Source of the DNA: Candidatus Latescibacterota bacterium
Lineage (GTDB): Bacteria; Latescibacterota; UBA2968; UBA8231
Assembly: GCA_965261395.1 (NCBI GenBank)
Contig: OZ253462.1
Span: 736,001 to 800,000, forward strand
Direction of reading: 5' to 3'
Length of the DNA stretch: 64,000 nucleotides
Each line of letters begins with the position of its first letter. Within the stretch, counting starts at the first letter, position 1. The notes under the pieces are model-generated. The model saw nothing but the letters and a program-made list of their open reading frames with translations, was not told the origin of the DNA and made no database searches. The position numbers were made by a program, and so were the translations under genes. This document shows positions 1 to 64,000 of the stretch, one piece after another.

Positions 1-412
1 TGCCAACTACCGCAAAGCCTTCGCCGAATTCGACCCTGCCGCGGTCGCTCGCTTCAGCGCGGCCAAGGTCGAACAGATGCTCCAAGACCCCGGGTTGATT
101 CGCAATCGCCGCAAGATCGGCGCGGCTGTGGAAAACGCTCGGCACTTCCTCGCCGTACAGGACGAATTCGGCAGTTTCAGCGCCTATATTTGGCGTTTTG
201 TCGATGGCAAGCCCATAGTCAACGAGTGGCGCACCCTCGCCGATTTACCAGCCACCAGCCGCGAATCCGACGCCCTGAGCAAAGACCTCAAAAGCCGCGG
301 CTTCAAGTTCATCGGCTCGATTGTCATCTACTCCCACATGCAGGCCACCGGCATGTTCAACGATCACGCGCTCGACTGCTTCCGCCGCGACCAGCTCCTC
401 AGCGCGGGATAG
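1..412 (+). CDS. tag: DNA-3-methyladenine glycosylase I (5' partial)
   Basis: IRNRRKI, SKDLKSRGFKFIGS and MQATGMFNDH..C motifs; frame open from the window edge. Confidence 0.92.
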   Translation, partial: ANYRKAFAEFDPAAVARFSAAKVEQMLQDPGLIRNRRKIGAAVENARHFLAVQDEFGSFSAYIWRFVDGKPIVNEWRTLADLPATSRESDALSKDLKSRGFKFIGSIVIYSHMQATGMFNDHALDCFRRDQLLSAG

Positions 413-441
413 GCACCCGCACACTCCACAGGAGAGTTCCC

Positions 442-1239
442 ATGCTCAGCAACGAACAATACCAGCACTTTCAGACCTTTGGCTTTGTCATCCTGCGCCA
501 ATTCTTTACCGCCGACGAAATGGCCACCTTGCGCGAAGAGTTTGAAACGGGTCTCAACCTCGCTTATGGACACCGCCCCTTCGACGGCTCTGAGCGCCAT
601 TGGGTGCCGCAAATGGGGCCGAGTACCCCCTTGTACGCCAGCTTGCTAGAGGACGAGCGCTTCTGGTCGATTGCCGCGCAGCTCTACGGCGAAGATGCCT
701 TTGCCGTGGGCGTGGATGCCAACCGCTACGTCGGCGACACTCGCTGGCACCCCGACCACCGCGTCGATCCCACCCAAGACTGCTACGGAATCAAGTTTGC
801 CTTCTATCTCGATCCAGTCGGCCCAGATACAGGTGCCCTGCGCCTCGTGCCCAGCTCGCACAAAAACCCGCTGCACGACGACCTGCGAGCATACATTCAG
901 GACCAAGGCATGGAACTGGCGGACATCCCCTCGTACACCTGTTCCTCCGAGCCGGGCGACGTCGTCGCCTTTGACGTCCGCTGCTGGCACTCCAGCTCTG
1001 GTGGGCAGCAGGGACGCCGTATGAGTACCTGCGTGTACTACAAAAACCCCGAGACCCCGGAGCAAGAACAAGCGGCCCGGCAACGCGCCCAAAGCAGCCA
1101 CCAAGCACCCGCGCAATACCACCGCCCCGGCGACCCGCTCTTCCACCCCCATTGGATCGCCAATCACTCGGCCAGCCCCTTGCGCCAACGCTGGATCGAA
1201 CGGTTAGACGATCTCGGATTTTTGCATCCAGCGGCCTGA
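442..1239 (+). CDS. Phytanoyl-CoA dioxygenase (PhyH) family Fe/2OG oxygenase
   Basis: FQTFGFVIL start, WHPD, LRLVPSSH, PGDVVAFD..WH; AGGAG RBS before ATG 442. Confidence 0.85.
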   Translation: MLSNEQYQHFQTFGFVILRQFFTADEMATLREEFETGLNLAYGHRPFDGSERHWVPQMGPSTPLYASLLEDERFWSIAAQLYGEDAFAVGVDANRYVGDTRWHPDHRVDPTQDCYGIKFAFYLDPVGPDTGALRLVPSSHKNPLHDDLRAYIQDQGMELADIPSYTCSSEPGDVVAFDVRCWHSSSGGQQGRRMSTCVYYKNPETPEQEQAARQRAQSSHQAPAQYHRPGDPLFHPHWIANHSASPLRQRWIERLDDLGFLHPAA

Positions 1240-1310
1240 AAAATTGTCAAACTAGCGCCGCTTGCGTACCGTTTCCGACCCGGCCCTTTCACCCCACCAA
1301 GGAGCCTCTC

Positions 1311-2309
1311 ATGCACGTCGGCACCCAGCAGTTCAATACATCGGACGAAGACCTCGAATATCTGGCCCGCCATGGGGTCTTCAACAAGAACGAAAACTTC
1401 ATCGCGTTCCACCGCGAATACGGTTGGGACGTCGAAGAGTTGGTCGCCAAGAAGGAGAAGTGCACTCGCTTTGGCATCAATCTGGAAATGGTCGCCCTGC
1501 CCATGGCCCAGTTCAACATCAACGGCGATAGCGTGCCCAACTTCATGATGGGCAACTACGAAGAGGGCGACAAAGAGATCGAACTGGTCATCAACATGGT
1601 GCGGCAGGCGGCCGAAGCCGGCATCCCAGCCATCAAATACTATCTCTGCGCCCTCGAAAACCAGCGCACCGAAAGCACGCCCCCCGGTCGCGGTGGCTCC
1701 ATGTACAGCACTTGGGACCTCGAAAAGGCCGACGCTGATACGCCGCGCTACGACAAACCAGTCACCGCAGAGGAAAACTGGCGTCGCATCACGTATTTCT
1801 TGGAGCGGGTCATCCCGGTCGCCACTGAGTGCAAGGTCCGCATGGCCTGCCATCCCTGCGACCCGTGGCTGCCGCCCGGCTATAAGGGCGTTGATCGCGT
1901 GATGGGCGGCTTTGACGGCTTCAAGCAGTTTATCGAGATCTGCCCTAGCCCCTACCACGGCGTCAATCTCTGCTTGGGCTGCATGGCCGAGAGCGTCGAA
2001 GATCCGCTCAACGAGGTGCCCGACATCATCCGCTACTTAGGCTCGCGCAACAAGATTTTCCTCTGCCACTTCCGCAACATCGTCGGTAAGCGCAACAAGT
2101 TCCAAGAGGTCTGGCCCGATGAGGGGGTGATGAACATGCACCGCAACATGCAAGCGCTCAAAGAAGTGGGCTACCAGCACATGTGCGTCCCGGATCACGC
2201 GCCCGGACACAAAGATCCCCACAGCTCGCGCCAGGCTTGGGCCTATGAGTTCGGCTATATACAGGCCATGATCCAGGCGGTGATGGACGAGAATGGAGCG
2301 AGCGCGTGA
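1311..2309 (+). CDS. Mannonate dehydratase (UxuA) family protein
   Basis: MACHPCDP, NLCLG, HFRNI, VPDHAP motifs; AAGGAG RBS. Confidence 0.85.
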   Translation: MHVGTQQFNTSDEDLEYLARHGVFNKNENFIAFHREYGWDVEELVAKKEKCTRFGINLEMVALPMAQFNINGDSVPNFMMGNYEEGDKEIELVINMVRQAAEAGIPAIKYYLCALENQRTESTPPGRGGSMYSTWDLEKADADTPRYDKPVTAEENWRRITYFLERVIPVATECKVRMACHPCDPWLPPGYKGVDRVMGGFDGFKQFIEICPSPYHGVNLCLGCMAESVEDPLNEVPDIIRYLGSRNKIFLCHFRNIVGKRNKFQEVWPDEGVMNMHRNMQALKEVGYQHMCVPDHAPGHKDPHSSRQAWAYEFGYIQAMIQAVMDENGASA

Positions 2310-2325
2310 CCGTATTTTCGGCGTG

Positions 2326-2365
2326 GCACTCGGCAAGGGGCCACTGGCAGCCTCTTGCCGAGTGC
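2326..2365. repeat. Strong inverted repeat / hairpin
   Basis: GCACTCGGCAAG ... CTTGCCGAGTGC, 12-bp perfect stem extendable with a G-U pair. Confidence 0.7.
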
Positions 2366-2575
2366 GCTACCGCTCTATGGAGGAATTTTACGCGGCTTGG
2401 CAGCAGGCGAGGCGGCTAGGGAGCAGATGATAGGTTCCGTCTGCTGTACCCTTTAGGTACCAACGCCGTACCGCCTAGTTCCCATTCTGCATTTCAACAT
2501 CTCTACCGGCCTCAGAGCACATCCCGCTGGCACGGTTCTTGTTTCCTTCTGCTAGTCTCAACGGAAAGGAACCGC

Positions 2576-4102
2576 ATGCCCTCCACCGTCCTCTCGGCCG
2601 CTACGCTCGGAATTGACGCGTACCCGGTCCACGTCGAAGTCGATACCGACCGCAGCTTACCGACCTTCACGGTCGTCGGCCTGCCCGACTCCGTGGTGCG
2701 CGAAAGCAAGGAGCGCGTCTTAGCGGCCATCAAAAACGCCGGCTATCAGTGGCCGCGCCGCAAGATCACCATCAATCTCGCGCCAGCCGATCGCAAGAAA
2801 GAAGGCTCGGCTTTCGACCTGCCCATAGCCGTCGGCGTCTTGGCGGCCTCCCAGCAGATCAAGCCCGTGTGTCTCGCCGAGTTCGCGCTCTTGGGCGAGC
2901 TCTCGCTCAACGGCAGCGTGCGCCCGGTGCACGGCATGCTTTCCATGGCCACATCCCTGCACCAGCAGGGCCTCTACGGCATGATCGTACCGACGCAAAA
3001 CGCCCGCGAGGCCGCCATTGCCAATGGGCCGCTCATCTATGGCGTCAGTTCACTAAACGAAGCTCTAGCTATTCTGACCGGCGACGCGCGTCAACGGCCC
3101 TACGAATTGAACGTGGAGGAGCTATTTAGCAGCAACGCCAACTACGGGGTTGATTTTGCGGAAGTGCGCGGCCAAGATCACGCCAAGCGCGCCCTCGAAG
3201 TCGCCGCCAGTGGGGGGCACAATTTGCTCATGGTCGGGCCGCCTGGGTCGGGCAAGACCATGCTCGCCCGCCGCCTACCCACGATCCTCCCGGCACCGAC
3301 CCTGCGAGAGGCGCTCGCCACCACCAAGATTCATTCGGTCGCCGGGATTCTTGCCCCAGGCCAAGCCCTAGTCGCCACCCGGCCCTTCCGCGCCCCGCAC
3401 CACACCATCTCGGACGCCGGTCTCATCGGCGGCGGCGCGTATCCCCGCCCGGGCGAGGTGTCGCTCTCCCACCACGGCGTGCTCTTTCTAGACGAACTGC
3501 CCGAGTTCCGCCGCAACGTCGTCGAGGCCCTGCGTCAGCCGCTCGAAGACCACACCGTCACCATCACGCGGGCGCAGATCTCGCTCGCCTATCCGGCGGA
3601 CTTTACCCTCGTCGCGGCGATGAATCCCTGCCCTTGCGGCTACCTTGCGGACGCCCGCCACACCTGCACCTGCTCCCCGGCCGCAATCCGCCGCTATCGC
3701 GCGCGCGTTTCCGGGCCGCTGCTCGACCGCATCGACATCCACATCGAAGTGCCAGCCCTCGCCTACGACGACTTGGCCAACAAGCAAGGCGGCGAAAGCT
3801 CAGCGCAAATCCTCCAGCGCGTCAACGACGCTCGCCAGCGGCAACTCGACCGCTTTGCCGGCGAGCTTTTCTGCAACGCCCATATGAGCACGCGGCACAT
3901 CCGCCGCCACTGCGCGCTCGACGACGCCGGGCAGGCCCTACTCGAAAAAGCCATGGCCCGCCTCGGCCTCTCGGCCCGGGCCTACGACCGCATCCTCAAA
4001 GTCGCCCGCACCATAGCCGACTTGGCCGACGCCCCCATCCAGTCGCAGCACCTAGCGGAAGCCATACAATATCGGGCACTTGATCGCAGCGGCCTTCTGT
4101 AG
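2576..4102 (+). CDS. comM: YifB/ComM Mg-chelatase-like AAA+ ATPase
   Basis: INLAPAD, GPPGSGKT, PFRAPHHT, LFLDELPEF, AMNPCPCG, SARAYDRILKVARTIADL. Confidence 0.95.
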   Translation: MPSTVLSAATLGIDAYPVHVEVDTDRSLPTFTVVGLPDSVVRESKERVLAAIKNAGYQWPRRKITINLAPADRKKEGSAFDLPIAVGVLAASQQIKPVCLAEFALLGELSLNGSVRPVHGMLSMATSLHQQGLYGMIVPTQNAREAAIANGPLIYGVSSLNEALAILTGDARQRPYELNVEELFSSNANYGVDFAEVRGQDHAKRALEVAASGGHNLLMVGPPGSGKTMLARRLPTILPAPTLREALATTKIHSVAGILAPGQALVATRPFRAPHHTISDAGLIGGGAYPRPGEVSLSHHGVLFLDELPEFRRNVVEALRQPLEDHTVTITRAQISLAYPADFTLVAAMNPCPCGYLADARHTCTCSPAAIRRYRARVSGPLLDRIDIHIEVPALAYDDLANKQGGESSAQILQRVNDARQRQLDRFAGELFCNAHMSTRHIRRHCALDDAGQALLEKAMARLGLSARAYDRILKVARTIADLADAPIQSQHLAEAIQYRALDRSGLL

Positions 4103-4204
4103 CTGGAAACGCGGGCGGTCAGAGATGCCGACAACGTAGCGTATTAAACACCCGCGCTTCATATTTCTATCTAAATAGCCGCTCCCCACAAAAAGGAAAC
4201 GACC

Positions 4205-5134
4205 ATGGCCCCTAGTCCCGACTCGCGAATTCCCTGGTACACCCCCGTCGATCCGGTAACCGTAGAAAAGCACACCCCGGACAAACCCCACCAAGGCAAG
4301 GTGCTGGCCGCCATCCAAGCCCACGCCGACGATATTCCCCTCTTCTGCGCCGGCCTCGTCGCCAAGCTCATCGCCGAAGGCTACACGGCCTATTTGATCC
4401 AGACCACCAACGACGAGAAGTGCGGCCCGGGCACGATGGGCGAGACCATTCTCCAAAACGAGCGCGAAGTCGACGTGCTAGCCGGGGAGTTGGGCTTCAA
4501 ACAGGTCATCCACCTCGGCTACCGCAATCACTTCCTCGACGAAGCCGCCCCCACCGAGCTAAGGGCACGGCTGGTCTTTCTGATCCGCGCCCTCAAAATC
4601 GACACCATCACCACCTTCAGTCCTTGGGGCCATTGGGAGGAAAACCCCGATCACTACGTCACTGGCCAAGCCGTCGAAGCGGCCCGCTGGATGGCTGGTA
4701 TGGGCAAGGATTACCCCGAGCAGTTGGCCTGTGGGATGCAGCCGCACTCGGTTGGGGATCTCTACTATTGGGCGATGCGCCCCGGCCAGCCCTACAACAC
4801 CGTCGTCGATATAGCGCCTCATCTCGACGAAAAGGTCGCCGCCATGAGCGCCAACAAGGCCCAAGGTCCGGCGGGTGCCCACGGCCGTCGCCTCAAGGAA
4901 CGGCTAGCGCGCCAAGGCAAATATCTACCCGCCTTGGGCGACGACGACGAGGAAGCCGACCGCCAGTACATCCGCCTCTTTGGCTTGCAAGAATACCAAC
5001 GCCTCGGCGCGCCCTATGGCTTGGACTACGCCGAGGCGTTCTACTATATGCCCCCCGGCGGAACCTTTACCGGCGCAATGAGCACAGCGGAGATCGAGCG
5101 CTACATCGAAGAACACGCCGAGGACTTGGGCTGA
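4205..5134 (+). CDS. PIG-L/LmbE family deacetylase
   Basis: AHADD metal motif and NPDH motif. Confidence 0.85.
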   Translation: MAPSPDSRIPWYTPVDPVTVEKHTPDKPHQGKVLAAIQAHADDIPLFCAGLVAKLIAEGYTAYLIQTTNDEKCGPGTMGETILQNEREVDVLAGELGFKQVIHLGYRNHFLDEAAPTELRARLVFLIRALKIDTITTFSPWGHWEENPDHYVTGQAVEAARWMAGMGKDYPEQLACGMQPHSVGDLYYWAMRPGQPYNTVVDIAPHLDEKVAAMSANKAQGPAGAHGRRLKERLARQGKYLPALGDDDEEADRQYIRLFGLQEYQRLGAPYGLDYAEAFYYMPPGGTFTGAMSTAEIERYIEEHAEDLG

Positions 5135-5245
5135 GAAGTGTGGGATCGCGCTGTTGCGGAACGGAGACGGAAACACGCCGAGCCGTTTACAGCTTGGTAA
5201 TGGTTTCTTTAATTTGCCCGCACAACTGATTGGGGAGGAACCGCG

Positions 5246-6130
5246 ATGAAACTCACGACGGAACAGATCGCAGAATTCAACACCCGCGGCGTCATCATCG
5301 CCCGCGAGGCACTAGCCCACGACGACTTGCAGCCGGTGATCAACGAGCTGTCGGCGTGGATTGACGCCCGCGCGCGGACGCTGCATGAGGAGGGCGAAAT
5401 AGCGGACCTGCACGAGGACGCCCCGTTTGCCACGCGCTACGGCTTGCTGTTCAAACAGTGCCCTGAGGCCGGGCGCGGCATGGACATTATGCACTATCGG
5501 GGCCGGGCGATGTTCGCCTTCCTCCGCAATGAAAACTTGCTCGACCTCATCGAATCCCTTTTGGGTCCTGAGCTGATCTGCAACCCCATCCAGCACCTAC
5601 GATCCAAGCCACCGCAAGCCTACGAAAACCGCGAAGGCCCCTCTTTCCACAACGCGCCCTGGCACCAAGACGCCGGCGTGATGATGCCAGAAGCCGAAGG
5701 CTCTGACGTCGTCACCTGCTGGCTGCCTTTGGCCGCAGCCACGGTAGAGACCGGCTGCATGGAGGTCTTGCCCGGCCTCGTCGAAACCGGCTATCTCCGG
5801 CATTTGGCGGCCGGCGGCACTACCATCGCCCCCGAGGCCATGCCCCAAATTGAACCCTTCCCCTTGGAGTGCAAGCGCGGCGACGTAGTGCTCATGAGCC
5901 GCTTTACGCCCCATCGCTCCACCCCCAATTACTCAGACCAATGCCGTTGGTCCCTCGACCTGCGCTATCAGCCCACTGGCGAGCACACCGGCCGCACCGG
6001 CCACCCCGACTTTGTCGCGCGCTCCCGCCGCGGTCCGTCCAGCGAACTGACCGACTACGAGGAATGGTGCCGCCTGTGGATTGACGCCTTTGATAATCCC
6101 CATGGCGTGGTCGCACACCGCGGGGAATAG
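5246..6130 (+). CDS. PhyH family dioxygenase
   Basis: PWHQD, WLPL, GDVVLM..TPHRS, RWSLDLRY; GGAGG RBS. Confidence 0.9.
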   Translation: MKLTTEQIAEFNTRGVIIAREALAHDDLQPVINELSAWIDARARTLHEEGEIADLHEDAPFATRYGLLFKQCPEAGRGMDIMHYRGRAMFAFLRNENLLDLIESLLGPELICNPIQHLRSKPPQAYENREGPSFHNAPWHQDAGVMMPEAEGSDVVTCWLPLAAATVETGCMEVLPGLVETGYLRHLAAGGTTIAPEAMPQIEPFPLECKRGDVVLMSRFTPHRSTPNYSDQCRWSLDLRYQPTGEHTGRTGHPDFVARSRRGPSSELTDYEEWCRLWIDAFDNPHGVVAHRGE

Positions 6131-6193
6131 CGCGGCGCTACAAGCAAACTTGGCGAATGGCTGGCTGCGCTGAGCGATTGCAAGGAGACGACG

Positions 6194-7771
6194 ATGGCCA
6201 AACCACGCATTTTTTTCGACCACGACGGTCGGCACCCGCTGATCTACATGTACGAGCCGCCGATGCAGAAAGAAGAGCTGGAGGCGGCGGTAGACGAGTT
6301 GGTGGGGACGCCAGTCGAGGCGCTGTCGCTGACCCTCGGCGATGCGCAGAGCCTGCTCTACGATTCTTAGGTGGGCGCGTTGTGGGGACGGGATATAAAG
6401 AAGTGGCCGCATCTGATCTGGAAGCGGGCCAACCAGAATTTTACCCAATTGATCAAAGCCGGATGCGATCCGCTCCAGGTGCTCTGCGACAAAGCCCATG
6501 CCAATGGCCTGCTGCTCTACGCGATGCTATTGCCGCAGCAGGGGCCGCGGGAGTGGATGTTGAAAAGCTGGGAAAATCCGCGCTTCGCCGCCGAGCAGCG
6601 CGACCCGCAGCCGTTGGAGATCGGCAGCAAGGGCGGTGTGGACGCGGAGTGGCCGGGGTATCGCGCGTGGGATTACGCTCGTGATGCAGTGCGCGAGCGG
6701 AATTTGGCGATTGTCGAGGAAGTGCTCGCGCGCTATCCCGTTGACGGTTTTGAGCTACAGCTCAATTACTGCCCCTATTATTTTCACCCCGATGAGATTG
6801 CGGCGGGGATGGGGATTATGACCGAGTGGATAGGGCGGGTTTATGCGGCGGTAAAAAAGAGCGATCCGGCACGAGAATTGGTCCTGCGCGTACCGGCGAA
6901 TCTGGATGGATGCCGGGCGGTGGGGCTGGAGCCATTGGAGTGGATGCGCCGGGGCATTGTCGACGCGATCGTGCCCGAGGCATCGGGAGCGGCGGATCCG
7001 TCGGCGGATTTCAGCGCCTTCGTCAAAGCGGCACGCGGGACGGTGTGTCGGGTCTTGCCGGCGTTACAGAGTCGGATCGACAGCGACCGGGTCGGCGAGG
7101 GGACGATCGAAATGGTGCGGGCGGGGGCTTGCAACTATTGGGCGCAGGGAGTCGACGGCCTCTATATCGCGCATTGGTTTGGCTGTTGGCCGTATAAGGC
7201 CGATTTCTACCAGAAGCTGCGCGAGGTGTCCTTCCCCGAGACGATGGCGGCCAAGGACAAGGTCTATCGAATCCCCAGCGAGGGCAGCGCGCCGGCACCG
7301 GAGGCGATTGCGCCGCATGTCGCTAATCCGCTACCCATTGAGTTGGCAAAGGGACAGGCGCAACAGGTGGGTTTTGCGGTGAGCGATGATCTGAAAAAAT
7401 GGGACAAGGTCGATCGGGTCCACGAGGTGATCTTGCGGGTGCGAGTGCAGGAGACGACGGAGCGGGACCGCTTGCGCTTTGCTTTTAACGGCAAAGAATT
7501 ACCGCAATCGCTGCTGCGCAAAATCAATCAGATGTACGTGATGGATGCGCCGCGCTATCGGGTTTTTGGCTATTGGTATGTCTTTCGTTTGGACGAAAAA
7601 TTTAGGCCGGTGCAGGGGTGGAATGTGCTGGAAGTCGAACTGCTCAAACGGGACGGGCAGGCGCTACCGGCTGTCGTATTGCGCGATGTAGAGCTGGAAA
7701 TCAAGTACTTGATGGGGAAGAATTACCATCGGGGTTTGATCGATGCAGATCTGGGACCGGGTGAATTGTAG
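6194..7771 (+). pseudogene. Putative TIM-barrel glycoside hydrolase-like protein interrupted by an in-frame TAG (6368-6370)
   Basis: AAGGAG RBS and ATG 6194 give MAKPRIFFDHDGRHP...LLYDS*VGALWG, in frame with ORF 6371-7771 (DYARDAVR, YPVDGFEL motifs). Confidence 0.75.
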
Positions 7772-7795
7772 CTTCTCTGCACGGGGGCCTAGGTA

Positions 7796-8413
7796 ATGGT
7801 GCGCCGCTACGGGCTTTATTTGCTGCTGGCTGTTTGTCTGGGGTGGTTTGCATACCAGCAGGTGCGTCCGGCTCCTCAAGACGATCCAGACGCGGTCGTT
7901 ATCTGGAGTGGTTGGGGCGAGGAAAGTCCAGCGTTTGAGCTCTATCACCAGTGGTGGGCTGAACTAGAGCGGGAAAAAGGCATCCGGGTTTCTCACGTTT
8001 CGCTAAAGAATTCGGTGATGATCCAGCAGGCCAACCGCGCCCTGGTGCTGGGGGGCGCTCCAGCCCTGTTTCAGAGTTTCGGTGGGTATGGGCTGGCGCT
8101 CCAGGGGAAGTACGGGCTGCTGGAAAATATCTATCCCGAGATCGAGCGGCGGGGTTGGGACCAAGTGCTCGAAAAAAAATGGTTGGATATCGTTACCTTC
8201 GACGGGGAATTTTACGGCATTCCCATCGAAGCCGCCACGTTCGGGATCATCGCCAATACGACCCTCTTCGACCGTCATGGCATCGAGTATCCCACGGATT
8301 GGCCGACGTTTGTGCGGGCCTGCGAAGCGTTCAAGGCGCGCGGTATCCAGCCGCTGCTGATAGCCGGCAAGGAAGAAGGCGGCGGCAATAAGACGCAGAT
8401 TGACGCTTTCTAA
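7796..8413 (+). pseudogene. Truncated sugar ABC transporter substrate-binding protein
   Basis: N-terminal hydrophobic anchor, DGEFYGIP, NTTLFDRHGIEYPTDW motifs; stops at 205 aa (family is usually about 400 aa); no permease genes follow. Confidence 0.7.
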
Positions 8414-8785
8414 GCTGCTTTGCAACTTAGATCCGGTGTACATATTAGGAACCCGACTATCGCCTTTTAGGATGACGATTATGCCGCCCCAGCAAACCCT
8501 CTATCCTGCCGAAGAAACGGCTCGGCGATGGCGACGTGGGAGAAAATCCATTCGGCATGGGCATTCGGGCATACTATATTCGGGGCGGGCAACGGCAGGC
8601 CTTGCGCAGATACCAGAGACGTATCAGCCGAGGAACTCACGGAGATTAGGGCGACTGGCGATGGTGGGGGAAGGTAGCCCATTGTCAAAGTACTCTGAAA
8701 GGTGTCGGCATAGATGTCAAAGAAACCCACCGCTATATATGAAGCGTCTATATAATCCATATCTATATGTGAAAGGAGCCGTTGC

Positions 8786-9472
8786 ATGACACGGGATAGA
8801 ACGCGTAGCAACGGGGGGAGTGAGCCGAGCATCGAGATTGTCGAGTTCTCCGTTGTCGTGATCGCAACTGCAAACAATCCGTCCATCTTAAATCTTGATT
8901 TCTTGCGATACAACGAAATCGTGAATCCAGATTGGCAAGAACAGGGGGCTTCCGTTTCAACTCCGGCTTTTGCCCAGGTATCATTTGAGGGCGGGCTTAC
9001 CGTTAAAGCTGACCAGCAACGTGTCATCTTCGAGCAACTCGGAGACGGATTGGTCGTACCAGAAGTGGCTAAGCGCTATTTTCAGCAGGTCCCGTATGTT
9101 CCTTATTCCGGCATCGGCATCAATCCCAAATTCTTTCTGCGCTCAACGGGAGAGCATCTGCCGCTTATGGAGAGTGTAGTGCGCGATCAAGGTGCTTGGA
9201 TGTCGTTCAAGGATGTAGCGCCGATGGTTCAACTGAAATTAATCTATAGTTACGAAGAAAGAACTATTTCCCTTGATGTTGTCCAGATTGAACCAACGAT
9301 AGATGGCCAGACGGTCTCTGGGATACTGTTCCAAGCGAATGTCCATCGTGATGTCGATGGACCGAACGCACAGGCCCGAAACAAGCACATCCAGTCTATT
9401 TTGGATAGGTGGGAAGACGATCTGGAGGATGTTCGTCTGTTGAGTAAGACTCTGTTAGGAGGAATGAAATGA
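8786..9472 (+). CDS. Hypothetical protein, TIGR04255-like
   Basis: 228 aa; AAAGGAG RBS; SVVVI..NNPSIL, GIGIN, ILFQANVHRD pattern recalled from TIGR04255-type proteins. Confidence 0.55.
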   Translation: MTRDRTRSNGGSEPSIEIVEFSVVVIATANNPSILNLDFLRYNEIVNPDWQEQGASVSTPAFAQVSFEGGLTVKADQQRVIFEQLGDGLVVPEVAKRYFQQVPYVPYSGIGINPKFFLRSTGEHLPLMESVVRDQGAWMSFKDVAPMVQLKLIYSYEERTISLDVVQIEPTIDGQTVSGILFQANVHRDVDGPNAQARNKHIQSILDRWEDDLEDVRLLSKTLLGGMK

Positions 9473-10389
9473 CTGCGGTTTTCGATGAATCCGTACCGAT
9501 TACATACGACTGGAACGAACCCGCATCGCCAACGGCTGTGGGTCCTACTCCAGTCATATCGCCGGAGCCTCCTGCGGAAGATGATTCGGCAGACGTGTAT
9601 CCGGACCCGGTTACGGCAGAAGAACTACTCAGTGTCTCTCAGTTTGGAGAAGGCTCAGAAGCCGAACTCATATCCCCGACAACGGCATATGCGGGATATT
9701 CAATGTGGGGTGGAGTTGGAGAGTACCTTTTTACGAGTCAGAGTACGGAAGGGGTTCCCGGGGGACTTCCTAATGCCTTATTCGGCCTTGAGCAAAGCAG
9801 TGACGCAAAGGAAAAGGGCTTATTGGAATCACTCCAAACGGCCGTACCGAACGTCCTCGATACTTCCAAACAGCCTTATAATATCTATTCCATGCCAGTG
9901 TGGACGTCTCCAGTGTGGAACGAGGTAGGCAAGCACCACGTTCCGGGTCTGACACCAGAGAACAGAACATCCGCGTTTTTTGATGCCGTACTCTCTTTTG
10001 AGCAGATCGTTGAAAACGCAACGGGAGAAGACTTACCTGCTCCGCTCGCCAATGCCCTACTCGATCTTCATGAGATAAACGACGAGGCCGACGAAGAAGG
10101 AATTCCACCGCCTTCCGAATCGGCTATTGCCAACGCGGATCGTCTGATACGAGAAATCTATGACATATTGCCACGTCAATATCTAGTGGAACTCCTGCCG
10201 GAAGGGGTTATTGCTATCACCGTTCCCGGCGGATTTCGGCGTTCAGTTATATTATTGTGCGAATCTAAGGGCGGGGCACTGTGCTCTGTCAACATGAACG
10301 GCGAACATCGGCGCAAACGGTATCCACACGCGGACCAACTGCCGGATAGATTTCTGCATGAAGCCTTGAGTGAACTGGGACAGGAGTAA
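9469..10389 (+). CDS. Hypothetical protein: acidic, Pro-rich N-terminus plus small alpha/beta C-terminal domain
   Basis: ATGA overlap with upstream gene and GGAGG RBS; PPPSESAIANADRLI...PEGVIAI C-terminal region. Confidence 0.7.
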   Translation: MTAVFDESVPITYDWNEPASPTAVGPTPVISPEPPAEDDSADVYPDPVTAEELLSVSQFGEGSEAELISPTTAYAGYSMWGGVGEYLFTSQSTEGVPGGLPNALFGLEQSSDAKEKGLLESLQTAVPNVLDTSKQPYNIYSMPVWTSPVWNEVGKHHVPGLTPENRTSAFFDAVLSFEQIVENATGEDLPAPLANALLDLHEINDEADEEGIPPPSESAIANADRLIREIYDILPRQYLVELLPEGVIAITVPGGFRRSVILLCESKGGALCSVNMNGEHRRKRYPHADQLPDRFLHEALSELGQE

Positions 10390-10394
10390 GTTGG

Positions 10395-10847
10395 TTGGCT
10401 CGCACGAGCCTCCCTCAGAGCATATCTCCGAACGAGACTTTGGGGAGGGGCGTATTTTCAAGCAGACAGGCACGCCAAGCTAGACGCGGGACGAAAATGC
10501 CCCTCAGTGCATTCCTCGAAGCGTGGGGGAAAGTGAAACTCTCCGTTGACCGGCTTGATTTCGCGGAACCTGAAGAGATGGCGGCGCTTGGCGACAGTGT
10601 AGCAGTTGGCCGTAGTGTAGATCGTACGGTCACATTTTATGGCTGGGCCGTCATTGCTGCTAAAGACGCCGAAAACAATGGGCGGCAGGTGGTTTACACT
10701 CCACAACCCGATAATCCATACCATACAGACATTATCTTGCCAGACTCCACAGCGGAGGACCGCGACGAACAAATTAGTCACGCCCAAGAGTTGGCGGATG
10801 CGTCCCTATGGCGCGAACGTCCAAACTCCACGAAAACTGACGAATGA
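10395..10847 (+). CDS. Hypothetical protein, putative ADP-ribosyltransferase-like toxin
   Basis: AGGAG RBS and TTG start; ETLGRG (Arg), LSVDR (Ser), PDNPYHTDI (His) spacing resembles small ART-fold toxins. Confidence 0.5.
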   Translation: MARTSLPQSISPNETLGRGVFSSRQARQARRGTKMPLSAFLEAWGKVKLSVDRLDFAEPEEMAALGDSVAVGRSVDRTVTFYGWAVIAAKDAENNGRQVVYTPQPDNPYHTDIILPDSTAEDRDEQISHAQELADASLWRERPNSTKTDE

Positions 10848-10984
10848 CTCTTCGCGGGTGGACTCAAGCGAAAATAAAACCGACCTAGTCCGCTCCTTGA
10901 ACCGCCTCGCACCAGCTTGACCAAGCAGGCGGTTTGCATTAACTCACTCTAGGCTACCGAAGCTAACCGAAAGACAGGTGCAAC

Positions 10985-12925
10985 GTGGACCTAGACGCAC
11001 TGCTGCGCGACGTGGATCTAGACGAAATGATGCGCCTCTACGACGAGGCGGCTGAGGAGCTGCTGCAAGTCGCGATAAGCGACGGCCACTTTGCCGACCG
11101 CGACCCAAGCGAAATCACCTGGCCGGTGGGCGCAGACCTCGACGCACTCACGCGACGCGCCGAGCTGATCGGCACCATTCACGAGGGCACCCCCCCGCTC
11201 CGCGACAAGCGCCTGCAAGAGGCATACGACCACTACGAGCGCGTCGGCCCCGCCTACCACCAAGCGAATCGCCTCTACCTAGCAACGCGCCGGCTCTTCG
11301 TCGAACGCGGGCGCGGCGACGCACTCGATTTCCACGCGCTCTACCAATCGGTCTATCTACACGCCTTGGGCCGCGACAACCCCTACACCCTTGACGAAGG
11401 TGAGGCTGCCCTCGTTAAGCTGCGGGTCGCCCGCGTGCCGCTGTCCCACGCCCACGCCGTCGCCGAGAAGCTGGAAGCCAGTGCGGCACAAAAAGAACCC
11501 GCGACCGACTCGGCCGACGATCCGCGCTTGGCAGAGCACTACGCCTGCGAAATTGACGGGGTGCGCCACGCCGGGACACTCGGCGATCTGCTTGACGAGG
11601 TTGCCGAGCGCGTCGTCGATTACCTCGCCGCTGGCGAGCACTTCGCCATCCGCTTTAACACCTATAGCAACTTCATCTATCTCGGTATATCGGTGTGGAA
11701 GGCCATCACGGACGCCGACTTGCTCTTGGCCCGCATTGAGGGCCGGGTGCGCGCCCAATGGCACCAAAAGCTGTGCAAGCTGGTCCTGCTGGGTAAGGGC
11801 ATGCTACTCAAGTTCCTCCAAGCCCACTCCGAAGATCCCGCCCAAATCAAGCCGAGGGAATTTTGGTACGGCCAAGAGTATAGCTACCTGACCCGCGACA
11901 TGATCGACCTAACGCGCCGCTTAGTCGGCTACGTCAACCGACTAGCGAGCCGGGTACACGGAGAGGTTGATCCGGTGATCCTGCCCCCCCTGCTCGACGG
12001 CAAGGCCAAGGGCCGCTTTCTCGAATACCAGCACGTCGGGCGACGCCAGAGCCTCGGCTCATGGAGCCGTCGGACGCGCCTCTTGCGCTGGGCTCTCCTC
12101 TACTACCGCACCGGCAAGAAAAAAATGAGCCTCCTAGCGGCTCAACTCCCAGAAGCAGAGCGCCTCAAAGCCGCCAGTGCCCAAAGCAGCGAATGGGGGC
12201 GGAAATCGCTGGACATTTTCGGCATTGAAGTGGCCATAAGCGCCGACCCGCTCTTCGCCGCCACTGCCCGCGACCTCGACCTAGCCAACAAACAGGAGAA
12301 GGTCCTGTTCCTCCCCACGCACCGCAGCCTCTTCGACCATCCGGTGATGAGCAGCCTGCTCCACGATCCTCGCTTCCTCGAGCTGATCGGCTGGCGCGAA
12401 CCCCCCACGCCCGTGAGCCTCGCCCGCGCCCGACTCACCGAACCCGCAACCCTGCGCATTGGTGGCCGCTCTTTTTCGCTGATTGGCTTTACTACCGAGG
12501 AGGTTGACCACATGATGGAGGCCGTTGACGGGCACGTCATTATGAGTCGCTCGGCCGACACAAAGAATCCCACGCGCCGCTTTGCCGAGCTCCTCACAGA
12601 GCGACCGGGCATCGTCTATGGCGAGGGCACCACTGCCGCCTTCGAGAATCAGTGCCTGCCCATGCAGCACGCGCTCTTTGCGTACCTGCCGCCCGACGTG
12701 ATCATCGTGCCGCTGGCTTTTCGCGGCCTCCATTCCCTATGGCCCAAGTGCCCGCGCGGCAATCTCAACATCGGCAGCGGCCGGGTCGAAGTAGTAGTTT
12801 GCCCGCCGATGCTCGGCGAAACCACGCTCCTGCCGCGCAAGCGCGCCCTGCGCACGCAGCTAGAGCCAGCGACGCTCTTCCAAGCCGTACACATCGCGCG
12901 GCTTTTCAACCCGGAACCAGCCTAG
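10985..12925 (+). CDS. PlsC-like lysophospholipid acyltransferase with long N-terminal domain
   Basis: PTHRSLFDH (HxxxxD), IVYGEGT, IIVPLAF motifs in the C-terminal third. Confidence 0.75.
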   Translation: MDLDALLRDVDLDEMMRLYDEAAEELLQVAISDGHFADRDPSEITWPVGADLDALTRRAELIGTIHEGTPPLRDKRLQEAYDHYERVGPAYHQANRLYLATRRLFVERGRGDALDFHALYQSVYLHALGRDNPYTLDEGEAALVKLRVARVPLSHAHAVAEKLEASAAQKEPATDSADDPRLAEHYACEIDGVRHAGTLGDLLDEVAERVVDYLAAGEHFAIRFNTYSNFIYLGISVWKAITDADLLLARIEGRVRAQWHQKLCKLVLLGKGMLLKFLQAHSEDPAQIKPREFWYGQEYSYLTRDMIDLTRRLVGYVNRLASRVHGEVDPVILPPLLDGKAKGRFLEYQHVGRRQSLGSWSRRTRLLRWALLYYRTGKKKMSLLAAQLPEAERLKAASAQSSEWGRKSLDIFGIEVAISADPLFAATARDLDLANKQEKVLFLPTHRSLFDHPVMSSLLHDPRFLELIGWREPPTPVSLARARLTEPATLRIGGRSFSLIGFTTEEVDHMMEAVDGHVIMSRSADTKNPTRRFAELLTERPGIVYGEGTTAAFENQCLPMQHALFAYLPPDVIIVPLAFRGLHSLWPKCPRGNLNIGSGRVEVVVCPPMLGETTLLPRKRALRTQLEPATLFQAVHIARLFNPEPA

Positions 12926-12956
12926 AGATCCTAACAAAACCTGCTAGGCGATCCTC

Positions 12957-13009
12957 GGAACGCGGGCGTCCCGCCCACCCATGTCATTCCCGCGAAAGCG
13001 GGAATCCAG
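12957..13009. repeat. Two adjacent REP-like palindromes between convergent genes
   Basis: GCGGGCGTCCCGCCC followed by GTCATTCCCGCGAAAGCGGGAATCCAG. Confidence 0.7.
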
Positions 13010-13029
13010 TTTTGTTAGGGCCTCTTAGA

Positions 13030-16000
13030 CTAAAAGAGCGATAGCTGCTCAGCCCCCCGTCGGCGCGGCATTGCCACATCCTCGCGCGCGAGCAACCGAG
13101 CGGGGATCTCGTCCACAAACGGCGATAGCGCACATTGCACCCGCTCGCCATAGCGCTGGCGGCTGCGCGCCCGCAGCAACACTAGCTCCTCCTCCGCTCG
13201 CGTCATGCCCACGTAAAAGAGCCGTCGCTCCTCGGCGAGGTCGGCGTCCCGCTCCCGGAAGGGGATGAGTCCATCCTCCACCCCACAGACAAATACCACT
13301 GGAAACTCCAAGCCCTTGGCCGCGTGCAAGGTCATCAGCGCGACAGCCTCCGGGCCTTGGGGACCGCCCCGCTCCTCGTAGTCGGCCTCCGCGCCTAGGA
13401 GCACGGTCTCCAGTAGCTGTGCGAGCGTTCCGGCCGCGTCGGCTACTCGGGCCAAGTGCTCTAAGTCCTCGTCCTCCGGGTCGCCGAACTCAGCCTGCCA
13501 GCGGCGCACCCAAGCACCCGCCCCCTCCTGCGCGGCCCATTGCCTGTACTCTGCTATTCGCGCCTCTAGCGCCTCGACCCGATCCTGTGCCGCAGCCGAC
13601 AGTTCCCCTCGCCGCACTTGGCGCAAAATGTGCGGCTCCACGCCCATGGCCTCTAGTGCCTGCCAGCGGCGCACATCCTCTTGCGAGATTGAAGCGTAGC
13701 GAGCAAACGCCAAAGCGGCCCGCACCGCCGGCGCTTGCAGAAAGCCTTTCTGCCCGACGAGCCGATAGGGCAGGCCCTCCTTGCGGAAGCATTCCTCTAG
13801 CGCTCGGCCCTGTTGGCCAGTGCGGAAGAGCACGGCAAAGTCGGCGAAGCTGCGCGTACCCTCTGCGCCAGCATCGGTCTGCACCATGTCGGTACCGCCG
13901 ACCATGCGGGCAATCTCCCGCACCACCGCAATGCCTTCAGCCGTCTCGCCCTGTACCTCCATTAGGCGGATTCGCTCCTTTCCCGGGCGCACGGCCGCGA
14001 GTTCTATGGCCTCGCGCCCCGGATTGTGGCCGACGACGGCCGCGGCGGCCTCGACAATATGTCCCTGTGAGCGGTAGTTCGCACCCAGATGAAAGAGTCG
14101 CGTATCCGAAAAACGGTCGCGCAAGTGAACGAAGTGGGCGGGCGAAGCACCGCGAAAGCTGTAGATCGCTTGATCTGGGTCGCCGATAGCCATCAGACCC
14201 GTGCCCTCACCCGCTAACTGGAGGACCAATCTATACTGCGCGGCGTTGAGGTCTTGGAACTCGTCTATTAGCAGGTAGGGAAAACGCGCTCGCACCTGTT
14301 CCCGCACGGCTGCATCCGCTTCTAAGAGACGCAGCAAATCCAAGAGAATGTCATCGTAATCGCAGGCTCCAGACGCATGTAGAGCCGCCTGATAGGCGTC
14401 GTAATGCGGTCGCCACTCCTCGGCGATCTCATCCGGCCCTTGCGCGGCGGCCTTGGCCAGCGAGATGGCTCGACCGGCAGCGGCGACCGGCCCCGGTAAA
14501 CCGGCGTCTGCCAGCGCCCCTTCCAGCACCCGGCGCGCTTCCACCTCGTCGAGCACCAGCTTTGGCTCGCAGCCCAACTCCCGCAAGAGCGACAACGCCA
14601 AGCGGTGGAAGGTCCCCACCTGCATCGCGCCCAGCCCGGACTCACCGCCCAACAATGCGCTCAGCCGCTGCCGCATCTGTCCTGCCGCTCGCCGGGTAAA
14701 GGTAATGGCCATGATCTGCCCCGGATCCACGCCGCTTGCGACCAGCCGCGCAATGCGCCGCGTCAGCACTCGGGTCTTGCCCGACCCTGGCCCGGCTACG
14801 ACCACTAAAGGTCCTCCTTCGGCCTCTTCGATTTGCCGCTGTGCGGCGTCGAGCGCATCCGCGTCCTGCTCCGCTTGTGCGGTGCTAGCGGGCCTTGGCG
14901 GCGGCATCGGCACCACTTCCTCAGCCGTCTTAGCGGCCGCCGGGCCCAAGTCGAACAGCGCACCTTGCCCTTTTAAGCGCGCCCGCTCCTCCTCGCTGAA
15001 CACGCTGACCACGCCGTACTCCCCATCGTGGCCGGGGTAGATGTCCACCTCGCCGCAGCGCATCCGGCGCACACCCTCGGCCACCAACGGCCCGCCGCAG
15101 CTCTCAATCGCTGCGAGCCCGGCGTGGCGCAATACGTCGAGTTCCGGGCCGATCTCGGCCAAGAGTCGGTCGTACACGGCGCGAACTTTTTTGCTCTTAG
15201 GGCCAACGCCAACCGCTGCGCCGATAACTTCGTCGAGTGGGATCAAGTACTCGTAGGGTGGGGCAACCTCCGGGCGGAACCCCTCCGGGCGATCGGCCAG
15301 TAGTTCCACTCGGTGCAAAACCCCCACCGTCAGCTTGCGTCCGCACACCGGGCAGATTCCCTCAGCGGCCAGCGTTTGCGCCGGCTTGTAGCACACCGCG
15401 CACTTGCGATGCCCGTCGTAGTGGTATTTGCCTTCTTCGGGATAGAACTCCAAGGTGCCTAAAAAGCGCGCTGGGTCGCGGTCTTTGAGCGCAGCGTAAA
15501 TGCCCGGATACGAGCACTCGGTGTCAAAGCACGTGGCCTCACGGGCCAGCTTCTGCGGAGAATGGGCGTCGGAATTAGATATGATCGCATAGCGGTCGAG
15601 GGCCGACAGCCGCCAGTTCATCGGCGGATCCGAGGACAGGCCAGTCTCCACCGCGAAGATGTGCGGCAGCAAATCCTCGTAGCACTCCTCCAACGAGTCA
15701 AAGCCCGAAGAGGCCCCCAAAGCGGCAAAGTGCGGCGTCCATATATGGGCCGGGACGAAGAGCACGTTCTCGTCGGCTTCGAGACAGATTTCTAAAAGGT
15801 CGCGGCTGTCCAGCCCCAAGATGGGCCGGCCGTCGGACTTCAAGTTGCCAATAGCGCCGAGGCGGCGATTGAGTCGGGCGACGGATTCGAGGGAGGGCAG
15901 AATGACGACGTGATGGATCTTGCGGGTCTTGTCGCCCTTCTTGTAGATGGTGCTTATTTCCACCGAAAGCATGAAGCGCACGGCGCGGCGGCAGTGCTCG

Positions 16001-16236
16001 GGCAACTCTTGTTCCACCGCTTCACTCCACGCCGCTTTGAGCTGGTACAGGCCCTCTTCGGCTGGTTCAAGTTGCTCAGATAGTTCGGCGAACCACTCAG
16101 GATGCGTGTAGTCGCCCGTTCCAACCACGTCAACGCCCTTGAGCGCCGACCACTTGTGCAAGTTGGAAGGGTTGAGGTCGCGGCTCGTCGCCCGGGCAAA
16201 GCGCGAGTGCAAATGCACATCGATTATGAACTGCAT
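13030..16236 (-). CDS. Endonuclease Q (PHP) fused to UvrD/Rep helicase
   Basis: DVHLHSRFARATS, GTGDYTHP, SNSDAHS, CxxC..CPVCG; AGPGSGKT, DEFQD, GDPDQAIYSFRGA, TLHAAKGLEF, EERRLFYVGMTRA. Confidence 0.93.
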   Translation of the reverse strand: MQFIIDVHLHSRFARATSRDLNPSNLHKWSALKGVDVVGTGDYTHPEWFAELSEQLEPAEEGLYQLKAAWSEAVEQELPEHCRRAVRFMLSVEISTIYKKGDKTRKIHHVVILPSLESVARLNRRLGAIGNLKSDGRPILGLDSRDLLEICLEADENVLFVPAHIWTPHFAALGASSGFDSLEECYEDLLPHIFAVETGLSSDPPMNWRLSALDRYAIISNSDAHSPQKLAREATCFDTECSYPGIYAALKDRDPARFLGTLEFYPEEGKYHYDGHRKCAVCYKPAQTLAAEGICPVCGRKLTVGVLHRVELLADRPEGFRPEVAPPYEYLIPLDEVIGAAVGVGPKSKKVRAVYDRLLAEIGPELDVLRHAGLAAIESCGGPLVAEGVRRMRCGEVDIYPGHDGEYGVVSVFSEEERARLKGQGALFDLGPAAAKTAEEVVPMPPPRPASTAQAEQDADALDAAQRQIEEAEGGPLVVVAGPGSGKTRVLTRRIARLVASGVDPGQIMAITFTRRAAGQMRQRLSALLGGESGLGAMQVGTFHRLALSLLRELGCEPKLVLDEVEARRVLEGALADAGLPGPVAAAGRAISLAKAAAQGPDEIAEEWRPHYDAYQAALHASGACDYDDILLDLLRLLEADAAVREQVRARFPYLLIDEFQDLNAAQYRLVLQLAGEGTGLMAIGDPDQAIYSFRGASPAHFVHLRDRFSDTRLFHLGANYRSQGHIVEAAAAVVGHNPGREAIELAAVRPGKERIRLMEVQGETAEGIAVVREIARMVGGTDMVQTDAGAEGTRSFADFAVLFRTGQQGRALEECFRKEGLPYRLVGQKGFLQAPAVRAALAFARYASISQEDVRRWQALEAMGVEPHILRQVRRGELSAAAQDRVEALEARIAEYRQWAAQEGAGAWVRRWQAEFGDPEDEDLEHLARVADAAGTLAQLLETVLLGAEADYEERGGPQGPEAVALMTLHAAKGLEFPVVFVCGVEDGLIPFRERDADLAEERRLFYVGMTRAEEELVLLRARSRQRYGERVQCALSPFVDEIPARLLAREDVAMPRRRGAEQLSLF

Positions 16237-16267
16237 ATTGGATCCCCGTTGACTTGCGGAGGTTGCC

Positions 16268-17164
16268 CTAATCCCTCCCAACCCAGTTGGCCACCACAAT
16301 GCCCAACGCCACCAACCCCATGCTGGCCAGCAGATAGGGCGATATGGCCTCGTCCAAGAGCGCGGCACTCAACAGCACGCCCACCACCGGCGTGACAAAG
16401 CTGAAGCCCCCCAATCGCCCCGGCGAGTGATGTCGGAGTAGAAAGACTAGGATAATAAAACACAGCCCGGCGACGGCGATGCCTTGGTAAAGCACGCCGG
16501 CGACGACCGGGCCGGTTAGGACGTATTCGGCCTCGGATTCTAAGAGCGCGCTCCAAGCGGCGAACAGCGGCAGGCTCAGCACGGCCTGCCAGAATAGTAC
16601 TTGATAGGGGTTAAGCCCCTGCACCAGCCGCTTGATTACCACCTGCCGCAAACCCAATAACAAGCCGCTGGCGGCCACCATCGCGTCCCCGAGCAGGTAC
16701 TGCGTGTCGGCTAGCGCAAGCGACTCCCAAAACAACAGCACCACGCCGGCAAACGAAATGGCCAAACCGAACCACCGACCCAAGCCCAAGCGGTCGCCGA
16801 CGAGCAAGTGCGCGAAGAGTGCCGTGGAGAAGGGGTAGATATTGACCACCACCCCCGAGCGGCTGGCTGTGGTGTATTGAGTGCCCGCGTTCAGCAGCCA
16901 TATTTGCAGCGCGAACAGCAGCGCCAAGCCACTCAGCCCCTTCCATTCGCCGGGGGGTATGCGCAGCCGAATACCAGCAAAAAGTGCCCCGACCCATACG
17001 GTCAGAGCACCCAATGCGAAGCGCAAGCCAGCCATCGCCGCGGGCGGCACCCCGTCGAGACCCATCTTGATCGCCACCGGATTGCCGCCCCACAGCACGG
17101 CGGTCACAAGGGCTAGGGTCCCGGCCTGTAGCCCGACGGCTTCATTGCGGATTTCGGCGGCCAA
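16268..17164 (-). CDS. EamA/DMT family transporter
   Basis: About 10 hydrophobic segments; LWGGN..AIK start; duplicated EamA halves. Confidence 0.88.
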   Translation of the reverse strand: MAAEIRNEAVGLQAGTLALVTAVLWGGNPVAIKMGLDGVPPAAMAGLRFALGALTVWVGALFAGIRLRIPPGEWKGLSGLALLFALQIWLLNAGTQYTTASRSGVVVNIYPFSTALFAHLLVGDRLGLGRWFGLAISFAGVVLLFWESLALADTQYLLGDAMVAASGLLLGLRQVVIKRLVQGLNPYQVLFWQAVLSLPLFAAWSALLESEAEYVLTGPVVAGVLYQGIAVAGLCFIILVFLLRHHSPGRLGGFSFVTPVVGVLLSAALLDEAISPYLLASMGLVALGIVVANWVGRD

Positions 17165-17165
17165 C

Positions 17166-17807
17166 TTATTCGATGATCTCGGCCTTGACGATATAGTCTA
17201 GGTTGGGAAAGTTTTCTTCGAGATAGGCGTTGCCGCGCCCGGTGATCTGCCCTTGGGAAGGCTGCTGGCCGTACTCGGCGTTGATCGCATCAACCACCTC
17301 CATGCCTTCTACGACTTCGCCGAAGGGCGCAAACCCCATGTCGTCGAGGTTGGCGTTGTCGCCCGAGTTAATAAAAAGCTGGGTCGTGCGCGTATTGGGC
17401 TGATTGGATTTGGCGTACGTGATCCGTCCGCGCTCATTGATCTGCTTGACGGGATCGTCGAGGATATGGGCCCGATGCCAAACTTGGTTCAACTCTGGAT
17501 TGCCGCTCAGGCCCCACTGCACCACAAAGCCGGGTACCACGCGGAAGAAGCGCTGCCCGTCGTAGAAACCGTTGCGGACCAAGTTGTAGAAGCGGTCGGC
17601 ACCGCGCGGTGCCCAGTCGCGCGTCACTTGGATGACCACCGGGCCGGCGCTGGTCTCCAAACGCACTGAGAATTCGTCGGGTGCCTGCTCGTTTAAGGCT
17701 TTGCCTGCAGGATCCATTAAGATCTCCTTGATTGGTTCCCCACCTTGGTCGCCGGTTCCACAGCCGAAAGCCCAAAGTGCGATGATTAGTAGTGTGATCC
17801 GCTTCAT
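17166..17807 (-). CDS. Cyclophilin-type peptidyl-prolyl isomerase (probable lipoprotein)
   Basis: FFRVVPGFVVQWG, RTTQLFIN, FAPFGEVVEGM; signal peptide with Cys. Confidence 0.92.
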   Translation of the reverse strand: MKRITLLIIALWAFGCGTGDQGGEPIKEILMDPAGKALNEQAPDEFSVRLETSAGPVVIQVTRDWAPRGADRFYNLVRNGFYDGQRFFRVVPGFVVQWGLSGNPELNQVWHRAHILDDPVKQINERGRITYAKSNQPNTRTTQLFINSGDNANLDDMGFAPFGEVVEGMEVVDAINAEYGQQPSQGQITGRGNAYLEENFPNLDYIVKAEIIE

Positions 17808-17846
17808 TTTTAATGCCTTTTTGCTTGGTGTGTTTGTTGATCTCCG

Positions 17847-20084
17847 CTACAGCCCGCTCACGGCTGCGACGAGCGCCTCGGTCGTAATGCCGAAGTGCGC
17901 CCACGTCTCTAGATGGCCTTCTGACGGAGCCGTCGTCGGGTCGGTAATGCCGATGTGCGCCGCCGGAATTCCCAAGTCGCTAGCGGCACCCGCCACTAGC
18001 CCAGCGAAACCGCGCACGCCGGCGTTGGCTGCGCCGATCAGGCCGTCTTCTATCGTTGCCACACCCTTGGGATAGCGGCCCACTAGCTCTTCCAAGGCAG
18101 CGGCAGGTAGCGGCAGCCCGTTGATTATATGTGCATCCACCGCGCCTTCGAGCTGTGCGACCGCCTCGCCGGCGAGAAAAGCCGGCGCGCCAAAAGCCAA
18201 GATCGCCCGCTCGGCTCCGGAGTATGTGCGATAGGCGGTCATCGGCTCCCAAGCGTCGCCTGATTCCCACAGCGGACCCGAGCCGTCTTGCTTGTCGAGG
18301 ATGGGCAGGGAGTCGCGCGGGATGCCAATGATGTGCCCTCCGTAGTGCGCCGCCATATCGCAGACGGCCAAAAACGCCGCCCGCGCATCGGCTGGCCCGT
18401 AGAAGCGGTGCAGATAGGGCAAATAGCTCAAGCCGAGGTTGATCCACTCCAAGCCCCAGCCCGAGAAGTGATCGCGCCCGGTGCAGGCCCCCACGTGCGA
18501 GATGTGAAACGCGACGTTGAGGCCCTCGTTGACGCCGGTGAGGTTGCGCTGATAACGCCAGACGTCAAAGCCCTCGCGGGCAATGCCCTCGTAAAAGGCG
18601 GCAAATGTCGATACCACATTGAGCTGCGGACCCGGTCCGCTCATCGCCAACCCATCGGTAATCAGACAAGCGGCTTGCTCCTCAATGCTCATCTCGAATT
18701 GGTGGTCGGCGGCCAAGAAACCGCGCGCCTTCGCCAGTTTGGTCGAGGGATCAAGGTCGCAGCTAACGACGAAGACGTCATCGGGAAAATGCGCGGCCAC
18801 CGCTGCGTATCCGGCTTCGGAACCGGCGCGCGGGCTTTCGCTCGTACCCACCGCGGGCAGGCTGACCTCTTCCTTGATGCTTGCGGGTAGGACCAAGTTG
18901 CGGCTGCCGGGAGCAGGTCTCGCTCGGGTCTCGACTTGGCGCTTTTCGTCTTGGCGCAGCGTCGCCAGGGCTTGGCACGCGGCCGCTGTTTTTTGGAACA
19001 TCGGGTTGCTCAGCACTTGCGCGGCGTCGCGGCCCTTCATGTGGCCGTCGTGATGTCCTTCACCGCCGGGTAGCTTGTTGACCAAGAAGATGCACTCGAG
19101 CATCGGCACTACGTCGCGGTAGCTCATCAACGAGCCGGGGACCCAGATGCGGGTGCTGAGATCAACGCCGTGCTCGGCGGCAAACGTTGCGACCTCGGAA
19201 CCAAGGCCTAGGCGCTCGCCAAAGTCGCCGAGGTGCTCGTGCGTTCCCGTGGGATAGATCAGCGCCGGCCGGCCCTGTTGCGCCAGTTTGTAACCCTTGA
19301 GATAGGTTTCGTAGAGCGTCGCGGTGTCGTGCAGGGTCTCGACCTCAATGACTTCCACGCCCATCGCCGCGACGATCGGGCGCGGATCCTTGTCCATAAT
19401 GCCCTCGGTTGTGCCCGAAAGCTGGATGCCGTTGCGGTGCATGACGAAGGTGATCGGCGCCCCGTGTACGGCTGCGCCGTTGAAGCCGTTGAGCGCTTGG
19501 CCCGAGATGTAGCCAGCGTCGCCACAGTGGCAGATGACCCAGCTACCCTCGCCGAGCTTGGCCCGCTTGCCGAGGGCTTGGCCCACGGCCACCGGAATCA
19601 TCACCCCCAAGCGCCCGCCGTTGAGTTGGGTGCCGCCTGGCAGCCAAGACACGTGCCCGGGAACGTCGAGCCCGCGGCGAAAACCCTCGACGACAATCTC
19701 CTCATCGACAAAGCCCTGCGCCGCCAATGCCGCGTAGTAGCCCACGGAGGTGTGGGCGTGTTCGATGGTGTATTCGATGCGCTCGTAGTCGGTGATCGCC
19801 AAGGTCAGCAAGAGCGGCGGAATCAGCTCTAGGCCGCCGCCGAGGTGATCCAACTCGCCGAGCTTGGCCAGCGAGGCCAGCGAGCGGATCGCGACCTCGG
19901 CTGCTTCGATCTGCAAGCCCTCTAGAGCGGCGATTTGCCCTTGGTGCAGCGCTTGCTGTTTGCCGATAGCCACGGTGAGCGGCAAGACCGCGGAATGCAC
20001 CTTCTCGCCTAGGTAGCGCACTCCGCCCAACAGCTCTTTGTTGCGCTGCTGTTGGCCTGCTTGCGCCGCTTCAATCCCCCGCAT
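17847..20084 (-). CDS. Transketolase-like ThDP-dependent enzyme
   Basis: HLGG, PGH, GRLG, GDAG...NGIQ, DL..ST, SIEEQ, STFAAF, GRDHFS. Confidence 0.8.
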   Translation of the reverse strand: MRGIEAAQAGQQQRNKELLGGVRYLGEKVHSAVLPLTVAIGKQQALHQGQIAALEGLQIEAAEVAIRSLASLAKLGELDHLGGGLELIPPLLLTLAITDYERIEYTIEHAHTSVGYYAALAAQGFVDEEIVVEGFRRGLDVPGHVSWLPGGTQLNGGRLGVMIPVAVGQALGKRAKLGEGSWVICHCGDAGYISGQALNGFNGAAVHGAPITFVMHRNGIQLSGTTEGIMDKDPRPIVAAMGVEVIEVETLHDTATLYETYLKGYKLAQQGRPALIYPTGTHEHLGDFGERLGLGSEVATFAAEHGVDLSTRIWVPGSLMSYRDVVPMLECIFLVNKLPGGEGHHDGHMKGRDAAQVLSNPMFQKTAAACQALATLRQDEKRQVETRARPAPGSRNLVLPASIKEEVSLPAVGTSESPRAGSEAGYAAVAAHFPDDVFVVSCDLDPSTKLAKARGFLAADHQFEMSIEEQAACLITDGLAMSGPGPQLNVVSTFAAFYEGIAREGFDVWRYQRNLTGVNEGLNVAFHISHVGACTGRDHFSGWGLEWINLGLSYLPYLHRFYGPADARAAFLAVCDMAAHYGGHIIGIPRDSLPILDKQDGSGPLWESGDAWEPMTAYRTYSGAERAILAFGAPAFLAGEAVAQLEGAVDAHIINGLPLPAAALEELVGRYPKGVATIEDGLIGAANAGVRGFAGLVAGAASDLGIPAAHIGITDPTTAPSEGHLETWAHFGITTEALVAAVSGL

Positions 20085-20162
20085 GTAGAACTCCCCTAAG
20101 TGGGTATTTTTAGTTGAATAAAGAACCGTAAAAAGTATAAACCCAGCACCGAATGCGGGCAA

Positions 20163-21173
20163 TTAACGCGGCTTGAACTGCACTGCCAATTTCTCTGCCC
20201 ACGCCTTGTTCGCGTCGATCGTGCGCCCGGCGTTGTGCGGCGTATGCACCACGTTGTGCCGCCCCAGCAGTGGGTCGTCTAAAGGCAGCGGCTCTCGATC
20301 CCACACGTCCGCCGCTAGGCTCAGTTCATCGGCCATCACTCGTCGCCGGATTGCGTCGGTATCGCAGATCTTGGCTCTGGTCACCAGCACCACCAGACAG
20401 CCCTTGGGCAGCGCGTCGATGTGCCCGGCCTCGACCAAGCCGCGCGTCGATTCCGTCAGCGGCACCATGGGCGCGAACACTTCGGCATCGGCGACTAGCT
20501 GCTCCAGATGGTACTCGCGGCGCGACCCGGCCCGGTGAAAGCACGGCTCCGTGGCAAACGGATCCCAAGCCGCCACCTCGGCTCCCAGCATCGCGGCGAA
20601 ACTGGCGTAGCGGCTGGCGATATTGCCGGCCCCGACGATCCGCACCCGCTTGCCGCACAGCGTGCCGCTGGCAAAGGCAGGGTTGTCGCCAAACTGGTGG
20701 CCGCGCGCCCCGGGCCGGCCTTGACCCTCGGGCGGCTCGTAGTTCCAAGGCGCTTGGCTTTGGATGATCTCGCGGTGCAACTGCGGAATCCGCCGCAGAC
20801 CGCACAGCGTCAAGGCCAAGCCAAACTCCGCCACGGTCTGCGACCAAAACCCCTCGCTCGGATGGTCGTACACCGCGACGCCGGCCTCGGCCAAATACTC
20901 GTTACAGCCCCCGCCTAGCCGCCGGCCATAAGACCCCTGAAAGGTCGCTTCCTGCAAGGCCGTAAAAAGTCGCAGACACGTCAGGCTTACTGGCACCCCT
21001 AGCGTAGCCAACCGCGTCACGCGGCTCGGATCCTCGACGAGCTCGCCCAAGGGCCGCTCGTCTCCGTGCGCTAGGCGCACAAAGCCCGCTTCGGGCCACA
21101 AGGTGCGGAAGTGGTCGGCGGCAAAGGGCCAAACTCCGTCAAAATCTGGATGAACGACGATCAAATCGCCCAT
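20163..21173 (-). CDS. D-2-hydroxyacid dehydrogenase family protein
   Basis: IVGAGNI, PLTESTRGLV, DVWDREPL, TPHNAG. Confidence 0.88.
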   Translation of the reverse strand: MGDLIVVHPDFDGVWPFAADHFRTLWPEAGFVRLAHGDERPLGELVEDPSRVTRLATLGVPVSLTCLRLFTALQEATFQGSYGRRLGGGCNEYLAEAGVAVYDHPSEGFWSQTVAEFGLALTLCGLRRIPQLHREIIQSQAPWNYEPPEGQGRPGARGHQFGDNPAFASGTLCGKRVRIVGAGNIASRYASFAAMLGAEVAAWDPFATEPCFHRAGSRREYHLEQLVADAEVFAPMVPLTESTRGLVEAGHIDALPKGCLVVLVTRAKICDTDAIRRRVMADELSLAADVWDREPLPLDDPLLGRHNVVHTPHNAGRTIDANKAWAEKLAVQFKPR

Positions 21174-21174
21174 G

Positions 21175-22065
21175 TTATTCGCTCTCCTGACAAAAAAACG
21201 GCTGCGTCCAAGCAAACGCCTCTCCTGCGCCCCAGCACTCAAAGCGCACGTACCCCGCCTGTGCCGGCACTTCCACCTCAATTTCCCGCCCATCGGCCAC
21301 GGCTATCCGCTTTGCGCCGGCGCGCAAGGCCACGATCCGCGCTGCATTCTCCGTCTCAATCCAAATCCTGTTTCCCTCGACTTGGATCTGGTTGATCTCA
21401 ACTCCCGTCGAGGCGTAAAAGCGACCGGCGCACAGGGCCTCCATCACGCCACTGGCCGTCTCCTCCTCCACATAGGCCACATTCCACCCCAATCCCACAT
21501 CGCCCTCGGCCGCGTGGCTGTCGTCGTTGGCAAACCCCCACAGGCGTCTTCCCGCGCTCAGCAGCATGTCCCAGCGATTCGTCGCGTAGGGGCTGCCGTC
21601 CAAGCGGCTGATCACGCCGTTGTATATTTCCAAGCCCACATAGCCCTCGCAGGCTTGCAAAAGCTCCTGCGGACAGTGGTTGAAATTGCCGTGCCAGTTG
21701 GGATGGTTGAAAAGGGCAAAACCACCGCCCGATTCGTCGACCTCGTCGATTACCTGCTGTCGGTCCGCATGGGGTGCAACCCACGCTGTGGACCCTACGT
21801 GCAAAACGTGCGGGCCGTTGGCGGAAATCTCATTGCCCGGCACCAAAATCATTCCTTGGGCGTCGTATTGCTCGTAGTCTTCCAAGGACGTATGGATGTC
21901 GTGATCGGTGATCGCCAAGAAGCCGTAGCCGCGGCCCGCGTAGTCGTCGATTACCGCTTGGTGATCGCGCTCGCCGTCGCTGGCGGTGGTGTGCGCGTGT
22001 AGGTTGCCGACTAGCCAGCGTCCTTCGCGCAAATTCTGCAAATTCTGATAGGGATGTTCGATCAT
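21175..22065 (-). CDS. PHP-domain metallohydrolase (CehA/McbA-like)
   Basis: NLHAHTTASDG, ITDH, NHP, NDDSH. Confidence 0.88.
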   Translation of the reverse strand: MIEHPYQNLQNLREGRWLVGNLHAHTTASDGERDHQAVIDDYAGRGYGFLAITDHDIHTSLEDYEQYDAQGMILVPGNEISANGPHVLHVGSTAWVAPHADRQQVIDEVDESGGGFALFNHPNWHGNFNHCPQELLQACEGYVGLEIYNGVISRLDGSPYATNRWDMLLSAGRRLWGFANDDSHAAEGDVGLGWNVAYVEEETASGVMEALCAGRFYASTGVEINQIQVEGNRIWIETENAARIVALRAGAKRIAVADGREIEVEVPAQAGYVRFECWGAGEAFAWTQPFFCQESE

Positions 22066-22236
22066 CGGATTCTCCTCTGTTGGAAAGTGTCTCAAGATAT
22101 GGGAGCACCCTGCGGGCGACAAGGGAAGAGTGCCGCCGGGGCAGTATTGACGCAAAAAGTAAGTGGCCCTTTAATACAGGCCCGTAAAGAAATAAATTTT
22201 AAGCACGCATAATTGAACTTTCGCCACAGGATCCCG

Positions 22237-22421
22237 ATGAAAATCACCGATATCCGCACGCTCTCGCTCTCGCGCACCCACTGGCTTGGTTTGAGGAGCC
22301 GGTCGAAGCCGGCCACTTGATTCTGCCCGACGCCCCAGGCTTCGGCGTCGAACTGGCCGACGATCTTGAGACTCGCTTTCCTTATATTGAAGGCTCTTGG
22401 GGCAATCCCGTCCAACGCTGA
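22237..22421 (+). pseudogene. Collapsed mandelate racemase/muconate lactonizing enzyme remnant
   Basis: MKITDIRT (N-terminus), then in a shifted frame LAWFEEPV (middle) joined to EAGHLILPDAPGFGVEL (C-terminus). Confidence 0.8.
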
Positions 22422-22427
22422 GGACTT

Positions 22428-23261
22428 ATGGTCACCGACCTCGAAAATTATCTCTTCGACCTGCGCGGCTACTTGCACTTAGAAGGGGCACTTAGCGCCA
22501 ACGAGGTCAAAGATCTCAACGATTGCCTCGACGCCATCCCGCCGCTAGAGCCGGGCGACTGGTACGGCCCTGTCCACGCCCATACCTATGGCACCGTCGA
22601 TGGCCTCAACTTGCAGCAGATCTACGAGGCGGGCGAACCTTTTGAGCGGATGATTGACCATCCCGCTTGGATCGAGAAAGTGCAGCACTTCGTCGGCGGC
22701 GAGGGCACGTTCGACTACGCACACGGGCCGCTCTTCATCGACGAAAACTTTGCCAATTTTCGCCAGCCCGGGGAGGCTATCGGCCTGCACTCCGGCGGCT
22801 ATCCGCCCATCATGCGCAACCAATTTCGCTACCACGGCGGACGCTACATGTGCGGCCAAATCAACATCCTCGTCGCGCTCACGGACATCGGCCCGGGCGA
22901 CGGCGGAACCATGCTGATCCCCGGCAGCCACAAGTCCAACTTCACGCATCCCGACTTAGACCGGCATCGCATGCGGCCCGAAGGTGCCACCGTCGAGGGC
23001 ATCACCGGTGCGGTCGAGTGCCAAATGGCCAAGGGCGACGCCTTGCTCTTTGTCGATGGCCTCTCGCACGGCTCGGCTCGGCGCCAAAACGAGGGCACCC
23101 GCCGTATTTTCGTCTATCGCTACGGGCCATCTTGGGGCAACTTTCGCCACGGCTACCATCCCTCGGACGAGCTGTTGGCGCGCCTGACGCCCGAGCGGCG
23201 GCAGATTGTCTGGCCGCAGAGGCCCCGTCCCCAAGGACCGCAAAAAAAGGCTACTGAGTAG
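22428..23261 (+). CDS. PhyH family protein with HxG (HSG) motif
   Basis: YLFDLRGYL, GLHSGG, LTDIGPGDGG..IPGSHK, LSHG. Confidence 0.88.
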   Translation: MVTDLENYLFDLRGYLHLEGALSANEVKDLNDCLDAIPPLEPGDWYGPVHAHTYGTVDGLNLQQIYEAGEPFERMIDHPAWIEKVQHFVGGEGTFDYAHGPLFIDENFANFRQPGEAIGLHSGGYPPIMRNQFRYHGGRYMCGQINILVALTDIGPGDGGTMLIPGSHKSNFTHPDLDRHRMRPEGATVEGITGAVECQMAKGDALLFVDGLSHGSARRQNEGTRRIFVYRYGPSWGNFRHGYHPSDELLARLTPERRQIVWPQRPRPQGPQKKATE

Positions 23262-23266
23262 ATTCC

Positions 23267-24148
23267 ATGAAGGGCATCATTCTCGCCGGCGGCCAAGGCA
23301 CGCGCCTTTACCCCTTGACCGTATCGGTCTCCAAGCAGATCCTGCCGATCTTCGACAAGCCGATGATCTACTACCCGCTCTCGGTGCTCATGCTGGCCGA
23401 TATCCGCGAGATCCTCATCATCTCCAGCCCAGAGTACATCGACCTCTATCGCCAGCTCTTCGGCGACGGCGAGCGGCTGGGGCTGAGCATTGAATACGCG
23501 GTCCAAGACCGGCCCGAGGGCGTGGCCCACGCCTTTGTCGTGGGGGCCGATTTCGCCGACTGCGACCCCTGTGCCTTGATATTCGGCGACAACTTCCTCT
23601 ACGGGCACGGCCTGACGGCGATTCTACAGCGCGCCTGCCAACTGCGGGAGGGAGGGTTGGTCTTCGCTTACTACGTAAAGGATCCCACGCGCTACGGAGT
23701 CGTCGAATTCGATGCCGAGGGCAACGCTATCAGCATTGAAGAGAAGCCGCAAAACCCCAAGTCCAACTACGCGGTCATCGGCCTTTACTTTTACGACGGG
23801 GAGGTCGTTGACATCGTCCGCGGCCTCAAACCCTCGACCCGCGGCGAGCTGGAGATTACCGATGTCAACATCGAGTATCTGCGCCGCCAGCAGCTCAAGG
23901 TCGAGGTGTTGGGGCGGGGCTTTGCCTGGCTCGACACCGGCACGCACGAGAGTCTGCTAGAGGCCAGCAACTTCGTCCAAACCATCGAGCACCGGCAGGG
24001 GCTCAAAGTGGGCTGCGTCGAGGAAATAGCGTACCGCAAGGGCTACATTGGCGAGGAACAGCTCCTCCGCATCGCCAATTACTCCCCAGACAATGCGTAT
24101 TGTCTCTATCTGAAGCACCTCGTCGAACAGCCCGGGCCGACGTTCTAA
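23267..24148 (+). CDS. rfbA: Glucose-1-phosphate thymidylyltransferase
   Basis: MKGIILAGGQGTRLYP, KPMIYYPL, EEKP..PKSN, RGELEITD, AWLDTGT. Confidence 0.97.
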   Translation: MKGIILAGGQGTRLYPLTVSVSKQILPIFDKPMIYYPLSVLMLADIREILIISSPEYIDLYRQLFGDGERLGLSIEYAVQDRPEGVAHAFVVGADFADCDPCALIFGDNFLYGHGLTAILQRACQLREGGLVFAYYVKDPTRYGVVEFDAEGNAISIEEKPQNPKSNYAVIGLYFYDGEVVDIVRGLKPSTRGELEITDVNIEYLRRQQLKVEVLGRGFAWLDTGTHESLLEASNFVQTIEHRQGLKVGCVEEIAYRKGYIGEEQLLRIANYSPDNAYCLYLKHLVEQPGPTF

Positions 24149-24222
24149 CGCCTTTTGACTTATCGGCCCGCCGCCCTACCTTAATATTTTTCACTTTCCG
24201 CGCAGTCATTATAGATATAGAC

Positions 24223-24474
24223 ATGAAGCAACTCGCACTCGACAGCCCAATCGCCCAGGGGCTCGACCTAGCCTTCGTGGGCATGAGCATCGTCTTCACT
24301 GCCCTGGTATTGGTCAGCGTTTTTATCGCCGTCTTGCCGAGAATCCTCGCCGCGATCAACCCCTATATTCCCCCAGCACAACTCCACACACAGAGCCAGG
24401 ACAAGGAAACCGACGCAGCCGCAATCGCCGCGGCCATCGGCTTCGCCCTGCACGCGCGCCGCCAAAACGACTAA
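24223..24474 (+). CDS. oadG: Na+-translocating decarboxylase gamma subunit
   Basis: GMSIVF TM helix and AAIAAAI motif; directly upstream of oadB. Confidence 0.85.
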   Translation: MKQLALDSPIAQGLDLAFVGMSIVFTALVLVSVFIAVLPRILAAINPYIPPAQLHTQSQDKETDAAAIAAAIGFALHARRQND

Positions 24475-24480
24475 ACGGCC

Positions 24481-25608
24481 ATGGAGATTCTCCTCGAATT
24501 CCTCACCACCACGGCCGTGGCCAACATGTCGGGCGGCAACCTGTTGATGATCGCTATCGGCGCGGTCTTCATCCTCCTCGCCATCCGCAAAGACTACGAG
24601 CCGCTGCTGCTGTTGCCGATTGGCTTCGGCTGCATCGTGGGTAATCTCCCGTCTATCTCCAGCATGGCCATCGGCGTGTACGACAAAGGCAGCGTGCTCT
24701 ACTACATCTACTTTGGCGTCAGCCAAGGGATCTTTCCGCCGCTGATCTTTCTCGGCATCGGCGCGATGACCGATTTCTCGACCATGCTCTCCAGCCCTCG
24801 GCTGGTGCTGCTGGGGGCTGCGGCGCAGACGGGCATTTTCCTGACCTTGATCGGCGCGCTTTACCTAGGCTTCACTCCTACCGAGGCCGGGGCCATCGGC
24901 ATTATCGGCGGGGCCGACGGGCCGACGGCGATCTTCCTCGCGGCCAAGCTGGCTCCTCACCTGCTCGGGGCTATCGCCATTGCTGCGTACTCCTACATGG
25001 CCCTCGTGCCGGTCATCCAGCCACCGGTGATGAAACTTTTGACCACTCGCCGCGAACGGCTGATTCGCATGAAGCCCCCGCGCGAGGTCTCGCAGCGCGA
25101 AAAGATTATCTTTCCCATCGCCGCCTTCCTCATCTGCGCGCTCCTCGCCCCGGGCGCGATCGGCTTGATCGGCATGCTGTTCTTCGGCAATCTGCTCAAG
25201 GAAAGCGGCGTCACCGAGCGCTTGGCCCAGACCGCCCGCACCGCGATGGTCGATATCGTCACCATCCTCCTCGGGTTCTCAGTGGGCTGCTCGACCCAAG
25301 CCCAAACCTTTCTCACGCCGCAGTCGGTACTCATCTTCAGCCTCGGCGCTCTGTCCTTTGCAGTCGCCACGGCCAGCGGCGTACTCTTCGCCAAGTTTTT
25401 GAACCTCTTCACCAAAGACAAAATCAACCCTCTCGTCGGCGCTGCCGGGGTCTCGGCTGTGCCCGACTCGGCCCGCGTGGTGCAGATGATGGGCCAGCGG
25501 GAAGACCCCAATAACTACCTGCTGATGCATGCGATGGCCCCCAATATCGCCGGGGTCATCGGCTCGGCGGTAGCTGCCGGCGTCTTGTGGTCCGTGCTGG
25601 TGGGATAG
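24481..25608 (+). CDS. oadB: Na+-translocating decarboxylase beta subunit
   Basis: EPLLLLPIGFG, IGIIGGADGPT, GVSAVP, NIAGVIGS. Confidence 0.96.
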   Translation: MEILLEFLTTTAVANMSGGNLLMIAIGAVFILLAIRKDYEPLLLLPIGFGCIVGNLPSISSMAIGVYDKGSVLYYIYFGVSQGIFPPLIFLGIGAMTDFSTMLSSPRLVLLGAAAQTGIFLTLIGALYLGFTPTEAGAIGIIGGADGPTAIFLAAKLAPHLLGAIAIAAYSYMALVPVIQPPVMKLLTTRRERLIRMKPPREVSQREKIIFPIAAFLICALLAPGAIGLIGMLFFGNLLKESGVTERLAQTARTAMVDIVTILLGFSVGCSTQAQTFLTPQSVLIFSLGALSFAVATASGVLFAKFLNLFTKDKINPLVGAAGVSAVPDSARVVQMMGQREDPNNYLLMHAMAPNIAGVIGSAVAAGVLWSVLVG

Positions 25609-25625
25609 ACAACGAGGATGCGACC

Positions 25626-27425
25626 GTGAACAAGAAGAAAGTTCGCTTCATGTGTACCGCCTTTCGCGACGGCTTCCAGTCGGTCTATGGAGCGCGCGTT
25701 TTCACGTCCGATTTTCTGCCCGCCGTCGCCGCGGCCAAGGAAGCTGGCATCGACTACTTCGAGGCCGGCGGCGGGGCTTGCTTCCAATCGTTCTACTTCT
25801 ACTGCGGCGAAGACGCCTTTGCCGCGATGGACGCCTTTCGCGCAACGGTCGGCCCGGATGCCGACCTACAAACCTTGGCGCGGGGAGTCAACGTGGTCGG
25901 TCTCGAATCGCAGCCGAGCGACATCGTCAAGCTCCACGCCGAGCTCTTCAAAAAGCACGGCATCACGACCATCCGCAATTTCGATGCGCTCAACGATGTC
26001 GATAACCTCATCTACTCGGGGCAGTGCATCGTCGATGCCGGGCTCAAACACCAAGTCTGCATCACGCTGATGGAGCTGCCTCCGGGCTGCTCTGGTGCCC
26101 ACGACGCGGCCTTCTACACCGATACCTTGCGCCAGATACTAGACGCCGGCATCCCGTACGACGCCGTCTGCTTCAAGGATGCCTCGGGCACGGCCGTCCC
26201 CGCCAAAGTCTATGAAACCATCTCCGAGGCGCGTCTCATGCTGCCCGAGGACACCTTCATCCACTTCCACACGCACGAAACGGCCGGCATTGGCGTCAGT
26301 GCCAACATGGCCGCCCTCGACGCCGGTGCCAACGCCATCGACCTGTCTATGGCTCCTTGCTCTGGCGGCACCTGCCAGCCCGACATCATCGTCATGTGGC
26401 ACGCGCTGCGCGGCTCCGACTACGACCTCGACATCGACATCGACAAAATCCGCGACGCCGAGGAAGTCTTCAAGGAGTGCATGGCCGACTACTTCCTGCC
26501 GCCCGAAGCGGTGGCCGTGGAGCCGATGATTCCCTGGAGCCCCATGCCCGGCGGCGCGCTGACGGCCAACACCCAGATGCTGCGCGACAACGGCATCATG
26601 GACAAGTACCCGGATATGATCAAGGCCATGCGCGAGGTCGTCGAAAAGGGCGGGTTCGGCACCTCGGTGACGCCGGTCTCGCAATTTTACTTTCAGCAGG
26701 CTTTCAACAACGTCATGTTCGGTCCTTGGGAGCGGATCGCCGCGCCCTACGGCCAGATGGTCTTGGGCTACTTCGGCAAGACGCCGGTCGCGCCCGACCC
26801 CTCAGTCGTCGAAATCGCCGCTCAACAGCTCGAGCTAGAGCCAACGACCCAAAATCCACTCGAACGCAACGACGCCGACCCAAACAAGGGCGTCGAACCG
26901 GCCCGCAAACAACTACAAGAAGCCGGCCTCGCCGAGACAGACGAAAACATTTTCATCGTCGCCACCTGCCAAGACAAGGGCCTCGCCTTCCTCCAGGGAG
27001 AAGGCGAGATCGGCGTGCGCAAGGTGGAGAGAAAGCAAAAGGAAGAGGCCCCAACCGACGGTCCGGCGCACTATGCGATCACCGTCGATGGCCGTCGCTA
27101 TGCCGTAGCCATTGATGGCGACACGGCCACCGTGGATGGCCGCCGCTTCCAAGTCAGCTTGGATCCAGCGACCGATGGGGCGGCTCCCCCGCCGGCGCCC
27201 AAGGCTGATGGGGGCACACCCGTGCAAGCCCAGATGCCCGGGAAAGTAATCCGCTATCTTGCCCAAGTCGGCGACCGCGTAGAAGCGGGCGACGGAATCA
27301 TAGTGCTCGAAGCCATGAAAATGGAAATGCCGGTAACGGCTCCCGTCGGGGGCACGGTCACCGATATTTCGGTGGATGCCGGAGATCAGGTGGCCAACGG
27401 ACAGGTGCTAGCGCACATAAGCTAA
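25626..27425 (+). CDS. oadA: Oxaloacetate decarboxylase alpha subunit (carboxyltransferase plus biotinyl domain)
   Basis: FRDGFQS, FDALND, HTH, MPGG, VTPVSQ, EAMKM; GTG start after GAGGA. Confidence 0.9.
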   Translation: MNKKKVRFMCTAFRDGFQSVYGARVFTSDFLPAVAAAKEAGIDYFEAGGGACFQSFYFYCGEDAFAAMDAFRATVGPDADLQTLARGVNVVGLESQPSDIVKLHAELFKKHGITTIRNFDALNDVDNLIYSGQCIVDAGLKHQVCITLMELPPGCSGAHDAAFYTDTLRQILDAGIPYDAVCFKDASGTAVPAKVYETISEARLMLPEDTFIHFHTHETAGIGVSANMAALDAGANAIDLSMAPCSGGTCQPDIIVMWHALRGSDYDLDIDIDKIRDAEEVFKECMADYFLPPEAVAVEPMIPWSPMPGGALTANTQMLRDNGIMDKYPDMIKAMREVVEKGGFGTSVTPVSQFYFQQAFNNVMFGPWERIAAPYGQMVLGYFGKTPVAPDPSVVEIAAQQLELEPTTQNPLERNDADPNKGVEPARKQLQEAGLAETDENIFIVATCQDKGLAFLQGEGEIGVRKVERKQKEEAPTDGPAHYAITVDGRRYAVAIDGDTATVDGRRFQVSLDPATDGAAPPPAPKADGGTPVQAQMPGKVIRYLAQVGDRVEAGDGIIVLEAMKMEMPVTAPVGGTVTDISVDAGDQVANGQVLAHIS

Positions 27426-28126
27426 GCCACCTCCCCGGTCCACACCTCGCGCCGCGTCCCGTCGTCCTCGCGCAGCAGCAGTTGTCCGGCGGCACCAAAG
27501 CCTAGCACCACGCCCGTGTGCCCACCGACTGCGACGTACTGGCCTAAGTTGGCGCAGTGAGACTCCCACGCCGCACTCAGCGCCGCAAAGCCGCCTTTTC
27601 CCCAGCGCCCGATCCACACCTGCAAATGCGCCAGCAGTTCGTCCAAAGTCCTCTCGACATCTCGCTCGGCCCCCGTCTCAATCCGCAGCGAAGTAGCGGG
27701 CTGGCCGATGGACGCCGCCTCGTCGGCATCCATGTTGACGTTGAGGCCGATTCCGAGGACGACCCCATTGCAGCGCTCGGCCAAAATGCCGCAGATCTTG
27801 CGACCGCCCACTAGCACATCGTTGGGCCACTTGGTCTGAGCCGCCAAGCCCTTTTCCTCTAAATAGGCCACCACACCCAAAGCAGCGGCCTGCGGCAGCG
27901 ACAGAAACTGCAACGGCGACGCATCGCTCCGCAACAACACGGAAAAGGTCAGATTGCGGCCGGGCCGGGCGAGCCACTGCCGCTCGTAGCGACCCCGGCC
28001 AGCGGTCTGAGAACGAGCGGCGAGCACGAAGCCGTCGGGCAGGTCTCGGCCCTCGCGCAGCCACTCGACCAAGGTTGTATTAGTCGAGGGCAGTTCATCG
28101 TGCCACTGGGGTTTTTGGAATTGCAT
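27422..28126 (-). CDS. birA: Biotin-protein ligase (no HTH domain)
   Basis: PSTN, QTAGRGR, KWPND, KICGIL, GIGLNV. Confidence 0.93.
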   Translation of the reverse strand: MQFQKPQWHDELPSTNTTLVEWLREGRDLPDGFVLAARSQTAGRGRYERQWLARPGRNLTFSVLLRSDASPLQFLSLPQAAALGVVAYLEEKGLAAQTKWPNDVLVGGRKICGILAERCNGVVLGIGLNVNMDADEAASIGQPATSLRIETGAERDVERTLDELLAHLQVWIGRWGKGGFAALSAAWESHCANLGQYVAVGGHTGVVLGFGAAGQLLLREDDGTRREVWTGEVA

Positions 28127-28256
28127 CGTTCTAAAATATATATGACGAAGGTCGTGCGCCGGGAGAGCTCGCATTTGACCATGAGCTACGCCTTGGTATT
28201 ATTGTACAAGTTCCCTTCGAGCCGATCTCATGCCTTTTATCTATGGAGCCTCTCTC

Positions 28257-29630
28257 ATGCCTGTTTCTAGACGCCAATTCCTCAAAAGCGCGGCGGCCGT
28301 TTCCATCGGCTTTGCCGGCCTCCATCGTCACCTCGCGTGGGGCGCTCCAGCGCTCGAAAATAGCTTTGGGCCGCTCGTGCCCGACCCCGGAGGCATCCTC
28401 GACCTGCCCGAGGGTTTTAGCTATCGGGTTCTCGCACGCGCCGGCGAACTCATGGACGATGGTCTGCGATTGCCGGGCGCAGCCGACGGGATGGCTGCCT
28501 TCCCCGGGCCAGAAGGCCGCGTCGTTTTGGTGTGCAACCAAGAGCTGAGCCCCGGGTCGAAAGAAGCCGGTGCCTTTGGCGACGACAACGAGAATCTGGG
28601 CAAACTGCCCAAAGAAGATCTGTACGACTGGGGCCAAGGCCAGATGCCGTCCTTGGGCGGCACCACGAACATCGTGTACAACGCGCAAACCGGCGCAGTG
28701 GAGCGAAAATTTCTCAGCTTGGCCGGCACGGTGCGCAACTGCGCCGGTGGGCCGACCCCTTGGCATAGCTGGATTAGCTGCGAAGAGACGACCCAGCGGA
28801 TCGACGGGCCGATCGAAAAAGACCATGGCTACAACTTCGAGGTCCCCGCTACCACAGAAATCCGCCGCGCCGCGCCAGTGCCGCTCAAGGCCATGGGGCG
28901 CTTCGTGCACGAGGCCATCGCCGTCGATCCTCGCTCGGGAATCGTCTATCAGACCGAAGATACCGGCGACAGCTTGATCTACCGCTACATCCCCGACGCA
29001 CCGGGCAAACTAATAGCCGGCCGACTGCAAGCCTTAGCCGTAATCGACCATCCCGGCTTGGACACCCGCAACTGGGAAAAAGAGCTGGTGCGCCCAGGCG
29101 AGCCGCTCGCCGTGCGCTGGGTCGATATAGAAAACGTCGAGTCGCCAGACAACGACTTGCGCATTCAGGGCTTTGAGGGCAAGGGCTGCGCCCGCTTTGC
29201 CCGCGGCGAGGGCATGTGGTACGGCCGCGATGCGATTTACTTTGTCTGCACCAGCGGCGGCCGCAAAAAGAAAGGCCAGATCTTCCGCTACCAGCCTAGC
29301 CCGCACGAGGGCACGGCCGATGAGGGCAAGGCTCCGGGGACGCTCGAACTCTTTGTCGAGCCAAACGACGGCGACCTAGTCGACAACGCCGACAACCTCA
29401 CGGTCTCGCCCTTTGGCGACTTGATCGTCTGCGAAGACGGCAGCGGGGAAAACAACCTAGTCGGCGTAACGCCCGCCGGCCAGCTCTACCGCTTCGGGCA
29501 CAACCGCATGAACAATTCCGAATTCGCCGGCGCGACCTTCTCGCCCGACGGCCAAGTGCTCTTCGTCAATATCCAGCATCCCGGCACCACGCTGGCCATC
29601 TACGGCCCCTGGGATCAGCGGCGGTCCTGA
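28257..29630 (+). CDS. phoX: Tat-exported PhoX (DUF839) alkaline phosphatase
   Basis: SRRQFLK Tat motif, NCAGGPTPW..W.SCEE, GRFVHEA, DN(L), CEDG, NIQHPG. Confidence 0.92.
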   Translation: MPVSRRQFLKSAAAVSIGFAGLHRHLAWGAPALENSFGPLVPDPGGILDLPEGFSYRVLARAGELMDDGLRLPGAADGMAAFPGPEGRVVLVCNQELSPGSKEAGAFGDDNENLGKLPKEDLYDWGQGQMPSLGGTTNIVYNAQTGAVERKFLSLAGTVRNCAGGPTPWHSWISCEETTQRIDGPIEKDHGYNFEVPATTEIRRAAPVPLKAMGRFVHEAIAVDPRSGIVYQTEDTGDSLIYRYIPDAPGKLIAGRLQALAVIDHPGLDTRNWEKELVRPGEPLAVRWVDIENVESPDNDLRIQGFEGKGCARFARGEGMWYGRDAIYFVCTSGGRKKKGQIFRYQPSPHEGTADEGKAPGTLELFVEPNDGDLVDNADNLTVSPFGDLIVCEDGSGENNLVGVTPAGQLYRFGHNRMNNSEFAGATFSPDGQVLFVNIQHPGTTLAIYGPWDQRRS

Positions 29631-29728
29631 ACGTCCAAGCAGGGCAGCTAGTTCTCAAAGCCATTTGCAGTGGCTAGTCCCCTCCGGGGATGGCTGAGCC
29701 TGAGTCCGGCAGACGATACAGAGTTGTG
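29619..29728 (+). repeat. Direct repeat A, left copy (phoX 3' end plus downstream sequence)
   Basis: 29619-29670 matches 31191-31242 at 49/52; 29698-29728 matches 31258-31288 at 28/31. Confidence 0.9.
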
Positions 29729-29952
29729 ATTAGGGTGAGCTTGAGTTCGTTCCTCGATTTTGACGATTCCGGCGTCCAATCCGCAATAAGCTCGGAAGCT
29801 TCGAGCGCCTTCAGCGATAGGCGAATAAAGCTTTGAATCCGGCCACTCCTAGCCGCGTTTTCCCTTCCGCGTCTTGGCTTCAAACACCGGATCTGCCTTT
29901 TTATGGGACTCACACATCCAATGTCCCCACACTGATTAGTATAAAATAGGGG

Positions 29953-29980
29953 TTGACAAGGGGTTTATGGCCTTGACAAT
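29953..29980 (+). promoter_or_regulatory. Putative sigma70 promoter giving a leaderless transcript
   Basis: TTGACA-16 nt-GACAAT ends 8 nt before ATG 29989; no Shine-Dalgarno. Confidence 0.4.
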
Positions 29981-29988
29981 TTCAACAT

Positions 29989-30393
29989 ATGGCCAAAAAA
30001 ACTAAAAAAACTAAAACCAATGACATCGATAACACCGATCTTGAGTTTAGGAAGTACGTCTTACGATACAGGATTTTCGAAAAGACCACACCCTGGTTCT
30101 GGGGTTGCATATTGGCCTTTATCTTCTATCTAACAGTGGATAGCTTAGCCGGTAAAACAACCTTGGTTGATTTTGCTCTTAAGACTATTCTTGATCTTTC
30201 TCTTGATAGGTACGCTTCTTACCTCCTTACGCTCTTTGCAACTTCTTGGGCCATAAAAGAAAGTATACTGCGGAAAAAGACCATAAAGGAACTTGCCCCG
30301 GCGAAAGAAAATTCTGAGAAACTTATTGATCCTAACCGCGTCTCAAGTGACCTGACAGAAACAGGCGATACCCGACCGGAGGATAAGCTATGA
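29989..30393 (+). CDS. Hypothetical two-TM membrane protein (AT-rich)
   Basis: 134 aa; two hydrophobic segments around LAGKTT; C-terminal IDPNRVSSDLTETGDTRPED. Confidence 0.8.
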   Translation: MAKKTKKTKTNDIDNTDLEFRKYVLRYRIFEKTTPWFWGCILAFIFYLTVDSLAGKTTLVDFALKTILDLSLDRYASYLLTLFATSWAIKESILRKKTIKELAPAKENSEKLIDPNRVSSDLTETGDTRPEDKL

Positions 30394-30992
30394 ATCTCGA
30401 AATGGAAGCAATCGTAGCAGGCATTAGGCTTTTAGTTTGCCTGTCTATCGGGTGGATCATTTACTTCTGGGGCTATCGGAAGTACCGGACTGATTTACTC
30501 CGATACAAACTATTTATACTGCGGGATTCACTTTTCAGAACAACTTATAACATGGGGATTCCCTTTGACTCCCCCGCATATGTAGCGGTCCGTGACGTGC
30601 TAAATGGGCTTTTGCGTCATGCTCACAGAGTGAATCTTGGGGGATTACTGATTGTCTATTGGTGGAAAGACAAAGTCCCACAAAAAGAAGTAGAAGATTT
30701 AGAAGGAGTATTCGCAGCTATAAATGATGAAAAATATAAGAAGGTTATAATTGATACCTGTGAACGTATTATAAAAGAATTATTTTGGCACATACTAAAA
30801 GGTGCCCCTATCCTTTTTCTGTACTTGGTGTTCAAATTTTGCGCCGCGCTTACTCAAGAAAGCCGCAAGGCGTTCAAATTCAATATACAATCTTTGCAAC
30901 GCTTAGTTTGGGAAACTCACGTAAGATACGCAGCGGTGTTGACTGCATGGATATTCAAGACCTCTCCTACTCATAAGCACCTTGGAGGATAG
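30390..30992 (+). CDS. Hypothetical membrane protein (AT-rich)
   Basis: 200 aa; ATGA overlap and GGAGG RBS; N-terminal TM then YRTDLLRYKLFILRDSLF...FDSPAY. Confidence 0.8.
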   Translation: MNLEMEAIVAGIRLLVCLSIGWIIYFWGYRKYRTDLLRYKLFILRDSLFRTTYNMGIPFDSPAYVAVRDVLNGLLRHAHRVNLGGLLIVYWWKDKVPQKEVEDLEGVFAAINDEKYKKVIIDTCERIIKELFWHILKGAPILFLYLVFKFCAALTQESRKAFKFNIQSLQRLVWETHVRYAAVLTAWIFKTSPTHKHLGG

Positions 30993-31190
30993 GTCTCCCT
31001 TTCTTGTCATTCCGTAACACATTGCGTAACATACTATTACGGACAATCCTCCACGCCACAGGAAGGGGCCACTCAAAGCCAACAGCCTCCTTCTAAAACG
31101 CTCCTATGTCTAAGCAACAACCCATCTCGTGAAGGATCATCGGATAGAGCTAGCCCTCTGTCTGGGCTAGCGTAATGTTGTCCGGGTCCA

Positions 31191-31288
31191 CGGCGATCCT
31201 GAACGTCCAAGCAGAGCAGCTAGTTCTCAAAGTCATTTGCAGCAGATCGTCCGCCGCGCCCGAGTCCGGCAGACGATACAGCGCTGTG
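31191..31288 (+). repeat. Direct repeat A, right copy
   Basis: CGGCGATCCTGAACGTCCAAGCAGAGCAGCTAGTTCTCAAAGTCATTTGCAG ... GAGTCCGGCAGACGATACAG. Confidence 0.9.
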
Positions 31289-31445
31289 TAGTATTCTGCA
31301 CAGCGCTTTTTGCGGCATGCGCCTGTCTTCTCTGAAAATTGGGCTTGCAAAGCACTGGTACGCCAATTGCAAGAGTCTTGGGCCGACTGCTCAGGCGAGT
31401 TATATTTTTCCGCGAGGTCCTACCACGCCGATCCAATCCTCTCGA

Positions 31446-31514
31446 ATGACCAAACATAAAAACGTCCTCTTGCTCATCGCCGATAATTGGTCGCGGCTAG
31501 CCACCTGTTTTTGA
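31446..31514 (+). pseudogene. Sulfatase N-terminal fragment
   Basis: MTKHKNVLLLIADNW resembles the sulfatase first strand (NVLLIIADD); stop after 22 codons. Confidence 0.5.
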
Positions 31515-31524
31515 GCGCGGTATT

Positions 31525-33435
31525 ATGAGCCAGCCCTGCATCAGCGACGCCTCCTCCCTCAAGCCTCCCCCAGCCGTTCTCGACGCCGCGCTGGGCCGGC
31601 TCGGCTTTGCGAGTTTTCTACCCGGTCAACGCGAGGCCATAGAAACCCTGCTCGACATCGGTCGCCTGCTTTTGGTCGCCCCCACCGGCGGTGGCAAGAG
31701 CTTGACCTACCAGCTACCCGCGGCCCTCCTGCCGGGCACGGCCTTAGTGGTCTCGCCGCTCATCGCCCTGATGCACGATCAAGTCCAAGCACTAGAGCGG
31801 CGCGGCCTCGCCGCCACGTACCTATCCTCGACCCTCGATGGCGACGAGTTGCGCCGCCGCATGTACGGGGTGGCCCAAGGCCAGTACAAGCTGGTCTATG
31901 CCGCGCCCGAGCGGCTGACCTTCTCCGGCTTCCGCGCGCTCCTGAGCCAGATCAAGTGCTCGCTTATTGCCGTGGACGAGGCCCACTGCATCAGTGAGTG
32001 GGGCCACGACTTCCGGCCCGAGTACTTGCAGATTGGTGAGCTGGTCCGCGAGCTGCCCGACTGTAGGGTTCTCGCTTGCACCGCCACGGCCACGCCGGTG
32101 GTACGCGACGAAATCCTCGAGCGCCTCGGGCTACCGAGCGACACCCCACAGCTATTGCGCGGCTTTGCCCGGCCCAACCTTTCGCTGCGAGTCACCGAAA
32201 TCAACAGCGCCGCCGAGCGGCGACAGCGGATTGATGCGCTGCTGGCCGAAGCCCTCGATGCGCCCGACCAAAGGCCAGGTACTGCCATAGTCTATGCCCC
32301 CACCCGCAAGAGTACCGAAGAAGAAGCCGCCCGCCTCCAAGGGGATGGCTGGCGAGCGGCCGCCTATCACGCGGGCATGGAGGGGCCAGACCGAGACTCC
32401 GTTCAGAGCGCCTTTATCGAAGACCGAGTCCAAATCGTCGTCGCCACCAACGCCTTTGGCATGGGCATTGACCGCGCCGATGTGCGCGCCATTGCCCACT
32501 TGGCCCCGCCCAGCTCGGTCGAGGCGTACTATCAGGAGGTCGGCCGCGCCGGCCGTGATGGAGAGGATGCCTACTGCTTGCTGCTGATCTCCTCCGGCGA
32601 CATGGCACTGCGCCGCCGCCTGATCGAAAGCGATGCCCTTGAGCAGACGGTGGTCCAGCACAAGTGGAATCTCTTTTTGGAACTGATGCGCTGGAGCGAA
32701 GGCGGCTCCTGTCGCCACGACGCTATTCTGCGCTACTTCGGCGACGAGGAGGAAACGCTCTCGGGCTGTGGCCGCTGCGACGTCTGCTGTAACCTCTCCC
32801 ATGCCGAAGCAGGCGACGCCACAGAAGCCGCCACTACTGTGCGCAAAGCCCTGTGCGCGGTCGCCCGTCTGCACGGACGCTACGGCATCCAAATGGCGGC
32901 CAAGCTCCTGCGCGGCACCACGGACGCACGCCTTGCACGCGACGGCCTAGATCGGACCCCCACCTTTGGCATCCTCAAGGAGCATTCTGAGCGGTGGCTT
33001 TTGCAACTTTTGCGCCGGCTAGTAACGGCCGGTTGGGTCGATTTCTTCGGTGGAGAGCGGCCGGTCGTGGTCCTCACGGAGGAAGGACGCCAAGTCATTC
33101 ACGCCGAGCGGCCCGCGCGCCTGCTGCTGCCGCCGAAGTCGGCCTCGCTCCCGGCATCTCGCACCGCGCACGTCCGTCCTCGCATCCCCGATCCCGGCGG
33201 GGAATTCGACGAAAACGCTCAAGCCCTCTTTGAGTCACTGCGCCATTATCGCATGACACTGGCCCGCGACGAAAAGGTGCCTCCCTACGTCATCGCCAGC
33301 GACCGCACACTCCGCGATATCGTCCTGCTGCGGCCTGCCAACCTCGAAGAACTCAAGCTGGCGCACGGCATTGGTCCGGCCAAGGCCGAAAAATACGGCG
33401 ACGGCCTACTAGCTATCGTCCAACAGGCCGCCTAA
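31525..33435 (+). CDS. recQ: ATP-dependent DNA helicase RecQ
   Basis: PTGGGKS, VDEAHCISEWGHDFRP, ATNAFGMGID, QEVGRAGRDG, Zn/RQC and HRDC domains. Confidence 0.96.
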   Translation: MSQPCISDASSLKPPPAVLDAALGRLGFASFLPGQREAIETLLDIGRLLLVAPTGGGKSLTYQLPAALLPGTALVVSPLIALMHDQVQALERRGLAATYLSSTLDGDELRRRMYGVAQGQYKLVYAAPERLTFSGFRALLSQIKCSLIAVDEAHCISEWGHDFRPEYLQIGELVRELPDCRVLACTATATPVVRDEILERLGLPSDTPQLLRGFARPNLSLRVTEINSAAERRQRIDALLAEALDAPDQRPGTAIVYAPTRKSTEEEAARLQGDGWRAAAYHAGMEGPDRDSVQSAFIEDRVQIVVATNAFGMGIDRADVRAIAHLAPPSSVEAYYQEVGRAGRDGEDAYCLLLISSGDMALRRRLIESDALEQTVVQHKWNLFLELMRWSEGGSCRHDAILRYFGDEEETLSGCGRCDVCCNLSHAEAGDATEAATTVRKALCAVARLHGRYGIQMAAKLLRGTTDARLARDGLDRTPTFGILKEHSERWLLQLLRRLVTAGWVDFFGGERPVVVLTEEGRQVIHAERPARLLLPPKSASLPASRTAHVRPRIPDPGGEFDENAQALFESLRHYRMTLARDEKVPPYVIASDRTLRDIVLLRPANLEELKLAHGIGPAKAEKYGDGLLAIVQQAA

Positions 33436-33441
33436 CTCGCT
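33399..33441 (+). repeat. Direct repeat B, left copy (recQ 3' end)
   Basis: CGACGGCCTACTAGCTATCGTCCAACAGGCCGCCTAACTCGCT, 42/43 identical to 42473-42515. Confidence 0.95.
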
Positions 33442-33690
33442 GGTCTGCGCCGGGGGCCGGTGGGATAAGCCACCACCCCTCGGTCGGCCACCAGCTTGCC
33501 AAACAGGTCACGCACCAAGCCCCACCCATAATTTCAAAGCAGTCCACTACCGTTTTTTGCTTGACGTAAACAGTTACAGGCCCTTTTTATTTTTGAATGT
33601 AAGCATTTGCATCTGGTTGGCGTCTTTTCGCCGCGCGGAATTCGTTTGTACGTCGTCTCCTTCTAAAGAGGAAAAGGAGTACCAAGATTT

Positions 33691-36600
33691 ATGCCGTTTC
33701 TCATGGTCTGTCTTGTTGGCCTGTTGGTTTCCGTTCACGCGAGTCCGGTTTCGTCGCCGGTCATTTCGGGTCAGGTGCGGCTGTCGGATGGGTTGCTGGT
33801 GGCGGGTGCGCAGGTGGTGCTGTTTGACGTAGCCGATCTGCGCCGAGGGGCGGTGGGGCAAGCCACCACCGACGAGGCGGGGCAGTTTGCACTGCCGCTG
33901 GCGGCGGGAGGGGCGTTCGTGCTGCCGCAAGAGGTTGGGTTGGGGCCAAACTATCCCAATCCGTTCAATCCCTCGACGCTGATTCCCTATCAACTTTCGG
34001 CCTCTTCGCCGGTGCGGTTGGAGGTGTTCAACATTTTGGGGCAGCGGGTGACGACGCTGGTGGATGGCGAACAAGGGGCCGGGTCGTATGTGGCGCGGTG
34101 GGATGGCACGGATGCGGCAGGTCGTGCGGCGGCCTCGGGGGTGTATTTCTACCGCTTGACCGTGGCAGGTGCGCATTGGACGGGCAAGATGGTGCTGGTG
34201 GATGGGCAGGCGGGGGTGCCGCTGGGCGGGGCGCGTGGTGCGGCGGTGCCGCTGGCGGCGGGATCAACGGCGACGTATGGGTTGGTGGTTTCAGGGGAAG
34301 GGCTGGTTACGTATGTGGACGCGGACTTTGTCGTCGCGGCGGGTCAGGGGCCGGTGGCTATTGAGATGGCGGCGGAGCCGCAGGTGCGGATGAAGGTGAC
34401 GGTGGCGACGTTGGAGGGGATGCTCGGCGATGTGAATGCCGATGGCCACGTGGACATGGACGACGGGCTGCTGGTGGCCATGTATAGTGTTCATCCCGCC
34501 CTATCGCTTCCTAACCACGGCTTGATGACGCTGGGCGATGTCAACTGCGATGGTCGCGTCGAGCTGGCCGACGCGGGGCTGCTGGCCACCTATGTAGCCC
34601 ATCCGTCCGATGCGGCGGTCGCGTCGCTGCGGATTGGTCAACGGGGTGGGTACTCGCTGAACCCGGTTACGGAGGTGGTGTGGGCCTCGATCCTCGGCAC
34701 GGACAAAAAAGACGCCACGGTGGCGCGGTTGCTCGACGGGGTGCCGGTGCTGCTGTCGGGTGTCCTGCCTGTTGACGGCGAGGATCGCCTCTATCTTGGC
34801 CTGGACCGCGCCTACTGGACCCAACAGGGCGGCAAACGGCTCTACGAAGCCTTAAAGCAGCGCTTTCCGGCCACGCCCATTCACGTGGAGCCGTCGATCG
34901 GTGTGGTTCGGCAGGATGGGAAGGGGACAAGGCGGCCAACCACGACGGCCCTCAGAACCGTGGCCCCGGTGACGCGCTTTGGTCCGCCGATCTCCTTTGC
35001 TGAATCGCCCAACGCCGGGTTGCCCGACCACAGCAAGGCACAGCAGGTGGTGGGCCGTATTGGGGTGCCGCATGACGCGACGGTCGGCTCTGTTGCCGTG
35101 GCGGTGGATATCACCCACCCATCTAGCAGTGACCTGAAGATTGAGCTCGTCGCGCCGAGTGGGGTCGCGACGACGCTCTACGACGGGGTCCGAGAGGGGA
35201 TTAACCCCGAGGCCAACCTCGTCGGCGAGTTGCCGGTTTCCACCGAACTGCAAGGACAGCGGGCCAAGGGTACTTGGCAATTGCGTGTTGGTGACTACGA
35301 ACGGGGCGATGCAGGAACCTTGAACTCCTGGACGTTGACCGTGACCCCGGCACAGGATGCTGAGGAGACCGAAGAGCCGATCAACGTCTTTCTGGACACT
35401 TTCCAGGAAGGACTCGGGGCATGGCGCACCACCGAGTGGGAAGCGGCATCGCTTGATACGGACACGAGTGTTCCTGGTGAAGGTCCGGGGAACGTGGTTG
35501 CAAAAGCAGAAGGCTGTTCGGTCTGTTTCCTGACCCTTGAGACACCGGTTGACCTCTCAGCATACGACTCTGTTACCCTGTCGTTCTACCGCTGGCTCGA
35601 CCCCGGCACCGCAGACAACGAGTTCCTCGGTATTGATATCGGTAACAACGGCTCCTACCAACGGCTGACGAACTGGAGCGGTCAAAACGCTGACGGTCAG
35701 TGGCACCTCGAGACCTTTACGCTCTCCGGTGACCAGATCAGTAATGCCTTTTCTCTGCGGTTCTTCGGTATCACCACCAATGACTTCACCACCGTTGCAA
35801 TCGACAATGTGATGATTGCTGCTGCGCCGGGGTCGGTCGTTGTCGAGCCGGTTGAGCCGGGGGAACCTGAAGAAGAGGAGGAGCCGGGGGAACCTGAGGA
35901 GGACCCAGAAGAAACGGAACAGCCAGACCTCACCGTTACGTACGCCGTTACGCCGCCACGGTCCGCGCAGTCGGGCAGCACGATTGCGCTCTACACACGA
36001 GTAACCAATACCGGCACCACCCCCTCGGCAGCAACCGTTGCACGCCTCTACCGACACACCGCGACAACCCCAACCCCAACCCTTGGCGGGACACCAGAGA
36101 CCGCAACCACCGCAATCCCGGCCTTGGAGCCCGGTTCGTCAATACTCAAAGCACTGAGAGCGACTGCACCAGCTATCCCATCAACCTACCACTATTACGT
36201 CTGTGTGGAGGGTAGCTGCAGCGAAGCCGCCGCCGTGTCCGTGCAGACAACGACAGACACGACCCCTGAACCAGAAACACCGACAACCGTCACCGGCTTC
36301 TCTGTTACCAATCCAACCGCTACCCCATCATCACTACAGTCAACTGACACTCTGACGATACAGGCAACCATTACCAATACCGGTACCGAGACAGACGATG
36401 CAGCTATCTATGTCTACCGACACACACAAGAGACAACGACACCACGAACTGGCGGTACCAGAGAATCAAACACCGCAACAACCGGCACCCTTGCACCAAA
36501 CGCATCAGTAACGGTAACAAGTACCCACAGTGCACCAACAGTATTACGTACAACACGGTACTACTACTACATCTGTGCTGACACCTTCTGTACAACTGAT

Positions 36601-37569
36601 CCTGCTACTGTCCTCGTCCGTGTCAAACCGGAAGATCCTGGTCCGCCGTACGAACACTGCTTTGCTATCCCAAAACGAAGTACCCCCATGGGTGGTGATG
36701 CTATGCTTTCCCTCTTTATTGGAGATCCAGACGGAGAGATCCCTAGAACCTGTGGCACCATCACCCTTGGCGGTGTTGAAACCACCACCGGTGTCCGCGG
36801 CTTCATTGCATCCGGCCACGTTGTTGTGAGGAGCACCTATGATGATGAAATATCACGATCCATTGGAGACTACTCCAGAACTGCCACTCTGATCGGACAC
36901 GGCAGGAGCGCTGGCTTTGCCAAAGAGCTGCAGCACTTCCTCGGCAAAGTCTTCCAAATGCCATCCTTCTCCGTGGAAGGAGACAAGCGAATCCTCTCCA
37001 CTGACGCTGCTCTCGTTGCGTACCCACATCCCAAAACAGCCGGCTGTTCTCTGACCTGGAGCGGTGACGGTGAAGACTTCTGCCTTGACCTCGGAAGCGA
37101 TGACTACATTGAACGCCTCGTCCCACTCACCATCCGCGGTGCAAATGGTGAAACCTACAAGGTTGTCGGATCACAAGAGCCGACAGAAGGATTGCCTATC
37201 CAAGTCTCTGGCGCTGTAACCGGTATTCCCATTAGCAGTGTTGCCAAGGGGGATGAGCTCTTGGTGGGTGGTGGTTATACTACTGACGGATTCTCTTATG
37301 AATATGTTAACTACTCCCGTGGCGGCAAATCCACCAGAGGAAACAGTGGTGCTCCTGTCTACACCATTCCTGATGCAGATGGCAACGTTCGCATCGTGGG
37401 GGTTCTGATAGGATCACGGCCAGACGAAGACCCAAGCGAATCTACGCTCATTTTCACCTCATGGAAAAAGGTCAAAGACGAATTCAACCTACGACCGATT
37501 GCCGCTCCCGATGGCCCCACCGAGGAAGATGAGGCGGATTTGGCGGGATTGTTTTCAGCCTTTGATTGA
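33691..37569 (+). CDS. Secreted multidomain S1-type serine protease, copy 1 (FlgD/T9SS-A-like Ig, dockerin, P-domain, CARDB-like, protease)
   Basis: Signal peptide, NYPNPFNP, GDVNADG/GDVNCDG, DITH..DL.I.L..PSG..GTWQLRV.D, then ASGH / DAALV / GNSGAP triad. Confidence 0.8.
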   Translation: MPFLMVCLVGLLVSVHASPVSSPVISGQVRLSDGLLVAGAQVVLFDVADLRRGAVGQATTDEAGQFALPLAAGGAFVLPQEVGLGPNYPNPFNPSTLIPYQLSASSPVRLEVFNILGQRVTTLVDGEQGAGSYVARWDGTDAAGRAAASGVYFYRLTVAGAHWTGKMVLVDGQAGVPLGGARGAAVPLAAGSTATYGLVVSGEGLVTYVDADFVVAAGQGPVAIEMAAEPQVRMKVTVATLEGMLGDVNADGHVDMDDGLLVAMYSVHPALSLPNHGLMTLGDVNCDGRVELADAGLLATYVAHPSDAAVASLRIGQRGGYSLNPVTEVVWASILGTDKKDATVARLLDGVPVLLSGVLPVDGEDRLYLGLDRAYWTQQGGKRLYEALKQRFPATPIHVEPSIGVVRQDGKGTRRPTTTALRTVAPVTRFGPPISFAESPNAGLPDHSKAQQVVGRIGVPHDATVGSVAVAVDITHPSSSDLKIELVAPSGVATTLYDGVREGINPEANLVGELPVSTELQGQRAKGTWQLRVGDYERGDAGTLNSWTLTVTPAQDAEETEEPINVFLDTFQEGLGAWRTTEWEAASLDTDTSVPGEGPGNVVAKAEGCSVCFLTLETPVDLSAYDSVTLSFYRWLDPGTADNEFLGIDIGNNGSYQRLTNWSGQNADGQWHLETFTLSGDQISNAFSLRFFGITTNDFTTVAIDNVMIAAAPGSVVVEPVEPGEPEEEEEPGEPEEDPEETEQPDLTVTYAVTPPRSAQSGSTIALYTRVTNTGTTPSAATVARLYRHTATTPTPTLGGTPETATTAIPALEPGSSILKALRATAPAIPSTYHYYVCVEGSCSEAAAVSVQTTTDTTPEPETPTTVTGFSVTNPTATPSSLQSTDTLTIQATITNTGTETDDAAIYVYRHTQETTTPRTGGTRESNTATTGTLAPNASVTVTSTHSAPTVLRTTRYYYYICADTFCTTDPATVLVRVKPEDPGPPYEHCFAIPKRSTPMGGDAMLSLFIGDPDGEIPRTCGTITLGGVETTTGVRGFIASGHVVVRSTYDDEISRSIGDYSRTATLIGHGRSAGFAKELQHFLGKVFQMPSFSVEGDKRILSTDAALVAYPHPKTAGCSLTWSGDGEDFCLDLGSDDYIERLVPLTIRGANGETYKVVGSQEPTEGLPIQVSGAVTGIPISSVAKGDELLVGGGYTTDGFSYEYVNYSRGGKSTRGNSGAPVYTIPDADGNVRIVGVLIGSRPDEDPSESTLIFTSWKKVKDEFNLRPIAAPDGPTEEDEADLAGLFSAFD

Positions 37570-37659
37570 GCAAATCCACTTCCATGCCCACCGATTCGAG
37601 GGCCGTTACCCCAGCCACGGCTCGGCGTTCGCGTCGCCGAAGATAATCGGGTCGCCGAC
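37550..37659 (-). pseudogene. Clan AA (retropepsin-like) aspartic protease 3' remnant; second copy at 42367-42476
   Basis: VGDPIIFGDANAEPWLG, frameshift, VTALESVGMEVDLLNQRLK. Confidence 0.65.
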
Positions 37660-37704
37660 GGTTGAGCTAAGCGGGGATGCGACGAATGTATCGAGCGCGT
37701 CGAG

Positions 37705-38067
37705 CTAATCGGTCGCAGCCGGCGGCTGGGAGATGCGAATCCGCCCGCCGCGAATCGTGATGATCGCCTGCATTTCAAGCGCCTGCCGATGCCGCTTGAG
37801 CAACTCGGCCATTAAGGCGATGCGTTGCTCGGTCGGCACGTCCGGGAGGCGTACCAACCCCGCATGTGGAACTTCCCAAACGAACACCAGCTTGCCGAAA
37901 TCGGTATCAATCGTCACGAGAATTCTTTGTTCGTTAGAGGCGATTTTGAGCAACGCCCGGTCGCCTGGGTCTGGTCCAAGCGCACGCGACTCGACGACGT
38001 CATGGCCTTGGCCACGCAACCACTCGGCTAGCAGGCGGCCGGCACACTGGTCAATGAGGAATTTCAA
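37705..38067 (-). CDS. DUF5615 PIN-like toxin (VapC45-like)
   Basis: KFLIDQC, GHDV, D..LL, ILVTIDTDFG; TTG start overlaps the antitoxin stop. Confidence 0.88.
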   Translation of the reverse strand: MKFLIDQCAGRLLAEWLRGQGHDVVESRALGPDPGDRALLKIASNEQRILVTIDTDFGKLVFVWEVPHAGLVRLPDVPTEQRIALMAELLKRHRQALEMQAIITIRGGRIRISQPPAATD

Positions 38068-38312
38068 GGGGCTGCTATGGCTACGGCGGACAGCGTATCG
38101 TGCGAGATCACTGCGTGCGCGTAGGCAACACACGCCTGCAGGTCGGCCGGTTCGAGTTCGGGGTAATCGGCTAAAATGGCCTCTGGATCTACCCCTTGGG
38201 CCAACAAGCTCAGGATGAGTTCCACCGAGATACGCATGTCGCGAATGATGGGCTTGCCATCGAAAATATCCGGACGCACCGTGATGCGCTTGAGGAGTTC
38301 GGAATGGGTCAT
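38064..38312 (-). CDS. DUF433 antitoxin (VapB45-like)
   Basis: RITVRPDIFDGKPIIRDMRISV...ILADYPELE..D..AC..YA. Confidence 0.92.
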   Translation of the reverse strand: MTHSELLKRITVRPDIFDGKPIIRDMRISVELILSLLAQGVDPEAILADYPELEPADLQACVAYAHAVISHDTLSAVAIAAP

Positions 38313-38474
38313 GTTGCACTCCGTGGTGGGTTTGATCGTAAGGCTGCGTAACGTCAATTAATATAGTATAGGGGAATTTCGTGGTTAGGAAATTCTTTGC
38401 TACTTTGAGGGGATGTTGTAGTTAGCGTTTTTTCGCCGCACGGCTATTCTGCTCGCAAAGGAGTACAAGGAGTT

Positions 38475-41400
38475 ATGCCGTTTCTCATGGTCTGTCTTGT
38501 TGGTCTGTTAGTTTCCGTTGACGCGAGTCCGGTTTCGCCGCCGGTCATTTCGGGTCAGGTGCGGCTGTCGGATGGGTTGCCGGTGGCGGGTGCTCAGGTG
38601 GTGCTGTTTGACCTAGCCGATCTGCGCCGAGGGCCAGTGGGGCAAGCCACCACCGACGAGGCGGGAACGTTTGCGCTGCCGCTGGCGGGTGGAGCTTTGG
38701 TGCTGCCGTCAGAAGTTGGGCTGGGGCAAAGCTATCCCAATCCGTTCAATCCTTCGACGCTGATTCCCTATCAACTTTCGGCCCCTTCGCCGGTGCGGTT
38801 GGAGGTGTTCAACATCTTGGGTCAGCGGGTGACGACGCTGGTGGATGGCCAGCAAGGGGCGGGGGCGTATGTGGCGCGGTGGGATGGCACGGATGCGGCG
38901 GGTGGTGCGGCCGCCTCGGGGGTGTATTTCTACCGCTTGATGGTGGATGGCGCGCATTGGACGGGGAAGATGGTGCTGTTGGATGGGCAGGCGGGGGTGC
39001 CGCTGGGCGGGGGGAGTGTGGCGAAGGTACCGCTGGCGGCGGGATCAACGGCGACGTATGGGTTGGTGGTGTCGGGGGAAGGGCTAGTTACGTATGTGGA
39101 CGCGGACTTTGTCGTCGCGGCGGGTCAGGGGCCGGTGGAGCTGGTGGTGGCGGCGGAACCGAATGTGCGGGGGAAGGTGGTGGCGACGTTGGAGGGGATG
39201 CTCGGCGATGTGAACGCCGATGGCCGAGTGGATCTGGACGACGGGCTGCTGGTGGCCATGTATAGTGTTCATCCCGCCCTATCGCTTCCTAACCACGGCT
39301 TGATGACGCTGGGCGATGTCAACTGCGATGGTCGCGTCGAGCTGGCCGACGCGGGGCTGCTGGCCACCTATGTAGCCCATCCGTCCGATGCGGCGGTCGC
39401 GTCGCTGCGGATGGGTCAACCGGGTGGGTACTCGCTGAACCCGGTTACGGAGGTGGTGTGGGCCTCGATCCTCGGCACGGAGAAAAAGGACGCCACGGTG
39501 GCGCGGCTGCTCAACGGGGTGCCGGTGCTCCTCTCGGGCGTCCTGCCTGTTGACGGCGAGGATCGCCTCTATCTTGGCCTGGACCGCGCCTACTGGACCC
39601 AACAGGGCGGCAAACGGCTCTACGAAGCCTTAAAGCAGCGCTTTCCGGCCACGCCGATTCACGTGGAGCCGTCGATCGGTGTGGTTCGGCAGTCTGGCAA
39701 GGTGACAAGGCGGTCGACCACGACCGCCCTCAGAACTGTTGCCCCGGTGACGCGCTTTGGTCCGCCGATTTCCTTTGCTGAATCGCCCAATGCCGGGTTG
39801 CGCGACCACAGCAAGGCACAGCAGGTGGTGGGTCGTATTGGGGTGCCGCATGACGTGACGGTCGGCTCTGTTGCCGTGGTGGTGGATATCACCCACCCGT
39901 CTAGCAGTGACCTGAAGGTTGAGCTCGTGGCACCGAGCGGGGTGGCTACGACACTCTACGACGGTACACGAAGTGGTATTGGCTCCGAGGCCGACATCAC
40001 CGGCACCATTGTAACGACGGACGCACTGCAGGGACAGGCTGCCAAGGGGACCTGGCAATTGCGTGTTGGTGACTACGAACGGGGCGATGCAGGAACATTG
40101 AACTCCTGGACGTTGACCGTGACCCCGGCACAGGATGCTGAGGAGACCGAAGAGCCGATCAACGTCTTTCTGGACACTTTCCAAGAAGGACTTGGCGGGT
40201 GGCGCACCACCGAGTGGGAAGCGGCATCGCTTGATACCGACAGCGGTGTTCCTGGTGAAGGTCCAGGAAACATCGTTGCAAAAGCAGAAGGCTGTTCGGT
40301 CTGTTTCCTGACCCTTGAGACACCGGTTGACCTGTCAGCCCAGGACACCGTCACCCTCTCCTTCTACCGCTGGATGGATCCCGGGATGACCGACAATGAG
40401 TTCCTCGGTGTTGATATCGGCAACAACGGCTCCTACCGTCGGCTGACGAGCTGGAACGGTCAGCATGCTGACGGCCAATGGCACTTGGAGACCTTTACGC
40501 TCTCCGGGGACCAGATCAGTAATGCCTTTTCTCTGCGGTTCTTCGGGATCACCACCAATGACTTTACCACCGTTGCAATCGACAACGTGATGATTGCTGC
40601 TGCGCCGGGATCGGTCGTTGTCGAGCCGGTTGAGCCGGGGGAACCTGAGGAGGACACAGAAGAAACGGAACAGCCAGACCTCACCGTTACGTACGCCGTT
40701 ACGCCGCCACGGTCAGTGCCGTCGGGCAACACGATTGCGCTCTACACACGAGTAACCAACACCGGCACCACCCCCTCGGCAGCAACCGTTGCACGCCTCT
40801 ACCGACACACCGCGACAACCCCAACCCCAACCCTTGGCGGGACACCAGAGACCGCAACCACCGCAATCCCGGCCTTGGAGCCCGGTTCGTCAATACTCAA
40901 AGCACTGAGAGCGACTGCACCTGCGATCCCGTCAACCTACCACTATTACGTCTGTGTGGAGGGTAGCTGCAGCGAAGCCGCCGCCGTGTCCGTGCAGACA
41001 ACGACAGACACGACCCCTGAACCAGAGACACCGGCAACAATCACCGGCTTTTCCGTTACCAATCCAACCGCTACCCCATCATCACTCCAGTCAACCGACA
41101 CCCTGACGATACAGGCAACCATTACCAACACCGGCACCGAGACAGACGATGCAGCTATCCATATCTACCGACACACCAGTGAGACAACGACACCACGGAC
41201 TAGTGGTACCAGAGAATCAAACACCGCAACAACCGGTACCCTTGCACCAAACGCAACGGTTACTGTTACCAGCACTCACAGCGCACCAACCGTGTCACGT
41301 ACAACACGGTACTACTACTACGTCTGTGCTGACACCTTCTGTGCAAATACTCCTGCTACCGTCCTCGTCCGTATCAAACCGGAAGATCCTGGTCCACCGT

Positions 41401-42386
41401 ATGCACGGTGTTGGGATGTGCCAGAGCGAAGTACCCCTATGGGTGGTGATATTATGTTTACCCTCTTTATTGGAGATCCTGGCGGAGAGATCCCTAGAAG
41501 ATGTGGCACCATCACCCTCGGCGGTGTTGAAACCACCACCGGTGTCCGCGGCTTCATTGCATCCGGCCACGTTGTTGTGAGGAGCACCTATGATGACGAA
41601 ACGGCACGATCCATTGGAGACTACTCCAGAACTGACACTATGATCGGACACGGCAGGAGCGCTGGCTTTGTCAAAGAGCTGCAGCACTTCCTCGGCAAAG
41701 TCTTCCAAATGCCATCCTTCTACACCGAAGGAGACAAGCGATTCCTTTCGGTCGCCGAGCAAGTAAACGCCGCCGGACGAGACAAATTTGTCGGGTGGGA
41801 GACAGAGGAGGACAAACGATTCCTTTCAGGCGACGCCGCCCTCGTTGCATACCCGCATCCCAAGACACCCGGCTGTTCCCTGACCTGGAGCGGTGACGGC
41901 GAAGAGTTCTGCCTTGACCAAGGAAGCGATGACTACATTGAACGTCTCGTCCCTCTCACCGTCCGCGGTGCAAACGGCAAGACCCACAAGGTTGTCGGAT
42001 CACAAGAGCCGACAGAAGGGCTGCCCATCCGGGTCTCTGGTGCCGTGACCGGCATTCCCATCAATAGTGTTGCTAGAGGGGATAAGCTCTTGGTGTTTGG
42101 GGAAGACACAAATGGCTTTTTCTATGAATACATCAATCACTCTCGTGGCGGTGGCTCCGTCAGAGGAGACAGCGGTGCTCCCGTCTACACCGTTCCTGAT
42201 GCAGCTGGCAACGTCCGCATCGTGGGGATTCTGATAGGGCTAGCAGATGTAGACAATCTTGCATTCAACTCATGGAAGACAGTTGAGGAAGAGTTCAACC
42301 TGCGACCGATTGCCGCTCCCGCTCCCGATGGCCCCACCGAGGAAGATGAGGCGGATTTGGCGGGATTGTTTTCAGCCTTTGATTGA
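38475..42386 (+). CDS. Secreted multidomain S1-type serine protease, copy 2
   Basis: Close paralogue of 33691-37569; ASGH / DAALV / GDSGAP triad. Confidence 0.8.
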   Translation: MPFLMVCLVGLLVSVDASPVSPPVISGQVRLSDGLPVAGAQVVLFDLADLRRGPVGQATTDEAGTFALPLAGGALVLPSEVGLGQSYPNPFNPSTLIPYQLSAPSPVRLEVFNILGQRVTTLVDGQQGAGAYVARWDGTDAAGGAAASGVYFYRLMVDGAHWTGKMVLLDGQAGVPLGGGSVAKVPLAAGSTATYGLVVSGEGLVTYVDADFVVAAGQGPVELVVAAEPNVRGKVVATLEGMLGDVNADGRVDLDDGLLVAMYSVHPALSLPNHGLMTLGDVNCDGRVELADAGLLATYVAHPSDAAVASLRMGQPGGYSLNPVTEVVWASILGTEKKDATVARLLNGVPVLLSGVLPVDGEDRLYLGLDRAYWTQQGGKRLYEALKQRFPATPIHVEPSIGVVRQSGKVTRRSTTTALRTVAPVTRFGPPISFAESPNAGLRDHSKAQQVVGRIGVPHDVTVGSVAVVVDITHPSSSDLKVELVAPSGVATTLYDGTRSGIGSEADITGTIVTTDALQGQAAKGTWQLRVGDYERGDAGTLNSWTLTVTPAQDAEETEEPINVFLDTFQEGLGGWRTTEWEAASLDTDSGVPGEGPGNIVAKAEGCSVCFLTLETPVDLSAQDTVTLSFYRWMDPGMTDNEFLGVDIGNNGSYRRLTSWNGQHADGQWHLETFTLSGDQISNAFSLRFFGITTNDFTTVAIDNVMIAAAPGSVVVEPVEPGEPEEDTEETEQPDLTVTYAVTPPRSVPSGNTIALYTRVTNTGTTPSAATVARLYRHTATTPTPTLGGTPETATTAIPALEPGSSILKALRATAPAIPSTYHYYVCVEGSCSEAAAVSVQTTTDTTPEPETPATITGFSVTNPTATPSSLQSTDTLTIQATITNTGTETDDAAIHIYRHTSETTTPRTSGTRESNTATTGTLAPNATVTVTSTHSAPTVSRTTRYYYYVCADTFCANTPATVLVRIKPEDPGPPYARCWDVPERSTPMGGDIMFTLFIGDPGGEIPRRCGTITLGGVETTTGVRGFIASGHVVVRSTYDDETARSIGDYSRTDTMIGHGRSAGFVKELQHFLGKVFQMPSFYTEGDKRFLSVAEQVNAAGRDKFVGWETEEDKRFLSGDAALVAYPHPKTPGCSLTWSGDGEEFCLDQGSDDYIERLVPLTVRGANGKTHKVVGSQEPTEGLPIRVSGAVTGIPINSVARGDKLLVFGEDTNGFFYEYINHSRGGGSVRGDSGAPVYTVPDAAGNVRIVGILIGLADVDNLAFNSWKTVEEEFNLRPIAAPAPDGPTEEDEADLAGLFSAFD

Positions 42387-42472
42387 GCGAATCCACTTCC
42401 ATGCCCACCGATTCGAGGGCCGTTACCCCAGCCACGGCTCAGCGTCCTCCGCGCCGAAGATAATCGTGCCGC

Positions 42473-42515
42473 CGACGGCCTGCTAGCTATCGTCCAACAG
42501 GCCGCCTAACTCGCT
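42473..42515 (+). repeat. Direct repeat B, right copy (duplicate of recQ 3' end)
   Basis: CGACGGCCTGCTAGCTATCGTCCAACAGGCCGCCTAACTCGCT, reads DGLLAIVQQAA*. Confidence 0.95.
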
Positions 42516-42532
42516 CATCAGGAGAACGTTTT

Positions 42533-43504
42533 ATGGCTACAATTCGCTGGGGCATCATCGGCTGCGGCGACGTTACAGAAGTAAAGAGCGGCCCCGCCCT
42601 GTACAAAACTCGCGATTCCGAACTGGTGGCGGTCATGCGCCGCGACGCGGACAAAGCCCGCGACTATGCCGTGCGCCACGGCGTGCCCAAGTGGTACGAC
42701 CAAGCCGTCGCACTCATCGGCGACCCAGCCGTCGATGCGGTCTATATCGCGACGCCCCCCGACACCCACGCGCACTACACCGCCCAAGTCGCCCGCGCCG
42801 GCAAACCTGTTTACGTCGAAAAGCCAATGGCGCGCAACCACGGCGAGTGTGTGGCGATGATCGACGCCTGCCGCCGGGCCGGGGTACCGCTTTTCGTCGC
42901 CTACTACCGCCGCGCCTTGCCCGCCTTTCTCAAGGTCAAGTCGCTGGTCGAGGAAGGGGCCATCGGCGCGGTGCGCTTCGCCTCCATCGCACTCTGCCAA
43001 CCCGCGTCAGAGGATCCCGACGACCTGCCTTGGCGCGTCGTCCCAGAGGTCTCGGGCGGCGGCCACTTCTTCGACTTAGCCTCACACCAGTTCGACTTCC
43101 TCGACTTTCTGCTCGGCCCCATTGCCCACGCCTCGGGCCACGCGACCAACCAAGCCAAGCTCTACCAAGCCGAAGATGCCGTTACCGCCAGCTTCGCATT
43201 CGAGTCCGGCGCACTCGGCGCAGGAGTCTGGAACTTCGCCGCCGACCAGCGCTGCGACCGAATCGAAATCGGCGGCGACAAGGGCCGGATCGCCTTTTCC
43301 ACGTTCGCCTTCACCCCGGTCGAATTGACTACCAACGCCGGAACCCAAACCTTCGCCATTGACCCGCCCCAACACGTCCAGCAACCCCTGATTCAGACGG
43401 TAGTCAATGCCCTGTTGGGCCGAGGCGAATGCCCCAGCACCGGCGCAAGCGCCGCCCGCACTAGCCGGGTCATGGACCAAATCGTCCACGGCCATGCCGC
43501 CTAA
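42533..43504 (+). CDS. Gfo/Idh/MocA oxidoreductase
   Basis: WGIIGCG, YIATP, VEKP, D..SH..D. Confidence 0.92.
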   Translation: MATIRWGIIGCGDVTEVKSGPALYKTRDSELVAVMRRDADKARDYAVRHGVPKWYDQAVALIGDPAVDAVYIATPPDTHAHYTAQVARAGKPVYVEKPMARNHGECVAMIDACRRAGVPLFVAYYRRALPAFLKVKSLVEEGAIGAVRFASIALCQPASEDPDDLPWRVVPEVSGGGHFFDLASHQFDFLDFLLGPIAHASGHATNQAKLYQAEDAVTASFAFESGALGAGVWNFAADQRCDRIEIGGDKGRIAFSTFAFTPVELTTNAGTQTFAIDPPQHVQQPLIQTVVNALLGRGECPSTGASAARTSRVMDQIVHGHAA

Positions 43505-43610
43505 ACCCCACGTCCTCGGAGCAGCGATGTCTCTGCTCTTAGTCAAACTCCAGCTCAAACGCATTTTTGCCTATCGGCAGCAGGCGATTCGCGAACTATT
43601 GCTCCACTAA
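43494..43610 (+). pseudogene. Possible collapsed SRPBCC-family remnant
   Basis: MPPKPHVL joined to LLVKLQLKRIFAYRQQAI, which resembles the family's C-terminal helix. Confidence 0.4.
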
Positions 43611-43778
43611 CGCCGGACCTTTCGCTGCAAAATTCACACCCCTTCCGCGCCATTTTTGTCGTTTCAACCTAACAACTTTGCCGCAAACGCTTGGGCAAAG
43701 ACCAGAATTTTCGTATTTATAAAGCCTTACTCTCGTACGCATTCCACTTGGTTCGCACTTAAATAAAGGGGGTTCGAC

Positions 43779-45071
43779 ATGCTGGTTCGCAGAAAGTGGG
43801 GCCTCCTCGCCCTGTTAGCTCTTATTTCTTTCGCAGTTCCCAATGCTAGCTTCGCCCAAGACGCGCTCGACACCGGCGACACGGCTTGGATCCTGATTTC
43901 CACCGGCTTAGTTCTCTTTATGATGATCCCCGGCTTGGCCATGTTTTACGCCGGTCTGGTCCGCACCCGCAACGTGCTCTCGGTCTTTATGCACTGCTTT
44001 GGGATTGCGGCCCTGATCACTATCCTATGGACCATTTTCGGCTACAGCTTGGCCTTTACGGCCAACAACCCCTTTATCGGCGGCCTGTCCAAGTCCTTTC
44101 TCAGCGGCGTCACCGTAGATAGCCTCTCGGGCACCATCCCGGAATCGCTGTTCTTCGTCTTTCAGATGACGTTTGCCATCATCACCCCCGGGCTTTTCGT
44201 CGGTGCCTTTGCCGAGCGCATGAAATTTTCGGCCGTGTTGTGGTTCAGTGGGCTGTGGTGCGTTTTGGTTTATCTGCCCATCACGCACATGGTCTGGGGA
44301 GAAGGCGGCTACTTGGGCGCCATGGGCGTCTTTGACTTTGCCGGCGGCATCGTCGTCCACATCACCGCCGGGTCGGCCGCATTGGTAGCCGCGATCGTCG
44401 TCGGCAAGCGCGCTGGCTATCCCGAGCATCCCATGCCCCCGCACAACATGACCATGAACCTCGTCGGCACGGCCATGCTCTGGGTTGGGTGGTTCGGCTT
44501 CAACGGCGGCAGTGCCTTGGCGGCGAATGGGCAGGCGGCTATGGCGGTCGTGGTCACCCAAATCTCGCCCAGCGTCGCGGCACTGACGTGGATTTTTATC
44601 GAATGGATCAGAAACGGCAAACCCAGTGCCCTCGGTTTTGCCACCGGCGCCATCGCCGGTCTAGCGGCCATTACTCCGGCCTCGGGCACGGTGGGGCCGC
44701 TCGGTGCGTTTGCCATCGGCCTGTGCTCCAGCCTCGTCGCCTATTGGGCCGCCACTTGGCTCAAGCGCACCTGCGGGTACGACGACGCGCTCGACGTAGT
44801 GGGGGTTCACGGCTTCGGCGGCTTGGTCGGAGTTCTGCTGGTGTCCTTCTTCGCCTCGACCGCCTTGGGCGGCACCGTCGAGGGCTTAAACATGGGCAAA
44901 CAGTTCGGCATCCAAGCCTTCGCCGCGGTCGGCGCAGCCGTTTACACCCTAATCGTCTCGTTTATCATTCTCAAGGTCATCGACAAAGTCAGCGGCCTAC
45001 GCGTAGATGAGGATACCGAGACCGATGGACTCGACTTGAGCGAGCACGGCGAAGTCGGCTACGACCTGTAG
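43779..45071 (+). CDS. amtB: Ammonium transporter
   Basis: FQMTFAIITP, DFAGGIVVH, WVGWFGFNGGS, DDALDVVGVHG, GLDLSEHGE. Confidence 0.97.
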   Translation: MLVRRKWGLLALLALISFAVPNASFAQDALDTGDTAWILISTGLVLFMMIPGLAMFYAGLVRTRNVLSVFMHCFGIAALITILWTIFGYSLAFTANNPFIGGLSKSFLSGVTVDSLSGTIPESLFFVFQMTFAIITPGLFVGAFAERMKFSAVLWFSGLWCVLVYLPITHMVWGEGGYLGAMGVFDFAGGIVVHITAGSAALVAAIVVGKRAGYPEHPMPPHNMTMNLVGTAMLWVGWFGFNGGSALAANGQAAMAVVVTQISPSVAALTWIFIEWIRNGKPSALGFATGAIAGLAAITPASGTVGPLGAFAIGLCSSLVAYWAATWLKRTCGYDDALDVVGVHGFGGLVGVLLVSFFASTALGGTVEGLNMGKQFGIQAFAAVGAAVYTLIVSFIILKVIDKVSGLRVDEDTETDGLDLSEHGEVGYDL

Positions 45072-45110
45072 TTCGCGGCCCAATGGCTCGCCGTTTAGAT
45101 GAGGGCTTCC

Positions 45111-45950
45111 ATGGATTCTTCTTGCTTGCAGTACGCGTTGACCGAGGCTGAACATCTAGAGTTTGCCCAGCGCGGCTACCTCGTCTTCGACGAGATGCTG
45201 CCTCCCGACGTGGTTGACGCACTCGTGGAAGTCTCCGACCGGATTGACGCTGAGGAGCGCCAAAAGCGCGGCGTCGGTCCCTACGCCCGGCTGACCGTCC
45301 GCGACATGGTTTGGCGCCACGAGCATTACCTAAACTTGGTCGATTGGCCCCGTGCGCTGCCCAAAGTCTGGGGAACACTCGGCTGGAATATCCAAATTTA
45401 CCACACCGTCCTCGCCTACAGCCCGCCCGCTGAGCCTAACAATTGCCAAGTCAAGATGCAGGGCTGGCACCAAGACTCGGACCGCGTCAACCACGAGATC
45501 GAGTCCAGCCCCCGACCGCGGATTTCGGTCAAGATGGCCTATTTTCTCAGCGACTGTTCAGAAGCAGGCCGCGCCAATTTCTGGGTCGTGCCCGGCAGCC
45601 ATTTGCTGGATACGTATGAGATCCCCGACGACTCTTTGCCCCACAACGCCGTCCCTGTGCTGGTGCCGCAGGGCGGTGCGGTGCTCTTCGACCGCCGGAT
45701 CTGGCACTCGGCCAGTTCCAACGCCTCCGCTATCGCCCGCAAGGCGCTCTTCTACGGCTACTCTTATCGCTGGCTCCGCCCCCGCGACGACCAGACCGTC
45801 GAACACCTTTTTGAGCGCTCTGATCCGATCCGCCGCCAGCTACTAGGATACGCGCCTAGCGGTGGCTACGGTTACACCTCGCCCACCGATGAGGATGTTC
45901 CACTGCGCGTCTTTCTGCGCCAACATCTCGGTGCCGAAGCCGCCACCTGA
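45111..45950 (+). CDS. PhyH family dioxygenase
   Basis: GWHQDS, VPGSH, FDRRIWHS. Confidence 0.9.
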   Translation: MDSSCLQYALTEAEHLEFAQRGYLVFDEMLPPDVVDALVEVSDRIDAEERQKRGVGPYARLTVRDMVWRHEHYLNLVDWPRALPKVWGTLGWNIQIYHTVLAYSPPAEPNNCQVKMQGWHQDSDRVNHEIESSPRPRISVKMAYFLSDCSEAGRANFWVVPGSHLLDTYEIPDDSLPHNAVPVLVPQGGAVLFDRRIWHSASSNASAIARKALFYGYSYRWLRPRDDQTVEHLFERSDPIRRQLLGYAPSGGYGYTSPTDEDVPLRVFLRQHLGAEAAT

Positions 45951-46948
45951 TGCGGGCGTTGGTAACCGGCGGCACCGGCTTTGTCGGCGGGGCTTTGGTC
46001 CGCGCCCTCGTCGCTAGCGGCGCGCAAGTCCGGGTGCTGGCGCGGCCCACTAGTCAGACCGAGGCGCTGGAGGACCTAGGCGTCGAAATCGTCCGCGGCG
46101 ACATCCTCGTTCGTGCGAGCATCGAAGCCGCGCTCGAAGGTTGCGATACCCTCTTCCACGCCGCAGCTCTTTACGATTTGTGGAGATTGGACGAGGCCGA
46201 GCTCTTGGCTACTGAAACCGAGGGGACCCGCAACGCTATGGCGGCGGCGTTGGCAGTCGGCGTCGCCAAGGTCGTCTATACCAGTACCGCCGTCTGTATT
46301 GGCGAGGCCAAAGGCCAAGTCGCCACCGAGACAACGGCCCATCGCGGCTACTTCCTCTCACGTTATGAAAAGGCCAAACGCGCAGCCGAGCAGGTGGCGT
46401 TCGCGTATATGGACAAAGGAGTGCCACTCATCTGCGTCCAGCCCGCTGCCATCTACGGCCCGGGCGACCGCAAGCCCACCGGGCGCTTTATCACTAGCCT
46501 GCTCAACGGTCGGGTCCCCGCGCTCTTTTCCGGCTGGGTGAGTTTGGTGTACATTGACGACGCGGCTCGGGGGCACGTGCTGGCGGCTGAAAATGGCCGG
46601 GTCGGCGAACGCTATATTCTCGCGGGCACGGTCGGCAAATTGACCGAACTCGGCCGACTGGTCTGTCGGTTGGCCGGGTGCTGGTCGCCGCCGACCATTC
46701 CCGCTCCACTGGCCGCACCCTACGCGCTCGGCGGCGAAGCCCTTTCGCGCCTGACCCGCAGACCGCCGGTCCTGTCGTGGGAAACCTACCGCCTCGCTGC
46801 ACACGGCTTCCGCGCCGATGGAAGCCGTGCCACTGATGAGTTGGGCCTAACCTACACGAATCAAGAGGAAGGATTTACGCGGACGATTAACTGGTACTGG
46901 GCGCAAGGCTTGCTCAGACGCCGACCAGCCTGTTTCCGCGATCCGTAA
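45950..46948 (+). CDS. NAD-dependent epimerase/dehydratase (dihydroflavonol reductase/HpnA-like)
   Basis: VTGGTGFVG, YEKAK (YxxxK), YGPGD. Confidence 0.9.
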   Translation: MRALVTGGTGFVGGALVRALVASGAQVRVLARPTSQTEALEDLGVEIVRGDILVRASIEAALEGCDTLFHAAALYDLWRLDEAELLATETEGTRNAMAAALAVGVAKVVYTSTAVCIGEAKGQVATETTAHRGYFLSRYEKAKRAAEQVAFAYMDKGVPLICVQPAAIYGPGDRKPTGRFITSLLNGRVPALFSGWVSLVYIDDAARGHVLAAENGRVGERYILAGTVGKLTELGRLVCRLAGCWSPPTIPAPLAAPYALGGEALSRLTRRPPVLSWETYRLAAHGFRADGSRATDELGLTYTNQEEGFTRTINWYWAQGLLRRRPACFRDP

Positions 46949-47051
46949 TTTGCCTATATGAAAGCCGAACTGCCCATACCCCCTCCTCGGATCACTTGGC
47001 GAGGCGTCGACTCTGAATCATGGAGGAGAACACCGGGATCCTGGCACGGAG

Positions 47052-48038
47052 ATGTTCAACTGGAATCCGTTCTTTCTCTCGGTGTCGGTGGACGATGGAC
47101 GGAGCTGGACCGGGGAATGGCCGATGAATCTGCTGGGCGGGCCGTACCATGACGCGATGATCCAGATGCCGAACGGGCGCATGGTCATGCCGAGCCGGAT
47201 CTGCCACAGCAACAACCATCATCTGGGGATGGAGTACAAGCGGGTGAGCAGTTACGGCTATTGGAAGGGATTGCGCCTCCAAGTCAGCGGGCACTATCAC
47301 TATCCGGAGGTGGATATTGCGGCGGCGAGTTACTCGGATGACGAGGGGCGGACCTGGCGGATGTGCAGGGGGCAGTTGATGGGCTGGTTCGATGCGGACG
47401 GCATTCCCAACGGGCGGGGCGGGATTACGGCAGTGGACGAACCGAGTGTTGCAGTGTGTTCGGATGGGCGCTTGATGATGATGGCGAGGTCCACCGTGGG
47501 GCGCCTAGTGCAGACGTATAGCGAAGATGGCGGGGAAACCTGGACGCCGGTGCTGCCAAGCGATCTTGCGGCTTCGTATTCTCCACCGCGGCTGCGGCGG
47601 ATCCCCAGTACCGGAGACCTGTTGTGCGTGTGGAACCAGACGTCGCGGGAGGAGATCTTGAGGGGGTATCGACGGGGCCGCTTGTCTGCGGCGATTTCAA
47701 CGGACTGCGGGGCGAGCTGGTCGCATTTCAAGACGATCGAGGTCAGCGGGGGAATGGAGGATGTGGATCGGGTCCCGTCGCAGTATCCCGTCAGTCCCGT
47801 GATCGCGCTGCCGGAATTGGGAAGTTTGCCCGAGGACTTCGCCACGTTTGACTATGCAAATGCGTGGTTCCACGGAGATCGCGTTCTGCTGATGTATCAT
47901 CGAAGCTGGGTTGAGGCCGATGAACATTCCGCAGAGGCGGTTACGTTGGGGGAGCGGAAGAGTATAGCCCGCAAACCGGGGGAACTGGTGCTGCGCGTCT
48001 ATCCGCTGGGATGGTTTTACGACAGCGACGGGCCCTGA
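47052..48038 (+). pseudogene. BNR/Asp-box sialidase-like protein, probably 5'-truncated
   Basis: Four Asp boxes (SVDDGRSW, SDDEGRTW, SEDGGETW, STDCGASW); begins mid-propeller with no clear RBS. Confidence 0.65.
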
Positions 48039-48170
48039 GACCCGTCCGGCGCGTGTGAGGAAACTGCCGTCCGGGCAACACCTGCCCGGCGCGGCTTCCC
48101 CTTGAGATGGACGGCTAGGGTCAGGCACAAGCTGACGCCCTATAGCCGCAACGACATGGAGCAATGACAA

Positions 48171-49058
48171 ATGGAAACTCGGACCCTCGGCAACACCGAC
48201 CTGACCGTCTCTCGCCTCGGTTTCGGCGGTGCCCGGATCGGCTATGAAGATATGACGCCAGACCAGGCCGATCAGTTGCTCAATGGCCTCATCGATGTCG
48301 GCGTGACCCTGATCGACACGGCGGCCTGCTATGACGACAGCGAGGAACAGATAGGCAAGTGGATCGGCAGCCGGCGGGATGAATATGTCCTCGCCTCGAA
48401 GTGTGGGCACGTGACCGGCGGCGCAACCGGCCTGCCGTGGTCTGCCGACACGATCGCTCACAGCATAGATCGCTCCCTTCAGCGTCTGAAGACGGATCGA
48501 ATCGACCTGATTCAGCTTCATAGCTGCTCGGCAGAGGTGCTAGCTGGAGGAGAAGCGGTCGAGGCCATCCTGAAGGCAAAGGAGGCGGGCAAGGTCCGGT
48601 ACATCGGCTACAGCGGCGATGGGGACGACGCACTGTACGCCATAGGAATGGGCGTTTTTAGCACCCTTCAGACCTCGTACAACGTCGTCGACCAGGACGC
48701 GCGCCGCAAAGTCCTCCCGGCGGCCCAAGCAGCTGGCATGGGGGTCATCGCCAAGCGTCCCCTGGCAAACGCATCTTTCAAGACCGTCGCATCACGGTAC
48801 GACTACGCGGACGTCTACTGGGAGCGTTCGCAGAGCATGGTGTTTCCGGAAGACGCGCCAACCCACGGCGTCGAGCTCGCGCTCCGGTTCAATCTTTCGC
48901 ACGAGTTGATCGACTCCGCCATCGTGGGCACCACCAGGATCGAAAACGCCAGGAAGAACATCGAGACAATCGGAAAGGGCAATCTTCCCGCAGAGGTCAT
49001 TGCGTCGCTGTTCGAGCAGTTCGACCGGGTGGGTGGAAGCTGGGAGCCGCGAGGCTAG
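48171..49058 (+). CDS. Aldo/keto reductase
   Basis: LGFG, IDTAACY..SE, SLQRLKTDRIDLIQLH, GKVRYIG. Confidence 0.93.
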   Translation: METRTLGNTDLTVSRLGFGGARIGYEDMTPDQADQLLNGLIDVGVTLIDTAACYDDSEEQIGKWIGSRRDEYVLASKCGHVTGGATGLPWSADTIAHSIDRSLQRLKTDRIDLIQLHSCSAEVLAGGEAVEAILKAKEAGKVRYIGYSGDGDDALYAIGMGVFSTLQTSYNVVDQDARRKVLPAAQAAGMGVIAKRPLANASFKTVASRYDYADVYWERSQSMVFPEDAPTHGVELALRFNLSHELIDSAIVGTTRIENARKNIETIGKGNLPAEVIASLFEQFDRVGGSWEPRG

Positions 49059-49168
49059 CAAGTCACCGATGCAGATCCTGCCCGACATTTATCTTCTCGT
49101 CGGCTTCGCAGTTGGCGAGGCAACGCGACAATCCGTTCTGGGGTTGGATCCGGAGGCAAAAGGAATAG

Positions 49169-51181
49169 TCAGTTCAAATACACCACGCTCAGCCCATAGA
49201 CGATCAAACTCGGCACCTTGAAATCCACTCGTCCGGCGCGCCTGTGGTGCGGCAAAACCACGGCCTCCTCTCGCTCCGGATAGAGCCATTCAACCCGCTC
49301 CACCCCTTGCCCCTCCGGCACCGCCAAGCTCACCTGCAGCGGCCCGACCGGCTGCGGCACCTCGATATCGCTGCTCTCATCCTGGCGATAGTTGACCCAG
49401 TGCAAGACCAGTGCCTCGATTCCGTCCGGTTGCCAGGCCCGCACCCGCACGAACCACGGCGCGTCCGTCTCCAGCCACGCCGCCCCGAGCAAGTCATTCA
49501 AGCCCTTGAGGAATTGCCGTCCCAACGCGTCCCGCTGGGCCACCGGATAGACCAGCACCTCCTGCTCGGGGCGCAGCGCCACTTTTTCCGGCCCCCAGGT
49601 CCGTTTGCCCAGGTACTGCACCCCTGCCGGCACCCCACTCCGCCAGTCGGCCAACAAGCCCGCGGCATGCGGCGTTCCGTCCACATCCAAATCCCCGGTC
49701 GCACCGGCGAATACCACCTTGCCGCCGCCGGCCACATAGCGCCGCAAAAAAGCACCCTCGGCCGCTGTCAGGCGCTCTATTCCGGGCAGCACCAGCGCGG
49801 CGTACCCATCGCCCTTGGCCACCAATTGGGCCTCCAAGATCATGTCGAACAACACGTGGCCATCCTCCATATAGCGCCCCAATTGCTTGAGCGGCTCCAC
49901 GCAGTCCGCCTCCTGCTCCAGCTCGGCCCGGCGCGGGTACACCAAGCCCACCTGCGACCAGGGACGGGCCGGATGGATCAATTCCTGGTGGCCGGCCAAA
50001 AAACTCTGATAGCGGCACACCGGCCCCATGTAATCGTCCAGGGCGTAATCGCTATTGGCGTCCTCGCCCCAGTGAAAGGCCAGTGCCGCGCTGTGGTTGG
50101 CTCCCGCCTCGGCGATGGACAGGCGCAAACGGCGGCCGTCGTACTTGTTGAGAACCATGGGCTTGCCCCCGCTCATGGCGTACGCATAGCGCGCTGACAA
50201 GCCCGTATCGGCCAAGTGCCCTTGGGCCACATTGCTGAAGTTCTTGTTGGCACCCTGGCTGTACCAGATATAATCCTCGCCCCGGGCCCAATCCTCATCC
50301 GGCACCAGGCAGCGCTCGTCCCAGGCCGACAGATCGTATTTGTGGTACCACTGGGCCAGTAGCAAATCCGGCTTGAGGGCGCGACCGTAGTCCACGAACA
50401 ACTCGTCGAAGAATTCCTTGCGCCGCCGGTACACCAACCGAGCCAGCAAGCGCTCGATCCGCTGGCGCAAATCCCGCGGTGCCGCAGCGCGCATGGCTAT
50501 GGGGGCGCTGTATTCGGCCGTAGCCGGCGGCCCGGCTGGATCGAGCCCGCGCTGCAGTTCGTCGTCGCTGAATTCCCGGGCCAAATGCTCCATCAAATAG
50601 TGGCGGCAATGGGCGCACTGGCAGAATTGCTCGAAATTGTGGTGCGCGTTAAAGCCGTCCATGCCCAGTTCAATGGCCTTCTTGACCATGGGCTTCAACA
50701 GAGCCAGCCAATGGGGATTGCACATACACCCGCTATAAGTCCGGTACGGCCTACCCTCTATGGGCCAGCAGCGCAGTTCCCCGCCGACTGTGTGCTGCAG
50801 GGCCACGGCCACCTCATTGCAGGGGGGCGGTCCCAATAAATTCTCTGTCCAGATCCGCGCCCAATTGCCAAACAGCCCCTTGCCCGTCTCGTGATCGCCA
50901 TAGATCCAACCCATGCTCAACTGCCCCACCACCTTGGCTCCAGCCTCCTGGACGCGCGGGATGAGATCGCCGGCCAAGGCCAGATTCTCCTCGATGCCAA
51001 TGCGGGGCATGCCCGCCCAACCGCGCTCGACCTCCGCATCGTCGGCCAGGCCGTAGAACATGGGGCCGTACGTCCCCATCTGCACCAGCTGCACCCGACC
51101 CCGCCGCACGTGCTCGACCAGATCTAGCCGCTGCGGCACCATCCAGTGCTCGGCCATCCTGTTAAACCAGAATTCCGCCAT
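49169..51181 (-). CDS. Hypothetical glycoside hydrolase-like protein with GH42 trimerisation-like C-terminal region
   Basis: CMCNPHW, DGF, CQCAHC, ALVLPG....YVAGGGKVV. Confidence 0.6.
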   Translation of the reverse strand: MAEFWFNRMAEHWMVPQRLDLVEHVRRGRVQLVQMGTYGPMFYGLADDAEVERGWAGMPRIGIEENLALAGDLIPRVQEAGAKVVGQLSMGWIYGDHETGKGLFGNWARIWTENLLGPPPCNEVAVALQHTVGGELRCWPIEGRPYRTYSGCMCNPHWLALLKPMVKKAIELGMDGFNAHHNFEQFCQCAHCRHYLMEHLAREFSDDELQRGLDPAGPPATAEYSAPIAMRAAAPRDLRQRIERLLARLVYRRRKEFFDELFVDYGRALKPDLLLAQWYHKYDLSAWDERCLVPDEDWARGEDYIWYSQGANKNFSNVAQGHLADTGLSARYAYAMSGGKPMVLNKYDGRRLRLSIAEAGANHSAALAFHWGEDANSDYALDDYMGPVCRYQSFLAGHQELIHPARPWSQVGLVYPRRAELEQEADCVEPLKQLGRYMEDGHVLFDMILEAQLVAKGDGYAALVLPGIERLTAAEGAFLRRYVAGGGKVVFAGATGDLDVDGTPHAAGLLADWRSGVPAGVQYLGKRTWGPEKVALRPEQEVLVYPVAQRDALGRQFLKGLNDLLGAAWLETDAPWFVRVRAWQPDGIEALVLHWVNYRQDESSDIEVPQPVGPLQVSLAVPEGQGVERVEWLYPEREEAVVLPHHRRAGRVDFKVPSLIVYGLSVVYLN

Positions 51182-51182
51182 T

Positions 51183-51977
51183 TTATTTCCCCTTTGCCGC
51201 GCCCGGCTCCGGCAGCTCAGCGGTAACCGGCTCGAACTGGCGCGCCACCACCCAATCGGGACGAGGATTCTCAACGTCGCCCGGCACGTTGTCGATGGCG
51301 GCGAAGGCGTAGATCAGACTGTAGCGCTGCGCGGGTGAGAAGTTGTGGTTCGAGCCGTGCACGATCCGGCAGTCGAAGAAACAGACGTCGCCAGCGTCGC
51401 CCTCAATCGGAATGATCATCGACTCATCGGTGATGTGCTCGCGCAGCGCCTCCGGCGTGATGCACCACTGCTTGTAGCTGGTGGTGATCTCGTCGCTGTA
51501 GTGGTCCAGCACGCCCCAGTGATGTGAACCCTTCACCAGCGCGATGCAGCCATTGTTGCGCGTGTTCGGACCCAACATGACCAGCGCGGAGGCCAACCGA
51601 TCGTCGACGCCGTCATAGCACCAGTAGCCGTAGTCCTGGTGCCAGAGCCACACGGTGCCCTCGAATGACTCCTTGTAGTTCATCTTGCTGTGGAAGATGT
51701 AGGCGTCGCGCCCGAAGATCTGCTTGATCGGCCCGGCGATCGGCACCGAGCGGCACAGCTCTCGGAACGGCTGCACATTGCGGTGCATGCAGAACACCGA
51801 GCGCACCGGACCGCTCTGCTCGCGCACCACGTGCACCTCCGGCGGGTTGTCGGCCTGCTCAGACATCATCTCGTCGGCCGCCGAGCGCAATCGCTCGATC
51901 TGATCCGGCGGGATCAGTCCGCGCTGTATCAGAAACCCCTGCTCGCGATAGGTCGCCAATTGTCTTTCGCTCCACAT
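51183..51977 (-). CDS. PhyH family dioxygenase (ectoine/proline hydroxylase-like)
   Basis: HSKMNYK, WHQDYGYW, GSH, HGSNHN. Confidence 0.88.
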   Translation of the reverse strand: MWSERQLATYREQGFLIQRGLIPPDQIERLRSAADEMMSEQADNPPEVHVVREQSGPVRSVFCMHRNVQPFRELCRSVPIAGPIKQIFGRDAYIFHSKMNYKESFEGTVWLWHQDYGYWCYDGVDDRLASALVMLGPNTRNNGCIALVKGSHHWGVLDHYSDEITTSYKQWCITPEALREHITDESMIIPIEGDAGDVCFFDCRIVHGSNHNFSPAQRYSLIYAFAAIDNVPGDVENPRPDWVVARQFEPVTAELPEPGAAKGK

Positions 51978-52031
51978 GGTCGTTCATCCTCCCTGTGGCT
52001 TAAAGTCAAATCAAGCGTTCAAAAGCTGGCC

Positions 52032-52289
52032 CTAACGGCTCCCGTCGGCACCGCGCAGCGCCTCGACGCGCCATGCGAACTCTTCCTCCAGATGCGAGTC
52101 GCTCCCCTCGCTCCCCCGTTCGACAAACTGAATGTAGCCATCGCCATCGACAAACCAAGTCGTGGGCCAGCCATTGATGCCGGCCTTTTGCACGTACCCG
52201 TCGTCCGTTAAGACGGTAAAATCATATTCATTCTCCGCCATGAAGCTGTCAAGCACATCGCGCGACTTGTCGTTGCTGATGGAGATCAC
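52032..52289 (-). pseudogene. TlpA/redoxin C-terminal half lacking CxxC
   Basis: VISISND, GINGWPTTWFVDGDG; out of frame with the upstream TPR gene. Confidence 0.7.
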
Positions 52290-53878
52290 TTTCGCCCTTG
52301 AAGAGCTGCCTCGGCCTCGGTCGCCATGTGCTCGAACACTTGGCCTAAGTGATAGTGAGCACGGGTGTTTCTCTGCGAAAACTCCAGTGCCCGCTCAAGC
52401 TCTTTGCGGCCTTCCTCGATACTACCTGCTTTGTAGCTAGCCCACCCGATGGCGTCGTGGACGAGGCCCAAGTAGTAATTCAGACGACCCTCTTCCCACT
52501 CTTCCTCTTCGGCTCTATCCATTATGGCTTGTATGCCGCCCCGAGCGAGTTCGGCCGCCTCCTCAGCGTATGGCGTGTGGTCGGCCATCGAGATAGGAGC
52601 TATGGAGTACACTATGTGTGGGTTTAGCTGCTCGTACCGGACATATCCGCGAATCGCATCGGCGAGTTCCTCGGCCGGAATCGGGTTCATGGCTTCAAGG
52701 GATGTGAAGAGCGTTCGGTACGCCCACCCGCGGTAGCTATCGCCGATGCTATCGTCGTAGAGGGGCTTCTCCAATAACCGATAGGCTGCGTCGCAAACGA
52801 GGCGAAGCTGGTCTTGGTACTCCTGCGAGTCCTCGCCATGCTCGCGCTCGATGCGGTCGAGCTCGGGCTGTAATCGTTGGTACTCCCGTTGGAACTTCTC
52901 TTGGTGGATCCACGACGCATGTCGACTCTCGGGAGCCAGTGCCATCAACTTCGCCTCAAACTCCGCCGCCTTCTCTTCGTCCTCTAGTACGCTCCTGTAG
53001 GTTGTGGTGAGTAGAGCGAGGCCGCGTACGGTCTCCGGGGCCGCCTTTCGGTACTCGGCGATGCTGGCCTCAATAGCAGGGCGTCTCTCCTCGGCGGGGA
53101 GCAGATCCGTCTCGTTGAGGATCTTCCAATGCCAGTAGCGCACATCGGCGGAGCCCGGCGCGAGGCGAACCGCCTCTTCGATCATAGAGAGCGCCTCCTG
53201 TGGCTTGTTGGACTGGTATAGATACTCCGCAGCGCGACGGTAGCCGCTGACGTGGTCGGGCCAACGCTCTCGCAGCGTGGCCAAGGTAGCGAGGCTTGTG
53301 TCCACATAGGCGGGATCCTCCAGCGCGTACTGTGCCCAGTACTCGAGTTCCGCGCGGGCATGGAGGACTTCGGGATGCTGGAGTGTCGCCGCATCCAGGG
53401 AGTCCAGAAACGCCAGACCCTCTTCTACGCTTTTGGAGCGAAGCGCCTGAAGGTGTGTCGCGGCAAACTCCGGCCGAGGCAGCAGCCTCCAAGCGCGCGA
53501 GCTAGACTCGGCCGCCTCAGAGTGCTTCCGATCCGCCAGAAACGCAAGTGCTTGGGCGTAGAGTCCCCACGGGTTATCCGGCTCCCGTTCCAAGATCGCG
53601 TCGGCGTGCTCTTGGATCTCTCTGAGCCCGTACAACTGTCCGTGCAACTGACGCGCGTAGAGCGCTCGCAACTCGGCGTCCTCAGGTGCGCGGCTCATCC
53701 ATTCCTGGCCGAATATGGCTCCTGCTTGGAACGTCCACAGTCGATTGTGCTCACGCAGCCTCGCTTTCGCCGCTTCCAGCTCTTGGGGCGAGTAGCGCTG
53801 CTCGGTCCCGCAGCTAGCACAGACGGCGAGAACGGCTAGAGAACCGGAGATCAAACGAATTGGAAATCGATACGACAT
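52286..53878 (-). CDS. TPR-repeat lipoprotein, probably the truncated N-terminal part of a TPR-TlpA fusion
   Basis: Signal peptide with Cys; TPR-like helices (DAIGWASYKAG, AHYHLGQVFE). Confidence 0.7.
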   Translation of the reverse strand: MSYRFPIRLISGSLAVLAVCASCGTEQRYSPQELEAAKARLREHNRLWTFQAGAIFGQEWMSRAPEDAELRALYARQLHGQLYGLREIQEHADAILEREPDNPWGLYAQALAFLADRKHSEAAESSSRAWRLLPRPEFAATHLQALRSKSVEEGLAFLDSLDAATLQHPEVLHARAELEYWAQYALEDPAYVDTSLATLATLRERWPDHVSGYRRAAEYLYQSNKPQEALSMIEEAVRLAPGSADVRYWHWKILNETDLLPAEERRPAIEASIAEYRKAAPETVRGLALLTTTYRSVLEDEEKAAEFEAKLMALAPESRHASWIHQEKFQREYQRLQPELDRIEREHGEDSQEYQDQLRLVCDAAYRLLEKPLYDDSIGDSYRGWAYRTLFTSLEAMNPIPAEELADAIRGYVRYEQLNPHIVYSIAPISMADHTPYAEEAAELARGGIQAIMDRAEEEEWEEGRLNYYLGLVHDAIGWASYKAGSIEEGRKELERALEFSQRNTRAHYHLGQVFEHMATEAEAALQGRK

Positions 53879-53928
53879 AGAGTACCTCCGTGTGCGAAAT
53901 TACCGACCCTCCCCTTTACAGACCATTT

Positions 53929-55023
53929 TCACGGTGCAGAACCCGTTTGCAAAAACGCATTTAAGGTGTCCAAGTCCATGCCCTCAATGCCCAGTTCGCT
54001 CACACTCCGCCCCGTGGCCCACCCATCAGCCCCCATCACCACGGACCCGATATCCACCAACCCGCGCATCAAAGGCGCGTCCACGCCGTATTGCGCGCCC
54101 ACATCGTGCCAAGTTGAAAGACCGTATGGAAGATCCTCGCTGAGCCAACGGCTCTCGAGCGACCCGGGAGCTTTGAGTTGCGTGAGCATTAGGCTGCCAT
54201 TAATCGTTGCCCACAAATCCCCCCGAGGGCCAAAACCCGCGCGGTAAAACGCTTCATCGGCCGCTACGAGATCGTAACCCAAAGCTGTTGCGATGGCCCT
54301 CCGCTCTGCATCCACGGCCATGATCGTCTCTGCCACCGATGGGGATACCCCTTCTTCGTAGAAATAGAACTCACCGTGCGAATATTCGATTCGTCCTGCG
54401 TTCATCAACACACCCGCAGGATGCACGACCGGATTCATCGCGGACAAACCACAGGCCATCACGGTGGGATAGGTCTGAATGCCCGGGAACAGCGACGACA
54501 GACGAGCGCGCACGCGATCTGTTTCTGTCGCTGGCAACCCCCCCAAGCCCAAGCCCGTCACGGCACCCCAAATCGTCGCGGTATCCGGTGCTGTTTTCCG
54601 ACACACATAAGGCGCGGTATCTACCTCCGCAAGCACGATGTCTGCTACTCCTTGGTCGCGCAATAGTGTCGCCCATTCCAATGTGCCCAATGTGCCCGGC
54701 ATCAGCACGACCATGTGTCCAGGTCTGAGATGGGGGGCGCAGGCAATGGCAAATGGTTTGTGGGCATACGCCGGCACGATTAACAGGATCAAGTCAGACG
54801 CATTCAGAGCCGCTTCAATATCCGTGGTCGTGCAGTGAATTTTTGCGGCCCCCACCTCTTCGACCCCCACCAAATGAATCACGCCTTGGTCGCGCACCGG
54901 ATCGAGCGTGTGCCCAAATTCTGGCAATTCGCAAAGCGTAATATCAAAACCTTTCAGGGTCAGATTTGCAGCCGTGGCAAATGCCGTATTGCCGCCGCCG
55001 AGAATGGTAATGTGTTCGGACAT
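53929..55023 (-). CDS. NAD/NADP octopine/nopaline (opine) dehydrogenase family protein
   Basis: ILGGGN, NPVVHP..LMNAGRIE, FYEEG, D.ER, RWLSEDLPYGL. Confidence 0.9.
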   Translation of the reverse strand: MSEHITILGGGNTAFATAANLTLKGFDITLCELPEFGHTLDPVRDQGVIHLVGVEEVGAAKIHCTTTDIEAALNASDLILLIVPAYAHKPFAIACAPHLRPGHMVVLMPGTLGTLEWATLLRDQGVADIVLAEVDTAPYVCRKTAPDTATIWGAVTGLGLGGLPATETDRVRARLSSLFPGIQTYPTVMACGLSAMNPVVHPAGVLMNAGRIEYSHGEFYFYEEGVSPSVAETIMAVDAERRAIATALGYDLVAADEAFYRAGFGPRGDLWATINGSLMLTQLKAPGSLESRWLSEDLPYGLSTWHDVGAQYGVDAPLMRGLVDIGSVVMGADGWATGRSVSELGIEGMDLDTLNAFLQTGSAP

Positions 55024-55138
55024 GGAAGTATCCTTTTTTCCTTTGCCTTAGACGACGTTCTCTGGCGACCGCCAGCGGGTTCCTGAGTCCATCGCCCTAC
55101 GCATTATTTCGCACAGCTTTTGGCTTGTGATCGGGTGC

Positions 55139-56581
55139 TCAATAGAGGTCGTCTTTTGTCGTAATGGAGCACCAGCGCGAGTTGAACAGTGCGCGGAGCA
55201 AAATATCCCGTGCGTCGGGCGTGTCCACTTGTTTTAACCCATAAGCGGCGTAAAATCGGTTGTAGCGATTCTCGTCCTCGAGCATCTCGCGCAATGCCTC
55301 AAGCGCAATACAACCCGCTTCGCCGGACTTGGCCAAGGTTAGCGCGGCGTTGCGGCGCACGCGGTAGTCCTCATCGCCGAGTGCTGCTGTCAAGTCAGCA
55401 ATCAGCTCATCAGAAAAAACGCCGATGGCGCTCAAAGCCTCAATCGCATTGCGGCGCACCCACCAGTGGCGATCACTCATCGCCTTTCTCAGGGCGGGTT
55501 CTGCCTCCATTGCGCTCGCGCCCAAGCGTCCCAACACATGGGCGGCGACCGCCCGCACCCACCAGTGCTCATCGGACAACATCTCCGCCAAAGCCCCTGC
55601 GGCCGGTCCGCCTATCGACGCCAATGCCAGCGCCGCACAACCGCTCGTGGGATTGGTTCCGTGGGCATTATCCGGTGTCTTGGCCTCGGTCTCTTCGATC
55701 GTGGCCAGTGCTTCCTCCCGCATGGCGGCGACGAGTTCAGGCACGGCCGGCGCGCCAAACTCGGCCAGCCCATACGCCGCATCCAACCGCTCGCCCTCCG
55801 ATCCGCGCTTCAAGACCGAGAGCAAGTCTTTCGTATTGCCATTTGGAGGCCGCTGTTTTTTTGCGGGTTTCCCGCACAACCAGTGCCAGACATCTCGTGA
55901 TAGGGCCGGATGCCGATCCTCCATGCCGGGCGACCACGCACGACTTTGATGATCCCAAGTCGGTTTCTCTGGCTCCCGTGTACGCGCAAACTGAAATTTC
56001 AGCATATACCGATCTTTGCTACTGACATTCTCTGTTGCGCGATGCCAAGAATCAAAGTGAATGAGCGCCACCGTCCCCGCAGGACCGCAAAATGCCCGCG
56101 CTTCTTCCTGCGTTTTTTCGGGATCCACATCGCTAATGGTTTTGTACATCTGCATCCCGGGCAACACCCCCGACGGCCCCATATCCTCTGTCGTGTCTTG
56201 CGGAAAGTAAAAAGCGAGCACCCAATAAAATCTCGGATGCCGCAAATTGTGATCGTACACATAACAATCCTTGTGCCATTGCTGTCCTTGTCGCCCGGGC
56301 GGATTCAAGTGGCAATGTCGATGGGGGTTCAAAATGTAATCTGGCCCCAATAAACTGGTCAGGGCGCCCTGCACATTGGGGTGCTCAAACACGCGCCCGA
56401 TCTGCGGAACCCGAGGCAAAATGTTATTTCCGGGATTGCCTTCTTCCGCAAAAACCGCCTCAATCTGATCGCGAATACCGGCGTGAAATGAGGGTGGATA
56501 ATCCGCCTGCACAGTCAGACATCCATCCACGATAAATCGCTGCACCTCTTCGTCGCTCAACAACTGAATTGAATCCGCCAT
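55139..56581 (-). CDS. PhyH dioxygenase fused to HEAT/PBS-lyase repeats
   Basis: WHKD..WHRA; repeated L.D..WWVR..A..AL. Confidence 0.88.
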   Translation of the reverse strand: MADSIQLLSDEEVQRFIVDGCLTVQADYPPSFHAGIRDQIEAVFAEEGNPGNNILPRVPQIGRVFEHPNVQGALTSLLGPDYILNPHRHCHLNPPGRQGQQWHKDCYVYDHNLRHPRFYWVLAFYFPQDTTEDMGPSGVLPGMQMYKTISDVDPEKTQEEARAFCGPAGTVALIHFDSWHRATENVSSKDRYMLKFQFARTREPEKPTWDHQSRAWSPGMEDRHPALSRDVWHWLCGKPAKKQRPPNGNTKDLLSVLKRGSEGERLDAAYGLAEFGAPAVPELVAAMREEALATIEETEAKTPDNAHGTNPTSGCAALALASIGGPAAGALAEMLSDEHWWVRAVAAHVLGRLGASAMEAEPALRKAMSDRHWWVRRNAIEALSAIGVFSDELIADLTAALGDEDYRVRRNAALTLAKSGEAGCIALEALREMLEDENRYNRFYAAYGLKQVDTPDARDILLRALFNSRWCSITTKDDLY

Positions 56582-56614
56582 AGGAAACTCCTCCGCTAAA
56601 AATTTCTACGATCA

Positions 56615-57391
56615 TCAATCGACCAGACCCCAGAGACGCTGCCGCGCCTCGGGCCAGTCCGGCCAGCCAGGGTGTAGGTGCTTCAGCGCCGCCAAGTCGC
56701 GCTTGCGCCCGCCCGGTGGGAAGTAGTTCCAGCCCATGGCGCGTCGCGGGCCAGCGGCCGTCTTCACTCCGGTGGCGTGCCAGCAAGAGGGCGTCCACAC
56801 CAGGGTCCATCTCGGATCGAGGACGACCTCGACTTCGCTATGATGATGGGCGAAGCAGTGCGCTGGCACCTCGTCGTGGGTGCCGGAGACCAGTTCAAGC
56901 TGCAGCAGTTCGGCCGCCACCTCCTCGCGGGGACGGTGCTGGCTGCCGGGTAGCACTCGCAGCGGTGCGTTGCTGGCGTCGTGGCGATCGAGGGCGGTGC
57001 GGAAGGAGACCTGCTTCACCTCCGGCCCTCCATCCACGTGCCAGTGGACCTGCCGCTGCGGTCGGCCGTCGGCGCTGACTATCTTCGAAGCGTCGCCGAG
57101 GCCGCAGGCACCCACGTGTACCTCTTCGGCGTCTAGTATCCGCCGCGCCGCCGCGACCAACTCGGGGTGCTCCACCATCTGCAGCAGCGACTCGCCAATC
57201 ATCAGGAACTGGCAGGCCAGCCGGTTGCAGCCTTCGGGGAACTCGGTGCGCTCCCACTCCGGCTCCACCTCTTGCTGCCGGATGTCGATTTGGCGTACCC
57301 CCTCTACACCGACGGGGTTGGGGATCAAGAAGAACCCATTGCGCTCGAAGTGAGCGAGCTGTTCGTCGGTGATGTGGAAGGAGCCGCCCAT
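56615..57391 (-). CDS. PhyH family dioxygenase
   Basis: FERNGF, WHVD, LPGSQH, CWHAT. Confidence 0.85.
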   Translation of the reverse strand: MGGSFHITDEQLAHFERNGFFLIPNPVGVEGVRQIDIRQQEVEPEWERTEFPEGCNRLACQFLMIGESLLQMVEHPELVAAARRILDAEEVHVGACGLGDASKIVSADGRPQRQVHWHVDGGPEVKQVSFRTALDRHDASNAPLRVLPGSQHRPREEVAAELLQLELVSGTHDEVPAHCFAHHHSEVEVVLDPRWTLVWTPSCWHATGVKTAAGPRRAMGWNYFPPGGRKRDLAALKHLHPGWPDWPEARQRLWGLVD

Positions 57392-58245
57392 CAGGCACTC
57401 CCCACGGCACTTTCTTGTTGGACGATGCTTTTGATTTTTTGGAAGGGTGCCACTTCGACCAGCTCAAGAGCCTCGGGCGAGAGGCGCGCCTTCACGCCCT
57501 CGGGCAAGGGGTTGGAAGCGGGAATGTGCTGGCTGCAATAGCGCAGGGTCAAAAAGCGGCGCTGGCGGTCTTTGGGCTGCCAAGAAAGGGCACCGTGGAC
57601 GACCAGCTCGGAAATGACGACCACATCCCCGGCCTTGGGGTTGAAATTGGCCACACCCTCGGGGACTTCGGTGGAGTTGTAGTCGTCGTTATACGTGCCA
57701 TCCTTGTAACTGCCCGGGTAGAACATTTCCGGCGGGCGAGGGAAATTGACCTTGTGCGAGCCAGGTAGGACGATGAGGCCGCCGTCGCCCGGGTGTACAT
57801 CCGTGAGGTAAAAGAAAAAGACCAAGTCATTGCAGGAAATGCGGCCGTTGTGGATTTGGTAGCGACGCCAGCCCGGCACTTCCGCCCGCAGCGAGCCCTC
57901 GTGGCCCGAGTGCAGAGGGTGGAAGGGTTTGCCGTGGAAATCGACCATCATATTGCCGCCGCCGAGCCGCGGCCGCTCGTCGAGCAATTCTTTGACGATC
58001 GGCCAAGTCTCCGGGTGCATGGTCAGGGCTTCGAGGGCCTTGTCAAAGGCAAAGGCGTGCAAATACCAATTGAAGTGCTCGCGCTCCAGATTGATCTCAA
58101 AGCCGTCGGGCACCTGATCGGGCGGGGTGTCGATATAGCGCTGAGCCGCCTCCTGGGCCTTTTGCAAGGCTGCGCCCTGGAGTACGCCTTCAAGGTGCAG
58201 ATAGCCGGTCAAATCGAAGAAGTAGCGCTGTTCGGGGGTCATCAT
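57391..58245 (-). CDS. PhyH family protein with HxG (HSG) motif
   Basis: YFFDLTGYL, PLHSG, LTDVHPGDGG..LPGSHK, VVHG. Confidence 0.88.
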   Translation of the reverse strand: MMTPEQRYFFDLTGYLHLEGVLQGAALQKAQEAAQRYIDTPPDQVPDGFEINLEREHFNWYLHAFAFDKALEALTMHPETWPIVKELLDERPRLGGGNMMVDFHGKPFHPLHSGHEGSLRAEVPGWRRYQIHNGRISCNDLVFFFYLTDVHPGDGGLIVLPGSHKVNFPRPPEMFYPGSYKDGTYNDDYNSTEVPEGVANFNPKAGDVVVISELVVHGALSWQPKDRQRRFLTLRYCSQHIPASNPLPEGVKARLSPEALELVEVAPFQKIKSIVQQESAVGSA

Positions 58246-58331
58246 CGGCGGGCCTTTGCTAAGCGTATGGCGGGCATTAGATTGTGCCGCGCAAGGTAGT
58301 GAATCTGCTCTTGCCTTTCAAGGAGGAAAAC

Positions 58332-58985
58332 ATGGGATTTGAGGTTTACGATTGTCGCCGAGATATCCGCAATATTCTGGTGAGGCCGCAGATCCGCGCC
58401 CGCTTCTGCCGCTTAGAGCCAGGCTCGGGTTCGCTCGACGCTTGGCACACGCACGATCTGGGCGACGAGATCTTCATCATTTTGGCGGGTCGAGTGGAGT
58501 TCAAAATCAACGGCGAGGTGAAAGAAGTTGGACCGGGGCAAATGTGCTACGCCCGAACCGACGAGCCGCACTCGGTGCGAGTCATCGGCGACGAGCCGGT
58601 CTATATGTACCTCTCGGTGACGCCGCACATCCAGCCGACGCATACGTTTTACGACGAAAAGGGCGAGCGTCAGCGGCCCCACTTCAGGCCGTCGAGCGAT
58701 TACGATACCGCGACAGATTCGACCACGCCGGTGGCCGAGTTGATCGACAGCCACATCGATGCAGCGCGCGCCTTAGCGGCTCAAGCACAGGAGAGCATGC
58801 AAATCCAAGAGGAACGAGGCCGGGAACTCAAGCAGGCCCTAATGGCCGGCGATATGGAAGCGGCCAGCCGCGTGCGCGAGGCCATGTGGGCACCGCTTTT
58901 GCAACTCTTCAAGCAGACGAGCGAAGTAGCAGACGGCTGGAACGGACTAGCACCCCGGGCAGGGTCTGTCGATGCGGTGTACTGA
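58332..58985 (+). CDS. Cupin-domain protein
   Basis: WHTHDLGDEIF..G...PH cupin motifs; AGGAGG RBS. Confidence 0.85.
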   Translation: MGFEVYDCRRDIRNILVRPQIRARFCRLEPGSGSLDAWHTHDLGDEIFIILAGRVEFKINGEVKEVGPGQMCYARTDEPHSVRVIGDEPVYMYLSVTPHIQPTHTFYDEKGERQRPHFRPSSDYDTATDSTTPVAELIDSHIDAARALAAQAQESMQIQEERGRELKQALMAGDMEAASRVREAMWAPLLQLFKQTSEVADGWNGLAPRAGSVDAVY

Positions 58986-59004
58986 GCCGCCTCAAAACCA
59001 CCGC

Positions 59005-59730
59005 ATGAGCGAACGTGCCAATAGCCTTGGGCAACCGATCAGCTTCGCACTGCTAGGTTGGACGCCACCACCCACTCCGCCGAGAGAATGCATGGAAGGT
59101 CGCTTCTGTCGGTTGGAACCTCTTCAAGCTGATAGCCATCTTGACGACCTGTATCAGGCCAATGCCTTTGATGCGGAAGGCAAGAATTGGACCTACTTGG
59201 CATACGGCCCGTTCTCCGACAAAGACAGCTATCGGGCCTGGATGAACAAGACGTGCCTAGGCGACGATCCACTGTTCTTTGCTATCGTAGACAAGAGTGT
59301 TGAGTCAGCAGGTGGTGTCGCGAGCTATCTCAACATCGCACCTGCAAGCGGTGCTATTGAGGTGGGGCACATCCACTATTCCCCGCAGCTACAGCGAACG
59401 CCTTTGGCCACCGAGGCCATGTACCTCATGATGAAGCAGGCATTCGAATTGGGCTATCGACGCTATTCGTGGAAGTGCGACAGCCTAAACCAAGCATCGC
59501 GGGCGGCCGCCCAACGCCTGGGATTTTCGTTCGAGGGAATTTTTCGCCAAGCAACGGTCTATAACGGGCGCAATCGAGACACCGCCTGGTACGCAGCCAT
59601 TGATGCGGAGTGGCCGGAGCTGGAGCAAGCCTTCCTGACTTGGTTAGCCCCAGACAATTTTGACGACCAAGGCGAGCAGCGATTACGCCTCTCAGACCTC
59701 ACCCGGCCTATTCTTAAAAAGACACATTAA
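59005..59730 (+). CDS. RimJ/RimL-type GNAT acetyltransferase
   Basis: IEVGHI, LGYRR..WKCD.LN..S..AA.RLGF.FEG.FRQ, RNRDTAWY. Confidence 0.93.
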   Translation: MSERANSLGQPISFALLGWTPPPTPPRECMEGRFCRLEPLQADSHLDDLYQANAFDAEGKNWTYLAYGPFSDKDSYRAWMNKTCLGDDPLFFAIVDKSVESAGGVASYLNIAPASGAIEVGHIHYSPQLQRTPLATEAMYLMMKQAFELGYRRYSWKCDSLNQASRAAAQRLGFSFEGIFRQATVYNGRNRDTAWYAAIDAEWPELEQAFLTWLAPDNFDDQGEQRLRLSDLTRPILKKTH

Positions 59731-59892
59731 TCTAACGTCGCCCAGCCTTGCGACGAGAGCCCGGACGGCTGGGGCGAATGCTGGAGGACAGCTTTAACTA
59801 AGCGGGCATCGGCTGGCTGTGGCAGCGGCGTCCGCGTCGCCGAAGAGCGTCCCCGCGGCCATGGCGTCGGCATGGAAGCGACGGTGGACCGC

Positions 59893-60057
59893 TTCTTGGC
59901 CGGGCTAGCCCAATGGGGCAAAAGTTCGACCGGTTGGTTTTGCGGGTTCAAGCTGCATATAGTCTTCAATCTCATCGGGGGATTAATTGCCTATTGCCAC
60001 CAACCCTAAAAACCGAGGACCCACGCCAAGTAGAGGCCCCTTAACCCGAACTCATGT
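59893..60057 (+). mobile_element. IS982-family transposase remnant with right end
   Basis: GLAQWGKSSTGWFCGFKLH joined to GLIAYCHQP*KP; terminus ACCCGAACTCATGT. Confidence 0.75.
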
Positions 60058-60064
60058 TTTTTTA

Positions 60065-60110
60065 TAGTGAAATGGGACCCCAATTTGAGGTTTGAGGTCC
60101 CATTTCACTA
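60065..60110. terminator. 15-bp perfect hairpin downstream of the surface-protein gene
   Basis: TAGTGAAATGGGACC ... GGTCCCATTTCACTA; no canonical U-tract follows in either direction. Confidence 0.5.
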
Positions 60111-60131
60111 ACTCGCTGTGCAGTAGATGGT

Positions 60132-63100
60132 TTACTTGAGCAACAGCATCTTCTTGACTTCGTGGAACTCACCGCCTGCCTCCAAGCGGTAGAAGTACAT
60201 CCCCGACGCCAAGCTATGTCCGCTGCCGTTGGTCGCGTCCCACTCCACGACGTAGCGACCGGCGCTCTGATGCTCCGCAACCAGCGTCCGCACCGGCTGA
60301 CCCACTACATTGTAAACGGTCAGTTCCACGTCCGCCGCCTGCGGCAACGCATACTTGATCGTCGTCGCCGGGTTGAACGGGTTCGGATAGTTGTTGGCCA
60401 ACGCGAACGCTTCCGGCCGCGTCTGCAACTGCACCGGAGCCGGCAACACCAGACGGTTGAAGCCAAACTCGCTGTCATACGTCTGGCTGTCGGTGATCTC
60501 GATGACCGTGTTCTCGATCTCCGTCGTCGCGCGGAAGACCAAGCTCAGCGGCACTTCGCCTTCGGAGACCACGTCCCCGTGGGCGATCACCGTCAAGACA
60601 CCGGCTTCGTCAGAAAGCACCTGCGGCGTAGCGAACACGCTTCCACCTAGCGGCTGATCGGTCAGCACCTCGACGAACTCCAGCTTGTCAGTCTCATACT
60701 GCACCTGCAAGCCGTAGCCCTTCACCGCGACAAAGTCCGCCAAACGCACGTCGAGGACAAAGTCCTCACCCACGATGGGCATGGCTGTCCGCGCGTTCAG
60801 ATACATCCGCGCATCCGCATTCAGGCCAGCGAGCATGGGCACGCGCTTGCCAGCACCATTGAACGCGCCAAACAACGCGCCCAAGTCGCCGAAGTCCAGC
60901 ATCGGGTTGACCGTGATGGAGAAGGTCAATTCGGTGGTGGCACCTTCGCTGTCGGTCGCCGTGTAGGTGACCTCGACGGCTCCATCGGTGGCCGCTTCGG
61001 GCGTGCCCGAAAGCGTCCGCGTGGCCGGGTCAAACGACAGGCCCGCAGGCAACTCGGAGACGCTGTAGGCGACGTCGCCCGAACCACCCTCAGCTGCCGG
61101 CAGTTCAGCACTCATCTCCGCACCAGCGGTGCCTGCGAGGTCGTCGATCATGGTGCCCTCGGCAAACATAAGGGCCATCATCATGTCGTCTTCTTCCATC
61201 ATCTCGTAGTCGGCGATCGTGACGGTTCCCGTGCCGTCCGCCAAATCCTCGATCACACCATTCAGCGTGATCGTCTCGTTGCCCTCGTCCGCGCTGTCGG
61301 TGGTGGGATCGATGAGCAGAGCGATCGAACCCGAGACCTCGCCAGCCGGAATCGTGAGCAGCGGATTGAACAGCGCCGAGTAGTCCACATCGCGCGTGGC
61401 TTCCGAACCCGGATCAACCGACAGGGTGACCGTCGCGTCGGCGTCCAGCACCTTGCCGTCCAACGTCGCGGTGACCGTCACCGAGGTAACACCGGCGTTC
61501 TCGCTTACCGTGTGCGGGTCGGCCGACAGCGAGATGGACGTGCTAGCGGTTTCGTCGTCGGCGATCGTGATATCCGCCGAGTCCGAACCACCGGAGGCCG
61601 TGGCATGAACACCAAGGACCCTATTGCCGTCCGTATTCTCATTGTTGATGGGCGTGAGGGTCAGCGACGTGGTCGCTTCAGTCGCGCCAGCCGCAATGGC
61701 GACATTGCCATGTAGCTGCGCGGTAAAATCTACGTCGCGGACGGCTTGTATGCCTTCGCTGGGAGCACCAAGCGTGAACCGGATCGTCTCGGCCTCCGGA
61801 GCGGGTCCCGACAAGGTAGCCTTGACCGAGATGGACGCGGTCTCACCGCTTTCGCGGATCGACGTACGGCTCACACTCACGCTTTCGACCGAAACCGTAG
61901 GCGGCGCAGCAGCAACGATGTCGATGGTGAACTTCGTGGCCGCGCCACCTTCGCTGTCCAGTACCGTGTAAACGACTTCGGTCTCTCCGACCCCCGTCGG
62001 CGTACCCGAAATCGTTAGCTCGTCGGCGTCAAACTCCAAACCCGCCGGCAAGTTGTTCGAAACGCTATAGGTGCGGTCGCCTTCACCACCTTCAGCTTCC
62101 GGCAACTCTATGACCTCAATCGCCGTGCCAACCATGCCGTCATAGACCGTAGAAGCCAAGTCAACGTCGAATTTAAGCGCGCCCGGATCTTCCGCTTCCT
62201 CAGCCGCGTCCGCATCTTTCAGCACGATAGCGACGGCACGGACATAAACGGGATCAGCATCGATATTGGTCGTGAACGGATCATTTTTCACCGAACCGAT
62301 CCAGACCTTCTTATCTCCGCCAGCCTTTGCGGTGATGGTAACCGGAATCGAGCCACTGGTCTCACCGGCCAGAATCGTCAGCGAACGAAGGACGGCGGTG
62401 TATTCGGTATCGCGCGTCGCTGGCACATCGTAAGCGGCGTGACCTTCAGGGGGAGTAGCTCCTGCGACGACAACCAAGGTCACTTTCGTGTCCTCTTCAA
62501 AGACGTCGCCGTTTAGGGTTCCGGTTATCGTAACCTCCTGATCACCGGTCTCCGCCTTTATCTCTTTAAGATCGGCATCCAGGTCTATAGTGGTAGTAGC
62601 CGTCTCGTCGTCCGCGATCTTGATACCCGCGAACTTAGAAATCGTTCCTACCTTGGCCTCTACCCGGATAATCTTCGCAAGATCCTTCCCGCTGTTATCG
62701 AAGACGGTCAGATTGAGCGTCGTCGTCTCCTTTGTTGAGCCAGCCGGAATGACGAGATCGTCCACGGTCGCCGTGTAATCGGTTCCACGCGTCGCTTTCT
62801 GCGCATCGGCGGTGAAGGCATCAGGCAGGGAGGTGAGTTCGTCCCGAATAAAGAATCGCACCCGTGCGTCATCCGGTAGAGCGTTCTCCAACTCAATCTT
62901 CAGCTCGACCGACACCTCCCGCGACTCTGCCTCCTGCCCAACAAGGGACTCGCGGATTACGCTGGGCGTAGCCGTCAGGCCCTTAGTAGCAGCAATGGCG
63001 GTGCCCTTGATCTCGAAGTCAATGCCTTCAATCACTAGGAAGTGATGGAGCTTTTTTTCCGTCACTTCCTTTAGGAAACCATCTACCTTACTATCGCCGT

Positions 63101-63841
63101 CTAGGTCAAAACCCTCCGCCACGGAGATGGGTGAGGTTACTGAAGCTTCAGAATACGCCCAGTAACTGTCGCCATCCGGGTCCTCGAAGTCAGCATTAGC
63201 AGGCGCATCCGCACCATCGAGCGACTCTTCGAATGCCTGCTGATCGGCAAAATCATCACTGGTACCGTCGGGATCGTGGTCGGTTGGTTCTAATACTGTG
63301 ATTAGTATTGTTTCATCTGTGACGCCGCTTCCGCGCAAAGGAAAATTTAATGCTTTTACTGTAAGCCCGATTTCTACGCCTGGTGAACCAGGCGCTGCAG
63401 GTGGACCGGTAGTAGGATCACCTGTAGAGGCTGGCCATACATCCCTTGTATCGCCGTCTTGGTTTATGTCGGTACCGGAGACGGATAACGTCACCCGACT
63501 ACTTATCCCGATCCCGATATTACCAGTCCCAGCGTTCTTGGGAGTGATGTTAATCGTCGTACTCCCGTTCGGCTTTTTCCTCGGAATGGTCAGCGTGCTC
63601 AACTCTATATCGTAGTCCGCATCGCGTCCCGCCGCTGGTTTTGGATTTCCATCTTCATCCGTGCCAGGCGCGACTTGTCTCAACAGCAAAGACAGGGTCT
63701 GATCGTTTACCGGCGCTCCATCCAAACGTCCCGTCACCGTGACAGAGGTCTCCTCCGCCTCCTTGCTTATCTCGGCCGGATCAAGCCCGAGCTTGATCTT
63801 ATAGCTCGGCTTGTCGGTGTCGAGCATCGTAATATCAATCT
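60132..63841 (-). pseudogene. Large acidic surface protein (Calx-beta-like, putative Ig, cohesin-like, C-terminal FlgD/T9SS-A-like domain), 5' part cut off by IS30
   Basis: ATRDVDY..TIPAG repeats, LPAGLSFD..LSGTP twice, VKGYGLQVQY, NYPNPFNP..KKMLLLK; no signal peptide and the frame runs into an IS end. Confidence 0.8.
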
Positions 63842-64000
63842 TGAATTCAACTTGTAAGTGCAATCGCTTGGGTAGCTGGCATAGAAAAGGCCAACTGGTA
63901 TATTTTCCCTGGCCATTTCAAACGCAGCTCCCGACGGAGGCGCTTATGGGAACGTATCACCAGTTGACCGAGCATCAAAGATACCAAATTTACGCCCTGA
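63842..64000 (+). mobile_element. IS30-family element, left end and transposase start (ATG 63946, partial)
   Basis: TGAATTCAACTTGTAAGTGCAA IR-like end; GGAGG RBS; MGTYHQLTEHQRYQIYAL helix-turn-helix start. Confidence 0.85.

Follow-up and report, generated by a model that had tools for sequence, protein, structure and literature searches.

The locus comprises three open reading frames (ORFs), here termed g1, g2 and g3, which follow one another on a single strand of the 64,000-nucleotide stretch of DNA that was analysed as a whole (the window; Table 1). In the first-pass annotation these were described as unannotated, coupled genes that are lower in GC than their flanks and follow a truncated ABC binding-protein gene, and each of these observations was confirmed. 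Read from the sequence, an ATGA at 9469–9472 is common to the stop codon of g1 and the start codon of g2, the TAA of g2 leaves a gap of 5 nt before the start of g3, and each start is preceded by a purine-rich motif that resembles a ribosome binding site (RBS): AGGAG 5′ of 8786, AGGAGG 5′ of 9469 and GGAG 5′ of 10395. The GC content of the cassette is 0.516, as compared with 0.602 for the whole window; indeed, values of 0.52 or below were found in just 22 of 620 sliding windows of 2062 bp, which cluster in the cassette patch and a second patch at ~29–30 kb. The gene at the upstream edge covers only half of the SBP_bac_1 profile (positions 10–162 of 307, E 4.4e-13), and the same truncated piece is carried upstream of the cassette in its closest relative (locus L001). 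Within the window, neither the remaining parts of this gene nor a second copy of the cassette was found, and direct or inverted repeats flanking the cassette did not exceed chance. One sigma-70-like site is located in the leader (8552–8580) and one weak terminator-like hairpin at 10915–10930, with neither type of site more numerous in the region than in shuffled sequences (2 promoter-like sites found and 2.1 expected; 1 terminator-like site found and 2.5 expected). The acyltransferase-like gene downstream is syntenic in eight Latescibacterota loci, and the flanks of the window consist of metabolic and housekeeping genes, with no defence genes among them.

Table 1. Coordinates of the cassette and of the features at its edges (positions in the window).
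Feature	Position	Strand	Description
Truncated ABC solute-binding protein gene	7796..8413	+	205 aa; SBP_bac_1 match; upstream edge of the low-GC patch
Leader ahead of g1	8414..8785	+	GC 0.519; holds the g1 RBS
g1	8786..9472	+	228 aa; ATG start
g2	9469..10389	+	306 aa; ATG start
g2 N-terminal extension, residues 1–190	9469..10038	+	Acidic, Pro-rich
g2 C-terminal domain (g2C), residues ~191–306	10039..10389	+	Part conserved among relatives
g3	10395..10847	+	150 aa; TTG start
Spacer after g3	10848..10984	+	Next gene is an acyltransferase-like ORF of 646 aa

No model from Pfam, NCBIfam, PADLOC or PHROGs matched g1, g2 or g3. In PADLOC-DB v2.0.0, nothing was obtained for g1 and g2, and g3 retrieved BrxP alone at a chance-level E-value of 0.054, in agreement with the earlier proposal that the trio is a system not yet described. 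Profile searches of PDB sequences with the g1, g2C and g3 families gave chance-level matches only, and searches of the ESM Atlas with g3 and g1 returned only unnamed clusters, the nearest named families (DUF6098 at 0.91 and DUF3422 at 0.78) lying at levels prone to chance. Related stretches are few, 185,579 species genomes having yielded only 169.

Comparison of 80 related loci revealed that the conserved unit is a two-gene core of g2C and g3, not the three-gene cassette. In 79 of the 80 loci, which span nine named phyla, g2C is encoded immediately 5′ of g3, and full-length g1 is present in 40; co-occurrence of the homologues thus holds for the pair and includes g1 in half of the loci. Such a small, adjacent and co-directional gene pair, kept across distant taxa, is a feature of type II toxin–antitoxin (TA) modules. 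Of 73 ORF pairs, 58 have the two genes spaced by −10 to +20 nt and 23 show an overlap of 4 nt; the encoded families differ in charge, the median pI being 4.7 for g2C and 8.1 for g3. Seven residues are invariant in 48 g2C sequences (S69, C74, C82, Y95, P102, D103 and F105, in the numbering of the piece). No consistent Pfam family was found among these 48 members, no PDB sequence relative of g2C was found (a stretch of the TRIM21 B-box at E 0.08 is at chance level), and family-model searches detected no DNA-binding domain in g2.

A multimer prediction for g3 with g2C, which had been suggested as a check in the first-pass annotation, passed in each of three runs with an ipSAE of 0.89, the best of three controls reaching 0.22. 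Of 157 solved complexes, 116 score at or above the pass mark, as do 2 of 215 mismatched pairs; this calibration holds only roughly here, since the prediction used the alignments of this analysis. Contacts were at least 89% alike between runs and the pLDDT of the partner was at least 91; the pass is unlikely to reflect memory of a solved complex, because searches of PDB sequences found no solved relative for either chain. In the model, g2C contacts helix 123–136 and the 22–44 region of g3, and the putative catalytic residues of g3 are absent from these contacts. The prediction supports binding of g2C to g3, so that the putative assignment of genes 2 and 3 as antitoxin and toxin has gained a conserved pairing and a modelled complex.

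Several aspects of the distribution are signs of mobility, namely the low-GC islet in which the cassette lies, the presence of two copies in one MAG (loci L004 and L008, both JAJEFJ01 records) and the patchy spread across the nine named phyla, with flanks that vary between lineages. Defence genes are frequent neighbours: a neighbour from a non-generic PADLOC family lies within 1.5 kb in 27 of the 80 loci (a raw frequency, with no matched control), and such families account for 38 of 265 neighbouring ORFs. In six loci (L012, L014, L015, L017, L028 and L066) the cassette lies next to, or in between, HmaA and HmaB; other defence neighbours include type I, IIG and III restriction–modification (R-M), OLD/AriA-like, HEC and PDC genes. 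The defence neighbourhood that had been anticipated is seen among the relatives and not in the window's own flanks.

Taken together with the conserved pair, these properties make it on balance probable that the cassette is a mobile type II-like TA module of undescribed families that carries an optional add-on like that of toxin–antitoxin–chaperone (TAC) systems. Another explanation, which we regard as unlikely, is that there is no toxin at all, and that g2C and g3 form a conserved two-subunit enzyme or regulator with a physiological role, in stress or metabolism, and with g1 as an accessory subunit, the defence neighbours being a product of accessory-genome clustering. This would suit the metabolic and housekeeping flanks of the window, the 53 of 80 loci in which no defence-family neighbour lies inside 1.5 kb, and the finding of no g3 relatives among 72,556 plasmids and 50,697 phage records. 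It would also suit two loci that are awkward to square with an obligatorily toxic g3: in L054 the g3 core is intact and g2C is undetectable, and in L060 a stop codon lies inside g2C next to an intact g3. It is harder to reconcile with a low-GC islet that is spread patchily between phyla amid lineage-specific flanks, with cassettes embedded in Hma or adjoining R-M, OLD/AriA-like, HEC and PDC genes, or with a small coupled pair whose upstream product is acidic and whose downstream product is more basic.

The optional part of the TA module favoured here consists of g1 and the N-terminal extension of g2. In the window, residues 1–190 of g2 have a pI of 4.05, a net charge of −24 and a Pro content of 10.5%, and the conserved part begins at about residue 191, much as had been described from the sequence. 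The accompanying suggestion that this segment is unstructured did not find support, since charge–hydropathy, a crude test, places 35 of 41 extensions, including that of the window, on the folded side. Extensions are hypervariable in both sequence and length, ranging from 87 to 209 aa among these 41, and no column of their alignment is conserved at 70%. A candidate Trp motif was rejected: one column holds Trp in 28 of the 41, and shuffled and realigned controls gave values of 5–35, with 4 of 15 reaching at least 28, such that the column is indistinguishable from an alignment artefact.

The presence of g1 is closely tied to that of the extension. Wherever a g1 ORF was called, the extension is at least 87 aa long (39 of 39 loci), and in 23 of the 39 the end of g1 shares 4 nt with the start of g2; where no g1 ORF was called, the extension is at most 56 aa in 26 of 39 loci. 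The maximal g2 ORF of 12 g1-less loci still runs at least 78 aa upstream of the C-terminal domain, and over-extension of such maximal ORFs is exemplified by L020. ORFs upstream in three g1-less loci (L020, L050 and L073) were considered as distant relatives of g1 and discarded, with hhalign probabilities of 0.06–0.23%. In three Latescibacterota relatives (L002, L004 and L013), deletions have removed g1 and the extension jointly and left g2C and g3 intact, with codons 1 to ~22 of g1 fused in frame to g2 from codon ~176 onward; L002 retains the DNA of 8380–8850 directly 5′ of the fused g1′–g2C ORF. A replacement in L020 has likewise removed both, and its homology to the relative L025 starts exactly at the boundary of the C-terminal domain. 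A conservative phylogenetic test based on independent pairs was only suggestive of the same association, with 4–5 of 7 pairs changing in the same direction and none in the opposite direction (median p 0.0625). Thus g1 is an accessory gene that is gained and lost along with the variable extension of the putative antitoxin. An extra antitoxin segment that co-occurs with an accessory gene, and is lost with it, is characteristic of TAC systems and is found here at the N-terminus. Of the TAC-like architecture with a different chaperone family that had been proposed, the linkage between g1 and the extension (39 of 39 loci, joint loss) has stood, and the conservation of a three-gene unit has not.

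A modelled structure of g1 offers some indication of what the accessory protein may be. The g1 family is on the whole acidic to neutral, with a median pI of 5.65, and a Pfam domain was found in none of 81 homologues. The AF2 model (pLDDT 84.7, pTM 0.82) predicts a pseudo-duplicated α/β fold that resembles TATA-box-binding protein (TBP). Three Foldseek matches to PDB were obtained at E ≤ 1e-3, consisting of the TBP entry 1vok (E 6.4e-4, TMq 0.33, probability 1.0) and two AdoMetDC/prozyme chains, and many further TBP entries and McsB-type folds are also among the matches. As the query-normalised TM-scores to TBP are low (0.31–0.36) and the rmsd exceeds 10 Å, the likeness is one of fold type only. 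A SecB-like fold for g1 was rejected, given that TBP matched best and that SecB has no entry among the Foldseek PDB matches listed. The initial description of gene 1 as TIGR04255-like was also discarded: the NCBIfam model does not match the g1 of the window at E ≤ 1, and 41 homologues searched at E ≤ 10 gave no match either (HMMER filters drop most matches above ~0.1), and the term was not found in a literature search.

The TBP-like model raises the alternative, again an unlikely one in our estimation, that the module does have a TA core and that g1 is a nucleic-acid binder tethered via the extension, acting as an operon repressor, a substrate recruiter or a sensor of foreign nucleic acid. TBPs are, after all, the best fold matches of g1, and the TBP-like domains of the anti-phage toxin RnlA, which lie within the toxin polypeptide, are described as binding its RNA substrate, the first being required for activity (PMC8266594). 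Furthermore, g2 has no recognisable DNA-binding domain, and another component may therefore regulate the operon. Set against this are the low TM-scores and large rmsd given above, a median pI that would be unusual in a DNA binder, and the joint loss of g1 and the extension, which nucleic-acid binding does not by itself explain. The cassette shares with RnlA/LsoA the occurrence of a TBP-like fold in a TA defence setting, and differs in that the TBP-like protein has a gene of its own, g1, which varies along with the antitoxin extension, and in that g3 is not a HEPN protein.

The putative toxin g3 belongs to a sizeable family, with 361 homologues at E ≤ 1e-3 and 867 cluster representatives at 50% identity. 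In an alignment of 126 sequences that are 31–52% identical to the query, S50 and H110 are invariant and G17, R18, D52, R53, G83, W84 and N107 are at least 90% conserved, so that the Arg, Ser and His motifs picked out earlier are indeed where the family is most conserved; the R18-S50-D52-R53-N107-H110 core is retained in 79 of 80 loci. The AF2 model (pLDDT 86.7, pTM 0.80) has the order β-α-β-α-β-β-β-α-β; R18 lies in the first strand and S50 in the second, and H110 and D112 are located where the fifth strand begins. ADP-ribosyltransferase (ART) cores, which are split β-sheets that bind NAD+, carry conserved residues at such strand positions, their catalytic triad comprising R/H from strand 1, S/Y from strand 2 and, from strand 5, the catalytic Glu of a (Q/E)-x-E motif.

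Structural comparison of g3 with ART-superfamily enzymes gave weak likenesses. KptA/Tpt1 chains, which are members of this superfamily, make up 6 of the best ten Foldseek PDB rows (9ld4, 9ldi and 6e3a; E 0.1–0.43, probability 0.28–0.75, TMq 0.35–0.37), the best fold match being KptA at E 0.1 and a TM-score of 0.37. A chain of the TreTu/TriTu complex ranks third and the mART domain of SdeA ranks 27th, and in BFVD an RNA 2′-phosphotransferase is found at rank 36 (E 1.2). No match to PDB or BFVD reached E ≤ 1e-3, and the TM-scores of the ART rows are all below 0.4. Sequence searches gave a similar picture: a search of the 126 members for ART-type Pfam families gave nothing at E ≤ 1, g3 profiles found no relative among PDB sequences, and hhalign of the family against Escherichia coli KptA, a weak test because the template is a single sequence, returned a probability of 0.35%. 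Across the 126 sequences, Glu nowhere attains 90% conservation, from which it follows that the canonical catalytic Glu is missing from g3, H110 and D112 standing at the fifth-strand position. The ART identity that had been assigned to gene 3 on the basis of an R..S core is accordingly not established. That the cassette is a CmdTAC-like system with g3 as an ART toxin of R-S-type core is improbable, the strand positions and KptA/Tpt1 rows that speak for it being outweighed by the absence of significant fold, Pfam and PDB sequence matches and of a conserved Glu, by a g1 that is not SecB-like, and by the finding that no PADLOC model, those of CmdTAC-era systems included, matches g1, g2 or g3.

The mobile TA module with an optional add-on, which we prefer, can be placed among systems that are already known. 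SecB-type TAC systems (HigBAC and CmdTAC) are described as modular, with a TA core that can stand alone, and as lying near defence genes (PMC11618068; bioRxiv 10.1101/2024.02.24.581848). With these systems, as portrayed in those reports, the cassette shares three coupled genes and an extra antitoxin segment that accompanies the accessory gene. It differs in its gene order, which is accessory–antitoxin–toxin, and in its accessory protein, which is modelled as TBP-like where that of TAC is SecB-like; no g1, g2 or g3 family matches a known TAC component, and binding between g1 and the extension is here a proposal. In TAC antitoxins the corresponding element is short and located at the C-terminal end, whilst the segment described here is N-terminal, hypervariable and 87–209 aa long. 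CmdT, DarT, ParT and RES are ART-fold toxins with cognate antitoxins. Like ART toxins and KptA/Tpt1, g3 is a small α/β protein with an Arg on strand 1 and a Ser on strand 2; unlike CmdT, DarT, ParT and RES, it has no conserved Glu, and g2 is neither a macrodomain nor a helix-turn-helix protein. With generic type II TA modules in R-M and defence operons the cassette has in common a small coupled pair with the acidic protein upstream, a predicted complex and a patchy spread. It stands apart from them in that both families are absent from Pfam, NCBIfam, PADLOC and PHROGs and in that no DNA-binding domain was detected in the antitoxin.

In the mechanism that we infer, g3 would be a small enzyme-like effector in which the Arg, Ser, Asp, Asn and His residues, on or beside the modelled strands, may line a pocket that accepts a phosphate-bearing substrate, for example a nucleotide or nucleic acid. 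The acidic g2C would bind g3 directly and keep it inactive, and g1 would bind and stabilise, or read out, the N-terminal extension of g2. If g1 were lost or diverted, by a phage product for instance, g2 would become unstable and g3 would be released. Such a trigger would follow the logic of SecB-type TAC defence, using another accessory fold and an extension at the opposite end of the antitoxin. It is a tentative and rather doubtful step further to suppose that this is a tripartite phage defence system in which a TBP-like sensor guards the extension and g3 founds an R-S-D-R-N-H enzyme family, either divergent Tpt1/ART-like or of a new fold; as part of that same tentative reading, the natural deletions would reflect a sensor add-on that can be inserted or lost as a single module. 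If true, antitoxin control in the style of chaperone addiction would have emerged at least twice, using accessory folds that are unrelated, and guarded antitoxin extensions would be a general design principle for sensing infection and not a peculiarity of SecB. A sizeable family of toxins, with hundreds of cluster representatives, would be gained as well. The natural in-frame deletions provide a ready-made contrast between the three-gene and two-gene forms.

The g3 family is known so far only from uncultured lineages. Some of its relatives in databases are 116–117 aa long and cover only the C-terminal 77% of g3; these entries probably start at an internal Met, dropping strand 1 along with R18, and this shortening may be a reason why the family has been overlooked.

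The cassette comprises three genes on the same strand, g1, g2 and g3, of which g3 is the putative toxin and the conserved C-terminal domain of g2 (g2C, residues 191–306) the putative antitoxin, and it is classed here as a toxin–antitoxin-like module built from new families, with an add-on that is TAC-like (toxin–antitoxin–chaperone) and not of the SecB type. The layout given in the first-pass annotation holds: read from the sequence, g1 and g2 share an ATGA overlap, g2 and g3 are separated by 5 nt, and a purine-rich motif resembling a ribosome-binding site precedes all three starts. The low GC content claimed for the cassette was also borne out (0.516 vs 0.602 for the whole window); of 620 sliding windows with the cassette's length, just 22 have values of 0.52 or below, all of them in the cassette patch or in a patch near 29–30 kb. 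As had been described, the first 190 residues of g2 (the extension) are acidic and Pro-rich (pI 4.05, 10.5% Pro), and the ABC binding-protein gene ahead of the cassette is truncated, since its match to the SBP_bac_1 profile is confined to the first half (positions 10–162 of 307, E 4.4e-13). The ORF directly upstream of that gene matches no Pfam family at E≤1e-3. The second low-GC patch (28800–31000, minimum 0.478) lies between PhoX phosphatase and RecQ helicase genes and carries two ORFs that overlap by 4 nt and have no Pfam family match; they are a candidate for another two-gene cassette.

Coordinates of the cassette genes and of other features in the window
Feature	Position	Strand	Description
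ORF upstream of truncated SBP gene	6371–7771	+	466 aa
Truncated solute-binding protein (SBP) gene	7796–8413		upstream of cassette
g1	8786–9472	+	228 aa ORF
g2	9469–10389	+	306 aa ORF
g3	10395–10847	+	150 aa ORF, TTG start
UvrD-type helicase gene	13030–16368	−	1112 aa
Second low-GC patch, first ORF	29989–30393	+	134 aa
Second low-GC patch, second ORF	30390–30992	+	200 aa

One genome per species was scanned, giving 216 pattern matches; a g3 relative is encoded by 169 of them, and the top 80 of these 169 were taken as loci. They span nine named phyla: Pseudomonadota (19 loci), Chloroflexota (17), Latescibacterota (16), Acidobacteriota (13), Nitrospirota (6), Binatota (3), Rhodothermota (2), Thermodesulfobacteriota (1) and Tectimicrobiota (1), with two loci unplaced. 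The nearest, from a Latescibacterota MAG, is 95% identical in g3 and has the same flanking genes as the window, which therefore probably belongs to that phylum too. Using tblastn with the window proteins, g2C was found immediately 5′ of g3 in 79/80 loci; the spacing between g2 and g3 is −10 to +20 nt in 58 of 73 ORF pairs (a 4-nt overlap in 23), and longer negative spacings stem from maximal-ORF calling. The g1 profile, in contrast, detected a full-length g1 in 40 of the 80 loci, plus a fragment in one (L022), with 0/17 in Chloroflexota and 10/13 in Acidobacteriota. The conserved unit is therefore g2C with g3, and not the three-gene unit originally proposed; g1 is an accessory. One locus (L010) has a second g2 C-domain directly 3′ of g3 (6432–6863, + strand), 80% identical to window g2 residues 180–306, giving the order g2C–g3–g2C′, and one MAG (JAJEFJ01, loci L004 and L008) has the two-gene form twice, on separate contigs.

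Besides the conservation of the pair, computational support comes from a model of the g3–g2C complex that passes its controls, with an ipSAE of 0.89 in three runs vs 0.22 for the best of three controls. The pass mark was attained by 116/157 solved complexes and 2/215 mismatched pairs, a calibration that applies here only approximately, since alignments built for this analysis were used. Contacts agreed between runs to at least 89%, and the partner pLDDT was at least 91; the model supports binding of g3 by g2C. The predicted interface on g3 is formed by residues 22–44 and 91–95 and the conserved helix 123–136, and the putative catalytic residues lie outside it. Within g2C, all 48 C-domains compared share two Cys residues (264 and 272 of g2; C74 and C82 in piece numbering), close to an HRR motif; the only PDB sequence matches to this stretch are weak and fall on TRIM21/TRIM5 B-box zinc fingers (E 0.08–0.4), and a metal or redox site here is possible.

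In computational comparisons, g1 and the g2 extension occur together and are lost together. Where a g1 ORF was called, g2 has 87–209 aa before its conserved domain (39/39 loci), and the g1 stop and g2 start overlap by 4 nt in 23 of the 39; where none was called, the extension is 56 aa or less in 26/39 loci, even for the longest possible ORF. Among the other 13, one (L011) has g1 by profile search and 12 are g1-less loci with long maximal g2 ORFs. In one of these 12, L020, homology to its relative L025 begins precisely where the C-domain does (position 5654), and unrelated DNA has taken the place of all sequence ahead of that point, including g1 and the extension, so a long maximal g2 ORF is not always genuine when g1 is lacking; the upstream ORFs of L020 and of two other g1-less loci (L050, L073) are not g1 relatives. 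Joint loss was seen in three loci from Latescibacterota that share the window's downstream gene: in L002 the window-equivalent 8380–8850 is joined straight to 9994–11100, whilst the junctions (window coordinates) join ~8854 to 10045 in L004 and ~8824 to 10044 in L013. In each, g1 codons 1 to ~22 are fused in frame to g2 codons ~176 onward, which leaves g2C and g3 whole, and since the deletion endpoints differ there was more than one event. Phylogenetic coupling is suggested by seven independent contrasts on supported branches of a quick g3 tree, of which four to five run in the same direction, none in the opposite one and two to three show no difference (median p 0.0625, a conservative test). 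No conserved motif was found among 41 extensions; a Trp column (28/41) was rejected, being equalled or exceeded in 4/15 shuffled controls (range 5–35). A crude charge–hydropathy test places 35/41 extensions on the folded side and so does not class the extension as disordered.

It is proposed that g2C and g3 would act as a type II-like toxin–antitoxin pair and that g1 and the extension would form an optional control module, in which g1 may bind the extension and thereby govern how stable or available the antitoxin is. We infer the toxicity of g3, its neutralisation, the binding of g1 to the extension, the trigger and the chemistry of g3. Such control would copy the logic of SecB-type TAC systems, in which, according to two reports, an addiction element in the antitoxin is recognised by the chaperone, for which a phage protein competes (PMC11618068; bioRxiv 10.1101/2024.02.24.581848). 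A weak point of the proposal is that in two loci g3 looks intact although g2C is missing or interrupted: L054 (6007–6444), whose g3 has the conserved core residues, is the exception with no detectable g2 C-domain upstream, and L060 (5633–6387) has a stop codon within the g2 C-domain. Decay of the copy or an assembly error may account for such cases, or another neutraliser may be present.

The AF2 model of g1 (pLDDT 84.7, pTM 0.82) resembles a duplicated α/β unit. Foldseek returned three matches at E≤1e-3, the Arabidopsis TATA-box-binding protein (TBP) 1vok (6.4e-4) and two AdoMetDC/prozyme chains, with many TBP entries ranking after them; TM-scores are low (0.31–0.36 by query length) and hence indicate a fold type, not homology. 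Because nucleic acid is bound by TBP-like domains elsewhere, for instance in the anti-phage toxin RnlA (PMC8266594), g1 could be a nucleic-acid-binding regulator or sensor instead of a chaperone. The TIGR04255-like label initially attached to g1 was not supported by an NCBIfam scan of 41 g1 relatives, which gave nothing consistent.

The AF2 model of g3 is confident (pLDDT 86.7, pTM 0.80), with the element order β(15–20)-α-β(48–53)-α-β(83–88)-β(98–101)-β(110–114)-α(123–136)-β(138–141). Across 126 sequences (31–52% identity to the query) S50 and H110 never vary, and conservation is at least 90% at G17, R18, F40, D52, R53, G83, W84, P103, N107 and I113; the core R18-S50-D52-R53-N107-H110 is whole in 79/80 loci, L066 having D52A. 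This pattern suggests an enzyme with a basic, phosphate-binding pocket. Several database relatives (P0004, P0017–P0019, P0022–P0024, P0029–P0032) are entries of 116–117 aa, 76–77% of the query, and probably start at an internal Met (M35 in the window protein), which would remove the first strand with its conserved E14-x-LGR18 motif; the TTG start is favoured because conservation extends upstream of M35. That g3 is an ADP-ribosyltransferase (ART) toxin, the heart of the first-pass annotation, was not established, no significant fold or family match having been obtained, and it is kept as an unlikely lead: the placement of conserved Arg and Ser residues, on strands 1 and 2, is as in an ART core, and the ART-superfamily enzymes KptA/Tpt1 supply six of the top ten Foldseek rows, with a TreTu/TriTu complex chain and the SdeA mART domain lower down, but nothing in PDB or BFVD reached E≤1e-3, TM-scores for these ART-family rows are below 0.4, 0/126 members matched ART-type Pfam families, and hhalign against E. 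coli KptA gave a probability of 0.35%. Moreover, no Glu is at least 90% conserved in the family, and the canonical catalytic Glu is therefore absent.

All three protein families are real and large, though unnamed. At permissive thresholds g1, g2 and g3 had no match in Pfam, NCBIfam, PADLOC or PHROGs; Pfam scans of 126 g3 relatives and 48 g2 C-domains gave nothing consistent, profiles of the three families found no relative among solved-structure sequences, and the ESM Atlas held unnamed clusters only. A text search, which would miss other names, found no published description, and tblastn of g3 against 72,556 plasmid and 50,697 phage records found no relative. There are 361 g3 homologues at E≤1e-3 (of 401 candidates), 81 for g1 and 42 for g2 within the length band searched. 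A g3 profile of 40 sequences matched 867 cluster representatives at E≤1e-3, 515 of them at 1e-10 or better, and the 150 matches listed are all small (84–184 aa, mostly 130–150 aa).

In the window, housekeeping genes surround the cassette (PhyH, UxuA, Mg-chelatase-like ATPase, PIG-L, the truncated SBP, an acyltransferase-like ORF, a UvrD-type helicase and EamA). In the helicase protein the UvrD domains begin only at residue ~506, and the ~500 residues ahead of them have no Pfam match at E≤1e-3. Across the 80 loci, 265 non-overlapping ORFs (100 aa or longer, up to 1.5 kb from the cassette) were reduced to 203 cluster representatives, which were scanned with PADLOC at E≤1e-6 and mapped back to loci. 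Defence neighbours were computationally shown to be frequent near the cassette: 27/80 loci (38/265 ORFs) have at least one neighbour of a non-generic defence family, a frequency rather than an enrichment statistic, and 31/80 do so once weak or generic matches count. In six loci (L012, L014, L015, L017, L028 and L066) the cassette, at ~4400–6450 in each, sits next to the Hma-type system genes HmaA (an SNF2 helicase; E 0 for L012) and HmaB (a DUF1156 methylase; E 0 for L014) or between the two, in three phyla (Acidobacteriota, Latescibacterota and Pseudomonadota) and in Binatia. Other defence neighbours include type I, IIG and III restriction–modification genes, OLD/AriA-like ATPases, HEC-01, HEC-05, PD-Lambda-2 and several PDC candidates.
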